Source: Candidatus Spongiisociaceae bacterium (lineage in GTDB: Bacteria; Actinomycetota; Acidimicrobiia; Spongiisociales; Spongiisociaceae). Taken from it: 64,000 nt of DNA. A program made the position numbers and the translations under genes. Every line of letters starts with the position of its first letter. The stretch's first letter is position 1. Under the pieces are notes generated by a model that had not been told where the DNA came from, did no database searches, and was given only the letters and a program-made list of their open reading frames with translations. The stretch covers positions 4,224,001 to 4,288,000 of the forward strand of contig CBDCOH010000002.1 in NCBI GenBank assembly GCA_965219685.1, written 5' to 3'. This document shows, in pieces, positions 1-64,000 of the stretch.

Positions 1-1
1 A

Positions 2-790
2 TTCGACGCGGAGTGCGTGGCTCACGAACTGATGGCCGACATGATCCAGTACGTGGTGATGAAGGACGCCGACGCCGATGCCGAGAACGGCGACCTGTCC
101 AGCCTGTTCAACCTGCCCGCATCGGCGCACCAGTACCTCGAGTACTGGCTGCTGTGCAACCACGTGGGGTCCTCTCCGACATCCGACGACGAGACCTTTA
201 TCCGCAGCGTCCTGGAAGGTGACATCCCGGACTGGTTCACCGACACCTACGGCGGATCCAGCAGCGACATCTACACCCGCGACTACGACGGCGATGCGGC
301 CGAGGTGTGGAAGCACCTCCGAAGGTTCCAGGCATCCGACTCCCAGACCGCTCTCAGCTACCGGGTCGTGCCCGTCAACTACCTCTCCAAACTCTTCGGC
401 GGCTATTGCAGCAACTCCGGCGCCACCAACGAGGCCAGGAACAAGGGCACCCCCACCGAGGGTCGCAACCCCTGGGCCAACGACGGCTGCCCGCTCACCA
501 ACACCGGCTCCATCGCCCTCACGTCCGGGGCGAGCTACATAGAGGTGGACTGGGACAACACGAGATCCATCAACACAGACTTCGTCGACGAGATCCAGAT
601 CCAGTGGAAATCGTCAGGCCAGGAGTACTCGGACGTAGCTGCTGAAGGCCGCAACACCGCAGTCACCCAGAGCCAGCTCCCGTATCGCATCACGACGACC
701 GCCGGAACGCAACTGTCCGTCCGCATCCGCCTGGTAAGCGGCGACAACACCAGCCCCTGGGTCGAAGGCCAAGCCACTGCAGGCTCGTAA
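2..790 (+). CDS. 5'-truncated hypothetical protein with C-terminal fibronectin type III-like domain
   Basis: Frame is open from base 2. C-terminal IEVDW...IQWKSSGQEYS...LSVRIRLVSGDNTSPW resembles FN3. Confidence 0.6.
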   Translation, partial: FDAECVAHELMADMIQYVVMKDADADAENGDLSSLFNLPASAHQYLEYWLLCNHVGSSPTSDDETFIRSVLEGDIPDWFTDTYGGSSSDIYTRDYDGDAAEVWKHLRRFQASDSQTALSYRVVPVNYLSKLFGGYCSNSGATNEARNKGTPTEGRNPWANDGCPLTNTGSIALTSGASYIEVDWDNTRSINTDFVDEIQIQWKSSGQEYSDVAAEGRNTAVTQSQLPYRITTTAGTQLSVRIRLVSGDNTSPWVEGQATAGS

Positions 791-1060
791 CCTACCGCCC
801 GGACGGCTGCAGTGGTGACGGTGGCTGTCGACATCGGGGCGATGACACCGACCCCGAGGTGCTGTTCCAGCCGACCGAAGCCGATCCGAACACAGCGGGC
901 CACCAGGTTGAGGTGGCCCGACTAGGGTCGACCCGGTCGGTGTGATCGTCACCGATGCGGCCGGATCGGCCGCCGAGGTAGCAGGCCGATGTTCACTGGT
1001 CTGTCGAGTTGACTGCTGGACTGATCCCGCGATGTGCGGGGTTGGGTCAGGGGCTTCAGG

Positions 1061-3955
1061 TCATGGACTCCAGCGCACTCCTTCCGGAGCGCGGGGCCAG
1101 CAGGTGATCGTGTCGTCGGTTGCGATGGCGCAGGTGTGTCTTTTGTAGGCCGTGATGGCTTTGTAGGTGCCCGGGATCGAGTCGGGAATGTCGCCATCGA
1201 CGCCTCCCCAGCAGGAGACGGTGTCGTCGTCGGCGATGGCGCAGCTGTGGGTCGATCCGGCTGCGACGGCTTTGTACGTGCCGGCGGGCGCGTCGGCCTG
1301 GCCGTCGTTGTTCTTTCCCCAGCAGGTGATGGTGTCGTCGTCGGCGATGGCGCAGCTGTGGTACCCGCCGACTGTGACGGCCTTGTAGGTGCCGGTGGGC
1401 GCTTTGGCCTGGCGGTTGTTGTTCTTTCCCCAGCAGGAGACGGTGTCGTCGGTTGCGATTGCGCACGTGTGATGCAGACCGGGTGTGACGGTCTTGTAGG
1501 TGCCCGCGGGCACGTTGGACTGTCCGAAGCCCCAGCAGGTGACCGTGTCGTCGATCGTTGTGGCGCAGGTGTGGTGCGTGCCGGCTGTGACGGCCTTGTA
1601 GGTGCCGGTGGGCGCGTCGGTCCGGCCGTAGAGGGCGCTTCCCCAGCAGGTCATGGTGTCGTCGGCGGTGATGGCGCAGGTGTGGTCGTCGCCCGATGAG
1701 AGCGCCCGATGCGCGCCTGCGGGCGCGTCGGTCTGCCCGTAGTAATTGGCTCCCCAGCAGTCGATGGTGTCGTCGGATGTGATGGCACAGCTGTGGTCCC
1801 AGCCGACTGCGACAGATTTGTAGGTGCCTGCGGGCGCGTCGGTCTGCCCGAAGTTGTTGTACCCCCAGCAGGTGATGGTGTCGTCGTCGGCGATGGCGCA
1901 GCTGTGATACTCGCCGAGTGCGACGGTCTTGTGGGTACCGGCCGGGGCCTCTGCGGGCCCGTTGTAGTTCTCTCCCCAGCAGGTGACGGAGTCGTCGGTG
2001 GCGATGGCGCAACTGTGACTCTCGCCGGAGACGACCGCCTTGTAGGTGCCTGCGGGCGGATCGGTCTGCCCGAAGTCGTTGGCTCCCCAGCAGTCGATGT
2101 TGTCGTCGGTCCTGATGGCGCACACGTGGTTGGTGCCGGTGTCGACCGCCTTGTAGGTGCCGGCGGGCGCGTCGGTCTGACCGTCGTAGTTCATTCCCCA
2201 GCACGCGAGGGTATCGTCGGTCTTGATGGCGCACTTGTGCTGGGACATGGACGCGAACATCTTGAATGTTCCGGCCGGCGCGTCGGACTGTCCGAAGCGG
2301 GTTGGCCCCCAGCAGTTGAGGGTGTCGTCGAACGCGACGGCGCAGGCGCTGTAGCTGCCGGCGTCGATGGCCTTGTAGGTGCCCGTCGGCGCGTCGATCC
2401 TTCCATGGATGCTGTTTCCCCAGCAGGCGACGGTGCCGTCAGTCCTGAGGGCACACGCATGCTCCCAGCCGTGGGTGACGGCCTTGAACGTTCCCTCGGG
2501 CGGGTCGGCCTGGCCGAAGGCGTTGGCGCCCCAGCAAGCCAGGGTGTCGTCGGTCTTGATGGCGCATGAGGAGTGGTCGTCCGCCGACTCGACCAGCTTG
2601 AAGGTGCCGGTCGGCACCTCGAGCTGGCCGTACTGGTTGTCCCCCCAGCAGGAGATGTTGCCGTCGATGCGCAGGCCGCACACGTGGATGCGGCCGACGA
2701 CGACAGACTGGAAGGCGCCGGCCGGCGTGTCGGTCTGCCCGGAGATGTTCCTGCCCCAGCAGGTGATGGCGCCGTCATAGCGCAGGCCGCACGTCTCGTA
2801 CTTGTTGGCGGAGAGTGATTTGAATCCTTTGTTGTTGGTTGTTTGGTGGTGGCCAGGCATGTTGTGGCGGGCGAGGTGGGATTGGGTGTTGGTGGTGACC
2901 CACATCGAGGCGCCGTTGGACCAGATGCCCCATGGTTTGTCGGTGCCGGTGTCTGCGAGGGTGTTGATGTCTCTTTCTGTGGTGCGGGCGCCGTTGGAGA
3001 GCCGGTAGGCGTAGATCTTGTCGTCGCGGTCGTCGGCCACCCAGAGGGTGGTGCCGTCGGACCAGAATCCCCTGGGGTGGTTGTTGCCGGCGGCGTCGAG
3101 GGTGTCGATGTCTTTGCCCTGGACGCGGGCGCCGTTGGAGAGCCGGTAGGCGTAGATCTTGTCGTCTTCGTCGTCGGCGATCCAGAGGGTGGTTCCGTTG
3201 GACCAGATGCCCATGGGCTTGGTGTTGCCTGCGGCTTCGAGGGTGATGATCACCTTGGACGCGTCGCGGGCGCCGTCGGCGAGGCCGTAGGCGTATACCC
3301 AGTTGTCGCGGCCGTCGGCGACCCAGAGGGTGGTTCCGTCGGACCACATGCCTCGGGGGGTGGTGTTGCCTGCGGCTTCGAGGGTGATGATCACCTTGGA
3401 CGCGTCGCGGGCGCCGTCGGCGAGGCTGTAGGCGTACACCTTGTCCTCGCCGTTGTCGGCGATCCAGATGGTGGTGCCGTCGGACCAGATGCCGCGGCTG
3501 GCGCTGTTGTCCTCGTCCAACGATGCTGTCGTCCACTCAACCGCCGAGACATCCTCTTCGGTCTCCACGGGCTCTTCCGGCTCCTGCGACGGTGGAGCCG
3601 CCGGAGTGTTGGCGCGAACGAACCCCGACTGCGGGCTGAGCCCGTGCGCGTTGCGGGCCTTGACCCGGTACACGTACCGGGTCGACGCCTCAACAGTCGT
3701 GTCGGTGTAACCGGTGGCATCAGCGGCCACGGCGTCATCGATGATCTCGAACGCGCCTGCGGCCTGCACGGCGCGGTTGCGACGAAGAACCTGATAACCC
3801 GTGATGGAGGAGTCCCCCGGATCGTTCCACGACAGCGTCACCGAGTCATGTGACACAGCGGTAACGGCAAGCCCCTGTGGCGTATCGGGCACGTTCCCGC
3901 TCTGCGCCGCCGCGGCGGCGACCACCGCCAAGGAGACCACCGCCGCGCACACCAC
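1061..3955 (-). CDS. Secreted FN3 + GIWSDG beta-propeller + RCC1/BLIP-II-like repeat protein (paralog B)
   Basis: Hydrophobic signal then AAAAA-Q, FN3 (VTLSWNDPGDSSITGYQVLRR...YVYRVKARN), about 5 GIWSDGTTLWVAD repeats, 16 HxCAIxxDxTxxCWG repeats. In-frame GTG at 3955; possible true start 3990 across a G6 run. The ORF-track extension to 5419 is a shadow frame of paralog A. Confidence 0.85.
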   Translation of the reverse strand: MVCAAVVSLAVVAAAAAQSGNVPDTPQGLAVTAVSHDSVTLSWNDPGDSSITGYQVLRRNRAVQAAGAFEIIDDAVAADATGYTDTTVEASTRYVYRVKARNAHGLSPQSGFVRANTPAAPPSQEPEEPVETEEDVSAVEWTTASLDEDNSASRGIWSDGTTIWIADNGEDKVYAYSLADGARDASKVIITLEAAGNTTPRGMWSDGTTLWVADGRDNWVYAYGLADGARDASKVIITLEAAGNTKPMGIWSNGTTLWIADDEDDKIYAYRLSNGARVQGKDIDTLDAAGNNHPRGFWSDGTTLWVADDRDDKIYAYRLSNGARTTERDINTLADTGTDKPWGIWSNGASMWVTTNTQSHLARHNMPGHHQTTNNKGFKSLSANKYETCGLRYDGAITCWGRNISGQTDTPAGAFQSVVVGRIHVCGLRIDGNISCWGDNQYGQLEVPTGTFKLVESADDHSSCAIKTDDTLACWGANAFGQADPPEGTFKAVTHGWEHACALRTDGTVACWGNSIHGRIDAPTGTYKAIDAGSYSACAVAFDDTLNCWGPTRFGQSDAPAGTFKMFASMSQHKCAIKTDDTLACWGMNYDGQTDAPAGTYKAVDTGTNHVCAIRTDDNIDCWGANDFGQTDPPAGTYKAVVSGESHSCAIATDDSVTCWGENYNGPAEAPAGTHKTVALGEYHSCAIADDDTITCWGYNNFGQTDAPAGTYKSVAVGWDHSCAITSDDTIDCWGANYYGQTDAPAGAHRALSSGDDHTCAITADDTMTCWGSALYGRTDAPTGTYKAVTAGTHHTCATTIDDTVTCWGFGQSNVPAGTYKTVTPGLHHTCAIATDDTVSCWGKNNNRQAKAPTGTYKAVTVGGYHSCAIADDDTITCWGKNNDGQADAPAGTYKAVAAGSTHSCAIADDDTVSCWGGVDGDIPDSIPGTYKAITAYKRHTCAIATDDTITCWPRAPEGVRWSP

Positions 3956-4008
3956 CGCGTACTGCAGCCTTCTACGACGACCCCCCGCACGGCCTTCTGG
4001 GGCGAGCC

Positions 4009-6975
4009 TCAGCTCTTGGACCACCAGTTCACTCCTTCGGGAGTGCGCGGCCAGCAGTTGATGGTGTCGTCGGTTGCGATGGCGCAGGTGTGTCTCTTGT
4101 GGGCCGTTATGGCTCTGTAGGTGCCGGGGATCGAGTCGGGGTTGTCGCCATCCTTGCCTCCCCAGCAGTTGATGGCGCCGTCGGTGGCGATGGCGCAGGA
4201 GTGGATCCGGCCCAGCGCGAGGGCCTTGTAGGTGCCGGTGGGCGCGCTGGTCTGCCCGTGGTCGTTTTGTCCCCAGCAGGAGACGGTGTCGTCGGTTGCG
4301 ATGGCGCAGGAGTGGTGCCCGCCGGCTGCGAGCGTCTTGTAGGTGCCGGTGGGCGCTCTGGTCTGGCGATAGTTGTTTCGTCCCCAGCAGTTGATGGTGT
4401 CGTCGGTGGCGATGGCGCAGGTGTGGTACCGGCCCAGCGCGAGGGCCTTGTAGGTGCCGGTGGGCGCGTTGGTCTGGCCATGGTCGTTTTGTCCCCAGCA
4501 GTTGATGGTGTCGTCGGTGGCGATAGCGCAGGAGTGGTTTTGGCGAAGCGCGAGCGTGCTGAAGGTGCCGGTGGGCGCGTCGGTCTGCCCGGAGGTGTTG
4601 AGCCCCCAGCAGGTGATGGTGTCGTCGGCGGCGATGGCGCAGATGTGGTCGTCGCCTGATGACAGTGCCTTGTGCGTGCCTGCGGGTGTGCCGGTCTGCC
4701 CGAGGGAGTTGTCTCCCCAGCAGGCGATCGTGCCGTCGGTTGTCATGGCGCAGCTGTGAAAGAGGCCGGTTACGACGGTCTTGTGGGTGCCGGTGGGCGC
4801 GTCGGTCTGTCCGAGGTCGTTCAGTCCCTGGCAGGTGATCGTGTCGTCGGCCCCTATGGCGCAGCTGTGATACTCGCCGACAGCGACGGCCTTGTGGGTG
4901 CCGGCCTGCGGCTCCGCAAGCGCGTTGTAGTTCTCTCCCCAGCAGGTGACGGAGTCGTCGGTCGCGATGGCGCAAGTGTGGTAACCGCTGGCGAGGACAG
5001 TCTTGAAGGTGCCGGCCGGCGCGTCTGAATTGCCGTAGAGGTTGGATCCCCAGCACGCCAGAGTGTCGTCGAGTGCAATCGCACAAGTGTGGGTGATGCC
5101 GCTGCTGACCGTCCTGTAGGTGCCGGCTGGCGGGTCTGACTGGCCATTGCGGTTGTCTCCCCAGCACACCAGCGTGTCGTTGGTGGCGATGGCGCACGTA
5201 TGCTCGGACCCGGTCGAGAACCTCTTGTACGTCCCGGCCGGCTCGTCGGACTGCCGGTAGCGTTGGTACCCCCAGCAGTTGAGGGTGTCGTCGAGCGCGA
5301 GCGCACAAGTGTGGACTTCGCCGGCGTCGATTGCCTTGTAGGTGCCCCTCGGCGGTTCGTCCACTCCCTGGTTGCTGTATCCCCAGCAGGCGATCTTGCC
5401 GTTGGTCCTGAGGGCGCACACGTGCTCCCAGCCGATGGTCATGGCCTTGAACGTTCCTTCAGGCGCCTCGGCCTGACCGAAGGAGTTGTATCCCCAGCAG
5501 GCCATGGTGTCGTCGGTCTTGATGGCGCACGAGGTCCGGTCGTGCGCCTCAATATCCTTGTAGGTGCCGGCCGGCGCCTCGAGCTGGAGGAAGGCGTTGT
5601 CACCCCAGCAGGCGATGGTGTCGTCGGTCTTGATGGCGCACATATGCATGCTGCTGGTGACGAATGACTTGTAGGTGCCGTCCGGTACGCCGATCTGCCC
5701 ATGGCTGTTCACCCCCCAGCAGGAGATGGTGCCGTCATAGCGCAGGCCGCAGGTGTCGTGGGCGTTGGATGAGAGTGCCTTGAAGCCTTTGTTGTTGGTT
5801 GTTTGGTGGTGGCCGGGCATGTCGTGGCGGGCGAGGTGGGATTGGGTGTTGCTGGCGACCCACATGGAGGCTTCGTTGGACCAGATGCCCCAGGGTTTGT
5901 CGGTGCCGGTGTCGTCGAGGCTGTCGATGTCCTTGTCCGGCGTGCGGGCGCCGTTGGAGAGTCGGTAGGCGTAGATCTTGTCGTCGCGGTCGTCCGCCAC
6001 CCACAGGGTGGTTCCGTCGGACCAGATGCCCCTGGGGTTGTTGTTACCCGCCGCATCCAGGGTGTCGATGTCCTTGCCGGGTGTGCGGGTGCCGTTGTCG
6101 ATCCGGTAGGCGTAGATCTTGTCGTCCTCGTCGTCGGCGATCCAGAGGGTGGTTCCGTTCGACCAGATGCCCATGGGCTTGGTGTTGCCCGCCGCTTCGA
6201 GGGTGATGATCACCTTGGACGCGTCGCGGACGCCGTCGGCGAGGCTATAGGCGTATACCCAGTTGTCGCGGCCGTCGGCGACCCAGACGGTGGTTCCGTC
6301 GGACCACACGCCCCGGGGAGTGGTGTTACCGGCGGCGGCGAGGGTGTTGATGTCTTTGGACGTGTCCCGGGTGCCGTCGGCAAGGGTGTAGGCGTAGACC
6401 TTGTCCTCGGCGTTGTCGGCCACCCATACGGTGGTGCTGTCGGACCAGATCCCACGGCTGGCGGTGTTGTCCTCGTCTAACGATGCCGTCGTCCACTCCA
6501 CCGCCGAGACGACCTCCTCGGTCTCCTCGGTCTCCTGCGGGGGTGGAGCCGCCGGAGTGTTGGCGCGAACGAACCCCGACTGCGCGCTAAGGCCCTCAGC
6601 GTTGCGGGCCTTGACCCGGTAGACGTACCGGGCCGATGCCTCAACAGTCGTGTCGGTGTAACCGGTGGCGTCAGCAGCCACCGCGTCATCGATGACGTCG
6701 AACACGCCCGCAGCGTGCACGGCGCGGTTGCGGCGAAGAACCTGATATCCCGTGATGGACGAGTCCCCCGGATCGTTCCACGACAGCGTCACCGAGTCAT
6801 GGGCCACAGCACTAACGGCAAGCCCCTGCGGCGCATCGGGCTCATCCCCCGTCTGGGCCGCCGCGGTGGCGACCACCGCCGCTGAGATCCCCGCCACCAC
6901 TGCAACAACCCGAAGAAAAGTCATCGAGCACATGGTTTGGCTGGCCGCTCTAGGAACCCGACGCTGCTTGCCCAT
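4009..6975 (-). CDS. Secreted FN3 + beta-propeller + RCC1/BLIP-II-like repeat protein (paralog A)
   Basis: 988-aa ORF with the same architecture as 1061-3955, signal peptide ending ATAAA-Q, 16 repeats of about 37 aa. The start may be a few codons downstream. Confidence 0.88.
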   Translation of the reverse strand: MGKQRRVPRAASQTMCSMTFLRVVAVVAGISAAVVATAAAQTGDEPDAPQGLAVSAVAHDSVTLSWNDPGDSSITGYQVLRRNRAVHAAGVFDVIDDAVAADATGYTDTTVEASARYVYRVKARNAEGLSAQSGFVRANTPAAPPPQETEETEEVVSAVEWTTASLDEDNTASRGIWSDSTTVWVADNAEDKVYAYTLADGTRDTSKDINTLAAAGNTTPRGVWSDGTTVWVADGRDNWVYAYSLADGVRDASKVIITLEAAGNTKPMGIWSNGTTLWIADDEDDKIYAYRIDNGTRTPGKDIDTLDAAGNNNPRGIWSDGTTLWVADDRDDKIYAYRLSNGARTPDKDIDSLDDTGTDKPWGIWSNEASMWVASNTQSHLARHDMPGHHQTTNNKGFKALSSNAHDTCGLRYDGTISCWGVNSHGQIGVPDGTYKSFVTSSMHMCAIKTDDTIACWGDNAFLQLEAPAGTYKDIEAHDRTSCAIKTDDTMACWGYNSFGQAEAPEGTFKAMTIGWEHVCALRTNGKIACWGYSNQGVDEPPRGTYKAIDAGEVHTCALALDDTLNCWGYQRYRQSDEPAGTYKRFSTGSEHTCAIATNDTLVCWGDNRNGQSDPPAGTYRTVSSGITHTCAIALDDTLACWGSNLYGNSDAPAGTFKTVLASGYHTCAIATDDSVTCWGENYNALAEPQAGTHKAVAVGEYHSCAIGADDTITCQGLNDLGQTDAPTGTHKTVVTGLFHSCAMTTDGTIACWGDNSLGQTGTPAGTHKALSSGDDHICAIAADDTITCWGLNTSGQTDAPTGTFSTLALRQNHSCAIATDDTINCWGQNDHGQTNAPTGTYKALALGRYHTCAIATDDTINCWGRNNYRQTRAPTGTYKTLAAGGHHSCAIATDDTVSCWGQNDHGQTSAPTGTYKALALGRIHSCAIATDGAINCWGGKDGDNPDSIPGTYRAITAHKRHTCAIATDDTINCWPRTPEGVNWWSKS

Positions 6976-7556
6976 TATCCCGGACCTCTTGCCGTTCCCA
7001 TGGCCGGTCGACCTGCGCTAATTCTGGCTCCGGCGAACTCGCGGGCTGATCTCTGGACGCTGCAAGGCTGCCCTACCTGTGGGCCTTCCCTGGGCGTTTC
7101 TCCCCTGGGGACCTATTGACTTCATCCGTACCCGTACCGGCTTCGATCCGGATGGTAATCGAGATGCCGCTATCCCACAAGCGTAAGCATGAGATAGCCG
7201 TAAGATAGTTGGCTATCTATATCAAATTACTGTAAACTCAGGTGCAGCACGTGCGGGTCGGGGACTATCGCCGCCGCTTCCTTGTACGTGGGACTACACA
7301 GAGCCGCATGAGACCACATAAGCTCCACACAAGACCGAAGTCTATCCGCGGACACAGCATCTGATTGAGGCTCTAGGAGATCGCACAAAACCAGGAAACG
7401 GCGGTCGCCCCACCGCCGAACCTCGGAGCACCTGACCTCAGCAGTGGTCTTGGCAACGGACTCTGTGCCGGATGGTCCGCAAAGACTCGCGCAGTTGCCT
7501 ATGTCAAGAGGATCCCCACCCCCCCATGAACCGCCCCGGAACCGCCCCGGATGCTC

Positions 7557-8789
7557 CTATGTTTTGCAAATCGGTTTTGTGGTGGGGTCGGTGAGCCATT
7601 TCTGGTAGCGGGTGGCGAGCTGGTGGTTGTGGTGGAGGCCTCGTTCGAGGAGCGATAGGAGGGTGGGGTGGACCTGGAGGTGTTCGGCGGCGTCGGTGAG
7701 GGTTAATCGGGTTTGGTGGCGTTGGTGGCGGAGGTCGTTGCCGTCGGGTGTCGGGGACGGTTTGGTTAGGAGGTGGTAGATCTCGCGGGCGATGTGCCGT
7801 TTCAGGCAGCGGATGATCTCGCGGCGGGTTTTGCCTTCGGCTTTGCGTCTGCGGGTGTATTCGATGGTGCGGGGGTCGGTGCGCATCCGGTTGGTGGCGA
7901 TTCGCCAGAGAGCGTTGTTGGCTTGGCGGTCGCCGCCTCGGTTGAGCCGATGCCGAACTATCTGTCCCGATGATGCTTGGACGGGGCTGAGGGCGCATAG
8001 TGCCGCGAAGGACCGTTCCGATTTCATGCGTTGGGGGTTGTCGCCGGCGGCGACTAGGAGTGCTGCAGCGCTGTGGGGGCCCACTCCGGAGGCGGCTAGG
8101 AGCGCCGGGTTGGCCTTGGCGCAGAGACGGCGGATCTCGGTGTCGAGTTCGGCTATTTCTGTGTCGAGGGTCCGGTATCGGCGGGCCAGGTGCCGCAGCG
8201 CCCTCTTCGCGTACGCGGTGGTGGTCTGCGCTTCGCCGGGACGCCAGCGGACACAGATTCTGACCATCGCTCAGATACTGGAGCCCCGGAGCCGATGTTT
8301 GACCTGCTCAGGGGCGGTTGTGAGGAGGGCGTGGATCTGGTTGGCGGCCTGGGTGCGTGCTTTGACCGCTGAACGGCGAGCCATCCGAAGCATTCTTATC
8401 CCTTCTACGGGTCCGTCCCCGCCTTTGGGTCGCCCGGTGGCATCTCCGCTGAGGGCAGCTCGGGCTGCGGCCTCGGCGTCGACGGTGTCGGTCTTGCCCC
8501 TGAGACGACGCAGCTGGCGGTTGGGACGCATGACCTCCACCACCTCGATGCCCACTCGGGTCAGATAACGAGCCAGGCCGGCGCCGTAACTGCCGGTGCC
8601 CTCCACACCGACCTGAACAGGCCGCCCCCAGGAGCGAAGCCACTCCTCCAGCTGCGCGTATCCCGCCGCATCAGCCCTGAACTCCTCTGCTCCCAGTAGG
8701 CGACCCGTGTGATCCAGCACGGCCCCAACGTGGATATCCCGATGGGTATCAACCCCTCCAAACACATCGACCTGGCCTCTCTCCGGCAT
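7557..8789 (-). pseudogene. IS110 transposase/recombinase with in-frame TGA at 8273-8271 and C-terminal XRE-like HTH
   Basis: GVDTH...GVEGTGSYG...KTDxVDA RuvC-like domain; SPVQASSG...RHRLNRGGDRQAN domain. The two ORF-track halves are in the same frame, separated by one TGA. Confidence 0.85.
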
Positions 8790-8799
8790 GCGCTCTGCC

Positions 8800-9025
8800 T
8801 CCCCTCTCCTTGTTGGAATAGGCTTTGTGCGGCAGCGCCGGTCCGAAGCGGGTGGACAAAACACTCAGGGTGTGGGGAAGAAACGACCAAAGCTCCTATG
8901 AGGTCACATCCGCTCCGGGCTGGCTGCCCGTACCCCCCGACCGGTGCCCGGCCGACAGATCCGGGGTAAGGCACCACAGCCAGTTTCCCGGTGGGTCAGA
9001 CCGGACCCCGGTCGAGGTCCCTTAA
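8800..9025 (-). ncRNA. Candidate IS110 bridge RNA
   Basis: Structured non-coding leader (stems CTGGCTG/CAGCCAG, GGTGCC/GGCACC) carrying 8-9 nt segments matching both element ends and the flank. Confidence 0.6.
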
Positions 9026-9605
9026 GTATGAGTGTTTCCCCGGAGACTCATTTGAGCAAGTCTCACAACCTTCTGTGTCAACCCCTCGCGGGTTCGGACT
9101 TGAGGGACTTCTATTTGGAAGATGTTCTCCCTTCTTCGGTTTAGCCAAGCGGTGGAGGTACGCATCCGAGTGTGGGCACCTGTGCTGACAGGGCCGACAC
9201 GGACGTGTGGATGGCCGCCCCGGTAGTCTGGACCGATGGGCACTGGCTGGTCTCCTGCAGAGGGTTCTGCCCCTTCGTGGGTCGCTTGAGGACGGCCAAG
9301 CAGATCTGTCCGAAAGGACCCCCGACCACACATCGGTTCCGAGGCCAGAACCATCGAGGGCGGCTCCGGGTTCTACGACCCCGTGGACCTGCCCGACGAT
9401 GTGCGGCTGCGCGTGAATAGGGCAGCCCGGTGGTAGCACAGGGAACCCGGTGACGCGTAGTCTCCCTCAGTCTGATTCATCTCATAGGCGGCTGCCTACC
9501 GATAACTTCCTAACAGGGTCTGAGAACGCCATCTCGTGCGTGCTGTGGGATCAAAGGTGGGACGAATCCTACCAAAAAGCTGTTTACCTGGGCTTTACCC
9601 GGTCC

Positions 9606-9657
9606 TAAACTTCGCTGCCCCTGAGGGGCGTGTGGGTTCGAATCCCACCCCGGGTAC
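9606..9657 (+). tRNA. 3' fragment of tRNA-Leu (probably TAA); att site, not a functional tRNA
   Basis: TAAAC-TTCGC, long variable arm GCCCC-TGA-GGGGC, T-arm GTGGG-TTCGAAT-CCCAC, acceptor 3' strand CCCGGGT-A. No D-arm or 5' half upstream. Confidence 0.75.
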
Positions 9658-10066
9658 TCGGTTCCCCTACGTTTCTGACGCGGTTACTCAGCGTTTCGCA
9701 TACTCCCCAAAAGGCCAGGTCACAGGCATGTCAGACAAGGGTCTGAAGCGGTGGCGGCTGATCGTTGCGCTGTGTCGAATGTTCCTGGTATCTCGCTCCG
9801 TTCCGGGTCTTCATCCAGGTGTGGGACAGATAGTCGGACATAAAGGGGGGCGAATGGCCAAAGCTGACAGCCGCCTTAGCGCGATCAGTCAACGGGGCAG
9901 GTGAGTACGGCGACCGGGCACGGCCTGATCCCCCGGGTTCCGCGATCGGGTTCCAGACAATGGATATGACGCAGAACCGTAGCCCGCAACCGATGAGATC
10001 TAGATGACATGGGATAGTTGGAGGGCGTATAGTTGGATGGGAGGCCTAGGAGTCGTGGAGAAGCCG

Positions 10067-11310
10067 ATGAGGGCACGTCGGGTTCTGATGGTGTGTGCTC
10101 TGGTCGCCTGGGGTTTGGCACCGGTGCCTGTTCCTGCGTCCGGGGTGGATCCGGCTATCGCGGCGGACGGTTTGTGCTCTCCGGGTTCGGTCAGCCAGTT
10201 CTCCGACGTCGAGGTGGGTGATTACGGGGCTGAGTACATACTGTGTATGCGAGCGTTGGGCCTGTCGGTCGGCAGGGGCGATGGGTCTTACGGGCCGGAG
10301 TTGGAGTTGTCCAGGGCACAGACGGCCTCGTTTTTGGTGCGGTTGTGGAGTGATGCGTTGGAGAAGCACTGCCCGGGCGGTGTGGAAACACCGTTCGTCG
10401 ACGTTGCTGGTAACACTCATGAGGCCAGCATCGGCTGTTTGTACGGCTTGGAGGTGACCAAGGGCAAGACTGCGGTCACCACGGGCCGAGCGAGAACCTG
10501 AGGGCCTCCGAGATAGCCATGTTCTTGATGCGTCTGTATGAGAGGGCGGGCAACAGTTGCGGGGCAGCGGACGATGAGTTGGAGCGGGCGGTTGAGTGTC
10601 TGACTGCGATGAAGGTCACCCCGTCGGTTGCCGAAGCCAGTTCCCACGAGTCTGTGACCAGGGACCAGATGGCTGTGTACGTGATCGGGTTGTGGCACAA
10701 CATGGCTGGCCACGGTCTGCCGCCGGACCCTCCGGAGAAGCCCTACAACCACAGCTCCGGTAGCGATAAGGCAGGCTTGTCCCGTCGTCCCGACCAAGAC
10801 GACGACGATGACGACGACTCGACATCGACCACGCTGGGAAGTTCAACGACGATCGCTACTGATAATGACGGTACGGATAGCGATGGGTATGACACGCCGG
10901 AGACCGACTCGTCGACTTCGACTTCGACGGTGACGACTTCCGTGACGTCGACGACGGTGGGGAGTTCAACGACGATCGCTACTGATAATGACGGTACGGA
11001 TAGCGATGGGTATGACACGCCGGAGACCGACTCGTCGACTTCGACTTCGACGGTGACGACTTCCGTGACGTCGACGACGGTGGGGAGTTCAACGACGATC
11101 GCTACTGATAATGACGGTACGGATAGCGATGGGTATGACACGCCGGAGACCGACTCGTCGACTTCGACTTCGACGGTGACGACTTCCGTGACGTCGACGA
11201 CGGTGGGGAGTTCAACGACGATCGCTACTGATAATGACGGTACGGATAGCGATGGGTATGACACGCCGACTACTTCTGTGTCGGTCAGCGACAGCGACGA
11301 CAGCGGCTGA
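10067..11310 (+). CDS. SLH-like domain surface protein with Ser/Thr/Asp-rich repeat tail; 1-bp frameshift near 10480
   Basis: Signal peptide; FSDV...YGP...LSRAQTASFLVRL and FVDVAGNTHEASIGCLYGL motifs. Adding one T restores T-Y-G-P-S-E-N-L-R-A-S-E-I-A-M-F-L and joins ORFs 10004-10501 and 10519-11310. Confidence 0.7.
10840..11268 (+). repeat. 123-bp coding tandem repeat, about 3.5 identical copies (41 aa)
   Basis: GATAATGACGGTACGGATAGCG recurs at 10861, 10984, 11107, 11230. Confidence 0.95.
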
Positions 11311-11321
11311 GGGTTAGGCGT

Positions 11322-12524
11322 TTGGGGGCTTCGTCGGGCCTGGGGGTTGCGTATCCCGAGGACCCGGCCTTGGACGGGTTGGCCGATTTGTTCGATCGGG
11401 GGTGGGTGCTGGAGGCGTACCGCCAGCGGTTCGGGGGTGGCGGGGCGGTTCCTCACGGGGTTTTCCTTTTCCAGGTCAGGCACAGTCCGGGCCGGCGCAT
11501 CCTCGTCACCTACAGGGTCGAACTGCCACCGCGGGACTATCTCCCCTCGGAGTACTTCACGCTCTTGTTGAATCGTGGCGGGGAAGTGAAGGCGTTCCGC
11601 TACCCCCGCGATCCCCACCTGCCGGGCCTGGTAGGGGTGGCCGACCCCGTATCCGCACACCGGCTAGTAGGCCAACATGTCCTGGCTTTCCCCGCCCGGC
11701 GTCTGCGCGTGGAGTTGGTGCGGTACCGTCCCGCAAGCCGGGCGGTGCTGCGCCACAGGGTGGGCAAAGCCGGGTTCTATGTTCGCGCGATACGCCCCCG
11801 GGACTTGGAGCCGCTGCTGGGGGCGGCGACCCTCATCCAGCGATCCGGGTTCGCGGCTCCCCGCATAGCCGGCGTCTGGGAGGAGGGGGCGGTGGTGTGG
11901 CTGGCGGAGATACCGGGCAGGAACCTACGCCGAGTCCTGAGGGACGGGAACCCGCCTAACCCCGATGCGCTGCTCGCCGGCCTCGAGACGATCTGGCGTC
12001 TCCCCCAACACACCGCAGGTGCGGGTCCGTTCAACCTTGCTGGACGTTATAGATACGCGAAACGCCTCATCGGCTCCGCTCTCCGTCACGGTGGCAACAG
12101 TCGGGGCCTGATGACGACCAGCACCAGCAAACTGGATCCCTTCGTTGACGGTTGGGAACCGTCGACCGTTGCGCACAATGACTTCTACGACGACCAGATG
12201 ATCATCCTTCCCGACGGGCGAATATCGCTGGTCGATTTCGAGGAAGCAGGCGCGGGCGAGCCGATGGTGGATGTGGGCAACTTCTTGGCGCACCTGAGAT
12301 GGAACTCGACCTTCCGACCGACGGCGGAAGACGCCATCGGCGCCTACCACCACAGGTTCCGCCAAGCAGCACTCGACCGGTTCGGCTGGAACCCCGCAGA
12401 ACTCAACCTGCGGGAAGCGGTCTGCCTCTTCAGAATCTGCACCAACCCAATAAGGCGACCACGACCCGACTGGCACCGCAAACTTGAAGCCGGCCTACGT
12501 CTCGTCAACCAGGCAATCGAGTAG
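11322..12524 (+). CDS. Aminoglycoside phosphotransferase/choline kinase-like protein
   Basis: HNDFYDDQ catalytic-like motif, LVDFE, DVGNFLAHL. Confidence 0.8.
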   Translation: MGASSGLGVAYPEDPALDGLADLFDRGWVLEAYRQRFGGGGAVPHGVFLFQVRHSPGRRILVTYRVELPPRDYLPSEYFTLLLNRGGEVKAFRYPRDPHLPGLVGVADPVSAHRLVGQHVLAFPARRLRVELVRYRPASRAVLRHRVGKAGFYVRAIRPRDLEPLLGAATLIQRSGFAAPRIAGVWEEGAVVWLAEIPGRNLRRVLRDGNPPNPDALLAGLETIWRLPQHTAGAGPFNLAGRYRYAKRLIGSALRHGGNSRGLMTTSTSKLDPFVDGWEPSTVAHNDFYDDQMIILPDGRISLVDFEEAGAGEPMVDVGNFLAHLRWNSTFRPTAEDAIGAYHHRFRQAALDRFGWNPAELNLREAVCLFRICTNPIRRPRPDWHRKLEAGLRLVNQAIE

Positions 12525-12768
12525 TGACACAGTCCTGGACCAACCTTCGGGGGGTCCAGCCGGCAGGTTCCTAGCGTTGCGTAGCGATCGGAAAGTGCGG
12601 TAGATTCCGGCCAGATCCCTAGGAACTACTCGTCTAGAGTCTGCAGAGGGTCCCATCCGGATCGGTGCGATCCCTTGCCGACGAGTCGACACGATCCTCT
12701 AGTCCGACCGGCAACTGTCAACTCCTGCGTACGCCACGCAACTGCACCGCCGGAAGGCGACAATCCCA

Positions 12769-13494
12769 ATGGCTGTAAAGGAAACGGGGTGGACTATGAA
12801 GGCTGGTTCGGTTAACAGGTTCGAGGCTTGGGCGCTTATCGTGGGGCCGGTTGTTGCCCTCGTCTTCTTCCTGGTTGAACCGGGCGGGATGCTCATCGAC
12901 AGCGCCGTTTCGACCGACTACATCGGAAGGGTCCGGGCCTTGGCGTCCAACTCGGCCATGGCCCATGTCGCGGCTCTCATGGTCCCTCTCGGCCTGATCG
13001 TCATGATCTACGGGTTGACCGGCCTCAATCGGCTGATCGTCCTCGCCGAGGACGACTTCGCCGCCGCCGTGTCCAGATTCGGGACCCTCAGCGTGACCAT
13101 GGGTGGTTTCGGATGGATCATGGCCGACGGGCTGATCCACATCCTTGCCGAGACCCAGGCCCAGTCGGAGCAGGCGCTCCAGGCGGTGGTACCGATCGCT
13201 CAGGCGGGCTCCGGCATTACCTTCATTTCGAGCATCGCCGTCGCATTGGGTGTCATGGCGTTGAGTATGGGCTTGTCGGCCAGGGACCCCGTGGGCTTCA
13301 ACAAGATCGCCGCCCTGGTGATCCTCGTCGTGTCCGCCGTCGCCGTGGTCGCACTCATCATCGGCCAAAGCGGCCCCGACGAGAACATGGTCACCCTGGC
13401 CAGGCTCTGCTACTTCCCATGGGTGCTATGGAGCATCACGCTTGGTGTGAGGTTCCTCAAGGCCGCAAGCCTGGCGCACGGAACCAGGGCATAG
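12769..13494 (+). CDS. Hypothetical integral membrane protein
   Basis: 241 aa, about 6 hydrophobic segments. Confidence 0.7.
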   Translation: MAVKETGWTMKAGSVNRFEAWALIVGPVVALVFFLVEPGGMLIDSAVSTDYIGRVRALASNSAMAHVAALMVPLGLIVMIYGLTGLNRLIVLAEDDFAAAVSRFGTLSVTMGGFGWIMADGLIHILAETQAQSEQALQAVVPIAQAGSGITFISSIAVALGVMALSMGLSARDPVGFNKIAALVILVVSAVAVVALIIGQSGPDENMVTLARLCYFPWVLWSITLGVRFLKAASLAHGTRA

Positions 13495-13843
13495 CACCGC
13501 GAGACGCGTGTGCCCGCACTTGAGCACTCAGGACGCAAACCGGCGGTTCGGAGTTCGAACTGCCACGTTCGGGGAGAGGGCAGTCAACGCTGGGATGTCT
13601 TCGGGCGGCGGGTACCGGACGACTCTGGTGGCGGACGGAAACCGCAGGAAAGTGGTCTGAAGCATCCGCTATATGTCCGATCCAATCCGGGAGCGGTGAC
13701 GTGAGCGCGCGTCCGCTGTTGGTGCAGAAGTGGTCTCGGGGTGCTTCCACTTGGCGCAATGGCAACAGTCGCAACCAATCGGCACCCGGATGCCGGAATA
13801 GGGGCCGGGGATGTTCGGAGCTTGGCATGCCGCCGCCGGCCGA

Positions 13844-14608
13844 TCACGGTGCGAGGGGACCGAACGCGAGGTAGGAGTGGGGCCCATCAGCGAGTCGTCG
13901 CACCTCGATACCGTAGACGGGTTCGAGCACATCGCTTAGCAGGACTTCTCCGGGCGAACCCTGGTGCACGACCCTGCCTTGGTCGAGGAGGACGAGATGG
14001 TCGCAGTAGCGGCTGGCGAGGTTGAGGTCGTGGAGCACCACGATGGTGTCCATTTCGAGGCTCCGAACCAAGGTCAGTACCTCGTGCTGGTAGCGGACAT
14101 CGAGATGATTGGTGGGCTCGTCGAGCAGCATCACCGGGCTCTGTTGCGCGACACACCGGGCGATCATTACCCGTTGGCGTTCCCCACCTGACAACTCTTG
14201 GAGGTTGCGTTCGGCGAAGCCCGACAGGTTGACCAGTTCGAGTGCTTCGAGTGTGACACGGCGGTCGTCGTCGGTGAAGCCCTGATGGTCGCCACGATGA
14301 ACGTGGCGACCCAACAGCACGAACTCGCCGACCGTTATGCCGATCCCGTCGGCCGCGGCGTCCTGGGTCACGACCGCGACCGCACGCGCTATCGAGCGCT
14401 GAGACAACGACTCGATCGGTTCGTCGCCGATGAGAACCGCGCCTCTGTCCGGGCGAAGCATCCCGTACAGGCAGCGCAGCAGCGACGACTTTCCGCTGCC
14501 GTTAGGTCCGATGAGGCCGACCACTTGTCCGGGGCGCGTGCAGAGTTGCGCCCCGGACAGTACATCGACCGCGCCGAGCCGGAGGTCGATGCCGGTGGCC
14601 GCAATCAT
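13844..14608 (-). CDS. Iron-chelate/cobalamin-type ABC transporter ATP-binding protein
   Basis: GPNGSGKS, LSGGERQR, LLDEPTNHLD, VLHDLNLA. Confidence 0.92.
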   Translation of the reverse strand: MIAATGIDLRLGAVDVLSGAQLCTRPGQVVGLIGPNGSGKSSLLRCLYGMLRPDRGAVLIGDEPIESLSQRSIARAVAVVTQDAAADGIGITVGEFVLLGRHVHRGDHQGFTDDDRRVTLEALELVNLSGFAERNLQELSGGERQRVMIARCVAQQSPVMLLDEPTNHLDVRYQHEVLTLVRSLEMDTIVVLHDLNLASRYCDHLVLLDQGRVVHQGSPGEVLLSDVLEPVYGIEVRRLADGPHSYLAFGPLAP

Positions 14609-14615
14609 GGGTTGG

Positions 14616-15680
14616 TCATTCAGAGATCTGGTCGCCGAGAACGGACAGTCCTCTCACCACGATTGGCGATGGTGGTTCGGCAAAGTTGAACAGGAGCGGG
14701 TAGACCTCGCCTTCGGCCACCGCGGTGATGCTGCCTGCGCCCGGGAGATCGGTGACGAGCGCTCTGACCTGCTCGGGCGTAACGTCGACCTCCCAATAGA
14801 GCAGGACCAGGATGTCGGGGTTGCGATCGATGATTTCCTCGATGGAGACCTCGAACACTCGCTCGCCAAAGTCGGCGAAGAGGTTGGTCATGCCGAGGGC
14901 CTCCATCAGCGGGTGCACCATGCCGCGCGAGGAGTAAGCGTAGATGGCGCCGCCGTCGGAACTGACACCTAGCGCGGCAGCGGTCTTGCCCTCGGCAACT
15001 GGCGAATCGGCTGCCGAGGCCACGGCGGCCTCCATCGCGGCTGCGCTCGCGTTTGCTATCTCCTCCGTGCCGAAAAGCCTCCCGTAGAGGCGGACCTCTT
15101 CCACGATGCTCTCGAATGATGGTCTCGGTGGGTTGTCGCAGAACGGGGGCATCACATAGAGCTGGATGCCGACGTCCGCGAGCGCGTCGTGGGTGAGCGT
15201 TTCGGTGTCGTAGCCGATGACGATGTCGGGCTCGTAGGCGATGATCGTCTCGATCGAGATCATTGCGCCGCCGGTCGAGGTGAACTCGGCCTGCAATGCG
15301 GGAAGAGCGTCGAGGATGGCCATTTCGTCGGGGGTGTAGTACTCCTCGGAGAAGTCATCGATGCGGGCCACCACACGATCCATGGCGCCGGCAGCAAATA
15401 GCAGCGAGGGCGCGGCGGGCTCCATCAGCAACACCCGCTCAGGAGCGGAGTCAAGGGTGAACTCCTGGCCGCAGTTGGTGAAGGTCAGCGGGAATCCGTC
15501 GTCCTCAACCGCGCCCTGCTCGTTCTCGACCGGCTCGGTCGCTGCTGGCTGCCCCCCTGTCTCGTCGGAGGCAGGGGCAATCGAGGGGGAGGAGTCGTCG
15601 CTGCCTCCGCACGCCGAGGCTACGAGACCCAAGACGACAAGCAGGACGACTGCAGGCAGTCTTGACGCTAACAGTTGCAT
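14616..15680 (-). CDS. Metal-chelate ABC substrate-binding lipoprotein
   Basis: Lipobox VASAC; FPLTFTNCG...APERV, SIETIIAYEPD, SIEEIIDRNPD motifs. Confidence 0.88.
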   Translation of the reverse strand: MQLLASRLPAVVLLVVLGLVASACGGSDDSSPSIAPASDETGGQPAATEPVENEQGAVEDDGFPLTFTNCGQEFTLDSAPERVLLMEPAAPSLLFAAGAMDRVVARIDDFSEEYYTPDEMAILDALPALQAEFTSTGGAMISIETIIAYEPDIVIGYDTETLTHDALADVGIQLYVMPPFCDNPPRPSFESIVEEVRLYGRLFGTEEIANASAAAMEAAVASAADSPVAEGKTAAALGVSSDGGAIYAYSSRGMVHPLMEALGMTNLFADFGERVFEVSIEEIIDRNPDILVLLYWEVDVTPEQVRALVTDLPGAGSITAVAEGEVYPLLFNFAEPPSPIVVRGLSVLGDQISE

Positions 15681-15708
15681 AGTGTTCCTTTCTCGAGCGC
15701 GGTCGCGC

Positions 15709-16797
15709 TCAGTTGGTGTGAGGGAGTTTTCGGACGAGCGCGACGAGGACCGGCGCACCGAGCACCCCGGTGACTACGCCGATCGGTAGCTCGCGGGGCT
15801 GCAAGGCCATGCGGGCCGCGACATCGGCCCAGACGAGGATGATGGCGCCGAGAGCGGCCGACGCCGGGACCAGGTGGCGGTGGATTGGGCCGACGATCCG
15901 GCGTGCGATGTGGGGGGCCGCGAGACCGACGAATCCGATACCGCCCGACAGCGACACGGCGAAGCCGACACACAGTGCCACTACGACCACGAGTACAAAA
16001 CGGGAGCGCTCGGGATTGACGCCGCTCGCCAGGGCGGTCTCGTCGCCGAGTGCGAGGAGGTCGAGTCGGCGACGCCACCAGAATACGAGGGCTACGCCGG
16101 CGCCCATGCCGAGGTAGCCGATGGGCAACGTTGACCAGTCGGCGTTCGCAAGCGATCCTAGGAGCCAGAAGACCACCGCTCGGGCGCCTTCGGTGTTGTC
16201 GGCGATTAGGATCAGCAGGCTGGTGGTCGCGCTCAGTAGGTAACCGACGGCCACCCCCGCCACAATCATCCGCGAGGGTGTGATCCGACCGGTTGACCGG
16301 GCCAGCGTCAACACCAGAGCAAGGGCGCCGAGGGCGCCGAGGAATGCCATTAGCGACACTGACTCCGCGCCCAACCAGGAGCCAACTCCGAACAGGATCG
16401 CCGCGGCTGCACCAACGGATGCCCCGGAGCTCACGCCGATGATGTACGGCTCGGCCAGCGGGTTGCGGACCAGTGCTTGGAGAGTCGTTCCCACGACTCC
16501 GAGGGCCGTGCCCACGATCCCGCCGAGCAGCACCCGCGGCAGCCGCACCTCCCAGATGATGGCGTCGTCGGTCCTCGCCCAGTTCGCTACGTCGGGCACG
16601 CCGATCGTGTAGTGACCGATGATCCTCAGGACTGTCGAAGGTGTCACCGCGACCGGACCGAGCCCGATGGCGACGACCACCGACACGACGGTCATGAGCG
16701 CGAGGGCGACAAGTGTGGGCCGCCGACTCCACCGCCAACCGGCGCGGTGGGCTATTCGGGCGCCGTCCCCGGCCGCGGTCTCGAGTTGGGCGGTCAC
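15709..16797 (-). CDS. FecCD-family ABC permease
   Basis: RLPRVLL, QALVRNPLAEPYIIGVSSGA, GIGFVGL, ELPIGVVT. Confidence 0.93.
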   Translation of the reverse strand: MTAQLETAAGDGARIAHRAGWRWSRRPTLVALALMTVVSVVVAIGLGPVAVTPSTVLRIIGHYTIGVPDVANWARTDDAIIWEVRLPRVLLGGIVGTALGVVGTTLQALVRNPLAEPYIIGVSSGASVGAAAAILFGVGSWLGAESVSLMAFLGALGALALVLTLARSTGRITPSRMIVAGVAVGYLLSATTSLLILIADNTEGARAVVFWLLGSLANADWSTLPIGYLGMGAGVALVFWWRRRLDLLALGDETALASGVNPERSRFVLVVVVALCVGFAVSLSGGIGFVGLAAPHIARRIVGPIHRHLVPASAALGAIILVWADVAARMALQPRELPIGVVTGVLGAPVLVALVRKLPHTN

Positions 16798-17594
16798 GGA
16801 TTCGGCGACCCCGACTTCACCGCCATCACGATTCGATCGTCGAAGCGTTGCCAGATCGTGTCGACGTCGGAGAAGCCGGCGCGCCTCACCAGATCACAGA
16901 AGCCACGGAGTGTTGGTCGCTGGTCGGCGGCGGTCGACTGTGGTCCACCGTTGTCGCCAGGAGCCTGAGCGTCGAACACCCGGTCGCGCGCCGCGCACAG
17001 CGAGACCAGCCCGGCGTCGGCACGGGCACGTTCCCACCACTGGTCCCAGGTGGGCGCTCCGCTGCCCGCCGCGGTTTCGGCGTCCCGGGCTGCAATCCAC
17101 TCAGCGACGGCGGTCAGCGTGGGCGCCCGCTCATAGCCAAGATGGTCGGCGTTGAGCACCAGACCACCCACCCTGAGCGCTCGGTGGGCGTTGAGAAGGG
17201 CTTGGCTCAACTCGTCCTCCGACAGCCAGTGCAGCGCTGTCGAGGAACACACCACATCCACCCCACCGGTAAGGACATGGTCAATCCACGCCGGGTCGGC
17301 GGCATCGCACTCGATCATCCGGACACGACCGGGCTCGAACTGGTCCGCCACCTGGCGCGCCAGGTGAATCAGGACGGGATCGATGTCGACGCCTACGTAG
17401 GTCGCGAAGGGGAACCGCCGAAGCAGCCGCTGGCCGATGGCCGCCGGACCGGCGCCGAGATCGACCACGACCGGGTCTGGACGTCCCGACGACATGGCAA
17501 GCCACTCCACGACGCTGAGCAGCGCATCGAACCGCTCCTCGCGCGCCGCGTTGTAGGTTTCCTGTTGTCGATCCCAGGCCTCAAGAAGTGACAT
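16794..17594 (-). CDS. Class I SAM-dependent methyltransferase
   Basis: VVDLGAGP, GVDIDP, STALHWL motifs; 4-bp overlap with the permease gene. Confidence 0.85.
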   Translation of the reverse strand: MSLLEAWDRQQETYNAAREERFDALLSVVEWLAMSSGRPDPVVVDLGAGPAAIGQRLLRRFPFATYVGVDIDPVLIHLARQVADQFEPGRVRMIECDAADPAWIDHVLTGGVDVVCSSTALHWLSEDELSQALLNAHRALRVGGLVLNADHLGYERAPTLTAVAEWIAARDAETAAGSGAPTWDQWWERARADAGLVSLCAARDRVFDAQAPGDNGGPQSTAADQRPTLRGFCDLVRRAGFSDVDTIWQRFDDRIVMAVKSGSPNP

Positions 17595-17602
17595 GAGGGG
17601 GG

Positions 17603-17631
17603 AGTGTAATGAGAATGAGTCTCATTCTCAT
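17603..17631 (-). promoter_or_regulatory. Fur-family (Fur/Zur) operator palindrome abutting a -10 box
   Basis: Perfect 11-1-11 palindrome ATGAGAATGAG-T-CTCATTCTCAT (17609-17631); TACACT at 17608-17603, 8 nt before the ATG. Confidence 0.7.
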
Positions 17632-17909
17632 AATGAGATGGGGGTGTGTGCAGACCATCGCCGAACGGTCCAAGCGTGAGGCCACCGATGGGTGCCCGGT
17701 GCGGCATGTGGGTTTGAATCCCACCGGGTACCCGGGTTCCCGCAACGATCTCGACCGTTCCGGCTTGTTCCGGACTACCGATGGATACGGTCCTGTGTTG
17801 CGCCTGACGGCTTGGATGCGGCCGCTTGCTCCTGCCGCTGGGCGCAAGCATCGATCTGCCAGGCTCCCAGCGGATTTGTCCAGTGCCGACTCGTATGGAA
17901 CGCTGCACC

Positions 17910-18458
17910 ATGGCACGTATCGAAGTGATTCCCGACGACTCCTGGGACGGCGCGCTCGGCGAGCTCTACCCCCGGGTTGTCGATCGCGCGTACGGCCGCG
18001 TCGACAACATCCTCGCCGTGCACTCCCTCAACCCCCGCGGCATGGCTGCGCACCAGGGGCTGTACGAGTCGGCGATGGCCGGCACAGCGACGCTCCGTAA
18101 GGTCGAGCGGGAGATAATCGCCCTGGTCGTGAGCCTCGAGAATGACTGTCACTACTGAGTCGTCCACCACCGGCGCGGTCTGCGCCGGCTGATCCACGAC
18201 GACGAGCTTGTCGCAGAGATCGAACGGGACTGGGAGACAGCCGCCCTGTCACCCAAGCGGAGGTCGATGCTGAGGTTCGCGGTCAAGCTGACGACGGCGC
18301 CGGGCGCGATGGACGACGCCGACGTCGAGGATCTTCGATCGGCCGGTTTCTCTGATCGTGACATCCTCGACATAGTCGAGGTCGTCGGCTACTACGCGTA
18401 CGCGAACCGGGTTGCCGACGGTCTCGGCATCGAGACCGAACCCTGGATCAGCGACTGA
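17910..18458 (+). CDS. AhpD/carboxymuconolactone decarboxylase-like peroxidase-related selenoprotein (CxxU)
   Basis: REIIALVVSLEND-C-H-Y-TGA(18156-58)-VVHH continues in frame to ...LRSAGFSDRDILDIVEVVGYYAYANRVADGLG; hairpin just downstream of the TGA. Confidence 0.85.
18159..18203 (+). promoter_or_regulatory. Putative bacterial SECIS element
   Basis: Stem CCGGCGC(18170-76)/GCGCCGG(18182-88) with loop GGTCT starting 19 nt after the UGA; possible lower stem GTCGT/ACGAC. Confidence 0.7.
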
Positions 18459-18462
18459 AACG

Positions 18463-18941
18463 TCACGAGCCACCAGAGGTCCGTGACTGTGGGGTCGGGT
18501 AGCTGAGCCGGACCAGGGGGATCGCCCGGTCGGTGCGCTCCTGGTACCGCGCGTAGCGAGGAGCGCCCGCGATCCGCGCCTCCCACAACTCCTCCCGCTC
18601 AGCACCGGTGAGGTCTCCGCCACCGCCGGGAGGATTCGCCCCCTGTCCTGCACTTTCACGTCGTGGTTGGCTACGAGATTGTGGTACCAGGCCGGGTGGC
18701 GATCGGCGCCGCCGAAGGACCCGACCACCACCATCGAGTCGCCGTCGGGCAGGTGGCTGAGGCACACCGTGTGCGGCCTGGTGGAACGGCGGCCGGTGGT
18801 GCGAAGGAGGATGCAAGGCATCCCGTCGACCCGGCCGCCGACCCTGCCCCCGGTCAGCCCGTACAGAACGACGTGGATGCGCGAGATCCACGGGATGAGC
18901 CAGTGCGGAGGTGTCCAGTCGCTGACGCTCGGGCGACTCAT
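18463..18941 (-). CDS. F420-dependent (deazaflavin) nitroreductase-family protein; 1-bp frameshift near 18612
   Basis: LLRTTGRRS, VVGSFGGADRHPAWYHNLVAN; after the shift LTGAEREELW...YARYQERTDRAIPLVRL. Confidence 0.8.
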
Positions 18942-19238
18942 CCCCTTCTCCCTCGTATCGCCGCAGGACGATCGTCCTTCAGGGCGGGGTCCCGGTCCGT
19001 GTCGGGGCGACGCCACGGCTCTCTGCGTTCCTGCTACACCTGCAGGACACGTCGCAGCGAGGACAGGCTCCGCCGCAGGTTAGGCCGGATCTCGGACACC
19101 GGCATTTCCGCTGTAGAGCCAGCGATCCGGGTCCAACTCGACCTGTAGCGTGGGGCCTGGCCGCTGCGTTGATCGAATCGCTCAACTGCCTGCGCAGGGC
19201 GTGCGTCGGGCAGTGGCGCGTGAGAGGTGAAAGGGCAC

Positions 19239-20567
19239 ATGGTTAGGAGACTCGTCTGGGTTGGTGTGCTCGCCGTGATGCTGGTGGGCGGGGTCGCTGC
19301 GGTCGGGGGAGGGGCGGAGAACAGGTTCGCAGACGATGACGGATCTGTCCATGAGCCGGCGTTGGGAGCTCTCGGCTGGACTGGGGTGGTTGCGGGGACC
19401 GAATGCGGTCCGGCAGCGATCTGCCCCGAAGTCCCACTTGACCGCTGGACGATGGCCGTGTGGCTGGCGCGCGCCAGGCAGTATCCGTACGGTGACCTGT
19501 GGCGCGGGCTGTCCTTCGCCGACTGGCGGGCGATTGTCGATGCCTACATGGAGGCCCCACTGCACGAGCGCGATCCCGTCGAGGAGACCCGGTTCGCCGA
19601 TGTGGATGCCGCCGATTGGAGGGCGACCTACGTGGAGGCGGTCGCCGCGAATGGGATCGTCTCGGGATGCAGGGCGGACCCACCGGAGTTCTGTCCCGAC
19701 TGGTCCGTGACCAGGGGGCAGGTGGCCGCCGTCCTGGTCCGCGCCTTCAACCTCGAGGGGGCCGACGCTGCGCTCGCGTTCACGGACATCGCCGGTGATG
19801 CCCACGAGGTGAGCATCCGGCAGTTGGCGAGCGCCGGGGTCACGGTCGGATGCGCGACGGAGCCTCTACGGTTTTGCCCCGGGGCTCCGGTTACCAGGGG
19901 CGAGATGGCGACCTTCCTCGTGCGGGCGATGGGACGCGCATGGGCGCTTCCCGACCCGAATCCCGGCGACACGGTCGACTGCGAGGACTTCGAGACCCAG
20001 GGGGAAGCCCAGGTGTTCTTCGACAGCTACTACCTCTACTACGGGGATGTGGCGATGCTCGACGATGGAGACAGGCCTCTGGTGGCGTGCGAGTCATTGC
20101 CGGCGACACCGTGGCGGTACTTGAAGGTCATCGACTCCGAGGGTGAGGTGTCGCCGTGGGTCGGGGTGTGGGCCGCTACGGATGGGGCAGCCGCGCGGGG
20201 ACAGCGTGCTCACCTGGGCGTGGACTGCGGTCAGCCGTTCCTGAGACTGGGAGACGGGCCCGTCGCCGGGGATCGGGTCTCGGTCGAGTTCGAGTTCCAC
20301 CCGGGCGGCGAGCTGTCGAGCGAGTCGTGGGCAGTGTCCCGGGAGGGTGCCGACAGGTTCCTCCTGATGGGCTTCGAGGGTGACTTCTACCAGCAACTCT
20401 GGGCTGGCGGCGGGGAGGAACTCCGCATCCGGGTCGGTTCCTACGACTACCGCTTCGGAGTGGCCGACTACGCGGCGGCCCTGGATTGGCTCAGCGACCG
20501 ATGTATGACCGACGCGAAGTCGGATCAGGGGGGATGGCCGTACTGGACAAGTCCCGGATGGGCTTGA
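19239..20567 (+). CDS. SLH-domain surface protein with Excalibur-like Ca-binding domain
   Basis: Signal peptide; three FxD...FCP..VTRGxxA repeats; DCEDFETQGEAQ...D...ACESLP. Confidence 0.8.
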   Translation: MVRRLVWVGVLAVMLVGGVAAVGGGAENRFADDDGSVHEPALGALGWTGVVAGTECGPAAICPEVPLDRWTMAVWLARARQYPYGDLWRGLSFADWRAIVDAYMEAPLHERDPVEETRFADVDAADWRATYVEAVAANGIVSGCRADPPEFCPDWSVTRGQVAAVLVRAFNLEGADAALAFTDIAGDAHEVSIRQLASAGVTVGCATEPLRFCPGAPVTRGEMATFLVRAMGRAWALPDPNPGDTVDCEDFETQGEAQVFFDSYYLYYGDVAMLDDGDRPLVACESLPATPWRYLKVIDSEGEVSPWVGVWAATDGAAARGQRAHLGVDCGQPFLRLGDGPVAGDRVSVEFEFHPGGELSSESWAVSREGADRFLLMGFEGDFYQQLWAGGGEELRIRVGSYDYRFGVADYAAALDWLSDRCMTDAKSDQGGWPYWTSPGWA

Positions 20568-20688
20568 CCTCCACTCAGGGTAATGCGGAGTCCGCCGGGA
20601 CGGACCCTCCGAGGGCCTGAACCTGGGCGGACGGGCGCCTGGAGACCCCAACACCCATGCGGAGACCGGAAACGACCCGATCTAACCC

Positions 20689-20737
20689 CGACTACCGATC
20701 ACCAACGACTGACTACCGACTACCGACCAGAAACTAG
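20689..20737. repeat. Degenerate heptamer array (CGACTAC-like)
   Basis: cgactac cgatcac caacgac tgactac cgactac cgaccag, next to the korB stop. Confidence 0.65.
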
Positions 20738-20741
20738 TCGC

Positions 20742-21743
20742 CTAGTCGACCGTCCAGGTGCCGAGGCTGGTGAGCAGCTTGGATAGGTCCCCGTTGCCGC
20801 GGGCCGCCTTGGACCGGGTGACCGCTTCCTGGAGGGCGTCATCGTAGACAGGCCGGTAGACGTCTCGGAAGATGCCTATGGGCGTCGGGCCGTAGGGTCC
20901 GTGGGCCAGGCGGGACAGGGCGAAGGCCTGGGAGGCGTCCTCGGCGTGGGCGTCGTGGACGATTATCTGCGACGGGCTGACCGAGGCCCGGTCGACGATC
21001 ACCGCCCGGCCGCCGTCCCATACCACGGCCTTCTCCTTGTTGGCCCCGAACACGATCGGCTGGCCGTGAACGAGGTCGATCCGGTTGGCGTAGCGCTCCT
21101 TCTTGCCGGTCAACTGGATGAAGGCCTTGTCGTTGAACACGTTGCAGTTCTGGTAGATCTCGATGAGGGCGGAACCGCGGTGGGAGTGGGCCGCCTTCAG
21201 CATGGCGGTAGTGTGCTTGCGGTCCATGTCGAGGGTCCGGGCCACGAAGGAGGCCTCGGCGCCCAGCGCCAAGCTGACCGGGTTGAACGGGTAGTCGATC
21301 GACCCGGCCGGCGACGACTTGGTGGCCTTGCCGGGTTCGGATGTGGGCGAGTACTGACCCTTGGTCAGCCCGTAGATCTGGTTGTTGAACAGCAGGATCG
21401 TCATGTCGATGTTGCGCCGCAGGGCGTGGATCAGGTGGTTGCCGCCGATCGACAGGAGGTCCCCGTCGCCTCCCACCACCCACACCGACAGCGCAGGGTT
21501 GGCCACGGCCACGCCGGTAGCGATGGCCGGGGCACGGCCGTGGATGGCGTGCATGCCGTAGGTGTTCATGTAGTAGGGGAAACGCGCCGCGCACCCGATG
21601 CCGGAGACGAAGACGACGTTCTCCCGCTTGATGTCGAGTCCCGCGAAGAAGTTCTGGACCGCGGCGAGGATCGTGTAGTCACCGCAGCCGGGGCACCAAC
21701 GTACCTCCTGGTCGGTCTGGAAATCAACCCGTGTGTAGCTCAT
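20742..21743 (-). CDS. korB: 2-oxoacid:ferredoxin oxidoreductase beta subunit
   Basis: WCPGCGD, SGIGC, GGDGDLLSIGGNH, NNQIYGLTKGQYSPT. Confidence 0.95.
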   Translation of the reverse strand: MSYTRVDFQTDQEVRWCPGCGDYTILAAVQNFFAGLDIKRENVVFVSGIGCAARFPYYMNTYGMHAIHGRAPAIATGVAVANPALSVWVVGGDGDLLSIGGNHLIHALRRNIDMTILLFNNQIYGLTKGQYSPTSEPGKATKSSPAGSIDYPFNPVSLALGAEASFVARTLDMDRKHTTAMLKAAHSHRGSALIEIYQNCNVFNDKAFIQLTGKKERYANRIDLVHGQPIVFGANKEKAVVWDGGRAVIVDRASVSPSQIIVHDAHAEDASQAFALSRLAHGPYGPTPIGIFRDVYRPVYDDALQEAVTRSKAARGNGDLSKLLTSLGTWTVD

Positions 21744-23644
21744 CGGCCTGTTATCTCCATGATCTTGGCGGCTATCTCACCGGATGTGAACGGAACCCCC
21801 TCCACCTTGTTGTAGGAGATGACGGGCCGGACGAACTCCGCCTTGATCATCCGGGAAAGCTGCCCGTTGTTCAGCTCAGGGATCAGCACCTTCTCGTAGC
21901 TGCTGAGGACGGTGGGCATGTTGGGAGCGAAGGGGCTGAGGTACCGGATCCGGGCATAGGCGACGTTGCAGCCCTGCTTCCTGGCGTTGCCCACCCCGGC
22001 CTTCACCGCCGAGTAGGTCGAGCCCCAGCTCAGCACCAGCAGGTCTGCCCCGCCGGGATCGTCGACCTCCACCTCGGGGATGTCGTTGGCGATGTTCGCC
22101 ACCTTCCACGCCCTGATGTCGGTCATGAGCTGGTGGTTGGCAGGGTCGTAGGAGACGTTCCCCGTCACCTCCTCCTTTTCCAGGCCTCCGATGCGGTGCT
22201 CGAGGCCGGGCATCCCCGGGACGGCCCACCTCCGGGCCATGGTCTGGAGGTCTCGCAGGTAGGGCAGGAAGTTGTCGCCGGCGTTCGGCCCGGTCGCGAA
22301 CGGGACCTCGAGCCCGGGGAGGGATCCGATGTCTGGCAGCCTCCACGGCTCGGAGCCGGTGGCGATGTAGCCGTCGGAGAGCAGGATGACCGGCGTCATG
22401 AACTTGACGGCGATCCGGGCTGCTTCGATGGCCACCTCGAATGCGTCCGACGGGGACGATGCAGCTACCACCGGGAGGGGCGACTCGCCGTGGCGGCCCC
22501 ACACCGCCAGGAAGAGGTCGGACTGCTCGGGCTTGGTCGGGAGACCGGTGGACGGTCCGCCCCGCTGCACGTCGACGATGATCATGGGCATCTCGGTTAT
22601 GACCGCCAGACTGATGGTCTCGCCCTTGAGTGACAGGCCCGGCCCGCTGGTGCCGGTGACAGCCAGCGACCCGGCGAAGGCGGCACCGAGCGCGGCGCCG
22701 GCCGCCGCGATCTCGTCCTCGGCCTGGAAGGTCTTGACCCCGAAGTTCCGGTGGCGCACCAGCTCATGGAGTATCTCGGAGGCGGGGGTGATCGGGTAGG
22801 AGGCGTAGAACAACGGCAGGCCGGACAGTTGCGAGGCTGCCACCAGTCCCCACGACAGAGCGGCGTTGCCGTTCACGTTCGTATAGACGCCCGGGGGGAG
22901 TGCAGCCGGCCGGACCTCGATCTGGCGGGCGAGGGTCTCGGTGGTTATCCCGTAGTTGTAGCCGGCCTTGAGAGCTGCGAGGTTGGCGTTCATGACCGGC
23001 TCGATGCGGCCGAACTTCTTCTTTACCCAGTCGGCCGTCACGTTGGTGTCGCGCCCGAACATCCACAGCAGGAGCCCCAGGGCGAGGAAGTTCTTCGAGC
23101 GGAGCACCGCCCGCCCGCTCACACCCGAGCCCTTGACGGCTTCCTTGGTGAGGGTCTCCATCGGTACTCGGTGGACGTCGAAGCCGGAGAGGGTGCCGTC
23201 TTCTAGGGGGCTGGTCTCGAACCCGGCCTTGTAGAGGTTGCGCTCGTCGAAGGCTTCCTCGTTGATGATCAGTATCCCGTCCTGGCGCAGGTCCTTGAGG
23301 TGGACCTTGAGGGCGGCCGGGTTCATGGCCACCAGCACCCCGGGCCGGTCGCCCGGAGTCAGGATGTCCCAGTCGGCTATCTGGAGCTGGAAGGACGAGA
23401 CGCCGGGTAGGGTGCCGGCCGGAGCGCGGATCTCGGCCGGGAAGGTGGGCAGGGTGGCCAGATCGTTCCCGAAGTTTGCGGCAGCGTCGGTGAACCGGTT
23501 GCCGGCCAGCTGCATCCCGTCGCCTGAGTCGCCGGCGAAACGGATCACCATACGATCCTGGTTTACGACCTGAATGCCCCCGTTCGGCCCCGCCGCCCCG
23601 GGGTCTGGCTGACCGGGGCCCGCTGCGTAGTTCTCGCTATCCAC
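21740..23644 (-). CDS. korA: 2-oxoacid:ferredoxin oxidoreductase alpha subunit
   Basis: IRFAGDSGDGMQL, YPITPAS, QAEDEIAA, QRGGPSTGLPTK. Confidence 0.95.
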   Translation of the reverse strand: MDSENYAAGPGQPDPGAAGPNGGIQVVNQDRMVIRFAGDSGDGMQLAGNRFTDAAANFGNDLATLPTFPAEIRAPAGTLPGVSSFQLQIADWDILTPGDRPGVLVAMNPAALKVHLKDLRQDGILIINEEAFDERNLYKAGFETSPLEDGTLSGFDVHRVPMETLTKEAVKGSGVSGRAVLRSKNFLALGLLLWMFGRDTNVTADWVKKKFGRIEPVMNANLAALKAGYNYGITTETLARQIEVRPAALPPGVYTNVNGNAALSWGLVAASQLSGLPLFYASYPITPASEILHELVRHRNFGVKTFQAEDEIAAAGAALGAAFAGSLAVTGTSGPGLSLKGETISLAVITEMPMIIVDVQRGGPSTGLPTKPEQSDLFLAVWGRHGESPLPVVAASSPSDAFEVAIEAARIAVKFMTPVILLSDGYIATGSEPWRLPDIGSLPGLEVPFATGPNAGDNFLPYLRDLQTMARRWAVPGMPGLEHRIGGLEKEEVTGNVSYDPANHQLMTDIRAWKVANIANDIPEVEVDDPGGADLLVLSWGSTYSAVKAGVGNARKQGCNVAYARIRYLSPFAPNMPTVLSSYEKVLIPELNNGQLSRMIKAEFVRPVISYNKVEGVPFTSGEIAAKIMEITGR

Positions 23645-23847
23645 TTCCTTGACTCTCTCTCAACGCGCGTGCGAGCGCTCTCCCGGGCGTTTCGGAGTGG
23701 TCAGCAACGTCGTCGGCCCGGTCCGAATTCCCCGGCGAGGCGCATGCGGCCAAGTGTACCCTGCCCGGCTGCCTTTCCGGTACTCGAATCCATTCGCAAC
23801 TTCCCCGCCACCGGGCGTTTCCGGCCGGACATGGGAACGTACCGGAT

Positions 23848-25221
23848 TTAGCCGGGCGGGGGTCTCGATGCCACCAGCCCGAGGCGCTCCAGTGCTTCCC
23901 CGACATCGAGCACGAACTCCTCCTCCCCCCAGGGGGCGATCAACTGGACGGCAGGTGGAGGCGTCCCGCCGTCTACGAGGGGCAGGGAGATGGCCGCGCA
24001 GCCCAACACGTTTACCAGGGATGTGAAGCCGCCCAGTACGTCGCCGGTCCAGTGGGGTTTCCCGCCGACCACGATCTCAGCGACCCCGATCGTCTTGCGG
24101 TTGTGGCCGACCGTCGGCGTCAGGATCAGGTCGTATCCGGAGAACATCCTCCGGGCCGCCTGGACCACTCCGGCCTTCCATCGCAGCGCCCGCGTGTACT
24201 CGTCGATGGTGGTGCGCATCGCCGTCTCCACGCGCTCGCGGGCTTCAGGTCCGTATGGCTTGTCGGGGTCGTCGATCCATTGCCTGTGGACGGCGGCTGC
24301 CTCGGCGGCGGACAGCGCGACGCGGATCGGATCCGGTACCAACGACCGGTCCCGAACCGGTTCGACCCTCGGGCCGGCCTCCTTCAGCCGTTCGCAGAAC
24401 GTTTCGAACGACGTTCGGATCTCATCGGATGTCGGTACCCACTCGAGCCACTCGACCGGCACGGCCACCCGGATCCGATCGAGCGAGCGGAGCCGCCGAC
24501 CTTGCCGGTCCATGGGGTCGGACCAGGGATCGCTGCGGTCGAACCCCTTCATGGCCGTGTACACGAGGCGGGCGTCTGCGCAGGTGGTGGCCAGCGGTCC
24601 CACGGTGTCCATCGATCCCGCCAGAGGGAACACCCCGGTGAGAGGGACCCGGCCGTGAGTCACCTTGAGACCGACGACGCCGCACAGCGCGGCCGGCACC
24701 CGGACCGAGCCGCCGGTGTCCGTTCCTATGGCGGCCGGGGCCATGCCCGCCGAGACGGCGACGGCCGATCCCCCGGACGACCCGCCCGGCGACAGGTTCC
24801 GGTCCCAAGGGTTGCGAACCACTCCGAACCAGGGATTCTCGGACGAGCCCCCGTACGCGAACTCGTCGAGCCCGGTGCGGCCCATGATGATCGCCCCGGC
24901 CGCCTCCAGCCGGTCGACCGCCGGGGCCGACACGGCGGCTTCCTTCCGGTAGAAGCCCGATCCGGCGGTGGTCACGTGCCCGGCGTGGTCGACCAGGTCC
25001 TTGAGGGCGATCGGGACGCCGGCCAGGGATCCGGTGAGGGACCCGGCGTCGACCAGGTCGGCCTGACGCAGCGCGCCGTCGGGGTCGAGTTCGGTGAAGG
25101 CGTTGAGGTCCGGGTTGAGGGTCTGGGCTGTCCCGAGGTAACCCTCCACCACCTCGCGGGCGGTTCTGGCACCGGTGTGGACCGCCCGGACGATGGACTC
25201 GACAGGGCCTTCCACGGTCAC
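23848..25221 (-). CDS. Amidase-signature family protein
   Basis: GVPIALKD, GGSSGGSA, GTDTGGSVRVPA. Confidence 0.92.
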   Translation of the reverse strand: MTVEGPVESIVRAVHTGARTAREVVEGYLGTAQTLNPDLNAFTELDPDGALRQADLVDAGSLTGSLAGVPIALKDLVDHAGHVTTAGSGFYRKEAAVSAPAVDRLEAAGAIIMGRTGLDEFAYGGSSENPWFGVVRNPWDRNLSPGGSSGGSAVAVSAGMAPAAIGTDTGGSVRVPAALCGVVGLKVTHGRVPLTGVFPLAGSMDTVGPLATTCADARLVYTAMKGFDRSDPWSDPMDRQGRRLRSLDRIRVAVPVEWLEWVPTSDEIRTSFETFCERLKEAGPRVEPVRDRSLVPDPIRVALSAAEAAAVHRQWIDDPDKPYGPEARERVETAMRTTIDEYTRALRWKAGVVQAARRMFSGYDLILTPTVGHNRKTIGVAEIVVGGKPHWTGDVLGGFTSLVNVLGCAAISLPLVDGGTPPPAVQLIAPWGEEEFVLDVGEALERLGLVASRPPPG

Positions 25222-25225
25222 CCGG

Positions 25226-26494
25226 CTACCAGACCAGTTCGGCGGTCTCCGGGTAGATCATTATCCAGAGCCTCCCCGGAGGCACCGTGATCGGATTACC
25301 GCGGGGATCCGTGATCCTGAACCATTCGCCGGCGCTCTCCCGTCTCCAGCGGCCCTCCGAGTACCGTCCCTGCCCGAACACGATCGCCCGGTTCTCACCC
25401 ACCGTGTTCCAGGCCGGCACGCACGAACCCTCCCCCGGTGGGCAGTCCGTGTAACGCTCCGCCATGAGCACGATGAGCACGTCTGCTCCTATCTGGCCGG
25501 TGTCGTCACCGTCCCGGCTCCTCCAGAGGTGCGGTTCGCCGTCCGACGACCGCAGGTATCTGGTCCCGTCCCAACGCCACACGACGTCGACATCATCGCT
25601 CCAGTCGAAGAAGATGTAGCTGGCGGTCGCCCCCACGGGACCGCTCAGGTCTCCCCGGTTGAAGAGGGTCGGCGGAGCCTTGCGCCCGTAGCCCCGTTCG
25701 GCTGACACCCGGCGGGCCTCGTAGGTGTCGACGTACAGGTTGTGGGGCGCCCTCCGCTCATTCCAGCGGGCGGTCAGGGGAGGGCCGAGGTCGCCGATCA
25801 GCGGTACGTCGTTCCTGGTTATCTTGCCGGTGATCCATGGTTGGCCGCCACTGATCAGCAGCACACCCTCCAGGGGCCTCACCAGGGTCCAGTCGGTGGG
25901 CCGGGCCGAGCGCATGGGTCCTACCCAGTCGGAGTCGGAGTTGTGGAACAGGGCGATGAACCTGGTTAGACCGCCCTCGACCACCAGTTCGTACACCGCG
26001 TCGGCCTTCTCGATCCCCGACTGCGGTTGGGCGTTCCAATGGTTGTCCATCTTGACGGCCACCAGCTTGCGGTCGAGGAGGTTCACGTCTGTCACCGGTA
26101 GCCCGGTCACGGGTGAGACCGGGCCCGAGTAGGCGGTCGTCGTGGGCCCGGCGGTGGTCTCCGTGGGGGACTCCTCGTCGCTGGTGGACCCGGCGGTGGT
26201 CTCGGTAGTGGGCTCGTCGGCCGTGCTGGATCCGTCGGCGGCGGCGGGTGCGGCGACGGTGGTACCGGTGCCGGCCGGCGCCGTATCGGCGGGCGATTCC
26301 TCCGCCGGCTGTGCCGGCGCTTCGCCGGTCGTATCTACCGCGCCGCTCTCGGCACCGGGCTCCCCCGCCGCGGTGGCGGTGGTCGTGCCCGAGGACGCGG
26401 CCGTGACGGAAGGAGTCGGGGCAGGATCCTCACTGCCACACGCGACCACCAGGAGCAGCCATACGATCAGTCCGGCTAACAGTTTTCGCGACAT
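25226..26494 (-). CDS. DUF3048-like lipoprotein
   Basis: Lipobox VVAC, Thr/Ala linker, AVKMDN...PQSGIEKAD.VYE..VEGGLTRF, GPMRSAR, APHNLY. Confidence 0.85.
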   Translation of the reverse strand: MSRKLLAGLIVWLLLVVACGSEDPAPTPSVTAASSGTTTATAAGEPGAESGAVDTTGEAPAQPAEESPADTAPAGTGTTVAAPAAADGSSTADEPTTETTAGSTSDEESPTETTAGPTTTAYSGPVSPVTGLPVTDVNLLDRKLVAVKMDNHWNAQPQSGIEKADAVYELVVEGGLTRFIALFHNSDSDWVGPMRSARPTDWTLVRPLEGVLLISGGQPWITGKITRNDVPLIGDLGPPLTARWNERRAPHNLYVDTYEARRVSAERGYGRKAPPTLFNRGDLSGPVGATASYIFFDWSDDVDVVWRWDGTRYLRSSDGEPHLWRSRDGDDTGQIGADVLIVLMAERYTDCPPGEGSCVPAWNTVGENRAIVFGQGRYSEGRWRRESAGEWFRITDPRGNPITVPPGRLWIMIYPETAELVW

Positions 26495-26539
26495 TGCGCT
26501 CAGAGTGTCTCAGAAACGGACTGCCAATTGCAACGACCT

Positions 26540-26714
26540 AATGGTGAATGGTGAATGGTGAATGGTGGCTGGTGGCTGGTGGCTGGTGGCTGGTGGCTGG
26601 TGAATGGTGAATGGTGAATGGTGAATGGTGAATGGTGAATGGTGAATGGTGAATGGTGAATGGTGAATGGTGAATGGTGAATGGTGAATGGTGAATGGTG
26701 AATGGTGAATGGTG
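26540..26714 (+). repeat. Compound heptamer microsatellite (AATGGTG)4(GCTGGTG)5(AATGGTG)16
   Basis: 25 units counted directly, 175 bp. Confidence 0.97.
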
Positions 26715-26811
26715 CCAACTCTTGACGGTACTCGACCACCGAGCTAGATCCTTGTCACGATGAGCCATGAGGCGTGGTAGTCGTTCACCGGCAACCGTGC
26801 AACCGGCCCCG

Positions 26812-27270
26812 CTACGGGAGTCGCCGAACTCCCCGGAGTGGCCAGTAGCGGGCTACGGCCACCGAGTGGATCTTCGCGCGGGTGATCGGGCCGGTGGACC
26901 GGCTGTCGTGCGCGGAGTCCGACCGGTTGTCTCCGAACACGAAGAATGAATCCTGCGGTACCGGCCAGTGACCGTCCGGCCGGGTGGCGGCGGTCCACCA
27001 AGGATCGTCGAAGGGTGCCCCGTCGATCATGAGCACTCCCGCCTCGACGGTCACCGTCTCCCCGGGGAGTCCGATGACCCGCTTGACGAGGTAGCGGTCG
27101 CCGGTCCGGTACACGACGACATCCCCGCGCCCCGGTGCGCGGCCGTTGCGGATGCGGCGGGTCAGCAGGTAGTCACCGGGCGCCAGGAGGGGTTCCATCG
27201 AGTGGTCGGCCACCTCGAAGCGGCTGAAGCGGGTCCGGAACCATGCGAACAGGGCGAGTGACGTGATGAT
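26812..27270 (-). CDS. S26 signal peptidase-like protein, probable Ni-SOD maturation protease (start uncertain)
   Basis: HSMEPLL (Ser), LVKRVIGLPGE (Lys), GDNR..S.DSR; divergent from sodN. The frame extends upstream through a TM segment (IITSLALFAWF) without a clean start codon. Confidence 0.75.
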   Translation of the reverse strand: MITSLALFAWFRTRFSRFEVADHSMEPLLAPGDYLLTRRIRNGRAPGRGDVVVYRTGDRYLVKRVIGLPGETVTVEAGVLMIDGAPFDDPWWTAATRPDGHWPVPQDSFFVFGDNRSDSAHDSRSTGPITRAKIHSVAVARYWPLRGVRRLP

Positions 27271-27381
27271 GGCGTTCGGCTCCTAGCGGTAGGGCGGGAG
27301 AGGAGAAGTCCGGTTGCGCCGGTGGGCCGGCGGCGAGTGTATTGTCAGGCGGGCAATACAACTAACCCCGAAGGAGACGAC

Positions 27382-27798
27382 ATGGGGATCTTCAAGCCGT
27401 CGAAGCTGGCCCACGCCCACTGCGACTTGTTCTGTGGCGTGTACGACCCGGCCCAGGCCCGGATCGAAGCCGAGTCGGTCTTGCAGGCCGCCAAGAAGTA
27501 CCACGGCAGCGACGACGAGGTCTTCCGGTCCCGGTGCATCGCCGTCAAGGAATCGCAGGCCGAGTTGGTCAAGCATCACCTGTCGGTGCTCTGGACCGAC
27601 TTCTTCAAGCCCCACCACCTGGAGAGGTTCCCGGAGTTGCACGGCATGTTCTGGAACGCCATCAAGGCGGCGGGGGATGCCAAGAAGTCGACAGACCCGG
27701 CCGCAGCTGAGGATCTGATCGCGCAGATCGATGGCATAGCCGACGTGTTCTGGCAGACGGACGAGTCCGCCAACGTAGGTCTCTACCCGCCTTCCTGA
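27382..27798 (+). CDS. sodN: Nickel superoxide dismutase precursor
   Basis: RBS AAGGAG; leader ending AHA then Ni-hook HCDLFCGVYDPAQARIEA; VKHHLSVLWTDFFK. Confidence 0.95.
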   Translation: MGIFKPSKLAHAHCDLFCGVYDPAQARIEAESVLQAAKKYHGSDDEVFRSRCIAVKESQAELVKHHLSVLWTDFFKPHHLERFPELHGMFWNAIKAAGDAKKSTDPAAAEDLIAQIDGIADVFWQTDESANVGLYPPS

Positions 27799-27844
27799 AC
27801 ACCGGGGGGTAGCAGTTCGGGAGCCGGCTGGCGAGCGGCGGTCT

Positions 27845-28606
27845 CTACTCGCCGACCAGATCCCGGCGCCTCAGTAGGGTTCCGGTCAGCATCACCGAGA
27901 TCAACGCCATGGCTGCCACCTTGGCGGCGGCCCCTCCCGCTCCGACCGTCACCCGGCCGAGTACCTGATCCACCGAGTCGTACGTGTCGGGTGTCACGGC
28001 CGCGAAGTCGGCCCAGGCGGACAGGACCGTGCGGTAGATGGAGGATGCCTGGATCCCCTCGATGATGCTGGCGAGGATCCCCTCCCATAGGAACAGGTAG
28101 CCGAGCCCGACCAGTGTCGCCCGGTTCAGCACCAGCCCGAGCGGCACGAACAGGGCAGCCGAGGCGAGGCTCTGGACGGCGACACCGGCGGTGGTGGCGA
28201 TCCCGAGGGACCAGTCGCCGCTCATGAGCGCGGCTACCAGCCAGGTGGTGAGCACGCCCGCCTCCAGGATGACGAAGGACGAGATGGCGGCGGCGATAAG
28301 CGCGCCGAGTGCGATGACCGGGCGTGACACCGGCTTCATGAGCAGGAAGGGAAGGGTTCGGGCTTTTCGCTCCTCGCCCAGCGCCGCGGTGGACACCACG
28401 AGGGCGGCCACGGGGTAGAGGGTGCCCATTCCCAGGGTGAAGGTGACGTTGTGGTACATCTCGGCTGCGAAGTCCTCCGAACGGCTCAGGGACACGAGGA
28501 AGATCAGCGGAGCCGGCGAGGCCGTGAGCAGGAACATGACGATCGACCGCCGGAGTCTCATCAGTCGGCCGGCTATCGAGCCCACGATCAGGAACAGGGC
28601 CTTCAT
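27845..28606 (-). CDS. ABC-2 type permease
   Basis: Multi-TM; LGEERKARTLPFLLMKPVSR. Confidence 0.85.
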   Translation of the reverse strand: MKALFLIVGSIAGRLMRLRRSIVMFLLTASPAPLIFLVSLSRSEDFAAEMYHNVTFTLGMGTLYPVAALVVSTAALGEERKARTLPFLLMKPVSRPVIALGALIAAAISSFVILEAGVLTTWLVAALMSGDWSLGIATTAGVAVQSLASAALFVPLGLVLNRATLVGLGYLFLWEGILASIIEGIQASSIYRTVLSAWADFAAVTPDTYDSVDQVLGRVTVGAGGAAAKVAAMALISVMLTGTLLRRRDLVGE

Positions 28607-29559
28607 CCCAGGTCCACCAGGTAGCGGAAGACGCTGTCCAGCGACTCGTCCTCGGGGGATACCTTGGTGATCCGGGCGCCGGCTTCGCGAGCGGCCATCG
28701 CGATGTCCTCGCCGAGAGCGCGGGCGTCGCCGGTCCTGATCTCGACCCCGGCTGCGTCGACCCGGACCGCCTCCACCCACTCGCCGGCGAGCAGCCTACG
28801 CGCCAGCGGTCTCGGCCGGTCGGTGTCGATCCGGATCCGGCGGGGCTTGTCGGACATGGCGTCGCGCAGCGCCGCCACCGTTCCCGCCGCCGCCACGCGG
28901 CCGTCCACCATCGCCACCACCCTGCCCGCCATGCGCTCCACCTCGGCCAGGACGTGGGACGAGACGATGATCGTGCGGCCCTCCTGTCCGAGGCTCACGA
29001 GCAACTCGATCAGGCGGGCGCGCTGGATCGGATCGGTGCCGTTCAGGGGCTCGTCGAGCAGCAGCACCTCCGGGTCGTGGACCAGCGCGGCCGCCACCTT
29101 GGCCCGCTGCCTCATGCCCTTGGAGTAGGTCGACAGCCGCCGGTCGGCGTCCCTGGTCAGATGCACTGTCTCCAGTGCATGTCGAGCGGCCGCCGGCGCC
29201 CTGTCGGCCTTCGACATGGCCGCGCTCCACTCGACGAAACGCCGGGCGGTCATGTGCCCGTACACGGCTTCGTCCTCCGGCACGAACCCCAACTGCCTGT
29301 AGACGCCGTGCTTCTTCCTCGGCGGGAGTCCGAGGATGGTCGCCTTACCCGACGACGGTGCCAGCAGGCCGGCGAGGACCCGCAAGAGGGTGGTCTTCCC
29401 GGCCCCGTTCGGTCCCAGCAGGCCGGTGACGCCCGGTCCGAAGGAGCAGTCCACCTCCGACACGGCCACCTTCGCTCCGAACCATTTCGACAGGCGGCTC
29501 GCCACCACGGTGGCCTCCTCCACGTGGAGGGCGTCGGTCGTCCCGCCGCGGGCGGTCAC
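28603..29559 (-). CDS. ABC transporter ATP-binding protein
   Basis: GPNGAGKT, YSKGMRQR, LLDEPLNG; GTG overlaps the upstream stop. Confidence 0.9.
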   Translation of the reverse strand: MTARGGTTDALHVEEATVVASRLSKWFGAKVAVSEVDCSFGPGVTGLLGPNGAGKTTLLRVLAGLLAPSSGKATILGLPPRKKHGVYRQLGFVPEDEAVYGHMTARRFVEWSAAMSKADRAPAAARHALETVHLTRDADRRLSTYSKGMRQRAKVAAALVHDPEVLLLDEPLNGTDPIQRARLIELLVSLGQEGRTIIVSSHVLAEVERMAGRVVAMVDGRVAAAGTVAALRDAMSDKPRRIRIDTDRPRPLARRLLAGEWVEAVRVDAAGVEIRTGDARALGEDIAMAAREAGARITKVSPEDESLDSVFRYLVDLG

Positions 29560-30479
29560 GTCAGCCTGCGGTAGCGCCAACCGACCAGGGCCATGCTGAG
29601 CACGGCGAGGCCGACCACCACGGCCAGGGACACGCCCGGGCCGAACCCGGCCTGGGCGGGTATCCACTCGGCTGACTCGTGGACCCCGAAGATCCAGTCC
29701 CGTATGTACCGGGGGTGCTGCTCGGTGGCCAGCAGGCTCGCCCAGCGGGTCCCGGGCGCGTCCTCGACGGCTTCCTGCATGAACAGCGCCACCAGGTTGA
29801 GTCCCAGCGATCCGGCCAGGAAGGCTGCGGCGGCGCCCCCCACCCGGTTGACGAAGGCGGCTGTCAGGAAGCTGAGGGAGGCGTGCAGCACGAAGTAGCC
29901 GAGCGCCGCCAGCGGGACCTGCCAGAGGATGTCGGTGGTCCGGCCGAGGTAGGAGAGGAAGCCTTCTTTGGAGAGGGCGGCCATCCCGAGGTGGAGGAGG
30001 AGTTGGGGGACCAGCCAGAAGCTGAGGATCACGGCGGCGTAGGCGAGCGCCTTGCCCAGGAGGTAGTCGCGGATGGCCAGCGGTCGTGAGAAGTAGACGT
30101 TGAGAACCCCGTCGGCCCGGTCGGGTATGAGCAGTTGCGCGCCCGCGTACGCGGCGAACAGCAGTGCCACCACGGAAATGAAGTCGAAGTACCCGCGGTA
30201 GCGGGGGACGAGATCGTCTGGACCCTCGGAGACGGGTATCTGGGACGTGGCCCACGAGATGGCCACCAGGACCACCACCGACGCCAGCGCCAGGACGATC
30301 AGAGCCCAGGGGAGCAGTTTGCGCTTCGCCTTGCGACGCAGCCCGATGACCCTGCGGAACCCCTCCCTCACGATGGCCCGGATGGCTCCGCGCCGACCCG
30401 TACGGGCCCCTTCGTAATGCCGGTAGCCGCGGTCGACGATGATCGCTTCGTCGCGAGCCTCGGCGCGGGGTTCAGCCAT
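29556..30479 (-). CDS. ABC-2 type permease
   Basis: DRGYRHYEG, DRADGVLNVYFSRPL...YLLGK, multi-TM. Confidence 0.85.
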   Translation of the reverse strand: MAEPRAEARDEAIIVDRGYRHYEGARTGRRGAIRAIVREGFRRVIGLRRKAKRKLLPWALIVLALASVVVLVAISWATSQIPVSEGPDDLVPRYRGYFDFISVVALLFAAYAGAQLLIPDRADGVLNVYFSRPLAIRDYLLGKALAYAAVILSFWLVPQLLLHLGMAALSKEGFLSYLGRTTDILWQVPLAALGYFVLHASLSFLTAAFVNRVGGAAAAFLAGSLGLNLVALFMQEAVEDAPGTRWASLLATEQHPRYIRDWIFGVHESAEWIPAQAGFGPGVSLAVVVGLAVLSMALVGWRYRRLT

Positions 30480-31413
30480 TCGCTTTCCTCGCCGCAGCAA
30501 GCAGGACATCTTCCAGGCGGCTCAGGCTGGTCCCCAGCCTCCGCACCGATGACCCGGACGACTCAAGACCGTCGCGCAACAGTTCGAAGGCGTCCTCCGA
30601 CGGGCTGGTGACGGTCACCACCGCACCCTCCAGCGTGACGTCGATGCCCCGGTGCGAGAGGGTGTCGACGAGCGGTCCGGGGTCGCCGAACACCTCCACG
30701 GACACCCGGTCCCCCTCGCCGGGAGGGTCGAGGGGCGCCGAGTGGATCATCTGTCCCACATCGAGCATCACCACCCAGTCGCAGGTCCGCTCGATGTCGT
30801 CGAGGATGTGGGACGAGAACAGCACGTTCATGCCGAAGCGGCGGAAGCGCCCTATCAACTCCAGCATCTGGTCCCGCCCGGCGGGGTCGAGCCCGGAAGC
30901 AGGCTCGTCGAGGAGGACCAGGTCCGGATCGTGGACAATGCTCTGGGCCAACTTCACACGCTGCTGCATCCCGGTCGAGAAGTCCCCGAGATAGCGGAAG
31001 CGCTCCTCGTGCAGTCCGACCAGGAAGAGTGTCTCCGACGCCCTCCGGCGGGCTTCGACCGGGGGGATACCCGCCAGTTCCGCGGCATACGCGACGAAAT
31101 CGGCGGCGGTCTGGTCGAGCGGGAGGCACCTGCCCTCGGGCATGTAGCCGATCCGCGCCCGCAGTCCGGCTGGATCGTCCTCCACAGCCTTACCGAATAC
31201 CGAGACCTCGCCGTACGTGGGCCTGATCAGGCCGAGTACCAGCCTGATGAGGGTGGTCTTGCCGGCCCCGTTGGCGCCTATCAGGCCCGTGACGCCGGGG
31301 GGGACATCCAGGTCGACCTCCTCGAGCGCCCGGATGTTCCCGTAGTGCTTGTACAGCCCGCGTGCCTCGATGATGGGCGCGTCGGCCTCCGGCAGCTTCG
31401 GTTGCCCGGTCAC
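30472..31413 (-). CDS. ABC transporter ATP-binding protein
   Basis: GANGAGKT, FSTGMQQR, LLDEPASGLDP; start approximate. Confidence 0.9.
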   Translation of the reverse strand: MTGQPKLPEADAPIIEARGLYKHYGNIRALEEVDLDVPPGVTGLIGANGAGKTTLIRLVLGLIRPTYGEVSVFGKAVEDDPAGLRARIGYMPEGRCLPLDQTAADFVAYAAELAGIPPVEARRRASETLFLVGLHEERFRYLGDFSTGMQQRVKLAQSIVHDPDLVLLDEPASGLDPAGRDQMLELIGRFRRFGMNVLFSSHILDDIERTCDWVVMLDVGQMIHSAPLDPPGEGDRVSVEVFGDPGPLVDTLSHRGIDVTLEGAVVTVTSPSEDAFELLRDGLESSGSSVRRLGTSLSRLEDVLLAAARKANG

Positions 31414-31754
31414 TGTCGGGTGGGTCCGGCGACCGCGCCTGGGTTCATCACGAAGTTCCTTTCGGGAGCAGTTCAAGTTGTTCGGGCCGTGACCGTCGGA
31501 TGAGCGGCGCGGGCATGAGCCTCACTGTTCATCGGATCGAGCGACTCGTCAATGGGGGATCACCCTCGCGAAACCCTGAGCCTCAAGGAACTTCGGGAGA
31601 CTTCCCCGGAGATGACCTTATCGTACCGACGCTGCTACCCGGACAGGCTCGCGATCGAGGCGGTTCGAGGTGTCGAACCAAAGGGATCCGGTGCCCCGGT
31701 AACCGGTCAGCAGGACCTACCGCTCCTGCTTTGTGGCGGGCATTCGCACCGGTA

Positions 31755-31979
31755 TCATCTCCCGTCCGTCTGTTTGGACGACCGGTCTGCGATCCACGCG
31801 CGAACCCGCGTCAGTACGTCCTTGGCCCATCTGAACTCGGTGGACCACAGGAGCAGGCCGGCCACGAGGAATACCGTGCCGGGAAGGACGGGCAGGGCGA
31901 AACCAGCCAAGCCGAGGAGGACGAGCAACCCTCCGGCGATAGCCACGAATGCCCTTCGGACGTTTCTCTGAACGTTCAT
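31755..31979 (-). CDS. Small membrane protein (PGPGW-like)
   Basis: Two TM helices, LPVLPG...GLLLWSTEFRWA. Confidence 0.7.
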   Translation of the reverse strand: MNVQRNVRRAFVAIAGGLLVLLGLAGFALPVLPGTVFLVAGLLLWSTEFRWAKDVLTRVRAWIADRSSKQTDGR

Positions 31980-32012
31980 CGCTTCTTACGGCGCTCCCTA
32001 CCTAGGCTCGTC

Positions 32013-33656
32013 TCAGCCGCGGCCTGCCGTCTCTACCTTCCGGTAGAGGGGTGATACCGATCCCAGGGTGGTTCCGGCGGGCACCGGAGCGCCGACCCAT
32101 CCCTGCTCCGCGACGGCTCCCGGAAGGCCCAGCATGGAATGGAGCCGTTGGGTGGTCACCGGGAGGTAGGGAGCCAGCGCCACTTTCAGGTGGTTGATGG
32201 CGTCCAGAGCGGTCTTCAGCACCGTTGCCGTGCGCTCGAGGTCCGTCTTGGCCGTCTTCCAGGGCTCGGTGGCGTTCAGGTAGGCGTTGATCTGCCCGGC
32301 GGTTTCCATGGAGCTCCGCAGTCCGGCCCTCAATTCGACCTTCTCGACGCGGTCGGCCACCCGGTCCAGGAGCTGCGTGGCTGCTAGCCGGACCGCGCGG
32401 TCCTCCGGCGCTTCGTCGCCGGGCTCGGGAATCCGGCCTCCGAAGTTGGACCGGGTCATCGACAGCACCCGGTTGACGAGGTTGCCCCAGGTGGCGACCA
32501 ACTCGTCGTTGATGCGGCGGTCGATTTCGTCCTCGGTCATCTCGGTGTCGCTGTTCTCCGGGAGGTTGGCGGCCAAGGCATAGCGGAGGGAGTCGGGTTC
32601 GTAGATGTCCAGCGCCCCGCCGACGGTGAGGCCGATTCCCCGGCTGGCCGATGCCTTGCCTCCCCGGAACGTAACGTACTGGTTGGCGGGAACGTTGGTT
32701 GGGAGTTCCAGGCCGCCGTAGCCGAGCAGCATGGCGGGCCAGATGATGGTGTGGAAGGGGATGTTGTCCTTGCCGATGAAGTAGTAGTGCTCGGCGTCGG
32801 GGTTCTCCCACCAGTCCTTCCACGCTTCGGGAGTTCCCTGGATCTGGGACCACTCCTTCGAGGCCGACAGGTAGCCGATCACCGCGTCGAACCAGACGTA
32901 GATCTTCTTGCCGGGTCCCAGACCCTCGACCGGGATGTCGATTCCCCAGTCGATGTCGCGTGTGATGGCCCGGTCCTGCAGCCCCTCCTCGATCCACCCG
33001 AGCGAGAAGTTGAGCACGTGCTTGCGCCAGCCTTTCCGGGAGTGCAGCCACTCCTCCAGCCGGTCGGAGAAGTCGGGCAGGCGCAGGTAGAAGTGGTCGG
33101 TCTTGCGGCTCACCGGGGTGGCGCCCGACAGCTTGGAGCGGGCGTCGATCAGGTCCACGGGATCGAGGGTCCGCCCGCACGAATCGCACTGGTCGCCCCG
33201 CGCCTCGCCGTACGCGCAATGCGGGCAGGTTCCCTCCACGTAGCGGTCGGGAAGGAAGCGACGCGACTCCGGATCGTAGAACTGTTCGGAGGTGCGCCGT
33301 TCGATGTATCCGTTCTCGTGCAGCGTGCGGAAGATGTCCTGGGTCACCTCGTGGTGGTTGGGAGTGCCGGTCATGGTGAACAGTTCCCACTGGATCGCCA
33401 GGTCCTCCCAGTTGGCCACGAACTCGGCGTGGTAGCGATCGACGATCTCCTGGGGCGTCACCCCTTCCTGGTCGGCCCGCACCGTGATCGGCGTCCCGTA
33501 CACGTCGCTCCCCGACACCATCAGGACCCGGTCACCGGCGAGCCGGTGGTAGCGGGCGAAGATGTCGGCCGGGAGGTAGGCGCCGGCCAGGTGGCCCAGA
33601 TGGCGCGATCCGGATGCGTAGGGCCAGGCGACGGAGACGAGGATATGTCGGTTCAT
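32013..33656 (-). CDS. metG: Methionine--tRNA ligase
   Basis: AWPYASGSRHLGH (HIGH), zinc knuckle CPHC...CDSC, IYVWFDA, GKDNIPFH, KASAS (KMSKS variant). Confidence 0.96.
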   Translation of the reverse strand: MNRHILVSVAWPYASGSRHLGHLAGAYLPADIFARYHRLAGDRVLMVSGSDVYGTPITVRADQEGVTPQEIVDRYHAEFVANWEDLAIQWELFTMTGTPNHHEVTQDIFRTLHENGYIERRTSEQFYDPESRRFLPDRYVEGTCPHCAYGEARGDQCDSCGRTLDPVDLIDARSKLSGATPVSRKTDHFYLRLPDFSDRLEEWLHSRKGWRKHVLNFSLGWIEEGLQDRAITRDIDWGIDIPVEGLGPGKKIYVWFDAVIGYLSASKEWSQIQGTPEAWKDWWENPDAEHYYFIGKDNIPFHTIIWPAMLLGYGGLELPTNVPANQYVTFRGGKASASRGIGLTVGGALDIYEPDSLRYALAANLPENSDTEMTEDEIDRRINDELVATWGNLVNRVLSMTRSNFGGRIPEPGDEAPEDRAVRLAATQLLDRVADRVEKVELRAGLRSSMETAGQINAYLNATEPWKTAKTDLERTATVLKTALDAINHLKVALAPYLPVTTQRLHSMLGLPGAVAEQGWVGAPVPAGTTLGSVSPLYRKVETAGRG

Positions 33657-33746
33657 GGGCCGCAGGGTAACGGAGGGGCAGGGTTACTCGCTAGCCGCGA
33701 TTCGCCCGACTCCGTGTCGGATCACCCTTCCGCCTACGATTGGAGC

Positions 33747-34463
33747 ATGAGGGTTGGGGTGGCCTTCCTGGCCGGGCTGGTGGCCACGCTGTTCTTCCTG
33801 GACCTGCTGCGCGCATACCGCCGGTCGCGGCGGCCGCACACCGCGGCCTACATGGCCGGAATCGGGTTCTTCGCCGTTGCGACCTGGGCGCTGTTCGCCG
33901 GTTCGGTCTTCGGTTGGACTTCGGCCAGCTACCGGGCCTTCTTCCTGTTCGGCGCCATCGTCAACATCCCGGTCCTGGCGCTGGGGTCGATGTTCCTGGT
34001 CGTCGGGCCGCGAGCCGGTCATGCCATGCTCCTGGCTCTGTTCCCCTTCTTCGCCATCTCGATACCGATGACCCTCGCGGAGCCGTTCGACGCCGGCTCC
34101 CTGCCGGCGGACGGGGTACCGGGCGGTCGGGAACTCTGGGCGGAGATGTTCGGCCCCCGGCTGTGGGCGGCGATCGGGGGCGGGATGGGAGCCACCATCA
34201 TCATCGTGCTCGCGCTGGTGTCGGTCGTCCGCTTCTGGCGCAGGAACCGCCGCTTGGTGTCGGGCAACATGCTGATCGTGGCGGGCACCCTGGCCGCCTC
34301 AACGGGGGGGACCATCCTGGCTCTCGGCATCGACTGGGGGTTTTCTGCCTCGCTGTTACTGGCGGCGACCCTCATCTGGGCAGGCTTCCGGGTAGCCGTA
34401 AGCGCCCGCCGCGCGGTGTCGATGTCATCTGGGCGGGAGGCAACTCCGGTCCGGCGGGATTGA
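33747..34463 (+). CDS. Hypothetical integral membrane protein
   Basis: About 7 TM segments; GW...YRAFFLFGAIVNIPVLALGS. Confidence 0.75.
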   Translation: MRVGVAFLAGLVATLFFLDLLRAYRRSRRPHTAAYMAGIGFFAVATWALFAGSVFGWTSASYRAFFLFGAIVNIPVLALGSMFLVVGPRAGHAMLLALFPFFAISIPMTLAEPFDAGSLPADGVPGGRELWAEMFGPRLWAAIGGGMGATIIIVLALVSVVRFWRRNRRLVSGNMLIVAGTLAASTGGTILALGIDWGFSASLLLAATLIWAGFRVAVSARRAVSMSSGREATPVRRD

Positions 34464-34504
34464 TCCTTAGCATGGAGTAGGCAGGGGCCCGCGCCAAGAT
34501 CTAT

Positions 34505-34540
34505 CTATTACTAATAGTTATAGGCCTATAATTTAATAGG
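34505..34540 (+). promoter_or_regulatory. AT-rich promoter/operator upstream of fic
   Basis: Perfect 14-bp palindrome TTATAGGCCTATAA (34518-31) overlapping TATAAT (34527-32). Confidence 0.55.
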
Positions 34541-34569
34541 GTCGAGTCCAGTTAAGGAAAACTGAACAG

Positions 34570-35736
34570 ATGGACCGCGGAGAGACGGGACGCTACGAGG
34601 TCACTTCTCACGGGGGCGAAAAGGTTCGCGCCTTCATCCCGGTACCGCTGCCGCCCGTACCCCCGCTCGTTCTAGACGGATCTCTCCTGCAGCTGCTGGA
34701 GGCCGCCAACCTCGCCCTCGGGCGTCTCGATGGGGTCACGACCCTGCTACCCGACAAGTCCCTCTTCCTGTATCACTACGTGCGCAAGGAAGCGTTACTC
34801 TCGTCACAGATTGAAGGAACGCAGTCTTCGCTCGCCGATCTATTACAGCACGAGCGGGACGACGCCCCGGGGGTCCCTAAAGACGACGTAGCCGAGGTTT
34901 CACGATATGTCGAGGCACTTGATCACGGTCTGAGGCGGCTCCGGGTCGACGACTTCCCGTTGTCGAACCGGCTGATCAGGGAAGTACACGGCATCCTGCT
35001 CTCGTCGGGGCGCGGTAGCAACCAGACGCCCGGCGAGTTCCGGCTCTCGCAAAACTGGATCGGCGGTACCCGGCCTGGTAACGCCGCCTTCGTCCCTCCT
35101 CCTCACGCTTGGGTGGAGGACTGCATGACAGCGCTGGAGAGCTTCCTCCACACGACCGACGACGGTCTACCGGTCCTCGTGCGGATCGGCCTGGCCCACG
35201 TGCAATTGGAGACCATTCACCCGTTTCTCGACGGCAACGGCCGGATCGGGCGGATGCTCATCACCTTCCTCCTCTGCCATGCCGGCGTGCTTCAGGACCC
35301 GCTTCTCTACCTGAGCCTGTATCTGAAGCAGAACCGCTCGGAGTACTACCGGTTACTCAGCGAGGTCCGATTCAACGGCAACTGGGAAGAATGGCTTGAG
35401 TTCTTCTTGATGGGCATCCTCGAGACGGCGGAGGCAGCCGTTTCTACAGCCCGGTACCTGAGCGAGTTGTTTGCTACGGACAAGGAGCGAATCTCGCAAC
35501 TCGGCCGCCAGGCCGGCTCCGCTCTGCGAGTTCACGAAGCGCTCATGGCGCTGCCTATCCGCAGCATTCCCGACGTGTCCAGGATCGCGGGGCTGTCGTT
35601 CCCCGGCGCGTCGGCGGGCATGCAACGCCTCGTCGACCTCGGGATAGCGAGGGAGATCACCGGAGGACGCCGTGGCCGTCTTTTCGTCTACACCGAGTAC
35701 CTGGGAATCCTGAGTGAGGGAACCGAACCTCTCTGA
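34570..35736 (+). CDS. Fic family protein (class II) with C-terminal HTH
   Basis: HPFLDGNGRIGR; N-terminal inhibitory SSQIEGT motif. Confidence 0.93.
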   Translation: MDRGETGRYEVTSHGGEKVRAFIPVPLPPVPPLVLDGSLLQLLEAANLALGRLDGVTTLLPDKSLFLYHYVRKEALLSSQIEGTQSSLADLLQHERDDAPGVPKDDVAEVSRYVEALDHGLRRLRVDDFPLSNRLIREVHGILLSSGRGSNQTPGEFRLSQNWIGGTRPGNAAFVPPPHAWVEDCMTALESFLHTTDDGLPVLVRIGLAHVQLETIHPFLDGNGRIGRMLITFLLCHAGVLQDPLLYLSLYLKQNRSEYYRLLSEVRFNGNWEEWLEFFLMGILETAEAAVSTARYLSELFATDKERISQLGRQAGSALRVHEALMALPIRSIPDVSRIAGLSFPGASAGMQRLVDLGIAREITGGRRGRLFVYTEYLGILSEGTEPL

Positions 35737-35792
35737 GCGATCCCCAACCGGGCCGTAGCCGGGCTTGCATCGTACTCACGATCCAGGGGGGC

Positions 35793-36935
35793 TCATGTCA
35801 CCATGAGGCGAGGCATACGGGCGGCTGGCTCGGCGTCCGCCGCATCCTCGAGGGCTTGCTGACCGGACCGGTTCTTGAGTTCCTCTATCCGGTCCAGTTG
35901 CCGCTCGAGTTGGTTGCGGCGGGTCGAGGACAGGTCGTCGAAGGCGGAGTTGAGCCGGCCCAGGTGCAGTCCCACCAGATCGAACTTCTTCACGTACCTC
36001 TGCCACTGGTCTGTGAATCCGCCCAGGTGGTCGAGGATCTCGCGGGACGACCTTTCCATGGCGAGTGTGTCCATGGCCTGGCGCACCAGTGCCAGCATGG
36101 CGAACAGCGTGGCCGGGGAGCAGATGACCACGCGGCTCTCGAGGGCCTCGTCGAACACTTTGCGGTGATGCTCGTGGATGAAGGCGTAGATGCCGTCGTT
36201 GGGAACGAACATCAGGACGTAGCCCACGGTGGTGACCGACTCCTTGTAGGCGTCTCGGGAAGCTAGCGTTCTCACGTGCCCGAGAACCGCGGTGCCGAAG
36301 TCCCGTAGTTCCTTCCGCCTCTCCAGGTCCGAGGTGGTCTCCACGTAGCGGGCATAGGCCTCGAGGGGGAACTTGACGTCCATGTGTAGCAACTGGCCGT
36401 CGGGAAGCAGGAAGGTGAAGTCGGGACGGGTCCCGGCCGCGGTGGTCCGCTGCTTGTGGTAGTTGATCCCCTCCACCATGCCGGCGGCCCGCAGGATGTC
36501 GTCGGCCATGCGCTCGCCCCACTGTCCCCTCGCTTGGCGGTTGACCAGGATGTCGTTCAGCCGCCGGGTGGAGCGCAGGAGGAGGTCCTGCTGCCGGGCG
36601 GCGTTGCGCAGGTTCTCGGTGAGCCCCGCATGCTGTGCCGCGCGCTCCTTCTGCAGCTCGGCGAACAGGTCGCGAAGTTCGTGTAGCTCCTCGTTGACCT
36701 TGGTGGTGACCCCGTCCCACTTCTGATCGATGATCGCCCGCTGGTGTTCGAGCTGGGCCCTCCCGGTTGCGAGGTGGGCCTGGAAGGTCCGGTCGGCCAC
36801 GCCCACCAGCCTCTCGAGCATGGCCTCGGGGTCGACGGCCGGTTCCGAGCGGCGCTGCCGGTCCCACGCCAGGGCGAACCCGATCGCGGTGAGCGCGGCG
36901 ATGACGAGTGCTGTGATGAGAAGGATTGTTTCCAT
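35793..36935 (-). CDS. rmuC: DNA recombination protein RmuC
   Basis: N-terminal TM, coiled coil, RGQWGE, RPD...DVKFPL, MFVPND, SPATL. Confidence 0.9.
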   Translation of the reverse strand: METILLITALVIAALTAIGFALAWDRQRRSEPAVDPEAMLERLVGVADRTFQAHLATGRAQLEHQRAIIDQKWDGVTTKVNEELHELRDLFAELQKERAAQHAGLTENLRNAARQQDLLLRSTRRLNDILVNRQARGQWGERMADDILRAAGMVEGINYHKQRTTAAGTRPDFTFLLPDGQLLHMDVKFPLEAYARYVETTSDLERRKELRDFGTAVLGHVRTLASRDAYKESVTTVGYVLMFVPNDGIYAFIHEHHRKVFDEALESRVVICSPATLFAMLALVRQAMDTLAMERSSREILDHLGGFTDQWQRYVKKFDLVGLHLGRLNSAFDDLSSTRRNQLERQLDRIEELKNRSGQQALEDAADAEPAARMPRLMVT

Positions 36936-37158
36936 ATGGAACATCGTACGGAGGGGGTGTGACAGATTGGTGGCAAACGGCCGAGCAGTCCCGCATCGGG
37001 CCAATTCGGGATCGGTGTCAGACACGCAGAGAGGCACCGGGGACTCCTCGCAGTTCCTGGACTCGGACCCCGGCGGCCGCTTCGTGAATAGCTTCCCTCG
37101 GCGTAAACGCGAGACGCAAGCAGCGCTGTGGAGGATGACAAATGATCCGATATTACGG

Positions 37159-37207
37159 TAACTACCGATTACTGACTCAAAACTAACGACTACCGACTAA
37201 CAACTAA
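37159..37207. repeat. Degenerate heptamer array (CGACTAC/CAACTAA-like)
   Basis: taactac cgattac tgactca aaactaa cgactac cgactaa caactaa. Confidence 0.65.
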
Positions 37208-37225
37208 TCATCTAGGCTGGGGTCG

Positions 37226-38188
37226 ATGTCGGTTCCCGCAGCCACCGTCGCCGACTCTCCGGTGCTCGGCCCCCCGGTCACCGCGCTGAGCGTCGCGTCG
37301 TACCTGCGGGCCGTTCCCACGGTGGACGAGGTGGGAGTGTCCGAGCGGGCCGGCGCTCTGTCCACCCGGTCGGTGAAGCGGGAGTCGAAGCTGGCCGCGC
37401 TCGATCTGGCCATCCGCATGTGCGACCTGACCACCCTCGAAGGCCGGGACACTCCCGGGAAGGTCATACAACTGGCCTCCAAGGCGGTCCGCCCGGACCC
37501 CGGCGATCCCACGATCCCGCCGGTGGCCGCCCTGTGCGTGTACCCGAACATGGTGCCGTACGCGGTGGAGGCCCTGCAGGGCAGCCGGGTGGCGGTGGCG
37601 TCCGTAGCCACCTACTTCCCGTCGGGACAGGCGCCCATCTCGGTCAAGACCGCCGATGTCTCCTGGGCAGTCGGGCAGGGCGCCGACGAGATCGACATGG
37701 TCATCGATCGGGGGGCCTTCCTGTCCGGCGACTACCTGAAGGTGTACGAGGAGGTGGTGGCGGTCAAGGAGGCCTGCGGAGGCGCCCACCTCAAGGTGAT
37801 CCTCGAGACCGGTGAGTTGAGCACCTACGACAACGTGCGCAGGGCGTCGATGCTGGCCATGGCGGCCGGCGCGGACTTCATCAAGACATCGACCGGCAAG
37901 ACGCCGTCGAACGCCACCCTCCCGGTGACGCTCGTGATGCTGGAGGCGATCCGCGACTTCTACACGGCGACGGGCCGGGCGGTCGGCATGAAGCCGGCCG
38001 GGGGGATCAGCACCGCCAAGGTCGCCATCCGCTACCTGGTGCTGCTCTCGGAGACGCTGGGAGCGTCCTGGCTTTCCCCGTACCGGTTCCGGTTCGGAGC
38101 CTCCAGCCTCCTCAACGATCTTCTCATGCAGATCCGGTGGCTCCGCGAGGGCCGTTACCAATCGCCCGACTACTTCACCAAGGACTGA
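37226..38188 (+). CDS. deoC: Deoxyribose-phosphate aldolase
   Basis: DLTTLEG, GADEIDMVI, LKVILETGEL, FIKTSTGK, KPAGGI, RFGASSLL. Confidence 0.95.
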   Translation: MSVPAATVADSPVLGPPVTALSVASYLRAVPTVDEVGVSERAGALSTRSVKRESKLAALDLAIRMCDLTTLEGRDTPGKVIQLASKAVRPDPGDPTIPPVAALCVYPNMVPYAVEALQGSRVAVASVATYFPSGQAPISVKTADVSWAVGQGADEIDMVIDRGAFLSGDYLKVYEEVVAVKEACGGAHLKVILETGELSTYDNVRRASMLAMAAGADFIKTSTGKTPSNATLPVTLVMLEAIRDFYTATGRAVGMKPAGGISTAKVAIRYLVLLSETLGASWLSPYRFRFGASSLLNDLLMQIRWLREGRYQSPDYFTKD

Positions 38189-38191
38189 CCC

Positions 38192-39679
38192 GTGCCGGAC
38201 CGGACACCAGCCACCCCTGAGGGACCCGAGATAGTCCCGACCGGCCTCGACTACGTCGAGTCCCGTGAGTCCACCGAGGTCGTCTCCATCGAAGACAGCT
38301 ACGACCTGTGGATAGGTGGGGAACCGTCCCCGCCCACCGCCAGCCGCTACTTCCCGTCCGTGAACCCGGCCACCGAGAACACCCTCAGCCGGGTCGCCGA
38401 GGCCGGTGCCGAGGATGTGGACCGGGCGGTGGCGGCGGCGAGGGACGCCTACTCCGGGGTCTGGGGAGGGATGGACGGCGCGGAGCGATCCAAGTACCTG
38501 TTCCGGCTGGCCAGGATGCTCCAGGAGCGGTCGCGCGAGTTCGCCGTGCTCGAGACCCTCGACGGGGGCAAACCGATCAAGGAGTCGCGCGACGTCGACC
38601 TCCCCCTGGCCGCGGCCCACTTCTTCTACTACGCCGGATGGGCCGACAAGTTGGAGTACGCGTTCCCCGGCCTCGACGCGACGCCTCTGGGGGTGGCGGG
38701 CCAGGTGATCCCCTGGAACTTCCCGATGCTGATGCTCGCCTGGAAGGTTGCGCCCGCCCTCGCCACCGGCAACACGGTGGTGCTGAAGCCGGCGGAGACC
38801 ACCCCTCTCAGCGCGCTGGCCTTCGCGCGACTCGCGTCCGAGGCGGGTCTGCCTCCAGGTGTCCTCAACATCGTCACCGGCGACGGCAGGGCGGGCGCAG
38901 AGTTGGTGGCCCACCCGGGGGTGGACAAGGTGGCTTTCACCGGCTCCACCGAGGTCGGCAAGATCATCCAGCGGAAGCTGGCCGGCACCGGCAAGCGGCT
39001 GACACTGGAACTCGGCGGCAAGGCGCCGCACGTGATATTCGACGACGCGCCGCTCGACCAGGCTATCGAGGGGGTCATCAACGGGATCTTCTTCAACCAG
39101 GGCCACGTGTGCTGCGCCGGGAGCCGCCTGCTCGTACAGGAGTCGGTCTACGACACCCTCATGGACAAGCTCAAGGTACGCCTGGCGAGCCTGAGAGTGG
39201 GGGATCCGCTCGACAAGAACACCGATGTGGGCGCGATCAACAGCAGGGCCCAGCTGGAGCGGATCACGGACCTCGTGGAGGTCGGCGTGGCGGAGGGCGC
39301 CGAGATGTACCAGCCCCCCTGCGAGCTACCCGACCGGGGCTACTGGTTCGCTCCCACGCTCTTCACCGGCGTATCGCAGAGCCACCTGATCGCCCGGGAG
39401 GAGATCTTCGGCCCGGTGTTGTCGATCATGACGTTCCGCACCCCTGCCGAAGCTGTGGAAAAGGCCAACAACACCCCCTACGGGCTGTCCGCCGGGGTGT
39501 GGACCACCAAGGGATCCCGGATCCTCTGGATGGCGGACCGCCTGAAGGCCGGGGTGGTGTGGGCAAACACCTACAACAAGTTCGATCCCTCCTCCCCGTT
39601 CGGGGGCTTCCAGGAGTCGGGCTTCGGTCGGGAGGGTGGCCGCCACGGCCTGCTCCCCTACCTGCGGGGTGGCGCGTGA
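38192..39679 (+). CDS. Aldehyde dehydrogenase
   Basis: IPWNFP, FTGSTEVG, LELGGK, FFNQGHVCCAG, EEIFGPV. Confidence 0.95.
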   Translation: MPDRTPATPEGPEIVPTGLDYVESRESTEVVSIEDSYDLWIGGEPSPPTASRYFPSVNPATENTLSRVAEAGAEDVDRAVAAARDAYSGVWGGMDGAERSKYLFRLARMLQERSREFAVLETLDGGKPIKESRDVDLPLAAAHFFYYAGWADKLEYAFPGLDATPLGVAGQVIPWNFPMLMLAWKVAPALATGNTVVLKPAETTPLSALAFARLASEAGLPPGVLNIVTGDGRAGAELVAHPGVDKVAFTGSTEVGKIIQRKLAGTGKRLTLELGGKAPHVIFDDAPLDQAIEGVINGIFFNQGHVCCAGSRLLVQESVYDTLMDKLKVRLASLRVGDPLDKNTDVGAINSRAQLERITDLVEVGVAEGAEMYQPPCELPDRGYWFAPTLFTGVSQSHLIAREEIFGPVLSIMTFRTPAEAVEKANNTPYGLSAGVWTTKGSRILWMADRLKAGVVWANTYNKFDPSSPFGGFQESGFGREGGRHGLLPYLRGGA

Positions 39680-40545
39680 GCAGGATCGGGGTTCGCAAGA
39701 CCTACAAGCTCTTCGTGGACGGCGGCTTCCCCAGGTCCGAGTCGGGGCGGACCTATCCCGCTCTCGACCACCGGGGGGAGATCATCGCCCGGGTGGCGGC
39801 CGGAACCCGCAAGGACCTCCGGCACGCGGTCCGGTGTGCCCGCCGGGCGCAGGACGCGTGGGCCGGCCGTAGCGGGTACAACCGGGGCCAGATCCTGTAC
39901 CGGATCGCCGAGATGGTGGAGGACCGGGCGGCGACTTTCGCGGCCCACCTCCGGGACACCGGCCTGGGCGGTCCCGCCGCCGACCGGGAGGTGGCTTGTG
40001 CCGTGGACCGTCTCGTATGGTATGCCGGATGGGCCGACAAGTACCAGCAGGTGCTGGGCAACCTCAACCCGGTCTCGGGACCGTTCTTCAACATCTCGAC
40101 GCCGGAGCCGACCGGAGTGGTGGGGGTCATCGCCCCCGAGGAGCCCGCCCTGCTGGGTCTGGTGTCGCGGATCGCTCCGGTCGTCGTGTCGGGCAACACC
40201 GCGGTGGTACTGGTCTCGGAGCGCTGGCCCATTCCAGCTATCACGCTGGCCGAGGCGATGGCCACCGCCGACGTCCCCGGCGGTGTGGTCAACCTGCTCA
40301 CCGGCCCCAAGGCCGCCATGGTCCCCTATCTGGCGTCGCACCTCGATGTCAACGCCGTGGACGCATGCGGGGCCGGCCCCGACATGGTGGCCGGGGTGGA
40401 GGAAGCCGCGGCGGGCGGGGTGAAGCGGGTGGTGCGCCCGCCTGGGGGCGGGCTCGACTGGGCCGACAACCGTGAGGCTCAGAGTCCTTACTTCATCTCG
40501 GCGTTCACCGAGATCAAGACGGTGTGGCATCCCAAGGGCCTCTGA
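39676..40545 (+). CDS. Short aldehyde dehydrogenase-family protein (no catalytic domain)
   Basis: RKTYKLFVDGGFPRSESGR, WYAGWADK, EIKTVWHPKG; 289 aa. Confidence 0.88.
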   Translation: MSRIGVRKTYKLFVDGGFPRSESGRTYPALDHRGEIIARVAAGTRKDLRHAVRCARRAQDAWAGRSGYNRGQILYRIAEMVEDRAATFAAHLRDTGLGGPAADREVACAVDRLVWYAGWADKYQQVLGNLNPVSGPFFNISTPEPTGVVGVIAPEEPALLGLVSRIAPVVVSGNTAVVLVSERWPIPAITLAEAMATADVPGGVVNLLTGPKAAMVPYLASHLDVNAVDACGAGPDMVAGVEEAAAGGVKRVVRPPGGGLDWADNREAQSPYFISAFTEIKTVWHPKGL

Positions 40546-40629
40546 ACAGAGTTGCCTCTCCTGCGAGCGAGTGGTTTCCCGGCGCGAGGCGTTCATGTAC
40601 GGTCCCTACCGGTCCGTCAACACAGACGG

Positions 40630-42954
40630 CTAGGAAAGCTGGAGCGCCCGCGCCAGGAAGGCGGCCATCTGGGCCCGGGTGACGCCGGTGTCGGGGCAGT
40701 AGTGCTGGTTCTCGGCTGAGCAGCCTTGGGTTATGCCGGCTTGGGCGAGCCGGTTGATGTCGTCTTCGTGGGTGGTTCCGTCGTCGTCGGTGAAGAAGTC
40801 GCGGTCGGCTGCGGGCAGTTCCAGTGCTCGGGCGAGGAAGGCGGCCATCTGGGCCCGGGTGACGCCGGTGTCGGGGCAGTAGTGCTGGTTCTCGGCTGAG
40901 CAGCCTTGGGTTATGCCGGCTTGGGCGAGCCGGTTGATGTCGTCTTCGTGGGTGGTTCCGTCGTCGTCGGTGAAGAAGTCGCGGTCGGCTGCGGGCAGTT
41001 CCAGTGCTCGGGCGAGGAAGGTGGCCATCTGTCCTCGCGTCACGCGGCCGTCAGGGCAGTAAAGCGTGTTGGCAGGCGGGTTGCATCCCCTGGTTATGCC
41101 CAAGCGGGCGATGAGTTCGATGCTCGTCCGGTGGGCACTCCCCCTGATATCGGCAAAGGCGAAGCCGCCCGCGTTCAAGGTCTTGACATCGCCGACGAGA
41201 TGCAGAGGGTCGGGTCCGACAGCCTCGTGCGTCAACATGGCGTCGAGGCCGGATGCGAGACCGATGGTCGCCCGGCCGGGATGGATAGAGTTGGCGGGAA
41301 GGCTGATCCCGTCCGTGTCGGAATCCCCCGGTTGCACCGTGTATTCGAAGATCAACCCGGATGTTCCGGAGCCCGTCTTGTAGAGAGCGCCCCTGGGCCC
41401 GTCTCCAAACTGGATCCGGAGGGTCGGCGTGCTTCCCTGCCTTCCGACGACCACCGGGGAATCGAAGGTTGCAGTGACGGTTATGACATCCCCGTTGACG
41501 TACGAGCCCCCGGCGGGGGGTTCGGAAGTGATCGCCACGCCGGTGACGCGTGGGCGGATGGCGGAGATCGCCTGTCGCGCCACCTCCTCCGGCAGGAGGC
41601 AGGACGGCAGGGCCATCAGTACGTCCGGTTCGAATCCGCCGGTGGCGTTCCGGAAGTCGGGGGTTAGCCATCTGAGGGTGGTGAGGTGAAGGACGCCGAG
41701 CAGCGTTCCGTCCGGCTCGAAGTGGTACGAGGTCTGGCCGCTGTTCTTGCCGAAGGTCCGCTGCCCGACCACGGTGGCCCGCTCATGGTCCTTCAGGGCC
41801 CCGGTCACGATCTCCGAGGCGGAGGCACTGTTGCCGTCCACGACCACCACCATGGGGAGAGTCGCCGGATCGGGCGCCACGTCCCTGCCGCGTGCCCGCA
41901 CGGTTTCGACCTCGTCCCTGCCCACCAGGTGCACGATGACGGACAGGTCGGGGAGGAAGACACCCGCGGCGCCGACCGCCGAGTCCACGTACCCGCCCGG
42001 GTTGCCCCGCAGATCCAGGACCAGACCGCTGACGGAACCACCCGTCAGATCTGTCAGCACGTCCGCCAACTCTTCATGTCCTGTCGAACTGAAGACGTCC
42101 AGGCGGAGGTGGCCGATGTCCCCGTCGACCACCCTCCCGCGGGCTACGGGGATGGCGAGGTCCGTCGCGGTCAAGGTGGTCGTGATCGTGTCCTCTCCGC
42201 GCAGCACCGTGACCGTCACCTGCTCGCCCGACTCGAACCTATCCAACTCCGGGACGTCCTGGCACGCCAGGTCGGCCGGGAACGGCTCGCCGAATCGCAC
42301 GAGAACGTCGCCTTCCCGGAGCCCCGCCCGGTGAGCCGGACTCCCCGCATAGACTTCGGCGATGGCCGGTCGGCAGGTGTCCGATACTTCGGAACAAGGC
42401 TCGCCGTCGTCGGCGAGGCCGACGGCCACACCCAGGCCGCTGGTGCCCTTGTTCTCCAGGCTCACCCGGAACCGCCGGTACTGCTCGGTGGTCAGCCAAT
42501 ACGAGTTCCGGTCCAGAGATCGGGCCATTCCCCGGATGGCCTCCTCGACCGCCGCAGCCGTGTCCTCGGCAGCGTCGATGGCGGCGCACAACTCCTCGAA
42601 GTCGGGGGTCGGCAAGGGGCAGGCGGGCGGTTCCCCGGATGTTCGCGCGGCGAGGTCGGCATTCCTGACCCGCTCCGCGGCCGCCTCCGCAAGGTCCCGG
42701 CCCCCCACTTCGTCCACGTAGTCGCTGATGATCAGCTCGTAGGCCGTGCAGAGTATGCGGAACACATCAGGTGCCTCATCGCACGTCACACGACCACCCG
42801 GAGCGGGGTGGTGGTCGGTGTCCCGGTCCGCCTGAGAGGTGGGACGGCTGTCCGGGGGGCCGGAACCCGAAGCCCCGATGGGGGAGGCAACTGCAACTGC
42901 GAGCACCGCTGCGGTCAGCACCAATGCCGAGGCGGTCCGTCCGCGCGCCCTCAC
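40630..42954 (-). CDS. S41 (carboxyl-terminal) protease with PDZ, Ig-like and SLH domains
   Basis: GLGV, GSPAHRAGLREGD, LDLRGNPGG, SASASEI, GQRTFGK; three C-terminal SLH-like repeats. Confidence 0.9.
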   Translation of the reverse strand: MRARGRTASALVLTAAVLAVAVASPIGASGSGPPDSRPTSQADRDTDHHPAPGGRVTCDEAPDVFRILCTAYELIISDYVDEVGGRDLAEAAAERVRNADLAARTSGEPPACPLPTPDFEELCAAIDAAEDTAAAVEEAIRGMARSLDRNSYWLTTEQYRRFRVSLENKGTSGLGVAVGLADDGEPCSEVSDTCRPAIAEVYAGSPAHRAGLREGDVLVRFGEPFPADLACQDVPELDRFESGEQVTVTVLRGEDTITTTLTATDLAIPVARGRVVDGDIGHLRLDVFSSTGHEELADVLTDLTGGSVSGLVLDLRGNPGGYVDSAVGAAGVFLPDLSVIVHLVGRDEVETVRARGRDVAPDPATLPMVVVVDGNSASASEIVTGALKDHERATVVGQRTFGKNSGQTSYHFEPDGTLLGVLHLTTLRWLTPDFRNATGGFEPDVLMALPSCLLPEEVARQAISAIRPRVTGVAITSEPPAGGSYVNGDVITVTATFDSPVVVGRQGSTPTLRIQFGDGPRGALYKTGSGTSGLIFEYTVQPGDSDTDGISLPANSIHPGRATIGLASGLDAMLTHEAVGPDPLHLVGDVKTLNAGGFAFADIRGSAHRTSIELIARLGITRGCNPPANTLYCPDGRVTRGQMATFLARALELPAADRDFFTDDDGTTHEDDINRLAQAGITQGCSAENQHYCPDTGVTRAQMAAFLARALELPAADRDFFTDDDGTTHEDDINRLAQAGITQGCSAENQHYCPDTGVTRAQMAAFLARALQLS
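40655..41021. repeat. Exact 180-bp tandem duplication encoding an SLH repeat
   Basis: Lines starting 40681/40861 and 40741/40921 are identical. Confidence 0.95.
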
Positions 42955-43233
42955 AACAGCCGCGCCGACCTGTCGGGGGCCTTCCTGGATTCCATCTCGG
43001 CACTCCCTCGTCGGGCGGCGAGGATGATAGCCAACCGACCGGTCTACCAGGGCATCTCCAGGGGAGGGCTCCTCCAGGCGGCGGTTCCGGATGCCTGCGG
43101 AGTCGCACGCATCGGCCGGACCGTCCGGCAGGGAAGGACGAGTAGTTCCAGGCCATCCGGCCGGAAGGGATCACCCCGACCATCGGTGGCAGCGACGCAC
43201 AACACAGATTCGACTCGCATACGCCGGTCACCA

Positions 43234-43324
43234 GACACGCGACACGCGACACCCGACGCAACCGGCAACCGGCAACCGGCAACCGGCCCGACACCCGACA
43301 CCCGACACCTGCCACCCGGCATCT
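43234..43324. repeat. Compound heptamer array (GACACGC/GACACCC/GCAACCG)
   Basis: About 12 units between divergent genes. Confidence 0.85.
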
Positions 43325-43382
43325 GGTACGGCGGAGATCCGCATGCCACTCCGTGTCACGGGGGACTGTTAGCTTGTGCAGA

Positions 43383-44297
43383 ATGCAGAACTGCCCGACC
43401 CGAGAGGCGCGGTCTCTGGTACTTCCCCTCAGCCGGCCGCTGGATCTTCGCGCCACCCTGGCGGTGAAGGGTCTGAACGGCCCCTCGCTCAGCGTCCGTC
43501 CGGACGGGTTGTGGAGGTCCACCCGTACCAGCCGCGGGCCTGCCACGGTGTGGATGAGGCTGAGAGGGAGGGAACTCCTGGTCGATGCGTGGGGTGAGGG
43601 CGCCGACCATGCCCTCGAGAGAGTTCCGGCGTGGGTGGGGGAGTTCGACGAGCCTGCGGCGCTGGTTCCGGCCCACGCGGCCGTGCAGCGGGCCGCCCGG
43701 TGCGGCCTAGGTATGAGGATGGCGTCGGTCGGTGGGCTGGTGGAGGTGCTGATCCCGACCATCCTGGCCCAGAAGGTGACCGGCATCGAAGCGGCCCGCA
43801 GCTACCGGCAGTTGGTGGCCCGTTACGGGGATCCGGCCCCCGGACCCGCCGGGCTCCGCCTCCCGCCCGACCCCGCTCGGCTGGCCGCACTCCGGTACTT
43901 CCACTTCCATCCGCTGGGGGTGGAACAACGCAGGGCGGAGACGATAATCCGGGTCTGCCGGGAGGCGGATCGCATTGAGGCGACCGCCGGGCGGGGCCTG
44001 GAGATGGCCTACCGGTTCCTTCATCACCTTCGAGGGATCGGACCCTGGACCAGCGCCTCGGCCTTGATGGTGGCGAGAGGCGATCCCGACGCGGTGCCGG
44101 TAGGTGACTTCCATCTCCCCAACATCGTCGCCTGGGCCCTGGCGGGCGAGCCGAGGGGAACCGACGAGCGGATGTTGGAACTCCTCGCCCCGTACGGGGG
44201 GCAGCGGGGCAGGGTGGTCCGGCTGCTGGAACGGTATGCGGGACGGGCGCCCGCCTACGGTCCCCGGTACGCACCGCGCGACTTCCGGCGGTTCTGA
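43383..44297 (+). CDS. AlkA-like HhH-GPD DNA glycosylase
   Basis: ILAQKVTG, LRGIGPWTS, GDPDAVPVGDFHL. Confidence 0.88.
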   Translation: MQNCPTREARSLVLPLSRPLDLRATLAVKGLNGPSLSVRPDGLWRSTRTSRGPATVWMRLRGRELLVDAWGEGADHALERVPAWVGEFDEPAALVPAHAAVQRAARCGLGMRMASVGGLVEVLIPTILAQKVTGIEAARSYRQLVARYGDPAPGPAGLRLPPDPARLAALRYFHFHPLGVEQRRAETIIRVCREADRIEATAGRGLEMAYRFLHHLRGIGPWTSASALMVARGDPDAVPVGDFHLPNIVAWALAGEPRGTDERMLELLAPYGGQRGRVVRLLERYAGRAPAYGPRYAPRDFRRF

Positions 44298-45163
44298 GCC
44301 TCCCCGTACGCCCACCGCTCCAGCAGGAGATGGATGGCCCAGTTACCCCCGTCCCCCCAGGAGTCGGTGGCGGCCCGCACATCGGGTTCTGGCAGGACCT
44401 CCTCCACGCCGGCCACGTACCGGGAGACCACCTTGCGAACCCCCAGGTCCCCGGCCGCGATCGCGTCCGGCCGGCCCAGGCAACGCGCCAGGAACCACTC
44501 GGCTGTCCACCTGCCCAGGCCTCGGATGGCTGTTATCCGTCGCAGAGCCCGCTCGTTGCTGTCGTGCTGCAGGCCGTCGAGGTCGCCCGCCACCAGGTGC
44601 CGGGCCAGCCCCACGATGTAGGACGACTTGCGGGTGGTGAACTGCATCGCCCGGATGTCGGCCTCGTCCGCGGCGCCCAGCCTCTCGGCGGAGGGGAAGC
44701 GCCAGACAGGGACCCCGTCCAGTTCCAGCGGTTCCCCGTATCTCTCCACCAGGCGGTTCAGAGTGGTGGCGGCCCAGCGCATGTTCACCTGCTGGGAGCA
44801 GATCGACGTGACCAGCACCTCCGCGACCGCCGGGTTGAGCGGTGGCCGGTATCCGGGAGTGCGGCGGAACTGGTCGGCGACCGCCGGAACGCGCTCGGAT
44901 ACGTCGAGCAGGGGTTCGACCGGGAGCGTCTCGCCCAGGCGAAACCGGGACTCCGCGACCGCTAGATCGAGGCTACGAGGGGCGCCGACCTCGACATCGC
45001 CACCGTCCAGTTGGCGGACCCGGTAGGGGATCCCGGCAGTGGTGGTCCTGTACAGGTACTCGCCCGAGACCACGTTCAACAGGTTCGGTCCGTACCGGGT
45101 GTGGCGCGCTATGGATCTGGACAGATCGAGCGGTGACTCGGGGGTCCACCGGGCTACCCTCAC
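44255..45163 (-). CDS. AlkA-like HhH-GPD DNA glycosylase (second)
   Basis: SICSQQV, FPSAERL, IRGLGRWTAE, GRPDAIAAGDLG. Confidence 0.88.
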   Translation of the reverse strand: MRVARWTPESPLDLSRSIARHTRYGPNLLNVVSGEYLYRTTTAGIPYRVRQLDGGDVEVGAPRSLDLAVAESRFRLGETLPVEPLLDVSERVPAVADQFRRTPGYRPPLNPAVAEVLVTSICSQQVNMRWAATTLNRLVERYGEPLELDGVPVWRFPSAERLGAADEADIRAMQFTTRKSSYIVGLARHLVAGDLDGLQHDSNERALRRITAIRGLGRWTAEWFLARCLGRPDAIAAGDLGVRKVVSRYVAGVEEVLPEPDVRAATDSWGDGGNWAIHLLLERWAYGEAQNRRKSRGAYRGP

Positions 45164-45912
45164 GCGTGGCCCAGGAGAGAGGCGGCAGCCTCGTCCACCA
45201 GCCAGGTTACGGGTGCATCTCCGGCCATCAGGAGACGGGCGGGGAGTGGAGCAGGGCCGGTCGGGTACAGGACCTCGGAAAGGGCCACCGCCTTGGAGCC
45301 GCCCGACACCAGCGCGTAGATCCGCCTGGCCCGGTGGACCAGCGGGTAGGTGGCGGTGAGCCTCCAGGCGTGGGCGGCTTCGACCTTGCCGGCGACGTAC
45401 CAGCGATCGGTCACGTCGAGTAGGGGCGAGCCGGGGAACAGCGACAGAGTGTGGCCGTCTCCCCCCATCCCCACCAGGACCAGATCGGGCCGCGGTCCAC
45501 CGGGGTCGTGCGCGATCTCCTCAAGCAACCGCTCCTCGTACAGAGCCGCGGCACGGGTAGGGGAACGTCCCTCCTTCCATGGTACGCGGAGGAAGCGAGC
45601 GCCGGTGCCGTCCAGCAGTTCGCGCCCGATCATGGACCCGTTGCTGTCCCGATGGACGGGCGGTACGTAGCGTTCGTCGCCCACCCACGCGCAGACCCTA
45701 TCCCAGGGCACGTCCATGCCTGCGAGCCGCCGATAGGCCGCCACCGGGGTGGAACCGCCAGCCATCGCCACCGTGACGCGGCGCGAGCCGGGGCGGTTGG
45801 TAGCGTGCTGCCTGATGAACCCGGCGATCCGATCAGACGCAGCGATAGCCAGTTCGTCGGCATCGGCGAAGACCTCGACGTCGGCCGGGCAAGATTCGAG
45901 TCGGTTTGCCAT
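45160..45912 (-). CDS. pgl: 6-phosphogluconolactonase
   Basis: AGGSTP, GDERYVP..H.DSN, GMGGDGHTLSLFPG, RLT. Confidence 0.92.
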   Translation of the reverse strand: MANRLESCPADVEVFADADELAIAASDRIAGFIRQHATNRPGSRRVTVAMAGGSTPVAAYRRLAGMDVPWDRVCAWVGDERYVPPVHRDSNGSMIGRELLDGTGARFLRVPWKEGRSPTRAAALYEERLLEEIAHDPGGPRPDLVLVGMGGDGHTLSLFPGSPLLDVTDRWYVAGKVEAAHAWRLTATYPLVHRARRIYALVSGGSKAVALSEVLYPTGPAPLPARLLMAGDAPVTWLVDEAAASLLGHA

Positions 45913-45959
45913 GGACGGCAGATTACCGGTGGTGTGGGTCTCTCGATCCGGGCAGCGGC

Positions 45960-46616
45960 GTGGCTGAGCGGGTGCCGATAGATTGGTCCGGCGGAACGGT
46001 GTCGGGCCGTTGGGCATGTCCCCGCCGTCCGGCAGGCCGCGCGGTGCTCCTCGCGCACGGCGCCGGTGCCGGCCAGGACCATCCGGGAGTGACTGCCATC
46101 CGTGATGGTCTCGTGGTCAGAGGGCACCCGGTTCTGACTTTCAACTATCCCTATACGGAAGCCGGCCGACGGTTCCCGCCCGACCGCCGCGACGTCCTGC
46201 TGGCGTGCCATCGAGCGGCGGCGGAGTGGCTACGCACCAGGTTCCCCAGCATGGTGATGGCAGGACGTTCGATGGGAGGGCGCATGGCGTCCTACCTGGC
46301 CGCGGCGGGCGAGCCCTGCGACGGCCTGGTGCTCTACGCATATCCCCTCCACCCCTCCGGGAAGCCCGACCGCCTCCGAGCCGACCACCTCCCAGAAGTC
46401 GGGGTCCCGATGCTGTTCTTCACCGGAAGCCGCGATGCGCTGGCACTGCCACATCTCGTGGACCGGTGGCTGGCGCCTCTAGATAGAGCCACCATCGAGA
46501 TCATCCCGGATGCCGACCACTCGTTCCGGGTTCCGAAACGCAGCGGGCGGAGCGGCGAGGAGGTGATCGAGTGGATGGTGGCCAGGACGTCGAAGTGGAT
46601 GGACACACTGGATTAG
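45960..46616 (+). CDS. Alpha/beta hydrolase (KANL3/dienelactone hydrolase-like)
   Basis: LAHGAGAG, GRSMGGR, YPLHP.GKP, GSRD, ADHSF. Confidence 0.88.
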   Translation: MAERVPIDWSGGTVSGRWACPRRPAGRAVLLAHGAGAGQDHPGVTAIRDGLVVRGHPVLTFNYPYTEAGRRFPPDRRDVLLACHRAAAEWLRTRFPSMVMAGRSMGGRMASYLAAAGEPCDGLVLYAYPLHPSGKPDRLRADHLPEVGVPMLFFTGSRDALALPHLVDRWLAPLDRATIEIIPDADHSFRVPKRSGRSGEEVIEWMVARTSKWMDTLD

Positions 46617-46746
46617 TTGTCCGTTGTCCGTTGTCCGTTGTCCGTTGGGACTCTGAACGGTGTCCGATTATCGAGGTAGGTCCGCGTCGCGATGAGCCAT
46701 GTGTAGTAGCCGAGTTCGGGCACCTGGCACCCGGTACCCGGCACCC
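46617..46746. repeat. Two heptamer arrays: (TTGTCCG)4 at 46617-44 and GGCACCC-like x4 at 46719-46
   Basis: Read directly; the first starts immediately after the stop codon. Confidence 0.85.
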
Positions 46747-46782
46747 GCACTATGGTCTGCGGTCTTTGGCACGAGGAGTCTG

Positions 46783-47178
46783 ATGAACGTGGATCAGATG
46801 AACCATTACAAGAGCAAGCTCGACTTCGAGATGGACTCGTGGGATGTCCAGGAGGCGTTGAGCAACGGTGAGCGGCTGGTGGTGGTGGATGGTCGGGCCG
46901 CCGGGGCCTACGCCCGGGAGCACATACCCGGCGCGTTGAGCCTGCCGCACCGAGGCATCGATGCCGAGTCGACGGCTTCGCTGGACCCCTCACGGGTCTA
47001 TGTGTGCTATTGCGACGGGATCGGGTGCAACGCTTCGACCAAGACGGCGTTGAAGCTGCTAATGCTGGGCTTCGAGGTGCGGGAGTTGATCGGTGGCCTC
47101 GATTGGTGGAAGCGCGACGGCTACCCCACCGAGGGTGACAACCCTTCTCTCGGCGAGCAGGTCGTGTGCGGCTGCTGA
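46783..47178 (+). CDS. Rhodanese-like domain protein
   Basis: VVDGR..AYAREHIPGA, YCDGIGCNAS, LIGGLDWW. Confidence 0.88.
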   Translation: MNVDQMNHYKSKLDFEMDSWDVQEALSNGERLVVVDGRAAGAYAREHIPGALSLPHRGIDAESTASLDPSRVYVCYCDGIGCNASTKTALKLLMLGFEVRELIGGLDWWKRDGYPTEGDNPSLGEQVVCGC

Positions 47179-47202
47179 CCCGTCCAGCGTTCGGCTAGGT
47201 CC

Positions 47203-48573
47203 ATGACCTTCGGTCGCGTTCCGGGGGCCTGGTCGGTCCTGCACCTGGTGGGCCTCGCCGTCGCGGTGGTCGTGTTTGCATCCGGGTGCGGCACGGGGGG
47301 TGATGCACCCCAGCCCGCCACTTCAGCCGGATCGGTTGTGTCGGAATCGACGTCGACCGATACAGTCGCCAACGGTCTCGGGTCGGTGAGCGGGGATGCC
47401 CGTTCCCTTGTGGAGAGTTGGCGTCGGGCGGTGTCGGCATCGGCCGGCATCTGGCCGGGTTACGAACTCGCGGCAGTTCCCACGGTGTTGGTCTCGGTTG
47501 ATCCGGAGGGGAACGTCGAGGCGGTTGTAGCCTTCAACCACCCGGACCCGCAGGCGTTGGGCAGTCCCGTCCGCGGGTTCGACATGGACGGCCACCGAGT
47601 GGTGGTTGTCGAAGAAGTGGCCAATCCGGACGAGTTGGCGTCCATGGCGCCCTTCGACTTCTTTGCCGACGTTGGCGGTACCGAGACCTTCGTGTTGGTT
47701 GGCCGATCCGGGGAACCCGGCATGGAACCCGGCACGCCCGAGTTTGTAGCGTTGCTTGCCCACGAGGCATTCCACCGGTACCAGTTCGACCACTGGGTCC
47801 CCGGCACCGCCTTCCAAGATGTAGAGGGCTACGACTTCGGGGCGGAGAATCTTGAGCTGGCGCTCCTTGAGAACCGCATCCTGATCGCCGCCTACGAGGC
47901 GGTCAACGCGGCTGAGACCGAGCGCCTGGCGCGCCAGTTCGCTGGGGTTCGCGCCTTCCGGCACCAACGAGATCCCAGGATCGCTCTCGACGAGCAGCAG
48001 GAGCGTATTGAGGGCTCCGCCCGCTGGATCGAGCACGGCATGGGCGACGCGATCGGGAGCGTCTACACGTCGGCCAACCACACCAGCGAGATAGGCCACC
48101 TCGATGACGGTCTCGATGACCCTGGGGCGGTCATAGGGAGCGTCAAGTCGTTTCTCGGGTTCGGCCGCTTCTACAGCAGCGGAGCCACCCTGCTGGCGCT
48201 GCTCGACCGCCTCCGCGTGGCGAGCCAGGATGTCGCCGAGCGGCTCCGGGCGGGCGACACCCCCGCGCAGTTGTTGGAACAGCGCATCGCACCCCTCGGC
48301 GACAGGGCCGACGTCGTCGGCGCCGCTCGTGCAGAGCACGACCCGCACAGCCGACTCGGCGCAGCCGCGGTGGTTCTAGCCGAACTCGCGGCGGGCGAGG
48401 GAGAGACCGACTTCGGTACCACCGACGTTCTCCCAGAGACATCCACCGGCAGCTTCGAACCCAGCGCCGACCAGATCGCCTGCCTCGAAGACCACGGTCT
48501 CGACCTGAGTGCCGACGCCCTCACAATTCCCGACGAAGTCGCCGGCGCCTGCTTCGACGAGCCAGAGCCCTGA
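47203..48573 (+). CDS. Lipoprotein with HEXXH zinc-metallopeptidase motif
   Basis: Lipobox FASGC; AHEAFHRYQ; downstream EGSA third-ligand candidate. Confidence 0.7.
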   Translation: MTFGRVPGAWSVLHLVGLAVAVVVFASGCGTGGDAPQPATSAGSVVSESTSTDTVANGLGSVSGDARSLVESWRRAVSASAGIWPGYELAAVPTVLVSVDPEGNVEAVVAFNHPDPQALGSPVRGFDMDGHRVVVVEEVANPDELASMAPFDFFADVGGTETFVLVGRSGEPGMEPGTPEFVALLAHEAFHRYQFDHWVPGTAFQDVEGYDFGAENLELALLENRILIAAYEAVNAAETERLARQFAGVRAFRHQRDPRIALDEQQERIEGSARWIEHGMGDAIGSVYTSANHTSEIGHLDDGLDDPGAVIGSVKSFLGFGRFYSSGATLLALLDRLRVASQDVAERLRAGDTPAQLLEQRIAPLGDRADVVGAARAEHDPHSRLGAAAVVLAELAAGEGETDFGTTDVLPETSTGSFEPSADQIACLEDHGLDLSADALTIPDEVAGACFDEPEP

Positions 48574-48707
48574 CCCGTTCACGGATCCGAGATACCATTG
48601 TAACTAGTGCTAATAGCTAATACATAATATAAATAAATCACTTGTTCGGACAGCGGTTACCTCTACAGGAAGGACCACAGAGCCGATCCCAGGCGTTGAG
48701 CCACGCC

Positions 48708-48989
48708 TTAACCCGAACCATCCGATGCTTGCTCAGCGACGTGCCGGTCGAACCAACTGTGAACTTCGGCCACGAATGATCCGGACATCTCCAGTATTGG
48801 TGCCGTATTGTCGCTCCGCCACTTCTCTCTGAAGCCCAGGTCGTAGTCGGTCTTGCCCCGCTGTTCGGCGAGATAGGCCAGGGCCTTGGCTATCTCAGCG
48901 GGGAAGTCCGACCCGAGGACCGCCAACTCCCCGAACCTGCTGATGACACCCGAGTACGTATTGGGATCCCTCTCTCTCGTCGATTCTGA
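48708..48989 (-). pseudogene. 5'-truncated HEPN domain remnant
   Basis: PNTYSGVISRFG...R-GKT-DY resembles the xxTHxG...R-x3-DY HEPN pattern; upstream in-frame stop and no N-terminal half. Confidence 0.55.
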
Positions 48990-49122
48990 TCAGATCCCTT
49001 GGGACTACTCGTCTATACGAGGACACGGGTACCTATCAGTGACCCCCTACCGCCACGGCGGCGACCTACGGTCACGAATCGGCCGCCGACTGACGCTTCG
49101 CGACATGCCCTGAATCCTTCTT

Positions 49123-50538
49123 TCAGGAGACGCGGACGAAGCCGATCCCGAGGAATCGGGCCACCATCTCGACCTGGTCGGCGATGTGGCCGGGCGCAGC
49201 GGCGCTGTGGTGGTTGACGCCTGCTTCGGCCCACCGCTGCCAGGCGACCTCGACCGGCACCGTACCCGAGAAGCGGAACGCCCCGCCCACCGTGGGACTG
49301 TCGGGGAAGGACCTACCCGTCAGCTCGCCCTCAGCAGCTATCAAACGGAAGCCGCTCGGTTCGCCGTGGAATGGTGTGAACCCGACCAGGGTGGCCGGCC
49401 CGGGGGCGAGTTCGAACCAGACGGCGGCGCCCGCCAAGGGGTCCTGGACGTACCAGGGATTCTGCTGCAGCCGGGGCCGGCCTCCCGGCGAGCACCATTC
49501 GAGGTCATGCTCGCCCGAGTTGGCGATCACCACTTCTCCCGTCTCGAAGTCGATGGCTTCGATCTCGTGGTACAGGGCGGCGCCGCCGAGCTGTTTGGCC
49601 ACCAGCATCGCGACCGCGGTGAGCACGTCCCCGGAACAGGTCCATGGAACGCCCCGCGTGGTCTCCCGGCCCAGACCGAAGCAAGGCGTCACTCCGGGAT
49701 CACGGCCGAAGCGGATCTCCGCTACATGGCAGTTCATGGCGCCGGCGTCGAGGACGTGAGCGTCGTCCAGTTCCTCCATCGCCCTCGCCAGACGCAGGGA
49801 TCGGGTCCTGCCTCGGGCTGAGGTGGTGAGGTCCTCGAATCCGGCGTCGATCTCCTTCTCGAGGGCAGAGACATCGGATACGCCGAGGTAACGGTCCCGG
49901 ATCTCCGCGGGATCTATCGGCACCAGTTCGACTCCTGCCGCGGCCCGCAGGCGCCGGTCGTCGACGTCCACGCAGTCATACCCATCGATCGGGCGACCTA
50001 CCCGGGCTATCCGGGACCGCGAGACCGACCGGGCGACCGCCCCCGCGTGGAGAGTTCGAACCAGACGGTCCGTCACCGAAGCATCCGAAGTGCTCCCGAC
50101 GACCAACTCGAACGGTCGTCCCCGGCGTCCCAGGATGTTGGTCAGCATCGGGGTGCCCACCGTCGCCCCCAGCGTCGTGATATCCGACTGGTCGAAACCG
50201 GATCTGAGAGAGCGGCTTCGCTGGACCGCCCACACCACGACGGGCAGATCCTCGAGGACGTCGAGAGCCGCCATGGCATGGATTGGTGGCACCGCCATGG
50301 ACTGGACGACCAGTACCGCGCCGGCCCCATCCAGCCGGATCCGCGCTGCCGCCTCGGCACCGGCCTCAGCCGAATGGACCAGACCGCTCCACGCGACTTC
50401 CACACCGGAACCACTGAGAAGGTCCACCACCTCCTCGAGCAGGCACTGGCGCTCGGCTCGGAATGCATGGCCTCCGGCGCTCGCCTCCCAGAAGCCCCAG
50501 TAAGGATGAATCACAGCGATGGAGTGCTTCTCTCGCAC
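49123..50538 (-). CDS. L-fucose/L-arabinose isomerase-fold protein
   Basis: GATVGTPMLTNILGR, AMNCH, CSGDVLTA, PGPATL, GVNHH. Confidence 0.7.
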   Translation of the reverse strand: MREKHSIAVIHPYWGFWEASAGGHAFRAERQCLLEEVVDLLSGSGVEVAWSGLVHSAEAGAEAAARIRLDGAGAVLVVQSMAVPPIHAMAALDVLEDLPVVVWAVQRSRSLRSGFDQSDITTLGATVGTPMLTNILGRRGRPFELVVGSTSDASVTDRLVRTLHAGAVARSVSRSRIARVGRPIDGYDCVDVDDRRLRAAAGVELVPIDPAEIRDRYLGVSDVSALEKEIDAGFEDLTTSARGRTRSLRLARAMEELDDAHVLDAGAMNCHVAEIRFGRDPGVTPCFGLGRETTRGVPWTCSGDVLTAVAMLVAKQLGGAALYHEIEAIDFETGEVVIANSGEHDLEWCSPGGRPRLQQNPWYVQDPLAGAAVWFELAPGPATLVGFTPFHGEPSGFRLIAAEGELTGRSFPDSPTVGGAFRFSGTVPVEVAWQRWAEAGVNHHSAAAPGHIADQVEMVARFLGIGFVRVS

Positions 50539-50706
50539 GAGTCCCTTCCCGCTTGGCGAACCATGCCATGCCCCGAAGCCTCACGGCCAACCGTCCCCAT
50601 CGAGCCCTTCCGTTGGGGTGGGCGACACCGGGATTAGGGTACGGTACCGGAGCGCTGCCCACACGACCGCGGCCCCTGAGCGGCCGATCCCAGGAATGGA
50701 GGCAAT

Positions 50707-51828
50707 ATGACCACCGAGACGCGAATCGAGTTCTCCGACGTGCTGGGCCGGCGAGTCCGCCTCGGTTCTTGGCAGGATCAGAAGATCGGCACGTACCGGA
50801 AGATCCAGGAGGCGGTGGCCGACAGCCGCTGGGACGACGCCGCGGATCTCGCCGACTACTTCGTTGACGAGGCCAGCGTCTGCTTCCTCCTCTACCGGCA
50901 GTGGATAAACGACCTGAGTGGGTTCCTGAAGCGCAAGGGCGCGACGAGCGAGGACGTGGATGCCGTGAACGCCGGAATCGTCGAGAAGATCGCGCTTCCC
51001 GACGGTTCGCCGTGGAAGCCTCGAAAGCACTGGGACCGGTTCAAGCAGGAACAGAGGAAGCTCCTCGCCCACATCTACCGGGAGGAGCCCGATGCGGCCC
51101 TTGAGGCGCTAGCTGCCATGAAGGAGACCTGGCGCCAGACCCATGACCGGGATGTGGACCACACTTACGGACTCATGTCGGAGATCTACGAGCGTCACGG
51201 CGGCCCTGGGTTGGTCGACATGTACGACGTCGTCCTCATCCCCCTGTTCGCATGGCGCTACCAGAAGTTCGACATCGACCAGCACCCGTGGGACGAGGCG
51301 CTCGAGACCCTCATGCTGGTGGCTTGCGAATCGATGCGGGGCCATCTCGTCGGACCCGAGCGGACGGGCGACTTCGAGTTGATAGAGACCGACGACCGCT
51401 TCATCCTCCGCTTCGACCCGTGCGCTTCCGGCCAGCGGACCATACGAGGTGACTGGGTGGAGGGCACGCCGCCCCGCATGGAACCCCCTTACAACTGGGC
51501 GGTCAGCAAGGAGGAGGCCTCGTGGAACCACTACACGAAGGGCATCTGCCTCTACTGCGTCCACTGCATCATCCTGATGGAGGAGATGCCCATGGATCGC
51601 TTCGGCTACCCGGTCCGAACCGTCGATCCGCCGGTCTACCCGGACACCGATCGGGATCCGGACGTCCGCCAGCAGTGCCAGTGGGAGATGTTCAAGGACC
51701 CCACCCAGGTTCCCGAGGAGTACTACACGAGGGTCGGGCGGAAGAAGCCAAAGGTGTTCGGCTCGTCGAACTTCCAAGCGATCCCCCTGCCCGACGCCGG
51801 ATCACTCGGATTGCCCGGAACCGGGTGA
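50707..51828 (+). CDS. Uncharacterised Cys-motif protein (possible V4R-like metal site)
   Basis: 373 aa with typical codon usage; FDPCASG, YCVHC, CQW motifs. Confidence 0.7.
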   Translation: MTTETRIEFSDVLGRRVRLGSWQDQKIGTYRKIQEAVADSRWDDAADLADYFVDEASVCFLLYRQWINDLSGFLKRKGATSEDVDAVNAGIVEKIALPDGSPWKPRKHWDRFKQEQRKLLAHIYREEPDAALEALAAMKETWRQTHDRDVDHTYGLMSEIYERHGGPGLVDMYDVVLIPLFAWRYQKFDIDQHPWDEALETLMLVACESMRGHLVGPERTGDFELIETDDRFILRFDPCASGQRTIRGDWVEGTPPRMEPPYNWAVSKEEASWNHYTKGICLYCVHCIILMEEMPMDRFGYPVRTVDPPVYPDTDRDPDVRQQCQWEMFKDPTQVPEEYYTRVGRKKPKVFGSSNFQAIPLPDAGSLGLPGTG

Positions 51829-51832
51829 AACG

Positions 51833-52858
51833 GTGCGGGCCGCCGTACTGACCGGCTACGACCGGCCCCTCGAACTCGCCGAGTTACCCGACCCGACTCC
51901 TGGTCCGGGCGAGGTGGTGGTCGATGTCCGGGCGTGCGGGGTGTGCGGAAGCGACACCTTCCTGCAGAAGGGCGGCTTCGCTTCGGTGTTGCCGGTCGTG
52001 CCCGGTCACGAGGCGGCGGGGACCGTCTCGGCGGTGGGTCGCGATGTGTGCTCGGTAGAGGTGGGCCAGCCGGTGGCCCTCTACTACATCGACCACTGCG
52101 GCGCCTGCCGCTCGTGCAGGAACGGGCGGGTGAACATGTGCCTGGGTCTCCGGAGGATGGGCGTCGAGTTCAACGGGGCCTTCGCCGAGCGAGCCGTTCT
52201 GGGCGCAGAGTGTCTAGTCCCGGTCGATCCCGGTGACGATCCGGCTGCCGTAGCCGTGCTCACCGACGCGGTGGCCACTCCCTACCACGCCCTGGTCCGC
52301 ATCGCCCGCGCCCGCGAAGGGGAGACCGTGGTGGTGTTCGGGATCGGCGGGTTAGGCTCCAACGCGGTCCAGGTGGCCGCCTACCTGGGGTGCCGGGTGA
52401 TCGCGGTGAGCCGGTCCGACGCCAACCTCGAGCTCGCCACCCGGATGGGCGCCGACACCGTTGTGAAGGGCGGCGCCGGCGCCGTCGAGCGGATCGCCGG
52501 TGTCGTCGAGCCGGGCGGTCCGGACGTGATCATCCAGACGGTGGGATCTCCGGACGTGTACCGCCAGGCAATCGCCGCGGCTGGGATCGGGTGCCGCGTG
52601 GTCGCAGTCGGATCCACGCTCGAACCGTTCCCGGTCAACGCCATGGACCTCGTCTGGCGGGAAGCGACCCTGGCCGGCTCACGCGGCTACACGCCCCAGG
52701 ACATCCGGGACGTGGTCGATCTACACCGCCGGGGCGTGCTGACGACCGATCACCTGGTGGAGAATCCGAGACCCCTGGACGAGGTCAACGAAGCCCTCGA
52801 CGATCTACGCCGCGGGACCGTGCTGCGCTCGGTCATCACCTTCGGCAGCGGCTGGTAG
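51833..52858 (+). CDS. Zinc-dependent alcohol dehydrogenase (MDR)
   Basis: CGSD, GHEAAG, CGACRSC..G..NMC, GIGGLG. Confidence 0.93.
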   Translation: MRAAVLTGYDRPLELAELPDPTPGPGEVVVDVRACGVCGSDTFLQKGGFASVLPVVPGHEAAGTVSAVGRDVCSVEVGQPVALYYIDHCGACRSCRNGRVNMCLGLRRMGVEFNGAFAERAVLGAECLVPVDPGDDPAAVAVLTDAVATPYHALVRIARAREGETVVVFGIGGLGSNAVQVAAYLGCRVIAVSRSDANLELATRMGADTVVKGGAGAVERIAGVVEPGGPDVIIQTVGSPDVYRQAIAAAGIGCRVVAVGSTLEPFPVNAMDLVWREATLAGSRGYTPQDIRDVVDLHRRGVLTTDHLVENPRPLDEVNEALDDLRRGTVLRSVITFGSGW

Positions 52859-52959
52859 GTAACTCATGCCTCAGCCGGCTCAACGGTACGAGAGGGCTCA
52901 CCTGACCAGCGCTGAACCCCGCCGGTCCCGCCGGACCGTATCCTGGCGCCTGCCACACC

Positions 52960-54048
52960 ATGGTTGAAGCGAGCCGGACCGAACACCGGGCGATGACGGT
53001 GCGGGGGCCGGTTCCCGTATCCCGCCTGGGCCCGACGCACATTCACGAGCACCTGTACATCGACTTCCGACCGCTCCTCAGCCTGCACCCGTATGCGGTG
53101 GTCTCCGACGAACCGCTCACCATCCACACCGCGGCTGAAGCCAGGTGGAATCCCGGCGGGTTCCCGGACAACTACCACCAGACCGACGTGGACCAGGTGG
53201 TCGAGGAGTTGGCGCCCTTCCACGCCGCCGGGGGCAGGACCATCGTCGAGGTCACCCCGAGCCACATGTCGCGGGACCCGCTGGTCCTCCGGGAGATCTC
53301 GGAACGGACCGGGGTGCATGTGGTCATGGGCGGTGGCTACTACCTGGCGGGCAGCCATCCGGCCGGTACGGCTGAGCGCTCGCCGGAGGACATTGCACAG
53401 GAACTGGTCGGCGAGTGGACCGATGGGGTCGAGGACACCGGGATCCGACCGGGGATACTGGGCGAGATCGGAACGGGGGACCCGGTCCGGCCCGAGGAGA
53501 TCCGCGTTCTGCGGGCGGTCGCGTGGGCGCACCTGGAGACCGGCCTTCCTATCAGCGTCCACCTGCACCCCTGGGGATTCGAGGGCTTGAAGGTGCTCGA
53601 CGTTCTCGTCTCGGAGGGTGTGGACCCGTCGCGGGTGGTGCTGGGGCACATGAACACGGCCATCGCCGACGAGTCCTACCAGGTCGAACTCCTGGAACGC
53701 GGGGCGAACCTCGCCTACGACCTGATGGGCTTCGACCACTCGCTCATCGGTCTCGGCAAGTACCCTCCCAGCGACTTCGACATAGTCGCCGGCGTGGCGG
53801 CGCTGGCCGAACGCGGTTACCTCGGGCAACTGTTCGTATCCCAGGACATGGGCGGTGTTAAGACCCGGCTCCTCGCCTACGGTGGATGGGGATACGCCCA
53901 CATCCTCGACCACGTGATCCCCCTGTTCCGGGACGCCGGCTGGGGTGACACCGAGGTCGAGACTCTGATGGTTGCCAATCCGGCCCGCGTCCTCCGGATT
54001 CCCGGACTTGCGCCCATGGGAGGCCCAACCGCCGGCACGGTGGAGTAA
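52960..54048 (+). CDS. Phosphotriesterase-homology protein / lactonase
   Basis: HIHEH, GEIG (Glu-bridged type), SVH, GHM, SQD. Confidence 0.9.
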   Translation: MVEASRTEHRAMTVRGPVPVSRLGPTHIHEHLYIDFRPLLSLHPYAVVSDEPLTIHTAAEARWNPGGFPDNYHQTDVDQVVEELAPFHAAGGRTIVEVTPSHMSRDPLVLREISERTGVHVVMGGGYYLAGSHPAGTAERSPEDIAQELVGEWTDGVEDTGIRPGILGEIGTGDPVRPEEIRVLRAVAWAHLETGLPISVHLHPWGFEGLKVLDVLVSEGVDPSRVVLGHMNTAIADESYQVELLERGANLAYDLMGFDHSLIGLGKYPPSDFDIVAGVAALAERGYLGQLFVSQDMGGVKTRLLAYGGWGYAHILDHVIPLFRDAGWGDTEVETLMVANPARVLRIPGLAPMGGPTAGTVE

Positions 54049-54050
54049 CC

Positions 54051-54854
54051 GTGAACCCGGGGCCGGAGGCGCCGATGCTCACGGATCCCTCGTGGAGCCT
54101 GGGCGCCGGTTTGGAGGGGCGGGGGGTGATAGTGACCGGCGCCGCCAGCGGGATCGGCCGGGCCACCGCCCGGATGATGGCAGCCGCGGGGGCGCGCGTG
54201 GCGGCGGTTGACGTGGACCGCGACGGTCTGGACGAGACGATGGCGACCCTCGAAGGCCGGGACGGCCATCTGGCCATCCCCTTCGATCTCGCCGACACCG
54301 GTTCGATCCCGGATCTGGTGTCCGGAGTAGTCGAGGAGTTCGGCGATCTCTGGGCACTTGCCAACGTGGCGGCTGTCCTGCGCCGCCGGCGCCTCGACGA
54401 CGTGACCGAGCAGGATTGGGACGTGCAGATGGACGTCAACCTCAAGGCGTCGTTCTTCCTCAACCGGGAGGCGGGCAACGTGATGGTCGCCGGCGGCGGG
54501 GGAGGCCGGATCATCAACTTCGCGTCGATGGCCTGGCTGGTGGGTCCGCTCCTCGGGAGCGACGCCTATGTGATCAGCAAGGCCGGGATCGTATCGATGA
54601 CCAGAGGGTTTGCCCGGGCCTTCGGTCCCCACGGGATCCTGGTGAACACCGTGTCCCCGGGCCAGATCGACACGCCGATGCAGCACCAGGAGAACACCCC
54701 CGAGGTGATGGAACGTGCCATGGCGATGTGCCCACTCGGCCGGATGGGCCAGCCGGAGGAACTCGCCGCGGTGGTCCTGTTCCTGGCCTCCCGCCACTCC
54801 ACCTTCGTGAACGGCGCCACGATCAACGTGAGCGGCGGCCTGATTATGTACTAG
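54051..54854 (+). CDS. Short-chain dehydrogenase/reductase
   Basis: TGAASGIG, YVISK, VNTVSPG. Confidence 0.92.
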   Translation: MNPGPEAPMLTDPSWSLGAGLEGRGVIVTGAASGIGRATARMMAAAGARVAAVDVDRDGLDETMATLEGRDGHLAIPFDLADTGSIPDLVSGVVEEFGDLWALANVAAVLRRRRLDDVTEQDWDVQMDVNLKASFFLNREAGNVMVAGGGGGRIINFASMAWLVGPLLGSDAYVISKAGIVSMTRGFARAFGPHGILVNTVSPGQIDTPMQHQENTPEVMERAMAMCPLGRMGQPEELAAVVLFLASRHSTFVNGATINVSGGLIMY

Positions 54855-54883
54855 GAGTGGTGAGTGGTGAATGGTGGGCTGGT
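54855..54883 (+). repeat. Short heptamer array GAGTGGT/GAATGGT/GGCTGGT
   Basis: Four units directly after the SDR stop. Confidence 0.7.
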
Positions 54884-55652
54884 GGTCGAACCCGCTGCCC
54901 GTAAGGTGCGTGGTCCCGATCTGGAGGTCGAACGAAGCCTGTTGGAGGCGGGCCACGCCGTGGTCGCGGGGGTTGACGAGACCGGCTGGGGAGCATGGGC
55001 CGGACCACTGTCGGTCGGGGCCGCAGTCATTCCTCAGGACCAGCCGATCCCGAAGGGCCTGAGGGACTCCAAAGACCTCAGTCGGGGTCAGCTAGGAACC
55101 CTCTTCGATCTGACGCGGGAGTGGTGTACGCACTGGGCGGTTGGCCACGCCACCCACGCGGAGTGTGACGAGATGGGTTTCTCGGAGGCACGGAGCCTGG
55201 CGGCATGCCGGGCGCTGAAGGCTCTGCCGGTCGAACCCGACCACATCCTTGTGGACGGCAACAGGGACTTCGTGGATACCGGCAACACCACCTGTCTGGT
55301 CAAGGGCGACGCCATCTCTATTTCCATTGCAGCGGCATCCGTACTGGCCAAGGTAGTACGTGATCGGATCATGCGCGACTTGTCGCGCCATTTCTCCGGT
55401 TACGGCTTCGAATCCAACAAGGGATATCACTCGCCACATCACAGGGCCGCGCTCCTCAACTTGGGGCCGTCGCCTGTCCACCGGGGCAGTGTGAGGCTAA
55501 GGGTGAAGTTGCAGGATCTCCCGATGATCGGCAGTCCTCGCCATAGGCGGTATGGATTAGCGGAACCTCCACCGGACTCCGCTGACTACTCCGAACTGAG
55601 TAGGTGGATAGATCTGGATGGAGTCACCCGGCCGCCGACGGTGGCGAACTGA
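54882..55652 (+). CDS. rnhB: Ribonuclease HII (divergent)
   Basis: GVDETGWGAWAGP, LRDSK, LVDGN, VKGDA..SIAAASVLAKV.RD, NKGY, HR.S; start approximate. Confidence 0.82.
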   Translation: MVEPAARKVRGPDLEVERSLLEAGHAVVAGVDETGWGAWAGPLSVGAAVIPQDQPIPKGLRDSKDLSRGQLGTLFDLTREWCTHWAVGHATHAECDEMGFSEARSLAACRALKALPVEPDHILVDGNRDFVDTGNTTCLVKGDAISISIAAASVLAKVVRDRIMRDLSRHFSGYGFESNKGYHSPHHRAALLNLGPSPVHRGSVRLRVKLQDLPMIGSPRHRRYGLAEPPPDSADYSELSRWIDLDGVTRPPTVAN

Positions 55653-55788
55653 TCGCCGTCCAAGCGTCGTGATCACGTAATGGGTTTAGACTTGTGATTA
55701 GGTATGAACATTACGTAATACCTGTCAGCGTTTTAGCACCTTCGCTATCCGCCAACCACCGGGCACCGAGCAACCGGCAACTGGCTAC

Positions 55789-55858
55789 CACTCACCACTC
55801 ACCACTCACCACTCACCACTCACCACTCACCATTCACCATTCACCATTCACTATTCAC
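55789..55858 (+). repeat. Heptamer array (CACTCAC)6(CATTCAC)3 TATTCAC, with degenerate units upstream
   Basis: Counted directly; ends 4 bp from the stop of the small downstream-convergent gene. Confidence 0.95.
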
Positions 55859-55862
55859 CAAC

Positions 55863-56147
55863 CTAACCCTTCTCGGTCGTGGGGTCGATCATCTTGCGGA
55901 CTTCGGTGACCACTGTGGCCGGGAAGCCGCTGCGCTCGGCGTGCTCGTCGATCAGCCCCGGGTTGTCGGAGACATAGATGCAGAAGGTCTTGTCGCCCGC
56001 TACGTAGCTTTGCTCCCACTGGATGTGCTTGCCCTCGGACTGCATGGCGTGCAGAACCGAATTGGACTTCTCGGCTGCGGCGCGCAGTTGCTCTCGCTCG
56101 GCGGATCCGATGTCAGGGATGTCCCGTTCGATGACGAAGCGTTGCAT
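55863..56147 (-). CDS. DUF4242-like small protein
   Basis: MQRFVIERDIP..G...W.QSYV..DKTFCIY...HAERSGFPA...DPTT; RBS AGGGAGG. Confidence 0.8.
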   Translation of the reverse strand: MQRFVIERDIPDIGSAEREQLRAAAEKSNSVLHAMQSEGKHIQWEQSYVAGDKTFCIYVSDNPGLIDEHAERSGFPATVVTEVRKMIDPTTEKG

Positions 56148-56233
56148 GGTCCTCCCTTGGTGCTTGGTCCTGACTCTAGACCCTCCGGGATGTGCGAGGT
56201 GTCGGGGGTCGGGTGCACGGTGACGCAGGATAC

Positions 56234-56359
56234 GATTCACGATTCACGATTCACGATTCACGATTCACCATTCACGATTCACCATTCACCATTCACCATT
56301 CACCATTCACCACTCACCACTCACCACTCACCACTCACCACTCACCACTCACCACTCAC
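56234..56359 (+). repeat. Heptamer array GATTCAC to CATTCAC to CACTCAC, 18 units
   Basis: (GATTCAC)5 CATTCAC GATTCAC (CATTCAC)4 (CACTCAC)7. Confidence 0.96.
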
Positions 56360-56409
56360 CGTGTACCCTGTCGGCCTAAGTATCTGCACCTCTCGGGAAG
56401 AGGAGTGAA

Positions 56410-57504
56410 ATGGGCGAACAGTTCAGGCGGCTCTCAGGAGAGTGGATGACGCCCCGGCGTCGTTTCCTATCCGCGCTGTACGGCGGACGGGTCGACAAGG
56501 TGCCGGCGATGACCCTCAGTTCGGTGATGACCCTGGAGGCGATGGACATCGCCGACGCCGAGTTCCCGGAGGCTCACCTGGATGCCGAGAAGATGGCGCG
56601 CCTCGCAGCCACCGCCCATGAGAACCTGGACCTGGACACGATCATGCCGGTCTTCCACTCCCAACTCGAGGCCGACGCTCTCGATGCGTCCACATGGTGG
56701 GGCACCAAGGACAACTGGCCCGCCACCGACGACCACGTGCTCACGGACCCCGAGGACTTCAAGATCCCGTCCGACTACCTCGAGAGGCGATCGTTCAAGG
56801 CGGTGCTCGGGGCCATCAGGCTGCTGCGGAAGCGTTACCCGGACGTGGGCATCGTCGGCAAGGTGTACGGCCCCTGGTCGGTGGGCTTCCACATGGTGGG
56901 CATCGAGAACTTCCTCATGGACACCATCCTGGATCCCGGCAAGATACGCCGCTACCTCGAGGTGCTGCTGCCCGCGTCGATGATGTCGGCCCACGCACAG
57001 TTGGAAGCAGGCGCCGACGCCATCATGTGGGCCGACCACGCCAACCGGGAACTGGTGAGCCCGGACATGTACCGGGACTTCCTGCTGGAGATGCACCAGG
57101 GGGTGACCGAAGAGATCGGTGGGCCGAGCATCCTGCACTGCTGTGGCGAGACCACCGACCGGATTGACTACTTCGCCGAGGCGGGTTGGGACTGCTTCCA
57201 CTTCGAGTCCCAGGTCGATCCCAACGTCGCCAAGGAGATCGTCGGTGACCGCATGTCGCTCATGGGGAACATAAACAATCCTACGACGCTGTTCAGCGGC
57301 ACCTACGAAGACACGTACGAGGCGTGTATGAAGGTGCTCGAGGCAGGCGTGAACGGGGTCGCTCCCGAAGGATCGGTCCCGCTCGGAACGAAGATGGAAG
57401 TGCTCCAAGCCCTCGCGGACTCGGCGCGCGACTACTCGAACGCGCACCGGCCGGACGGGCGTCTCATCGTTCACGACCCTCCAGCGACGACCTCAGACTC
57501 CTGA
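56410..57504 (+). CDS. MtaA/CmuA-family (URO-D fold) corrinoid methyltransferase
   Basis: MTPRRRF, FPEAHLDAEKMARLA, GPWS, ILHCCG, LMGNI; RBS GAGGAG. Confidence 0.85.
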   Translation: MGEQFRRLSGEWMTPRRRFLSALYGGRVDKVPAMTLSSVMTLEAMDIADAEFPEAHLDAEKMARLAATAHENLDLDTIMPVFHSQLEADALDASTWWGTKDNWPATDDHVLTDPEDFKIPSDYLERRSFKAVLGAIRLLRKRYPDVGIVGKVYGPWSVGFHMVGIENFLMDTILDPGKIRRYLEVLLPASMMSAHAQLEAGADAIMWADHANRELVSPDMYRDFLLEMHQGVTEEIGGPSILHCCGETTDRIDYFAEAGWDCFHFESQVDPNVAKEIVGDRMSLMGNINNPTTLFSGTYEDTYEACMKVLEAGVNGVAPEGSVPLGTKMEVLQALADSARDYSNAHRPDGRLIVHDPPATTSDS

Positions 57505-57633
57505 TCCCCGCCCGGCGAGACCTTTCCCCTACCTTTGCACGACTGCGCGGCCCGGTATACGCTGGGCAGATCACTGGAAAGGTTTCCAGGACCCAGTTCC
57601 GGAACTGAGCGAGTGCATGGATGACGGAGCCCG

Positions 57634-58386
57634 ATGGCCCAGCTTTCTGATATAGCGAACGACACGATACGCGCCGAGATCGAGGAGTTCCTCGAGCGGC
57701 CCGAAGAGATCGAGTACAACGTCGAGTTATTCAACCGCGCGTCGCCGGAAATGCAAGACATCGCGGCCGCCCTGATCGAGGGGGACAACGTGACGGTCGA
57801 TCGGTTGACCGCGCAGGCGCTAGAGGACGGTGTCCATGCCCTCGAGATCATGGACGACGGGCTGATAGCCGGAATGGGAATCGTGGGGATCAAGTTCCGC
57901 GAGGGGTTCGTGTTCGTTCCGGAGGTGCTCGTCTCCGCCCGGGCGATGAAGGCGGGGATGGCGCACATCGAACCGATCTTGGCGGCGTCCGGCGTGGAAC
58001 CGATCGGAACGGTGATCATGGGCACCGTGCAGGGCGACCTCCACGACATCGGCAAGAACCTCTGCATCATGATGCTCCGGGGTGGGGGATTCACGGTGAT
58101 CGACCTCGGTGTCAACACCGCGCCCGCCGAGTTCCTCGAGGCGGTCACGTCCAGCGAGGCCCGCCTAGTCGGGATGTCGGCGCTGCTGACCACCACCATG
58201 CCCAACATGGCCAAGACCGTGGAGGCGTTCAAGGACGCCGGTATTCGCGACGAGGTCAGGTTCATGGTGGGTGGCGCCCCGGTGACTCCGGAGTTCGGCC
58301 GGGAGGTGGGGGCCGATGGCTACGGCAAGGACGCTCTCGCCTGTGTGGAGTTGGCCAAGAAGCTGGCAGTCGAGGTCGGCTCCTAG
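57634..58386 (+). CDS. Corrinoid (B12-binding) methyl-carrier protein
   Basis: Cap helix GLIAGM.IVG.KF...FVPEVL; DLHDIGKN; MSALLTTT; MVGGAP. Confidence 0.93.
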   Translation: MAQLSDIANDTIRAEIEEFLERPEEIEYNVELFNRASPEMQDIAAALIEGDNVTVDRLTAQALEDGVHALEIMDDGLIAGMGIVGIKFREGFVFVPEVLVSARAMKAGMAHIEPILAASGVEPIGTVIMGTVQGDLHDIGKNLCIMMLRGGGFTVIDLGVNTAPAEFLEAVTSSEARLVGMSALLTTTMPNMAKTVEAFKDAGIRDEVRFMVGGAPVTPEFGREVGADGYGKDALACVELAKKLAVEVGS

Positions 58387-58730
58387 TGGCCGTCTCCGAC
58401 GGTGACGCAGATGCCTACCAGGAGAGGCTCGACCGGATCGCGGCTATCTTCACGGACCTGGTAGCCCACGCCGAGGTTTCGTCCCGCACCCGCTGCCCTT
58501 ACCGGGACCGGCACGATCTGTGTACGGCGCTGTTCCGGTGCCGCAACCAACTCGCCACGCCCGACGATGCGGACCGGCTGACCTGCGGCCACGACGGCAC
58601 CTTCGACTACCGGACCGCCTGGGAGGCCCACCCGCGGTCTCGGGTCCGCGCCAGGGAGAAGATCGCCAGGATCAAGCGGGACGCCGAGTCGCGCCGGATG
58701 GATCCGGCCGGGAACGGTCACTCCCCGTGA
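58386..58730 (+). CDS. Small 4-Cys hypothetical protein
   Basis: Overlaps both neighbours; RCPY-x6-CTALFRCRNQ-x11-C. Confidence 0.7.
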   Translation: MAVSDGDADAYQERLDRIAAIFTDLVAHAEVSSRTRCPYRDRHDLCTALFRCRNQLATPDDADRLTCGHDGTFDYRTAWEAHPRSRVRAREKIARIKRDAESRRMDPAGNGHSP

Positions 58731-60412
58731 GCACGGTCTCCCACCAGGGCAAGTCCCGGCCGCTGGTTCTCGACCGCACCGTGTTCGACTACGCGGACGA
58801 GTTGGCAGTGGAGGTTCCCACCTCGTGTCGGCGCACGGGACAGTGCCACGAGTGCGTCGTCGAAGTAACCGGCGGCATGGAGTCGCTGGTTCCGAGGACG
58901 GAGACCGAGGGGTTCCTGCGCGGCGACTACCGGCTCGCCTGCCAGGCCCGGATCGTGCGCGATGACCTCGACATCGAGTTCGCTCCGCTGAGAAGGCGGC
59001 CGAGGATCCTGGAGCCGGGAGGAGACCGGACCGGGCCGGATCGCGTGAACCCGATGGTGGCCAGGGTGGGGGAGGAGGTCTGGTACGGAGACAATGTGAT
59101 GGATGTGTACCGGGGCGCCATCTACGGTCTGGCGGTGGACCTCGGTACGACGACCGTGGTCCTGGAGTTGGTGGATCTCGAGAACGGGCGGAGCATGGCC
59201 GTCAGCAGCTTCGAGAACCCCCAGCAGTTCGGCGGCAGCGACGTGATGAACCGTATCTCCTACGAGGCCCGCCGGGGTGTGAGGGGTGAACTCCAGAACG
59301 CGGTCGTGACCGCGATCAACCAGGGAATCCGTGAAATGGTCGCCCACCTCGGAAGGCGCCCGCCGCACGTGTACGAGATCGTGGTGGCCGCCAACTCGAC
59401 GATGCGGGACATCCTGTTCGGGCTGGATGTGCAGAGCATCGGCCAGAAGCCTTACAAGTCGCTCGTCGAGCACGACTACCTGGACGGCGGTCGCCGCCAC
59501 ACCGCCCTGGTAGCAGATAGTCGCGAGCTCGGGCTGCGCGCCAACCGCAAGGCGAAGATCTACGGGCTCCCGCTGATCGCCAGCCATGTGGGCGCCGATG
59601 CGGTGGCCTGCCTGGAGACGGTGCAGCTCGGCAGCACGGGCCGCACCGAGATGCTTGTCGACATGGGAACCAACACCGAAGTCGTCCTCCACCACCGGGG
59701 TCGCCTGTACGCGGCGTCGTGCCCGGCCGGACCGGCCTTCGAGGGCGGCCTGGTCACCTACGGCATGAGGGCCTACGACGGCGCCATCGAGTCCATCGGC
59801 CTGGCGCCGGACGGGACGACCCTGCGCTACGCCACTATCGGCGACGAGCCGCCCACGGGCATATGCGGCTCTGGCCTCGCCGACCTGCTCGCGGAGTTGC
59901 GCCGCCACGGGCTGATGACCCCACTCGGCGTGTTCACCAAGGACCGCAAACTGTTCGCCATCGATGTGATCCCCGAACGGGGTATCACCTTCTCGAAGCA
60001 GGATGTCGGAAACCTGGCCCAGGCCAAGGCGGCCAACTACTGCGGCCAGTTCATCGTGATGAGGACGGCAGGGGTCGAACCCGCCCAGATCGAGCGCCTG
60101 TACCTGGCGGGAGGATTCGCCACGTACCTCGACGTGCGCAACGCAGTCGACATCGGCCTGATCGCTCCGGTCCCCGAGGAGCGAGTCGTCAAGGTGGGCA
60201 ACGCCGCCATCGACGGCGCCCGGGCGCTCCTGCTCGACCGCTCGAAGCGCCGTATCGCCGAGGAACGGGCCAAGAGGGTCACCCACTTAGAGCTGGAGAC
60301 CACTCCTGACTTCTTCGAGATATTCGTCGAGGGGTGCCAGCTCAAGCCGATGCCGGCCGAGTTGCCGCCCGACCCGTCCATGGAACTGGTGGGGGAGCTG
60401 GTGGGATCGTGA
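58727..60412 (+). CDS. ASKHA-type reductive activator of corrinoid proteins (RACo/RamA-like) with 2Fe-2S domain
   Basis: C-x5-C-x2-C...RLAC; AVDLGTTT; NPQ.FG.DV.NRI; DMGTNTE; AGPAFEG; GICGSG; LAGGF; GNAA. Confidence 0.92.
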   Translation: MSTVSHQGKSRPLVLDRTVFDYADELAVEVPTSCRRTGQCHECVVEVTGGMESLVPRTETEGFLRGDYRLACQARIVRDDLDIEFAPLRRRPRILEPGGDRTGPDRVNPMVARVGEEVWYGDNVMDVYRGAIYGLAVDLGTTTVVLELVDLENGRSMAVSSFENPQQFGGSDVMNRISYEARRGVRGELQNAVVTAINQGIREMVAHLGRRPPHVYEIVVAANSTMRDILFGLDVQSIGQKPYKSLVEHDYLDGGRRHTALVADSRELGLRANRKAKIYGLPLIASHVGADAVACLETVQLGSTGRTEMLVDMGTNTEVVLHHRGRLYAASCPAGPAFEGGLVTYGMRAYDGAIESIGLAPDGTTLRYATIGDEPPTGICGSGLADLLAELRRHGLMTPLGVFTKDRKLFAIDVIPERGITFSKQDVGNLAQAKAANYCGQFIVMRTAGVEPAQIERLYLAGGFATYLDVRNAVDIGLIAPVPEERVVKVGNAAIDGARALLLDRSKRRIAEERAKRVTHLELETTPDFFEIFVEGCQLKPMPAELPPDPSMELVGELVGS

Positions 60413-61431
60413 GCCGTCCCGAGTTCACCGTCGTCGGGGAGAACGTCCACACGACCCGGATCGTGCTTCGGAAGGGCAAGCGCTTCGCCATCCGCAACGG
60501 GGTGGAGGGGGTGCCTTTCGAGTCGGTCGACGGGGTTCCCCGGCTTCTCCGCGCCTCGGAGAAGATGCGCCGGAGCCAGGCTTACGAGGAGGGCCGGGTC
60601 AAGCACATAGCCTTAGCCGTCGAGGCGGCCATGGGAGGCGGTGCGGACGCGGAGGACGGGCTCGAGTACCTGCGGCGGGTGGTGGTGGACCAGGAGCGGG
60701 CCGGCGCCCACTACCTCGACGTGAACGTCGACGAGATATCCCTCAAGACCGCCGAGCAGCGCGAGGCGATCGCCTGGCTGGTCGGGTTCGTTCGTTCGGT
60801 CAGTTCCCTTCCTATCTCGGTCGACTCCTCAGACATCACGGTGATCGAGAGCGGCCTGAAGGCGTGCAGCGGAGCGGAAAGCCGACCGATGCTCAACTCC
60901 GCCTCCCTCGAACGGGTCGAGGCTCTTGACCTCGCCGTCCGGTACGGAGCGAAGGTCATCGTCACCGCGGCCGGCGGAGCCGGGATGCCGGCGAGCGCCG
61001 GCGAGCGGGTCGACAACGCATCCCGCATGGTGGAGGCGGCCGTGGAGAAAGGGATCCCGATGGCCGATCTATTCGTCGATCCGCTGGTCTTTCCGATATC
61101 GGTCGACGGCAACTTCGGACTCCACACCCTCGACGCCATCCGGATCATCCGTAGCCGTTACGGCCCTGAGATACACATAACCGGAGGAATGAGCAACGTG
61201 TCGTTCGGTATCCCGGCCCGCAAGCTGATGAACACCGCCTTCATCAACCTGGCGGTCGATGCGGGGGCGGACAGCGGGATCATCGACCCGGTGATGAATC
61301 CACTCTCCGCCGTGTTCGCCGCCGACCGGGACTCGGTTCCCTACCGGCTGGCCGAGGACACCCTCCTGGGCAGGGACGACTTCTGCGCCAACTACATCAA
61401 AGCCTGGCGCAAGGGCATCCTGAACGGGTGA
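60409..61431 (+). CDS. Pterin-binding methyltetrahydrofolate:corrinoid methyltransferase (MeTr/AcsE-like)
   Basis: VGEN, YLDVN, PISVDSS, LNSAS, FVDPLV, GMSNVSFG.P.R. Confidence 0.88.
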   Translation: MSRPEFTVVGENVHTTRIVLRKGKRFAIRNGVEGVPFESVDGVPRLLRASEKMRRSQAYEEGRVKHIALAVEAAMGGGADAEDGLEYLRRVVVDQERAGAHYLDVNVDEISLKTAEQREAIAWLVGFVRSVSSLPISVDSSDITVIESGLKACSGAESRPMLNSASLERVEALDLAVRYGAKVIVTAAGGAGMPASAGERVDNASRMVEAAVEKGIPMADLFVDPLVFPISVDGNFGLHTLDAIRIIRSRYGPEIHITGGMSNVSFGIPARKLMNTAFINLAVDAGADSGIIDPVMNPLSAVFAADRDSVPYRLAEDTLLGRDDFCANYIKAWRKGILNG

Positions 61432-61601
61432 GCGGGTAGTTCACCAGGGCTCCGGCCGAGACCTGGGACCGGGTCCTGAAATGGGGGTCTTCCCCTTCGG
61501 ACTCATGTTTCCAAGCCGCGGCTCGGGGCTCGCCGGCGCGTTTCCCCCCGAGCGGCGCCGCTTTTGCCGCGCCATCGGCTGTAGTCGGCGTCCTTCTCTC
61601 C

Positions 61602-61639
61602 GTGACACGTGTGGCATTCTGATGCTATGATTGTGGCAT
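61602..61639 (+). promoter_or_regulatory. Leaderless TA promoter with direct-repeat operator
   Basis: GTGACA-18 nt-TATGAT with extended TG, 6 nt before the ATG; TGTGGCAT at 61610 and 61632. Confidence 0.5.
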
Positions 61640-61874
61640 GCCCAGGATACGCATCAGCACCACCGTAAGCGACGAACTCCTTGCGCAGGCTCGCGCTGCT
61701 TTGCCGGATCTCAATGACGCCACCCTGCTCGATCGTGCCTTGGCGTCACTCTGCGCCGAGCATCGCGCCGCTGAGATTGACCGGTCCTACGAGGCCTACG
61801 ATACGCTTCCGCTCGACACCGAGGACGAGTGGGGGAACCTGGCCGATCTGCTCGATGCGGCCGCCACTGCGTGA
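61638..61874 (+). CDS. Antitoxin (MazE-like, RHH)
   Basis: RISTTV..ELL..AR, acidic C-terminus DEWGNL; overlaps the toxin start. Confidence 0.8.
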   Translation: MPRIRISTTVSDELLAQARAALPDLNDATLLDRALASLCAEHRAAEIDRSYEAYDTLPLDTEDEWGNLADLLDAAATA

Positions 61875-62197
61875 GCGGGTTGCCCCGAAGGGGCGAGTTG
61901 TGGTGGTACGAGGCTCCGGACAAACGCCCCCGCCCCGTGGTAGTGCTGTCGAGGAATGCGGCAATTCCGAAGCTCCGACGAGTGATCGTTGCTCCGTGCA
62001 GCACAGTGATCCGCAACCTCGCTACTGAGGTTGGGCTTGAACCGGGCGAAGAACCGATATGGCTGCCGAGTGTCGTGCAACTCGATTCGATGTTCAATGT
62101 CTCGGTGGCACATCTCACGTCGCGTCTTGGCAGGCTCAGCTACGAACGGATGGACCAGGTCTGCGGAGCTCTGTCCATCGCCGTGGACTGCGGGTAG
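61871..62197 (+). CDS. PemK/MazF family toxin
   Basis: RGELWW, RPRPVVVLSR, IVAPCST, RLGRLS..RM. Confidence 0.9.
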   Translation: MSGLPRRGELWWYEAPDKRPRPVVVLSRNAAIPKLRRVIVAPCSTVIRNLATEVGLEPGEEPIWLPSVVQLDSMFNVSVAHLTSRLGRLSYERMDQVCGALSIAVDCG

Positions 62198-62359
62198 TCG
62201 GTTACGCAAGCGGGCAGGTGGTCAACCATCTCAACCCTAACTCCCCATCAGCAGGTCTATTTTGAAGGGCTCCCCATGGCGGGACCATGGAATCCGGACA
62301 GCGCTACTGTGACCGGAAACTACCCGGTCTGACGCTAATCAGCTATTACCTACTAGCAA

Positions 62360-62758
62360 CTAGCAAAACTCTGCTTCGATCACTTCTCGTTCGGCGCCCG
62401 ACGGGCTATACATCCAGAACAGCCTGACCGGGGTATCGCCGGTATTGAAGAACTGGTGGCTCACCCCCGGGGGGGTGTAGACGACCGATCCGGGGCCGGT
62501 GACGATCTCCAGATCGCCTACGACCGCCCTCCCCTCGCCCTCGGAGAACATCCATATCTCGGCGGCGTCCGGATGGGTGTGGAGGCTGCCCTTCTGGTGG
62601 GGCGGCACCTCGCACGACCCGACCGCGAAGTCACCGATCCCTTCCTGCAGGAACGGTGACAGGAGGACCTTCACATGGCGGACGTACGGCTCGGGGGTGG
62701 TCAGCCCGATCCCGTCGGCATCGGTGACGACGATCGGTGTTTCCGATGAGTTGCTCAT
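62360..62758 (-). CDS. Cupin domain protein
   Basis: HTH...EIW...EG, PPGVSHQF.NTG. Confidence 0.88.
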   Translation of the reverse strand: MSNSSETPIVVTDADGIGLTTPEPYVRHVKVLLSPFLQEGIGDFAVGSCEVPPHQKGSLHTHPDAAEIWMFSEGEGRAVVGDLEIVTGPGSVVYTPPGVSHQFFNTGDTPVRLFWMYSPSGAEREVIEAEFC

Positions 62759-62833
62759 TGCTCAACCTCCTCCGCCGACTTAGCGTCCCGAACCGGTGGG
62801 ATCATCCGCCCCGCCGGGATACCGCCGGTACCT

Positions 62834-64000
62834 CTACTCATTCGACTCATCCGCTACCAAGTCGTCCCAACGAGGGCCGACCTCCAGTATGGAGGAGCGT
62901 AGAGCGGAGACACCGCGTTCCAGATCGTCGACACCGATCGTGAGGGCCGGGTTGACGCTGACCACATCCCCCACCAGGGCGCTTCCGTGGTGCATCGCCC
63001 GGGACAGGAAACCCCGTCGCCACATCGCTTCGGGAACCACTGAGCCGACAGCGGCCTCGGGCGGCAGCGGAGTTCGTGAGGCCTTGTCCGCGACCAGTTC
63101 GATCCCCCGGCAGAGGCCGCGCCCGCGCACGTCCCCCACCCAGGGGAGGTCGGCTATCTGCTCGGCCAGGAGGGCCGACAGCATCTCATCCAACTTTGCA
63201 GACTGCTCCGCCAGGCCCTCCTCCTCGATCGCGTCGAGGACCGCCAGCCCCACCGCGCACGACTGCGCGCTGCCGCTGTAGGTGTGGACCTCCGCCATGC
63301 GCCGGTTCTCGGCGGCGATGGTACCGGCGACGGCTCCGGTGATCAGCGTGGCCCCCAACGGCGCGTAACCCGCTCCCAGCCCCTTGGCCATGGTCGTGAT
63401 GTCGGCCACCACGTCCGCGTGGTCGAGGGCCAGGAAACGACCGGTCCGCCACATGCCGGTGATCACCTCGTCGGCTATGAACAGCACACCGTGGTGGTCA
63501 CAGACCTCCCGGACGCGACGCCAGTACTGGTCGGGGGGCACCGCCATCCCGGTGGAGAGAGCGATCGGCTCGGCGATGAAGGCGGAGACCGAGTGCGCCC
63601 CTTCGCTCTCGATGGCGGCGTCCAGCGCCCCCGCCGCCCGCCTCACCACCTCCTCCGGCGCAAGCCCCGCGTACGGACCCCGGTACGTGATCGGGGCAGG
63701 GACCTTTGGGGTCCGGAACACGTACGGTTGGTAGCTCCGGTTGATGTCCCAGCGCCCGGTCATCGACAGTGCCCCGGCGGTGGCGCCGTGGTAGCTGGGA
63801 GAGAGACCGACCACCTTCCACCGGGCGGGCTCCCCCCGGGCCAGGTGGTACTGGCGGGCGATGCGGAGGGCTATCTCGTTGGCCTCGCTGCCCCCCGAGC
63901 TGAACATGACCCGGTCGACCCCGTCAGGCGCCAGGTCGACCAGCCGGCGGGCGAGTTGCTCCTGAGCGCGGGTAGTGCCGGCCACCGTGTGCATGTACGA
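62834..64000 (-). CDS. Class III PLP aminotransferase (5' end outside window)
   Basis: SGGSEANE, SYHG.T, FIAEP, FIADEVITG..RTG, AKGLGAGY. Confidence 0.92.
   Translation of the reverse strand, partial: SYMHTVAGTTRAQEQLARRLVDLAPDGVDRVMFSSGGSEANEIALRIARQYHLARGEPARWKVVGLSPSYHGATAGALSMTGRWDINRSYQPYVFRTPKVPAPITYRGPYAGLAPEEVVRRAAGALDAAIESEGAHSVSAFIAEPIALSTGMAVPPDQYWRRVREVCDHHGVLFIADEVITGMWRTGRFLALDHADVVADITTMAKGLGAGYAPLGATLITGAVAGTIAAENRRMAEVHTYSGSAQSCAVGLAVLDAIEEEGLAEQSAKLDEMLSALLAEQIADLPWVGDVRGRGLCRGIELVADKASRTPLPPEAAVGSVVPEAMWRRGFLSRAMHHGSALVGDVVSVNPALTIGVDDLERGVSALRSSILEVGPRWDDLVADESNE

Follow-up and report, generated by a model that had tools for sequence, protein, structure and literature searches.

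Positions 7550-9033 on the minus strand of the window (the whole stretch of 64,000 nucleotides analyzed here) very probably hold an insertion sequence of the IS110 group, the left end of which encodes a bridge RNA that reads the insertion site as well as the element's own ends. It is an ordinary IS110-family element with a bridge RNA of the type described for IS621 and the IS110 group (Durrant et al., 2024, PMC11208160; Hiraizumi et al., 2024, PMC11208158), and its recombinase gene is broken in this copy. As in the IS110 group, it has a long non-coding left end of 244 nt (9033-8790), a very short right end that reaches 7 nt past the recombinase stop codon (TAG, 7559-7557, itself inside the right end), no terminal inverted repeats and no multi-base target duplication. 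All features of the window described below lie on the minus strand.

Boundaries and target site

The extent of the element follows from its copies and relatives in the same genome. A paralogous empty site, which is the inverted repeat of an IS3-family element, reads ...GGAGAAAC/CGGGGCGGTTCA, and the copy L003 reads ...GGAGAAAC/ACTCATAC...GGAGCATC/CGGGGCGGTTCA, so that both boundaries are fixed and a single C is the only base common to the two junctions and the empty site. Over its left 60 nt, L003 differs from the empty IS3 inverted repeat at a single position (59 of 60 identical), and the repeat runs on for 12 nt in the right flank. The element comprises 1484 bp when one of the two junction C's (9034 and 7550) is counted, and it starts at 9033 (ACTCATAC...), 4 nt further in than the first-pass annotation had placed its left boundary, AAAC at 9037-9034 being target DNA. 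A left boundary at 9049-9050, where BLAST alignments to 70%-identical relatives begin, was rejected, since the empty site and the register of the left target guide identify 9049-9034 as conserved target DNA. Likewise, TC, CC or AA as a dinucleotide core was discarded, as none of them fits all classes and the single C alone does. An empty site or a circle junction had been proposed as a check on the element; the former was found as a paralogue, but the contigs of the four best-matching sequencing runs (one sample) contain no joints over 7300-9300, neither an empty site nor a circle junction, an absence that is uninformative in contigs alone. These contigs enter the element from both flanks, and their loose ends are flanks of other copies.

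The natural target is a 28-bp sequence; in a resident IS3-family element it makes up the left inverted repeat, and the insertion point lies 12 bp from the tip. The left target half (LT, GAGTCTCCGGGGAAAC, 9034-9049) is the inner part of this IS3-type inverted-repeat-like site, is target DNA and not part of the IS, and has C 9034 as the sole base in common with the right junction. Its 16 nt, with one or two changes, are found upstream of every a-type copy, and they also form the IRL of six resident IS3-family copies. The right target half (RT, 7528-7549) comprises two tandem copies, CGGGGCGGTTC at 7549-7539 and its repeat at 7538-7528, and represents the outer tip of the site; the 11-bp tandem duplication noticed earlier in the right flank is real, with two adjacent copies of CCGGGGCGGTTC at 7550-7528. 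At the site of the window copy the 28-bp target sequence is solitary, and the similarity between the flank of this copy and the IS3 copy ends at the 28-bp site, with none beyond. The target, itself an inverted repeat, contains a further repeat, CCGGGG/CGGGG. TCCGGGG is indeed present twice (9045-9039 and 7551-7545), but it is not the junction feature that the first-pass annotation took it for and belongs to the target repeat. Its interpretation as a 7-bp duplication or as a core was rejected: the left copy lies wholly in the internally repetitive target, and therefore is not a duplication made by insertion, and the copies L002 and L003 differ there.

The bridge RNA and its guides

The left end would encode a bridge RNA of about 180 nt. 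A covariance model of the leader, as had been suggested from the first reading, was built from 11 leaders; it matches positions 8839-9015 with 168.1 bits (E 5.2e-43) and recovers this RNA ahead of the recombinase gene, with 70 matches in 75 sources. The 5' end of the RNA likely lies near 9019-9017, about 7 nt past a -10-like hexamer that is described below. In the consensus structure 93.4% of the cells are paired, as against 34-48% with the partners slid, and 20 of the 31 pairs show changes on both sides, these counts being taken on the model-fitted alignment, which favors the structure. The RNA forms two stem-loops, each with a large internal loop, that are conserved and covarying. In the target-binding stem-loop (8943-9008), 9008-8995 and 8956-8943 form the basal stem, above which an internal loop leads to a distal hairpin of 3 bp (8981-8979 with 8972-8970), while the donor-binding stem-loop (8846-8915) is closed by an outer stem (8915-8903 with 8857-8846). 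A scan of 7300-9300 with Rfam 15 at E up to 10 returned only two matches, both at chance level, sX5 and Vax2os1_3.

The first internal loop would read the insertion site. Its left target guide (LTG, CCGGGAAAC, 8983-8991), which the first-pass annotation missed although it saw the other three guide segments, runs in the sense of LT with the C added and matches CGGGGAAAC at 9042-9034 in eight of nine positions (seven of nine for the flank of L003); being in the sense of the left target half, it would pair with the bottom strand. The right target guide (RTG, 8959-8966) comprises CCCCG (8966-8962), complementary to CGGGG of RT (7549-7545), followed by GA and U. G 8961 would pair with the junction C 7550; at the next two positions, which are of the handshake type, A 8960 would pair with T 7551 and U 8959 with A 7552, both in the donor end. 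Taken as a whole, CCCCGGAT (8966-8959) is complementary to ATCCGGGG (7552-7545), as had been pointed out from the first reading.

The second loop matches the element's own ends, with a 9-nt identity to the right end and a 9-nt complementarity across the left junction, and is predicted to read them. The left donor guide (LDG, CATAGGAGC, 8892-8900) is identical to the right end at 7561-7553, again as first described; its ATAGGAGC is invariant across the 11-sequence seed alignment, and three of its nine nucleotides fall inside a predicted, weakly supported 3-bp helix. The right donor guide (RDG, 8859-8867) comprises UGAGU (8867-8863), complementary to ACTCA of the left end (9033-9029), followed by G and UUU, of which G 8862 would pair with C 9034 and UUU (8861-8859) with the target AAA (9037-9035), again at handshake-type positions. 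The complementarity of TGAGTGTTT (8867-8859) to AAACACTCA (9037-9029) noted before is real, but only part of it concerns the left end, since AAAC 9037-9034 is target. On the 3' side of each right-hand guide, a G would serve the junction C and the next two to three bases would pair with the other partner, so that GA-U may read the donor's A-TC and UUU the target's AAA, as counterparts of the handshake guides of IS621. LTG, RTG and RDG are unpaired in the family consensus structure and occupy internal-loop positions. In the a-type RNA, LTG (CCGGG) is complementary to RTG (CCCGG), because the target is internally repetitive, and the two are paired in single-sequence minimum-energy folds.

Covariation of guides and flanks

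Taken from a single sequence, such matches might reflect chance or composition, namely a G+C-rich leader facing a CCGGGG-rich repeat flank, in which case the leader would amount to a 5' UTR with a promoter region and nothing more. When the 231-nt leader was compared with two 40-nt junction windows for exact matches of at least 8 nt, direct or reverse complement, three separate matches were observed, and at least three occurred in 29 of 2000 dinucleotide-preserving shuffles; furthermore, CCGGGG-type words recur in the region and the minimum-energy fold of the leader is no more stable than those of shuffles (z -1.34). The leader-junction matches of the single sequence are unusual and on their own not decisive, whereas the covariation among homologues is. 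Indeed, the guides change with the flanks over 16 RTG and 35 LTG classes from many genomes, and the stems covary, which makes an origin by chance exceedingly improbable. Class-level tests were used, because many homologues come from few genomes.

For RTG, 41 of the 70 model matches had both the guide and a recognizable right-end motif, yielding 28 unique guide-flank pairs in 16 classes. At least four of five positions form Watson-Crick matches to the right flank in 24 of these 28 pairs, compared with 16 of 420 cross-class pairs, and the class-level sum of 67 out of 80 was reached in none of 20000 permutations (mean 25.2, maximum 48). For LTG, at least eight of nine positions match the left flank in 37 of 60 unique pairs (23 of them perfectly) versus 31 of 1190 cross-class pairs, over 35 classes, and the matches finish at the left end of the element; three of the 37 good matches (L038, L076 and L077) are to an upstream tandem copy of LTG-coding DNA and not to the flank. 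All 23 unique guide/end combinations (A:U 12, G:C 8, T:A 2, G:U 1) show complementarity between the final donor base and the handshake base that comes after the invariant GA. RDG follows the left junction, with AAACACTCA and UGAGUGUUU in the window and AACCACTCA and UGAGUGGUU in L023, and varies together with the junction in L023, in L026 and in the class of L029. Since the donor guides, and LDG especially, hardly vary, little covariation comes from them. The outcome named at the first reading as a refutation, matched segments in paired stems or without covariation across homologues, was looked for and not obtained. The first loop covaries with both the left and the right target half, as in the IS110 group, and the bridge-RNA-type leader with a target loop before a donor loop that the first-pass annotation proposed is borne out by the covariance model and by the guide-flank covariation.

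The site could instead be recognized by the recombinase protein, for example via its C-terminal helix-turn-helix (HTH), the RNA-like complementarity being secondary. The sub-clade of the window element does carry an extra XRE-type HTH at the C-terminus of its recombinase and inserts into inverted repeats of other IS elements. However, where close relatives differ in their sites, the two loop segments show the corresponding change at each base, and relatives without the extension, in which protein matches stop at about residue 340-350 with the right-end motif only tens of bases further on, show the same guide-flank covariation, so that recognition by the protein is very unlikely and reading of the site by the RNA is retained.

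Recombinase, mobility and relation to known systems

The recombinase gene (7557-8789) encodes a DEDD/RuvC-like domain, a Tnp domain and a C-terminal HTH (residues 350-410 or so), and is interrupted by an in-frame TGA at 8273-8271 (codon 173), where L003, L004 and L040 have CAA. The two halves of the gene match PF01548 (N-terminal DEDD, RuvC-like; 83.3 bits on 8274-8789, cut-off 29) and PF02371 (C-terminal Tnp; 67.1 bits, cut-off 21.3). A search of PDB sequences with the single intact protein gave no match, but a three-sequence profile (one a-type and two b-type recombinases) matched the IS621 recombinase (8wt6; E 3.6e-11) and brought the catalytic residues D, E, D, D and S into alignment. The catalytic serine corresponds to SG of ...QASSG... 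aligned with ESG of IS621 at chain residue 243, which is native S241 only if a 2-residue tag is assumed. The broken frame bears on the activity of the window copy, not on its family membership. Because of the TGA this copy, suggested earlier as a candidate programmable recombinase, does not itself provide a usable one; an intact sister copy with the same guides and a recombinase of 410 aa (L003, G000:C2:3020676-3022177) is present in the same genome. Since its own gene has a nonsense codon, the window copy could move only with the enzyme of that sister. Alternatively, it might be a decayed, immobile relic in which both RNA and gene no longer work and the RNA region is conserved only through the youth of the copy, a somewhat unlikely reading that accords with the stop at codon 173 and with the many IS110 fragments and nested remnants in the genome. 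Yet the identical TGA allele occupies two different sites, the window and C2:215881-217382, and so moved, or was copied, after gaining the stop, its RNA region hardly differs from that of L003, which is intact, and an intact recombinase with the same guides is available.

A mobile copy would be excised as a circle, with a predicted junction that joins ...GGAGCATC directly to ACTCATAC..., leaving a restored site ...GGGGAAAC-CGGGGCGGTTC... in the window. The left end carries a -10-like hexamer, CATACT (9025-9030), that is conserved in relatives, and the right end a -35-like hexamer, TTGCAA (7564-7569), which is TTGACA in many relatives; joining 7550 to 9033 would, by a hand count, place 17 nt between TTGCAA and the downstream CATACT. 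The putative circle promoter formed by both would drive the RNA as well as the recombinase gene. A scan for promoters and terminators over 7400-9200 in the integrated state found none.

The element resembles IS621 (PMC11208160, PMC11208158) in its DEDD plus Tnp recombinase with aligned catalytic residues, in the long RNA-bearing left end, short right end and target loop ahead of the donor loop, in the 5' loop sides in top-strand sense and 3' sides complementary to the top strand, and in the handshake positions 3' of RTG and RDG; a promoter split across the circle junction would be a further parallel. It differs in its recombinase of 410 aa (326 in IS621) with the C-terminal XRE-type HTH, in having one C common to donor and target where IS621 has a conserved CT dinucleotide, and in a sequence similarity too low for a single-sequence match. 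The donor end is (A/G/T)TC throughout and the a-type target is AC; LTG and RDG read AC, and RTG reads TC. Donor and target thus lack a common core dinucleotide that all four guides would read; C alone is shared, which weakens the reading as identical to IS621, but not that it works like IS621. This suggests that one shared base between donor and target may be enough. A bridge system with a mononucleotide core and a three-base G-A-N extension is a tentative explanation, in which the base 5' of the C would be set separately for each partner, LTG would read the target's own base (A here), the invariant A after RTG would read the donor's T only after strand exchange, and the sub-clade with the XRE-type HTH would be specialized for homing into inverted repeats of other IS (IS3, ISL3 and other IS110s). 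If a single shared base were confirmed as the core, fewer constraints on the target sequence would apply than in IS621 with its CT core. The natural targets also differ: IS621 targets REP sequences, and the present element the inverted repeat of another IS.

In entering another mobile element's inverted repeat at a set position and in a set orientation, the element recalls the homing elements of the IS1111 group, but those have the guide RNA in the right end. A long RNA-bearing right end with subterminal inverted repeats of 7-17 bp is not seen here, the right end reaching 7 nt past the stop and the RNA lying in the left end, and the hosts are IS3- and ISL3-family elements. Insertion into one conserved many-copy repeat is likewise known for the IS110-family elements ISPpu9 and ISPpu10 of Pseudomonas putida, which, unlike the present one, are proteobacterial and target extragenic palindromic repeats, not IS ends. 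A full-text literature search found no description of IS110-group elements that target IS3 or ISL3 inverted repeats, which does not disprove that one exists, and relatives of this element may already be in the supplementary tables of predicted bridge RNAs of Durrant et al.

The practical value is modest: for testing, there is an orthologue that is intact by nature, and its guides and 28-bp natural target are known. The case demonstrates that a bridge RNA can be detected by tool-less reading of raw sequence, and it provides a full guide map for a little-studied actinobacterial IS110 branch (sponge-associated Acidimicrobiia and relatives), together with natural evidence from the clade on the handshake positions (23 of 23 complementary). 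In biological terms, it adds a record of IS110 elements whose homing sites are the ends of IS3- and ISL3-family elements.

Boundaries and target site

The genome (4.4 Mb, two contigs) holds three other near-full copies of the element with 95-98% identity to the window copy (a type), as well as b-type relatives, which share about 70% identity with it, and numerous fragments, giving 22 matches in total. The b-type alignments start at 9049-9050, but this candidate start was rejected, since 9049-9034 is IS3-family repeat DNA: a resident 1.3-kb element with the rve and HTH_21 domains usual for IS3-family members carries these 16 nt as the inner portion of its left inverted repeat. Six such repeats are present, one of which is occupied by the a-type copy at locus L003. 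An unoccupied paralogue on contig C2 (C2:3159389-3159479) matches the left flank of L003 at 59/60 positions and reads GGAGAAAC directly followed by CGGGGCGGTTCA, while in L003 the two are separated by the element, which begins with ACTCATAC and ends with GGAGCATC. This comparison places the window copy at 7550-9033 (minus strand, 1484 bp), with a single C as the only base that the empty site shares with both junctions. The first-pass annotation had proposed searching for an empty site or a circular junction; the former was found as the unoccupied paralogue. Contigs from four sequencing runs of one sample contained no joints over 7300-9300, an absence that carries no weight in contigs, and no RNA run was among the runs listed for this sequence.

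The 28-bp repeat that received the window copy is solitary, since the flanks otherwise share nothing with the IS3 element. In two independent cases a solitary target site, inverted-repeat-like in form, carries a tandem duplication of its outer tip, of 11 bp in the window (7528-7549) and of 15 bp at C2:2939860 (G000:C2:2939860-2939890, G000 being this genome); the former corresponds to the tandem pair of CCGGGGCGGTTC (7550-7528) previously annotated as a duplication. TCCGGGG, also annotated at both junctions, is indeed present, but reflects the internal CCGGGG/CGGGG repeat of the target. At G000:C2:3027690-3027750 a 31-nt b-type left-end stub, GCGCGAAAAC to GGGTCCTC, runs directly into TAAAC and the IS3 repeat tip CGGGGCGGTTCA; in this remnant a b-type left end is linked to the right target half of the a type. 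Adjoining the element is a 988-aa ORF (4009-6975, minus) with a signal-like N terminus and many ...HxCAIxxDDTxxCWGxNxxGQ...-type repeats, which presumably resemble the RCC1 type.

Leader RNA and guide covariation

Within this genome the leader alignment has a constant scaffold of GGTCTGACCCA, variable segment 1, AACTGGC...GTGCCTT, variable segment 2 and GATCTGTCG. A covariance model was built from 11 leaders, and 64 loci encoding relatives were taken from public genomes, mostly of sponge-associated Acidimicrobiia, Rubrobacteraceae, Streptomyces and Myxococcales; the model, run on 75 sources, matched 70 times ahead of the recombinase gene. Rfam 15 has no family that matches the leader RNA. Standard pairs fill 93.4% of cells in the model alignment, compared with 34-48% after a shift of the 3' partners by 1-3 columns, a comparison biased towards the structure because the alignment was fitted to the model; the same model-fitted alignment contains both-side changes in 20/31 pairs. 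In the consensus fold a basal stem leads into two stem-loops, both with a large internal loop, which is the architecture described for IS110-group bridge RNAs; such RNAs are predicted for 85.7% of catalogued IS110s (Durrant et al., PMC11208160). Single-sequence folds of the a-type RNA pair the left target guide (LTG) with the right target guide (RTG), which are mutually complementary because the target is internally repetitive, and are not more stable than shuffles.

In the window copy (all on the minus strand) the LTG CCGGGAAAC (8991-8983) agrees in sense with the left target half, CGGGGAAAC (9042-9034), at 8/9 positions, and the RTG CCCCG (8966-8962) is complementary to CGGGG (7549-7545). 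The left donor guide (LDG) is CATAGGAGC (8900-8892), three bases of which lie inside a weakly supported 3-bp helix, and the right donor guide (RDG) UGAGU (8867-8863) is complementary to ACTCA (9033-9029). The first-pass annotation had claimed bridge-RNA-like matches, and all of them lie exactly at its coordinates: CCCCGGAT (8966-8959) is the reverse complement of ATCCGGGG (7552-7545, minus strand), the LDG is identical to the right end (7561-7553), and TGAGTGTTT (8867-8859) is the reverse complement of AAACACTCA (9037-9029). Between leader and junction windows there are three separate exact matches of at least 8 nt, and as many occurred in 29/2000 dinucleotide-preserving shuffles; on this sequence alone, such agreement is unusual without being overwhelming. 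The bridge-RNA reading is borne out by the covariance model together with guide-flank covariation across homologues, the very check that had been suggested.

For the RTG, 41/70 model matches had both the guide and a recognisable right-end motif, yielding 28 unique guide-flank pairs in 16 classes. At least 4/5 positions are Watson-Crick in 24/28 unique pairs (10 perfect) as against 16/420 cross-class pairs, with L058 as the worst case (0/5); the class-level sum of 67/80 compares with a permuted mean of 25.2 and maximum of 48, and was reached in 0/20000 permutations. For the LTG, 62/70 rows had enough upstream sequence, yielding 60 unique pairs in 35 classes, and at least 8/9 positions agree in 37/60 (23 perfect) compared with 31/1190 cross-class pairs, the match terminating at the left end of the element. 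Three of the 37 good matches (L038, L076 and L077) are to an upstream tandem copy of LTG-coding DNA rather than true flank, and their exclusion leaves 34/57. In L038 (168-560) seven tandem 51-bp units each begin with the element's first base (ACTCATAA...) and stop where the LTG-coding segment stops, and L076 and L077 have two; since LTG DNA has the sequence of the left target half, these units look as if the donor had recombined repeatedly with the LTG-coding DNA of the element itself. Since the ends are conserved, the donor guides show little variation: ATAGGAGC does not change within the seed alignment, and ...TAGGAGC(A/G/T)TC is the terminus in 37/64 loci. The RDG tracks the left junction, the junction/guide pairs being AAACACTCA/UGAGUGUUU for the window, AACCACTCA/UGAGUGGUU for L023 and CATACTC/GAGUGUG (one G-T) for L026.

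Crossover, putative junction promoter and recombinase

An invariant GA follows each RTG, and the base after it is complementary to the one immediately preceding the right-end TC in 23/23 unique guide/end combinations (A:U 12, G:C 8, T:A 2, G:U 1), matching the handshake guides described for IS621, whose pairing is with the other partner once strands have been exchanged (Hiraizumi et al., PMC11208158). In the window GA-U (8961-8959) pairs with the donor-end A-TC, where the a-type target has A-AC. AC is read by the LTG and RDG and TC by the RTG, so that C alone is common to donor and target, in contrast to the CT dinucleotide described as conserved in both partners of IS621 (Durrant et al., PMC11208160; Hiraizumi et al., PMC11208158). 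From the sequences, the core could be either one base with two handshake positions after it or TC with a tolerated first-position mismatch. If 7550 were joined to 9033, TTGCAA (7569-7564; TTGACA at this position in many relatives) would lie 17 nt upstream of CATACT (9030-9025), as counted by hand, an arrangement that parallels the junction promoter described for IS621 and constitutes a candidate promoter; a promoter scan of 7400-9200 in the integrated state gave no promoter-like site.

The long minus-strand frame carries PF01548 (DEDD_Tnp_IS110) on one half and PF02371 (Transposase_20) on the other, and in the window copy, which is itself defective, an in-frame TGA (8273-8271) divides the two. 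L003, L004 and L040 have CAA there, and the L003 recombinase is uninterrupted (410 aa). The same TGA at codon 173 is found in L002, a copy at a different site (G000:C2:215881-217382), which indicates that the stop-bearing allele spread after the mutation, through mobilisation in trans, gene conversion or, less likely, read-through. A single-sequence search of PDB sequences with the intact protein gave no match; a three-sequence profile hit 8wt6, the recombinase of IS621, with an E-value of 3.6e-11 and aligned the catalytic residues D, E, D, D and S (listed in Hiraizumi et al., PMC11208158). Recombinases of the sponge-associated sub-clade have a C-terminal XRE-type helix-turn-helix (about residues 350-390 of P0001; window 7560-7740, minus), with HTH_3 above its cut-off in 2/3 proteins tested and HTH_31, below its cut-off, in the a-type protein. 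IS621 is without it, as apparently are more distant relatives, whose protein matches stop near residue 340-350.

Insertion into inverted repeats

The ~85-kb region G000:C2:3047000-3132000 is crowded with mutually nested IS110 copies and fragments; within it, an a-type copy is split inside the RDG (window-equivalent 8865/8866) by an IS110 whose LTG matches there, and another element is inserted at TTTGACAA within the right end of a b-type copy. All copies of the L029 class (L027-L033, L039, L041 and L072; locus positions 1-470) lie in an ISL3-family element, some 8-10 bp short of its tip; conservation of the PF01610-encoding upstream flank extends over 150 to more than 450 nt, and the downstream flank diverges after about 8-10 nt. 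The window element belongs to the IS110 group and has a bridge RNA; apart from the single base shared at the crossover it differs from IS621 in its low sequence similarity, its longer recombinase with the added helix-turn-helix, and its habitual insertion into the inverted repeats of other insertion sequences, which are of the IS3 family here, of the ISL3 family for the L029 class and also other IS110s, homing to inverted repeats being known for IS4321 and IS5075 of the IS1111 group.

Follow-up and report, generated by a model that had tools for sequence, protein, structure and literature searches.

A predicted selenoprotein of the AhpD-like 'peroxidase-related enzyme' type, with a conserved SECIS-type hairpin, in Acidimicrobiia

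Background

AhpD-like selenoproteins with a CxxU motif (TIGR01926/COG2128) have been known as a family since 2005 (Zhang, Fomenko & Gladyshev 2005; Zhang & Gladyshev 2008). In the available portions of the literature, 27 sequences were described from the Sargasso Sea (PMC1088965), 299 'AhpD-like 1' and 70 'AhpD-like 2' members from GOS (PMC2398784), and a table of a 2026 review contains the entry 'AhpD-like protein, TIGR01926, CxxU' (PMC13188914). An earlier note, made from the DNA sequence studied here, had stated that such selenoproteins are reported mainly from marine metagenomes, which is borne out by the accessible parts of the first two reports (PMC1088965, PMC2398784).

The CMD/AhpD helical fold of Mycobacterium tuberculosis AhpD and of PA0269 from Pseudomonas aeruginosa, two related proteins with two Cys, is common to the protein described here, in which Sec would replace the second Cys. 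According to the available text of PMC3141380, the proton relay consists of E118/C130/H132/C133/H137 in M. tuberculosis AhpD and of E36/C48/Y50/C51/H55 in PA0269; in both cases the spacing is identical to that of E68/C80/Y82/U83/H87 in our gene. DR1765, an AhpD-like protein of D. radiodurans for which a crystal structure was reported, is likewise a Cys form as opposed to the Sec form found here. As described in the accessible part of PMC8945050, loss of its gene raises H2O2 sensitivity, and variants mutated in the two Cys of its CxxC motif fall far short of the wild type in complementation.

The gene analysed here lies in a 64-kb window (the whole stretch of DNA that was analysed) and differs in nothing essential from the AhpD-like selenoprotein family: it matches the same model, displays the same CxxU motif, exists as a Sec form next to Cys homologues and, as in the family, has a hairpin with an apical-loop G directly past the UGA. 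What distinguishes it is its host, since it occurs in Acidimicrobiia MAGs, several of which are titled Candidatus Poriferisodalis, Aldehydirespirator or Spongiisocius. This MAG lineage was not found named as a host in the available excerpts of the literature on the family. The window gene is thus a fresh member of a family already known, and knowledge of the family or of Sec decoding is unchanged.

Gene organization and family assignment

The features of the locus are collected in Table 1. The table-11 ORF list breaks the gene at the predicted Sec codon. When this single in-frame TGA is read through, the plus-strand frame runs from an ATG start at 17910 to a terminal stop (TGA, 18456-18458) and its translation gives a 182-aa protein of CMD/AhpD fold, whose N-terminus, MARIEVIPDD, lines up with the starts of homologues. 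The site reads ENDC80-H-Y-U83-V-V-H86-H87, and U83 is aligned to Cys in distant homologues and in solved structures. The earlier note had remarked on the split in the ORF track, placed the TGA at the second Cys of the AhpD motif and proposed a complete 182-aa protein by read-through; all three statements hold. The relay spacing E-x11-C-x-x-C-x3-H, with U83 standing in for the second Cys, was found in 83/83 copies of the gene (see below).

Table 1. Coordinates of the gene and its features in the 64-kb window
Feature	Position	Strand	Evidence
Predicted AhpD-like selenoprotein gene ('peroxidase-related enzyme', TIGR01926, Pfam CMD)	17910..18458	+	Translation, PF02627, TIGR01926, homologue starts
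Glu68 codon, proton-relay Glu position, 12 residues before the first Cys	18111..18113	+	Glu in 83/83 copies
TGT codon of Cys80, which is predicted to form a selenenylsulfide couple with U83	18147..18149	+	Cys in 83/83 copies
Predicted Sec codon UGA (codon 83, U83), second position of the CxxC-type motif	18156..18158	+	TGA in 83/83 copies
His87 codon, proton-relay His position, 4 residues past U83	18168..18170	+	His in 83/83 copies
SECIS-type hairpin, within codons H87-R93	18170..18188	+	Single-sequence fold, RNAalifold, frozen synonymous sites
Apical loop GGUCU, first G being the 19th nt past the UGA	18177..18181	+	Invariant in 83/83 copies

The read-through protein scored 137.1 bits against TIGR01926 (curated cut-off 81.8) over residues 28-177, a match spanning the UGA site, and also matched Pfam CMD (PF02627, 8e-13). 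Its best solved relatives by sequence were 2PFX (7e-30) and 3C1L (3e-28), where C-x-x-C is aligned to C80..U83 and the His to H87. A further match (4e-22, residues 18-178) was PDB 6K40, entitled 'Alkyl hydroperoxide reductase AhpD', which we take to be Deinococcus radiodurans DR1765; PA0269 (PDB 2O4D) matched at 3.4e-6.

Two other assignments were rejected. The protein reached 16.4 bits for AhpD proper (TIGR00777), whose cut-off is 191.95; it is not an AhpD orthologue, although it is expected to function in a similar way. The model NF041238 (AhpD_rel_CFYUT), another AhpD-related (seleno)protein model with a C-x-x-U type site judging by its name, gave 39.7 bits where its cut-off asks for 175, only the C-terminal part of this 357-aa profile being matched. 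No ahpC partner adjoining the gene was seen among the window ORFs or in the gene neighbourhoods.

Taken together with the conservation described below, the sequence data indicate that the gene very probably encodes a selenoprotein belonging to the AhpD-like 'peroxidase-related enzyme' family, in which UGA codon 83 would be read as Sec with the help of a SECIS-type hairpin downstream.

Conservation of the UGA codon and selection on both halves

The comparison set consisted of the window and 82 gene copies in 79 Acidimicrobiia MAG loci, with identities of 66-97%. Of 480 relatives that were confirmed, the best 80 entered this analysis. Some relatives carry two AhpD-like copies within 4-12 kb.

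Codon 83 was TGA in 83/83 copies. The earlier note had considered that close relatives might all carry TGC or TGT; the opposite was seen among these best relatives, with TGA in 79/79 related loci and their 82 copies. The Cys/UGA pairing that it expected from an alignment of homologues was observed, Cys being encountered only in more distant homologues (P0005-P0008, P0012, P0016 and others) and in 2PFX and 3C1L. Among the 120 database homologues listed, 95 were C-terminal fragments beginning just past the site and 5 were N-terminal fragments ending in ...CHY, while the residue at the site was Cys in 12, W in 4 and L in 1, the remaining 3 being odd.

Both gene halves are under purifying selection, the median dN/dS relative to the window being 0.094 before the TGA (codons 1-82) and 0.23 past it (codons 84-182). 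Codon 84 was GTG in 39/83 copies and GTC in the window, the forms found besides GTG being GTC, ATC, GTT, ATA, GTA, CTC, ACC and ATT. Reinitiation at this position is not conserved, since 44/83 copies have none of ATG, GTG or TTG there.

There is no genome-wide reassignment of TGA: it is the commonest true stop in the window, where it ends 24/41 ORFs, and it terminates 69/83 of the AhpD-like copies themselves. Ordinary gene junctions aside, the TGA of codon 83 is the sole one in the 64-kb window with coding-like flanks. No second TGA-interrupted (selenoprotein) gene was found in the window, the other flagged TGA, at 38186, being a DeoC/aldehyde dehydrogenase junction.

A SECIS-type hairpin under RNA-level selection

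The hairpin is composed of CCGGCGC (18170-18176), the loop GGTCT and GCGCCGG (18182-18188), and RNAalifold recovered the same helix as the single-sequence fold. Its conserved core comprises 6 bp (18171-18176 with 18182-18187), formed in 71/72 or 72/72 distinct rows of the alignment. The outermost pair (18170/18188) is present in the window and formed in 42/72 distinct sequences, which makes it not conserved. Stem onset lies 11-12 nt 3' of the UGA (outer pair and core, respectively), inside the ORF. The 7-bp stem with a G-leading loop announced in the earlier note is therefore real in the window, and relatives conserve its inner 6 bp only; its distance of 19 nt applies to the first loop G and not to the stem, which starts 11 nt past the TGA.

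The arrangement TGA, 18 nt, GGTCTGC of the E. coli fdhF SECIS is identical in the window, both in spacing and in the 7-mer. Likewise, the fdhF hairpin starts 11 nt past the UGA and inside the coding sequence, as it does here. The invariant loop also offers the conserved G (GG/GU) that characterizes bacterial SECIS elements. The stem sequence differs, the window displaying a perfect G+C stem of 6-7 bp with a 5-nt loop. A long lower helix and a bulged U are features of E. coli fdhF, the bulged U being specific to E. coli and not known as part of the general bacterial SECIS model; the window stem, perfectly paired and devoid of a bulged U in its upper part, shows neither.

The case for this hairpin beyond chance rests on comparison, since its single-sequence folding energy is not exceptional (-24.5 kcal/mol, z = -1.31, with 21/200 shuffles at least as stable). 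A trough of synonymous variation sits exactly over the hairpin, with a mean third-position entropy of 0.22 over codons 87-92 vs 1.00 for the whole gene. Codons 88-91 are frozen: R88 is CGG in 80/81 copies, R89 is CGC in 78/79, and G90 and L91 are GGT and CTG, respectively, in 83/83. GGT accounts for only 13.6% of window Gly codons, and codon choice is variable in the six remaining conserved Gly columns. The structure is thus held by selection at the RNA level. Conservation of the peptide HHRRGLRRL is partly a matter of the protein as well, given that the Cys homologues P0005-P0008 retain it.

In 12 rows, G-C pairs of the stem had turned into G-U without loss of pairing. L057 (G-U) and L067 (G-C) differ at both positions of core pair 16/32 and still form it, and their amino acids change as well. 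Strict covariation is thin, with two pairs changed on both sides (5 cells), a number of pairs reached by 83/500 shuffles; its weakness follows from the near invariance of the stem. Rfam gave no match in the window at gathering thresholds, and a permissive search over 18100-18300 gave chance-level matches only (mir-H3, E = 3; veev_FSE, E = 4.9), well short of the gathering scores.

A survey of the window and loci returned 130 hairpins with a GGTCT loop and a stem of at least 5 bp, of which 83 sit 14-26 nt past an in-frame TGA with frames open on both sides. These belonged to 77 AhpD-type genes, 3 Redoxin genes with a W-U-G-C motif and 3 others. In the Redoxin/AhpC-TSA genes (loci L015, L025 and L050), the hairpin CUGCC-GGUCU-GGCAG follows 20 nt later and has the same GGUCU loop as the AhpD-like genes, though the genes are unrelated. 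They are independent Sec candidates in the relatives.

The earlier note's reading of the locus as a Sec-dependent redox enzyme obtained by UGA recoding finds support in the invariant TGA (83/83), in selection on both sides of it and in the constraint on the hairpin, all of which are consistent with a functional Sec codon.

Alternative explanations

Gene finders split the gene, and damaged genes do exist in this assembly or genome, the adjacent PF04075 gene being truly broken. A nonsense mutation or assembly error in a pseudogene is nevertheless extremely unlikely and is refuted by the comparison, as the same TGA is found in 83/83 copies from 79 loci, dN/dS 3' of it is 0.23 and the synonymous sites of the hairpin are frozen; the identity spread of 66-97% further excludes that the relatives are one clone. 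The TGA could also be a genuine stop followed by a restart at the next codon, the two halves forming a split AhpD-like protein. This is in line with the GTG directly past the TGA in 39/83 copies and with the 95 'C-terminal' proteins among the 120 database homologues listed. Yet 44/83 copies, including the window with its GTC, lack ATG, GTG or TTG at codon 84, the break would cost the E..CxxC...H site, invariant in all other respects, the second of its redox residues, and the conserved hairpin would be left without a role, so that we hold two polypeptides to be highly improbable.

A further explanation is read-through with a standard amino acid, for instance Trp or Cys brought in by a near-cognate or suppressor tRNA, or Cys delivered on tRNA-Sec. 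W was recorded at the site in 4 of the 120 listed entries, probably through a gene caller using a TGA=W code, and the window and the 79 flanks revealed no Sec machinery. However, TGA is the commonest stop (24/41 ORFs) and terminates this very gene, so that any read-through has to act locally and depend on a signal; with its spacing and loop, this signal is similar to the SECIS of fdhF, which works through SelB, and the site is aligned with a redox Cys, a classic Sec/Cys pair. We consider this explanation unlikely. That the hairpin serves some other RNA function (mRNA stability or a translational pause) and lies past the TGA by coincidence agrees with its weak covariation and with Rfam, where no family matched beyond chance level; it is very improbable in view of the 83/130 GGTCT-loop hairpins that follow an in-frame TGA at 14-26 nt and of a UGA-to-loop spacing equal to that of fdhF.

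Proposed mechanism and implications

With UGA recoded as Sec, the preferred reading, codon 83 would not be taken as a stop during translation. The G+C-rich GGUCU hairpin would recruit SelB with Sec-tRNA(Sec), in the manner established for E. coli fdhF, leading to Sec insertion. The finished product would be a 20-kDa, all-helical protein equipped with the relay set Glu68/Cys80/Tyr82/Sec83/His87, and in its most likely cycle, by comparison with homologues, the selenol/thiol form would convert to a Cys80-Sec83 selenenylsulfide and back. The homologues also suggest a role as peroxide-detoxifying or peroxiredoxin-recycling oxidoreductase, with Sec in place of the second, catalytic Cys. SelB binding, selenium incorporation, substrate and reductant are what we infer here.

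The annotation of the gene needs to be corrected, since 100 of the 120 closest database entries listed are truncated halves of it. Some of these halves are named 'peroxidase-related enzyme', with the consequence that a selenoenzyme is absent from redox inventories of these Acidimicrobiia. The gene marks the source organism as one that probably uses Sec and needs selenium. With its invariant GGUCU loop and fdhF-like spacing in 83 copies, the locus is also a very clear case from nature of a SECIS inside a coding region, which could train selenoprotein finders for high-GC actinobacterial MAGs.

A wider reading, which as a whole we hold to be evenly balanced between right and wrong, is that a large Acidimicrobiia clade, with many MAGs titled by candidate genera such as Poriferisodalis, Aldehydirespirator and Spongiisocius, carries a hidden, systematically misannotated selenoproteome (among it the AhpD-like gene, in some cases in two copies, and one or more Redoxin W-U-G-C families) served by one lineage-wide, fdhF-like GGUCU type of SECIS at a fixed 18-20 nt from the UGA, and that the AhpD-like SECIS is written into the peptide RRGLRR, RNA and protein constraints having frozen each other.

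Selenocysteine machinery and gene neighbourhood

ARAGORN detected no tRNA in the window and 22 in the 79 loci, without tRNA-Sec among them. Searches of the window and 79 loci by tblastn with E. coli SelA, SelB and SelD gave no match at E <= 0.01, regular expressions built on SelD, SelA and GTPase motifs found nothing, and a Pfam scan of the 41 window ORFs revealed no sel gene. The lack of tRNA-Sec, selA, selB and selD in the 64-kb window and in about 1.5 Mb of relatives' flanks means that they are not adjacent to the gene. Elsewhere in the class Acidimicrobiia, Sec machinery is reported for Actinomarina, where all 84 genomes have it (bioRxiv 10.64898/2026.04.03.716425, in its accessible text), and is listed for one sponge-associated Acidimicrobiia bin (PMC5649159, in the available part of supplementary file 2). 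In the light of these reports, the earlier note's statement that Sec use is uncommon in actinobacteria was overstated.

No conserved gene neighbourhood was observed. The commonest neighbour, a PF04075-like gene, lies beside only 18/83 copies. The PF04075 gene next to the window copy runs on the minus strand and is split between two frames.

Conservation of an in-frame TGA

The AhpD-like gene started with an ATG at 17910 and ended with a terminal TGA at 18456-18458 on the forward strand, with a single in-frame TGA at 18156-18158; the table 11 ORF list contained it in pieces only (17826-18158 and a 63-aa ORF, 18267-18458). Reading this TGA as selenocysteine (Sec, U) gave 182 residues, including ...S-L-E-N-D-C80-H-Y-U83-V-V-H86-H87-R-R-G-L-R-R-L... 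Translation, ORF list and fold confirmed the accuracy of the earlier note, which had described a 182-aa ORF split by a TGA, with a hairpin downstream of that TGA. Its reading of the TGA as the Sec codon of an AhpD-like redox protein gained support from conservation, selection and hairpin constraint: the UGA is predicted with high confidence to encode Sec and, judged from its sequence, the gene is a true member of an established selenoprotein family.

A protein search yielded 194 homologues out of 390 candidates, and the 120 listed were aligned and sorted by site residue. No fewer than 95 of these 120 were C-terminal fragments of about 100 aa starting one or two residues past the site (M/V-x-HHRRGLRRL), and five were N-terminal fragments whose last residues were exactly ...C-H-Y. 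Cys occupied the site in 12 (P0005-P0008, P0012, P0016, P0019, P0020, P0069, P0081, P0089 and P0103), W in four, where the gene caller probably took TGA as Trp, and L in one. The three remaining forms were odd (P0010, P0013 and P0113); in P0010 (112 aa) and P0013 (153 aa) the N-terminal part joined the C-terminal tail directly and the active-site region was absent, so that both may be degraded paralogues. Public annotation thus misses the predicted AhpD-like selenoprotein gene of this lineage almost every time.

Genome contigs were also scanned with an alignment of the family, using patterns that left out the TGA site itself. At least 591 stretches matched and at least 480 were confirmed as relatives, the best 80 of which provided 79 loci (66-97% identity to the window protein). 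All came from MAGs whose titles read Acidimicrobiia, Acidimicrobiales or similar, or name candidate genera, among them Poriferisodalis, Aldehydirespirator and Spongiisocius; L006 and L008 shared an assembly, as did L020 and L027. The earlier note had proposed aligning homologues for Cys/UGA pairing and had regarded a TGC or TGT in all close relatives as evidence against Sec. Both residues were indeed paired, with Cys in 12 of the 120 listed homologues and TGA in 79/79 loci (best 80 of at least 480 relatives). Including second copies in L023, L029 and L054, TGA was present in 83/83 copies. Two TGA-containing copies lay 4-12 kb apart in L023 (2707, 10247), L029 (7094, 11096) and L054 (10247, 16833), and those of L006 and L008 were on the same contig within the same range. 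These pairs represent local duplication of the selenoprotein gene.

Read-through versus stop or split gene

Codons 1-82 displayed a median dN/dS of 0.094 against the window sequence (81 of 82 comparisons computable) and codons 84-182 one of 0.23 (82/82 comparisons; maximum 0.35), which indicates that the stretch past the TGA is translated, selected coding sequence. Codon 84, directly past the TGA, was GTG in 39/83 copies (window and best 80 of at least 480 relatives), but in the other 44, window included, it was GTC, ATC, GTT, ATA, GTA, CTC, ACC or ATT; with no conserved restart codon, a split gene is unlikely. General reassignment of TGA was rejected since TGA ended 24 of 41 window ORFs (TAG 14, TAA 3) and 69/83 AhpD-like copies (window and best 80 of at least 480 relatives). 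When the whole window was scanned for TGAs flanked on either side by coding-like sequence, only the AhpD-like site and an ordinary gene junction at 38186 emerged.

The downstream hairpin

The hairpin at 18170-18188 (see table) was included in the minimum-free-energy fold (-24.5 kcal/mol). This fold was unexceptional for its composition (z = -1.31; 21/200 shuffles equal or better), and a hairpin in one sequence alone proves nothing. Conservation was more informative. Third-position entropy in the codon alignment of the 83 copies averaged 1.00 over the gene and fell to 0.22, its lowest value, over the six codons from codon 87. Arg88 was CGG in 80/81 copies, Arg89 CGC in 78/79, and Gly90 and Leu91 GGT and CTG in 83/83. 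Equally invariant residues outside the hairpin were encoded variably: Arg67 by CGC (48), CGG (21), CGA (13) and AGG (1), Arg117 by CGG (37), CGC (34), CGA (7) and CGT (4). GGT accounted for just 13.6% of the 1363 Gly codons in window ORFs, and the codon varied in all six other conserved Gly columns of the gene.

Base pairs were scored in 72 distinct rows from the 83 copies. The inner six stem pairs were formed in 71/72 or 72/72 rows and the outer seventh in 42/72 only. Pair 18/30 changed from G-C to G-U in 12 of 72 rows, and pair 16/32 was kept with both sides changed in two sequences (L057 G-U, L067 G-C), where amino acids changed too. Formal covariation was weak because the stem scarcely varies: both-side changes occurred at two stem pairs, a number reached by 83/500 shuffles. 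RNAalifold independently predicted the identical helix. In the proven SECIS of E. coli fdhF (NC_000913.3), TGA is followed after 18 nt by GGTCTGC; the window hairpin is identical in this 7-mer and in its spacing from the UGA. SelB contacts the fdhF element at the G and U of its loop and at a bulged U. No bulge interrupts the window stem. Taken together, the hairpin behaves as a SECIS would.

Protein family and proposed mechanism

The window protein matched Pfam CMD (PF02627, 8.2e-13) and NCBIfam TIGR01926 'peroxidase-related enzyme' (137.1 bits, cut-off 81.8), whereas scores were far too low for TIGR00777, AhpD proper (16.4 bits, cut-off 191.95), and NF041238 AhpD_rel_CFYUT (39.7 bits, cut-off 175). 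Solved structures matched were 2PFX (7.3e-30), 3C1L (2.9e-28), 6K40 (4.3e-22), 2OYO and 2PRR, with PA0269/2O4D as a more distant relative (3.4e-6). In the alignments, 2PFX and 3C1L displayed C-x-x-C opposite C80..U83 and His opposite H87. The proton relay is given as Glu118/Cys130/His132/Cys133/His137 in M. tuberculosis AhpD and Glu36/Cys48/Tyr50/Cys51/His55 in PA0269 (PMC3141380). Glu68/Cys80/Tyr82/Sec83/His87 of the window protein has identical spacing; the M. tuberculosis enzyme shares this catalytic set but is not its orthologue. E68, C80 and H87 each occurred in 83/83 copies (window and best 80 of at least 480 relatives). For D. radiodurans DR1765, a Cys-form relative, a review mentions an H2O2-sensitive mutant and a function dependent on the CxxC cysteines (PMC8945050).

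A Sargasso Sea study first presented AhpD-like CxxU proteins as a selenoprotein family (27 sequences, COG2128; PMC1088965). GOS data added 299 members of 'AhpD-like 1' (COG2128, CxxU) and 70 of 'AhpD-like 2' (pfam02627, CxxU; PMC2398784), and the family was also given for sequenced genomes (PMC1794560). A 2026 review tabulates 'AhpD-like protein, TIGR01926, CxxU' (PMC13188914), and BSepDB uses the family as its browsing example (PMC13326102). At the sequence level, the window gene conforms to this family in every respect. No description of an AhpD-like Sec gene in this Acidimicrobiia lineage emerged from a literature search, outside which lay the BSepDB entries and the Actinomarina preprint supplements.

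The UGA and hairpin architecture, selection on both and the catalytic motif are established. With UGA in the ribosomal A site, SelB carrying Sec-tRNA(Sec) would bind the GGUCU hairpin and Sec83 would be inserted. Activated by His87, Glu68 and water as in AhpD, Sec83 may attack either a peroxide or a partner protein in its oxidised form, after which Cys80 would resolve the intermediate into a selenenylsulfide, to be re-reduced by a thiol system. Among the 83 copies no conserved neighbouring gene hinted at a partner; the commonest neighbour (PF04075-like) was present with only 18/83.

Selenocysteine machinery

The 64-kb window contained no tRNA gene and no Rfam match, tRNA-Sec was absent among the 22 tRNAs of the 79 loci, and tblastn with E. 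coli SelA, SelB and SelD found no match in the window or these loci. Published work lends indirect support. Within class Acidimicrobiia, each of 84 complete Actinomarina genomes is reported in a preprint to carry selC, selA and selD together with a divergent selB (10.64898/2026.04.03.716425). Most sponge-symbiont bins are reported to hold SelA and SelB together (Slaby et al. 2017, PMC5649159). In supplementary file 2 of that study, with columns assigned to the header by hand, bin76 (Acidimicrobiia, OM1 clade) has SelA 2, SelB 1 and SelD 1, and bin134 has 0, 0 and 1.

Further candidates in relatives

Two more gene families in the relatives' flanks displayed an in-frame TGA at a redox motif inside a Pfam Redoxin/AhpC-TSA/thioredoxin-like domain, and would be independent signs of UGA decoded as Sec in the lineage. 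The W-U-G-C genes, a second candidate selenoprotein family, had a hairpin (CUGCC-GGUCU-GGCAG) 20 nt past the TGA, with a stem unlike that of the window but an identical loop; the window held no homologue. The hairpin of the W-U-P-T-C genes was less convincing because its loop lacked GG/GU. The window SLH protein (19227-20567) resembled the W-U-P-T-C protein in the N-terminal SLH part only (39% identity).

Window and 79 loci together contained 130 GGTCT-loop hairpins with stems of at least 5 bp. Of these, 83 lay 14-26 nt past an in-frame TGA with frames open on both sides (77 AhpD-type, three Redoxin, three others), exactly one being in the window. The three others could be chance or further selenoprotein genes.

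Features of the window and of relatives' loci (L, Acidimicrobiia MAGs)
Feature	Location	Strand	Remark
Hairpin 5' arm	18170-18176	+	CCGGCGC
Hairpin apical loop	18177-18181	+	GGTCT
Hairpin 3' arm	18182-18188	+	GCGCCGG
F420H2-dependent quinone reductase (PF04075), two ORFs in different frames	18249-19016; 18463-18891	-; -	convergent downstream neighbour
RCC1-repeat/FN3 protein	4009-6975	-	988 aa
Nickel superoxide dismutase (PF09055) and S26 signal-peptidase-like gene	26812-27798		adjoining, on opposite strands
SCO4226-like nickel-responsive protein	55863-56240
Corrinoid cluster	56410-61431	+
W-U-G-C, Redoxin/AhpC-TSA domain	L015:15808; L025:7164; L050:14474	-; -; -	~390 aa
W-U-P-T-C, SLH-domain and Redoxin/thioredoxin-like protein	L003:13833; L005:14675	+; +	F-W-A-E-W-U-P-T-C
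Other TGA with GGTCT-loop hairpin	L009:19550; L029:10240; L055:18436	+; -; +	at 14-22 nt, open frames

Other genes in the window

One of the two ORFs matched PF04075 profile positions 2-92 (2.3e-25), the second positions 92-126 (3e-5); this split gene is either a pseudogene with a frameshift near 18.6 kb or the result of an indel error there. The AhpD-like gene, on the other strand, is overlapped at its 3' end by the tail of the longer ORF. Beyond the RCC1-repeat/FN3 gene lay ~5.8 kb (6975-12769) for which a simple ORF filter based on GC3 gave no gene call. The corrinoid cluster comprised a URO-D/MtaA-like methyltransferase, a B12-binding corrinoid protein, a RACo-type corrinoid activator with a 2Fe-2S domain and a pterin-binding protein, its make-up suggesting a corrinoid-dependent system for methyl transfer (demethylation).
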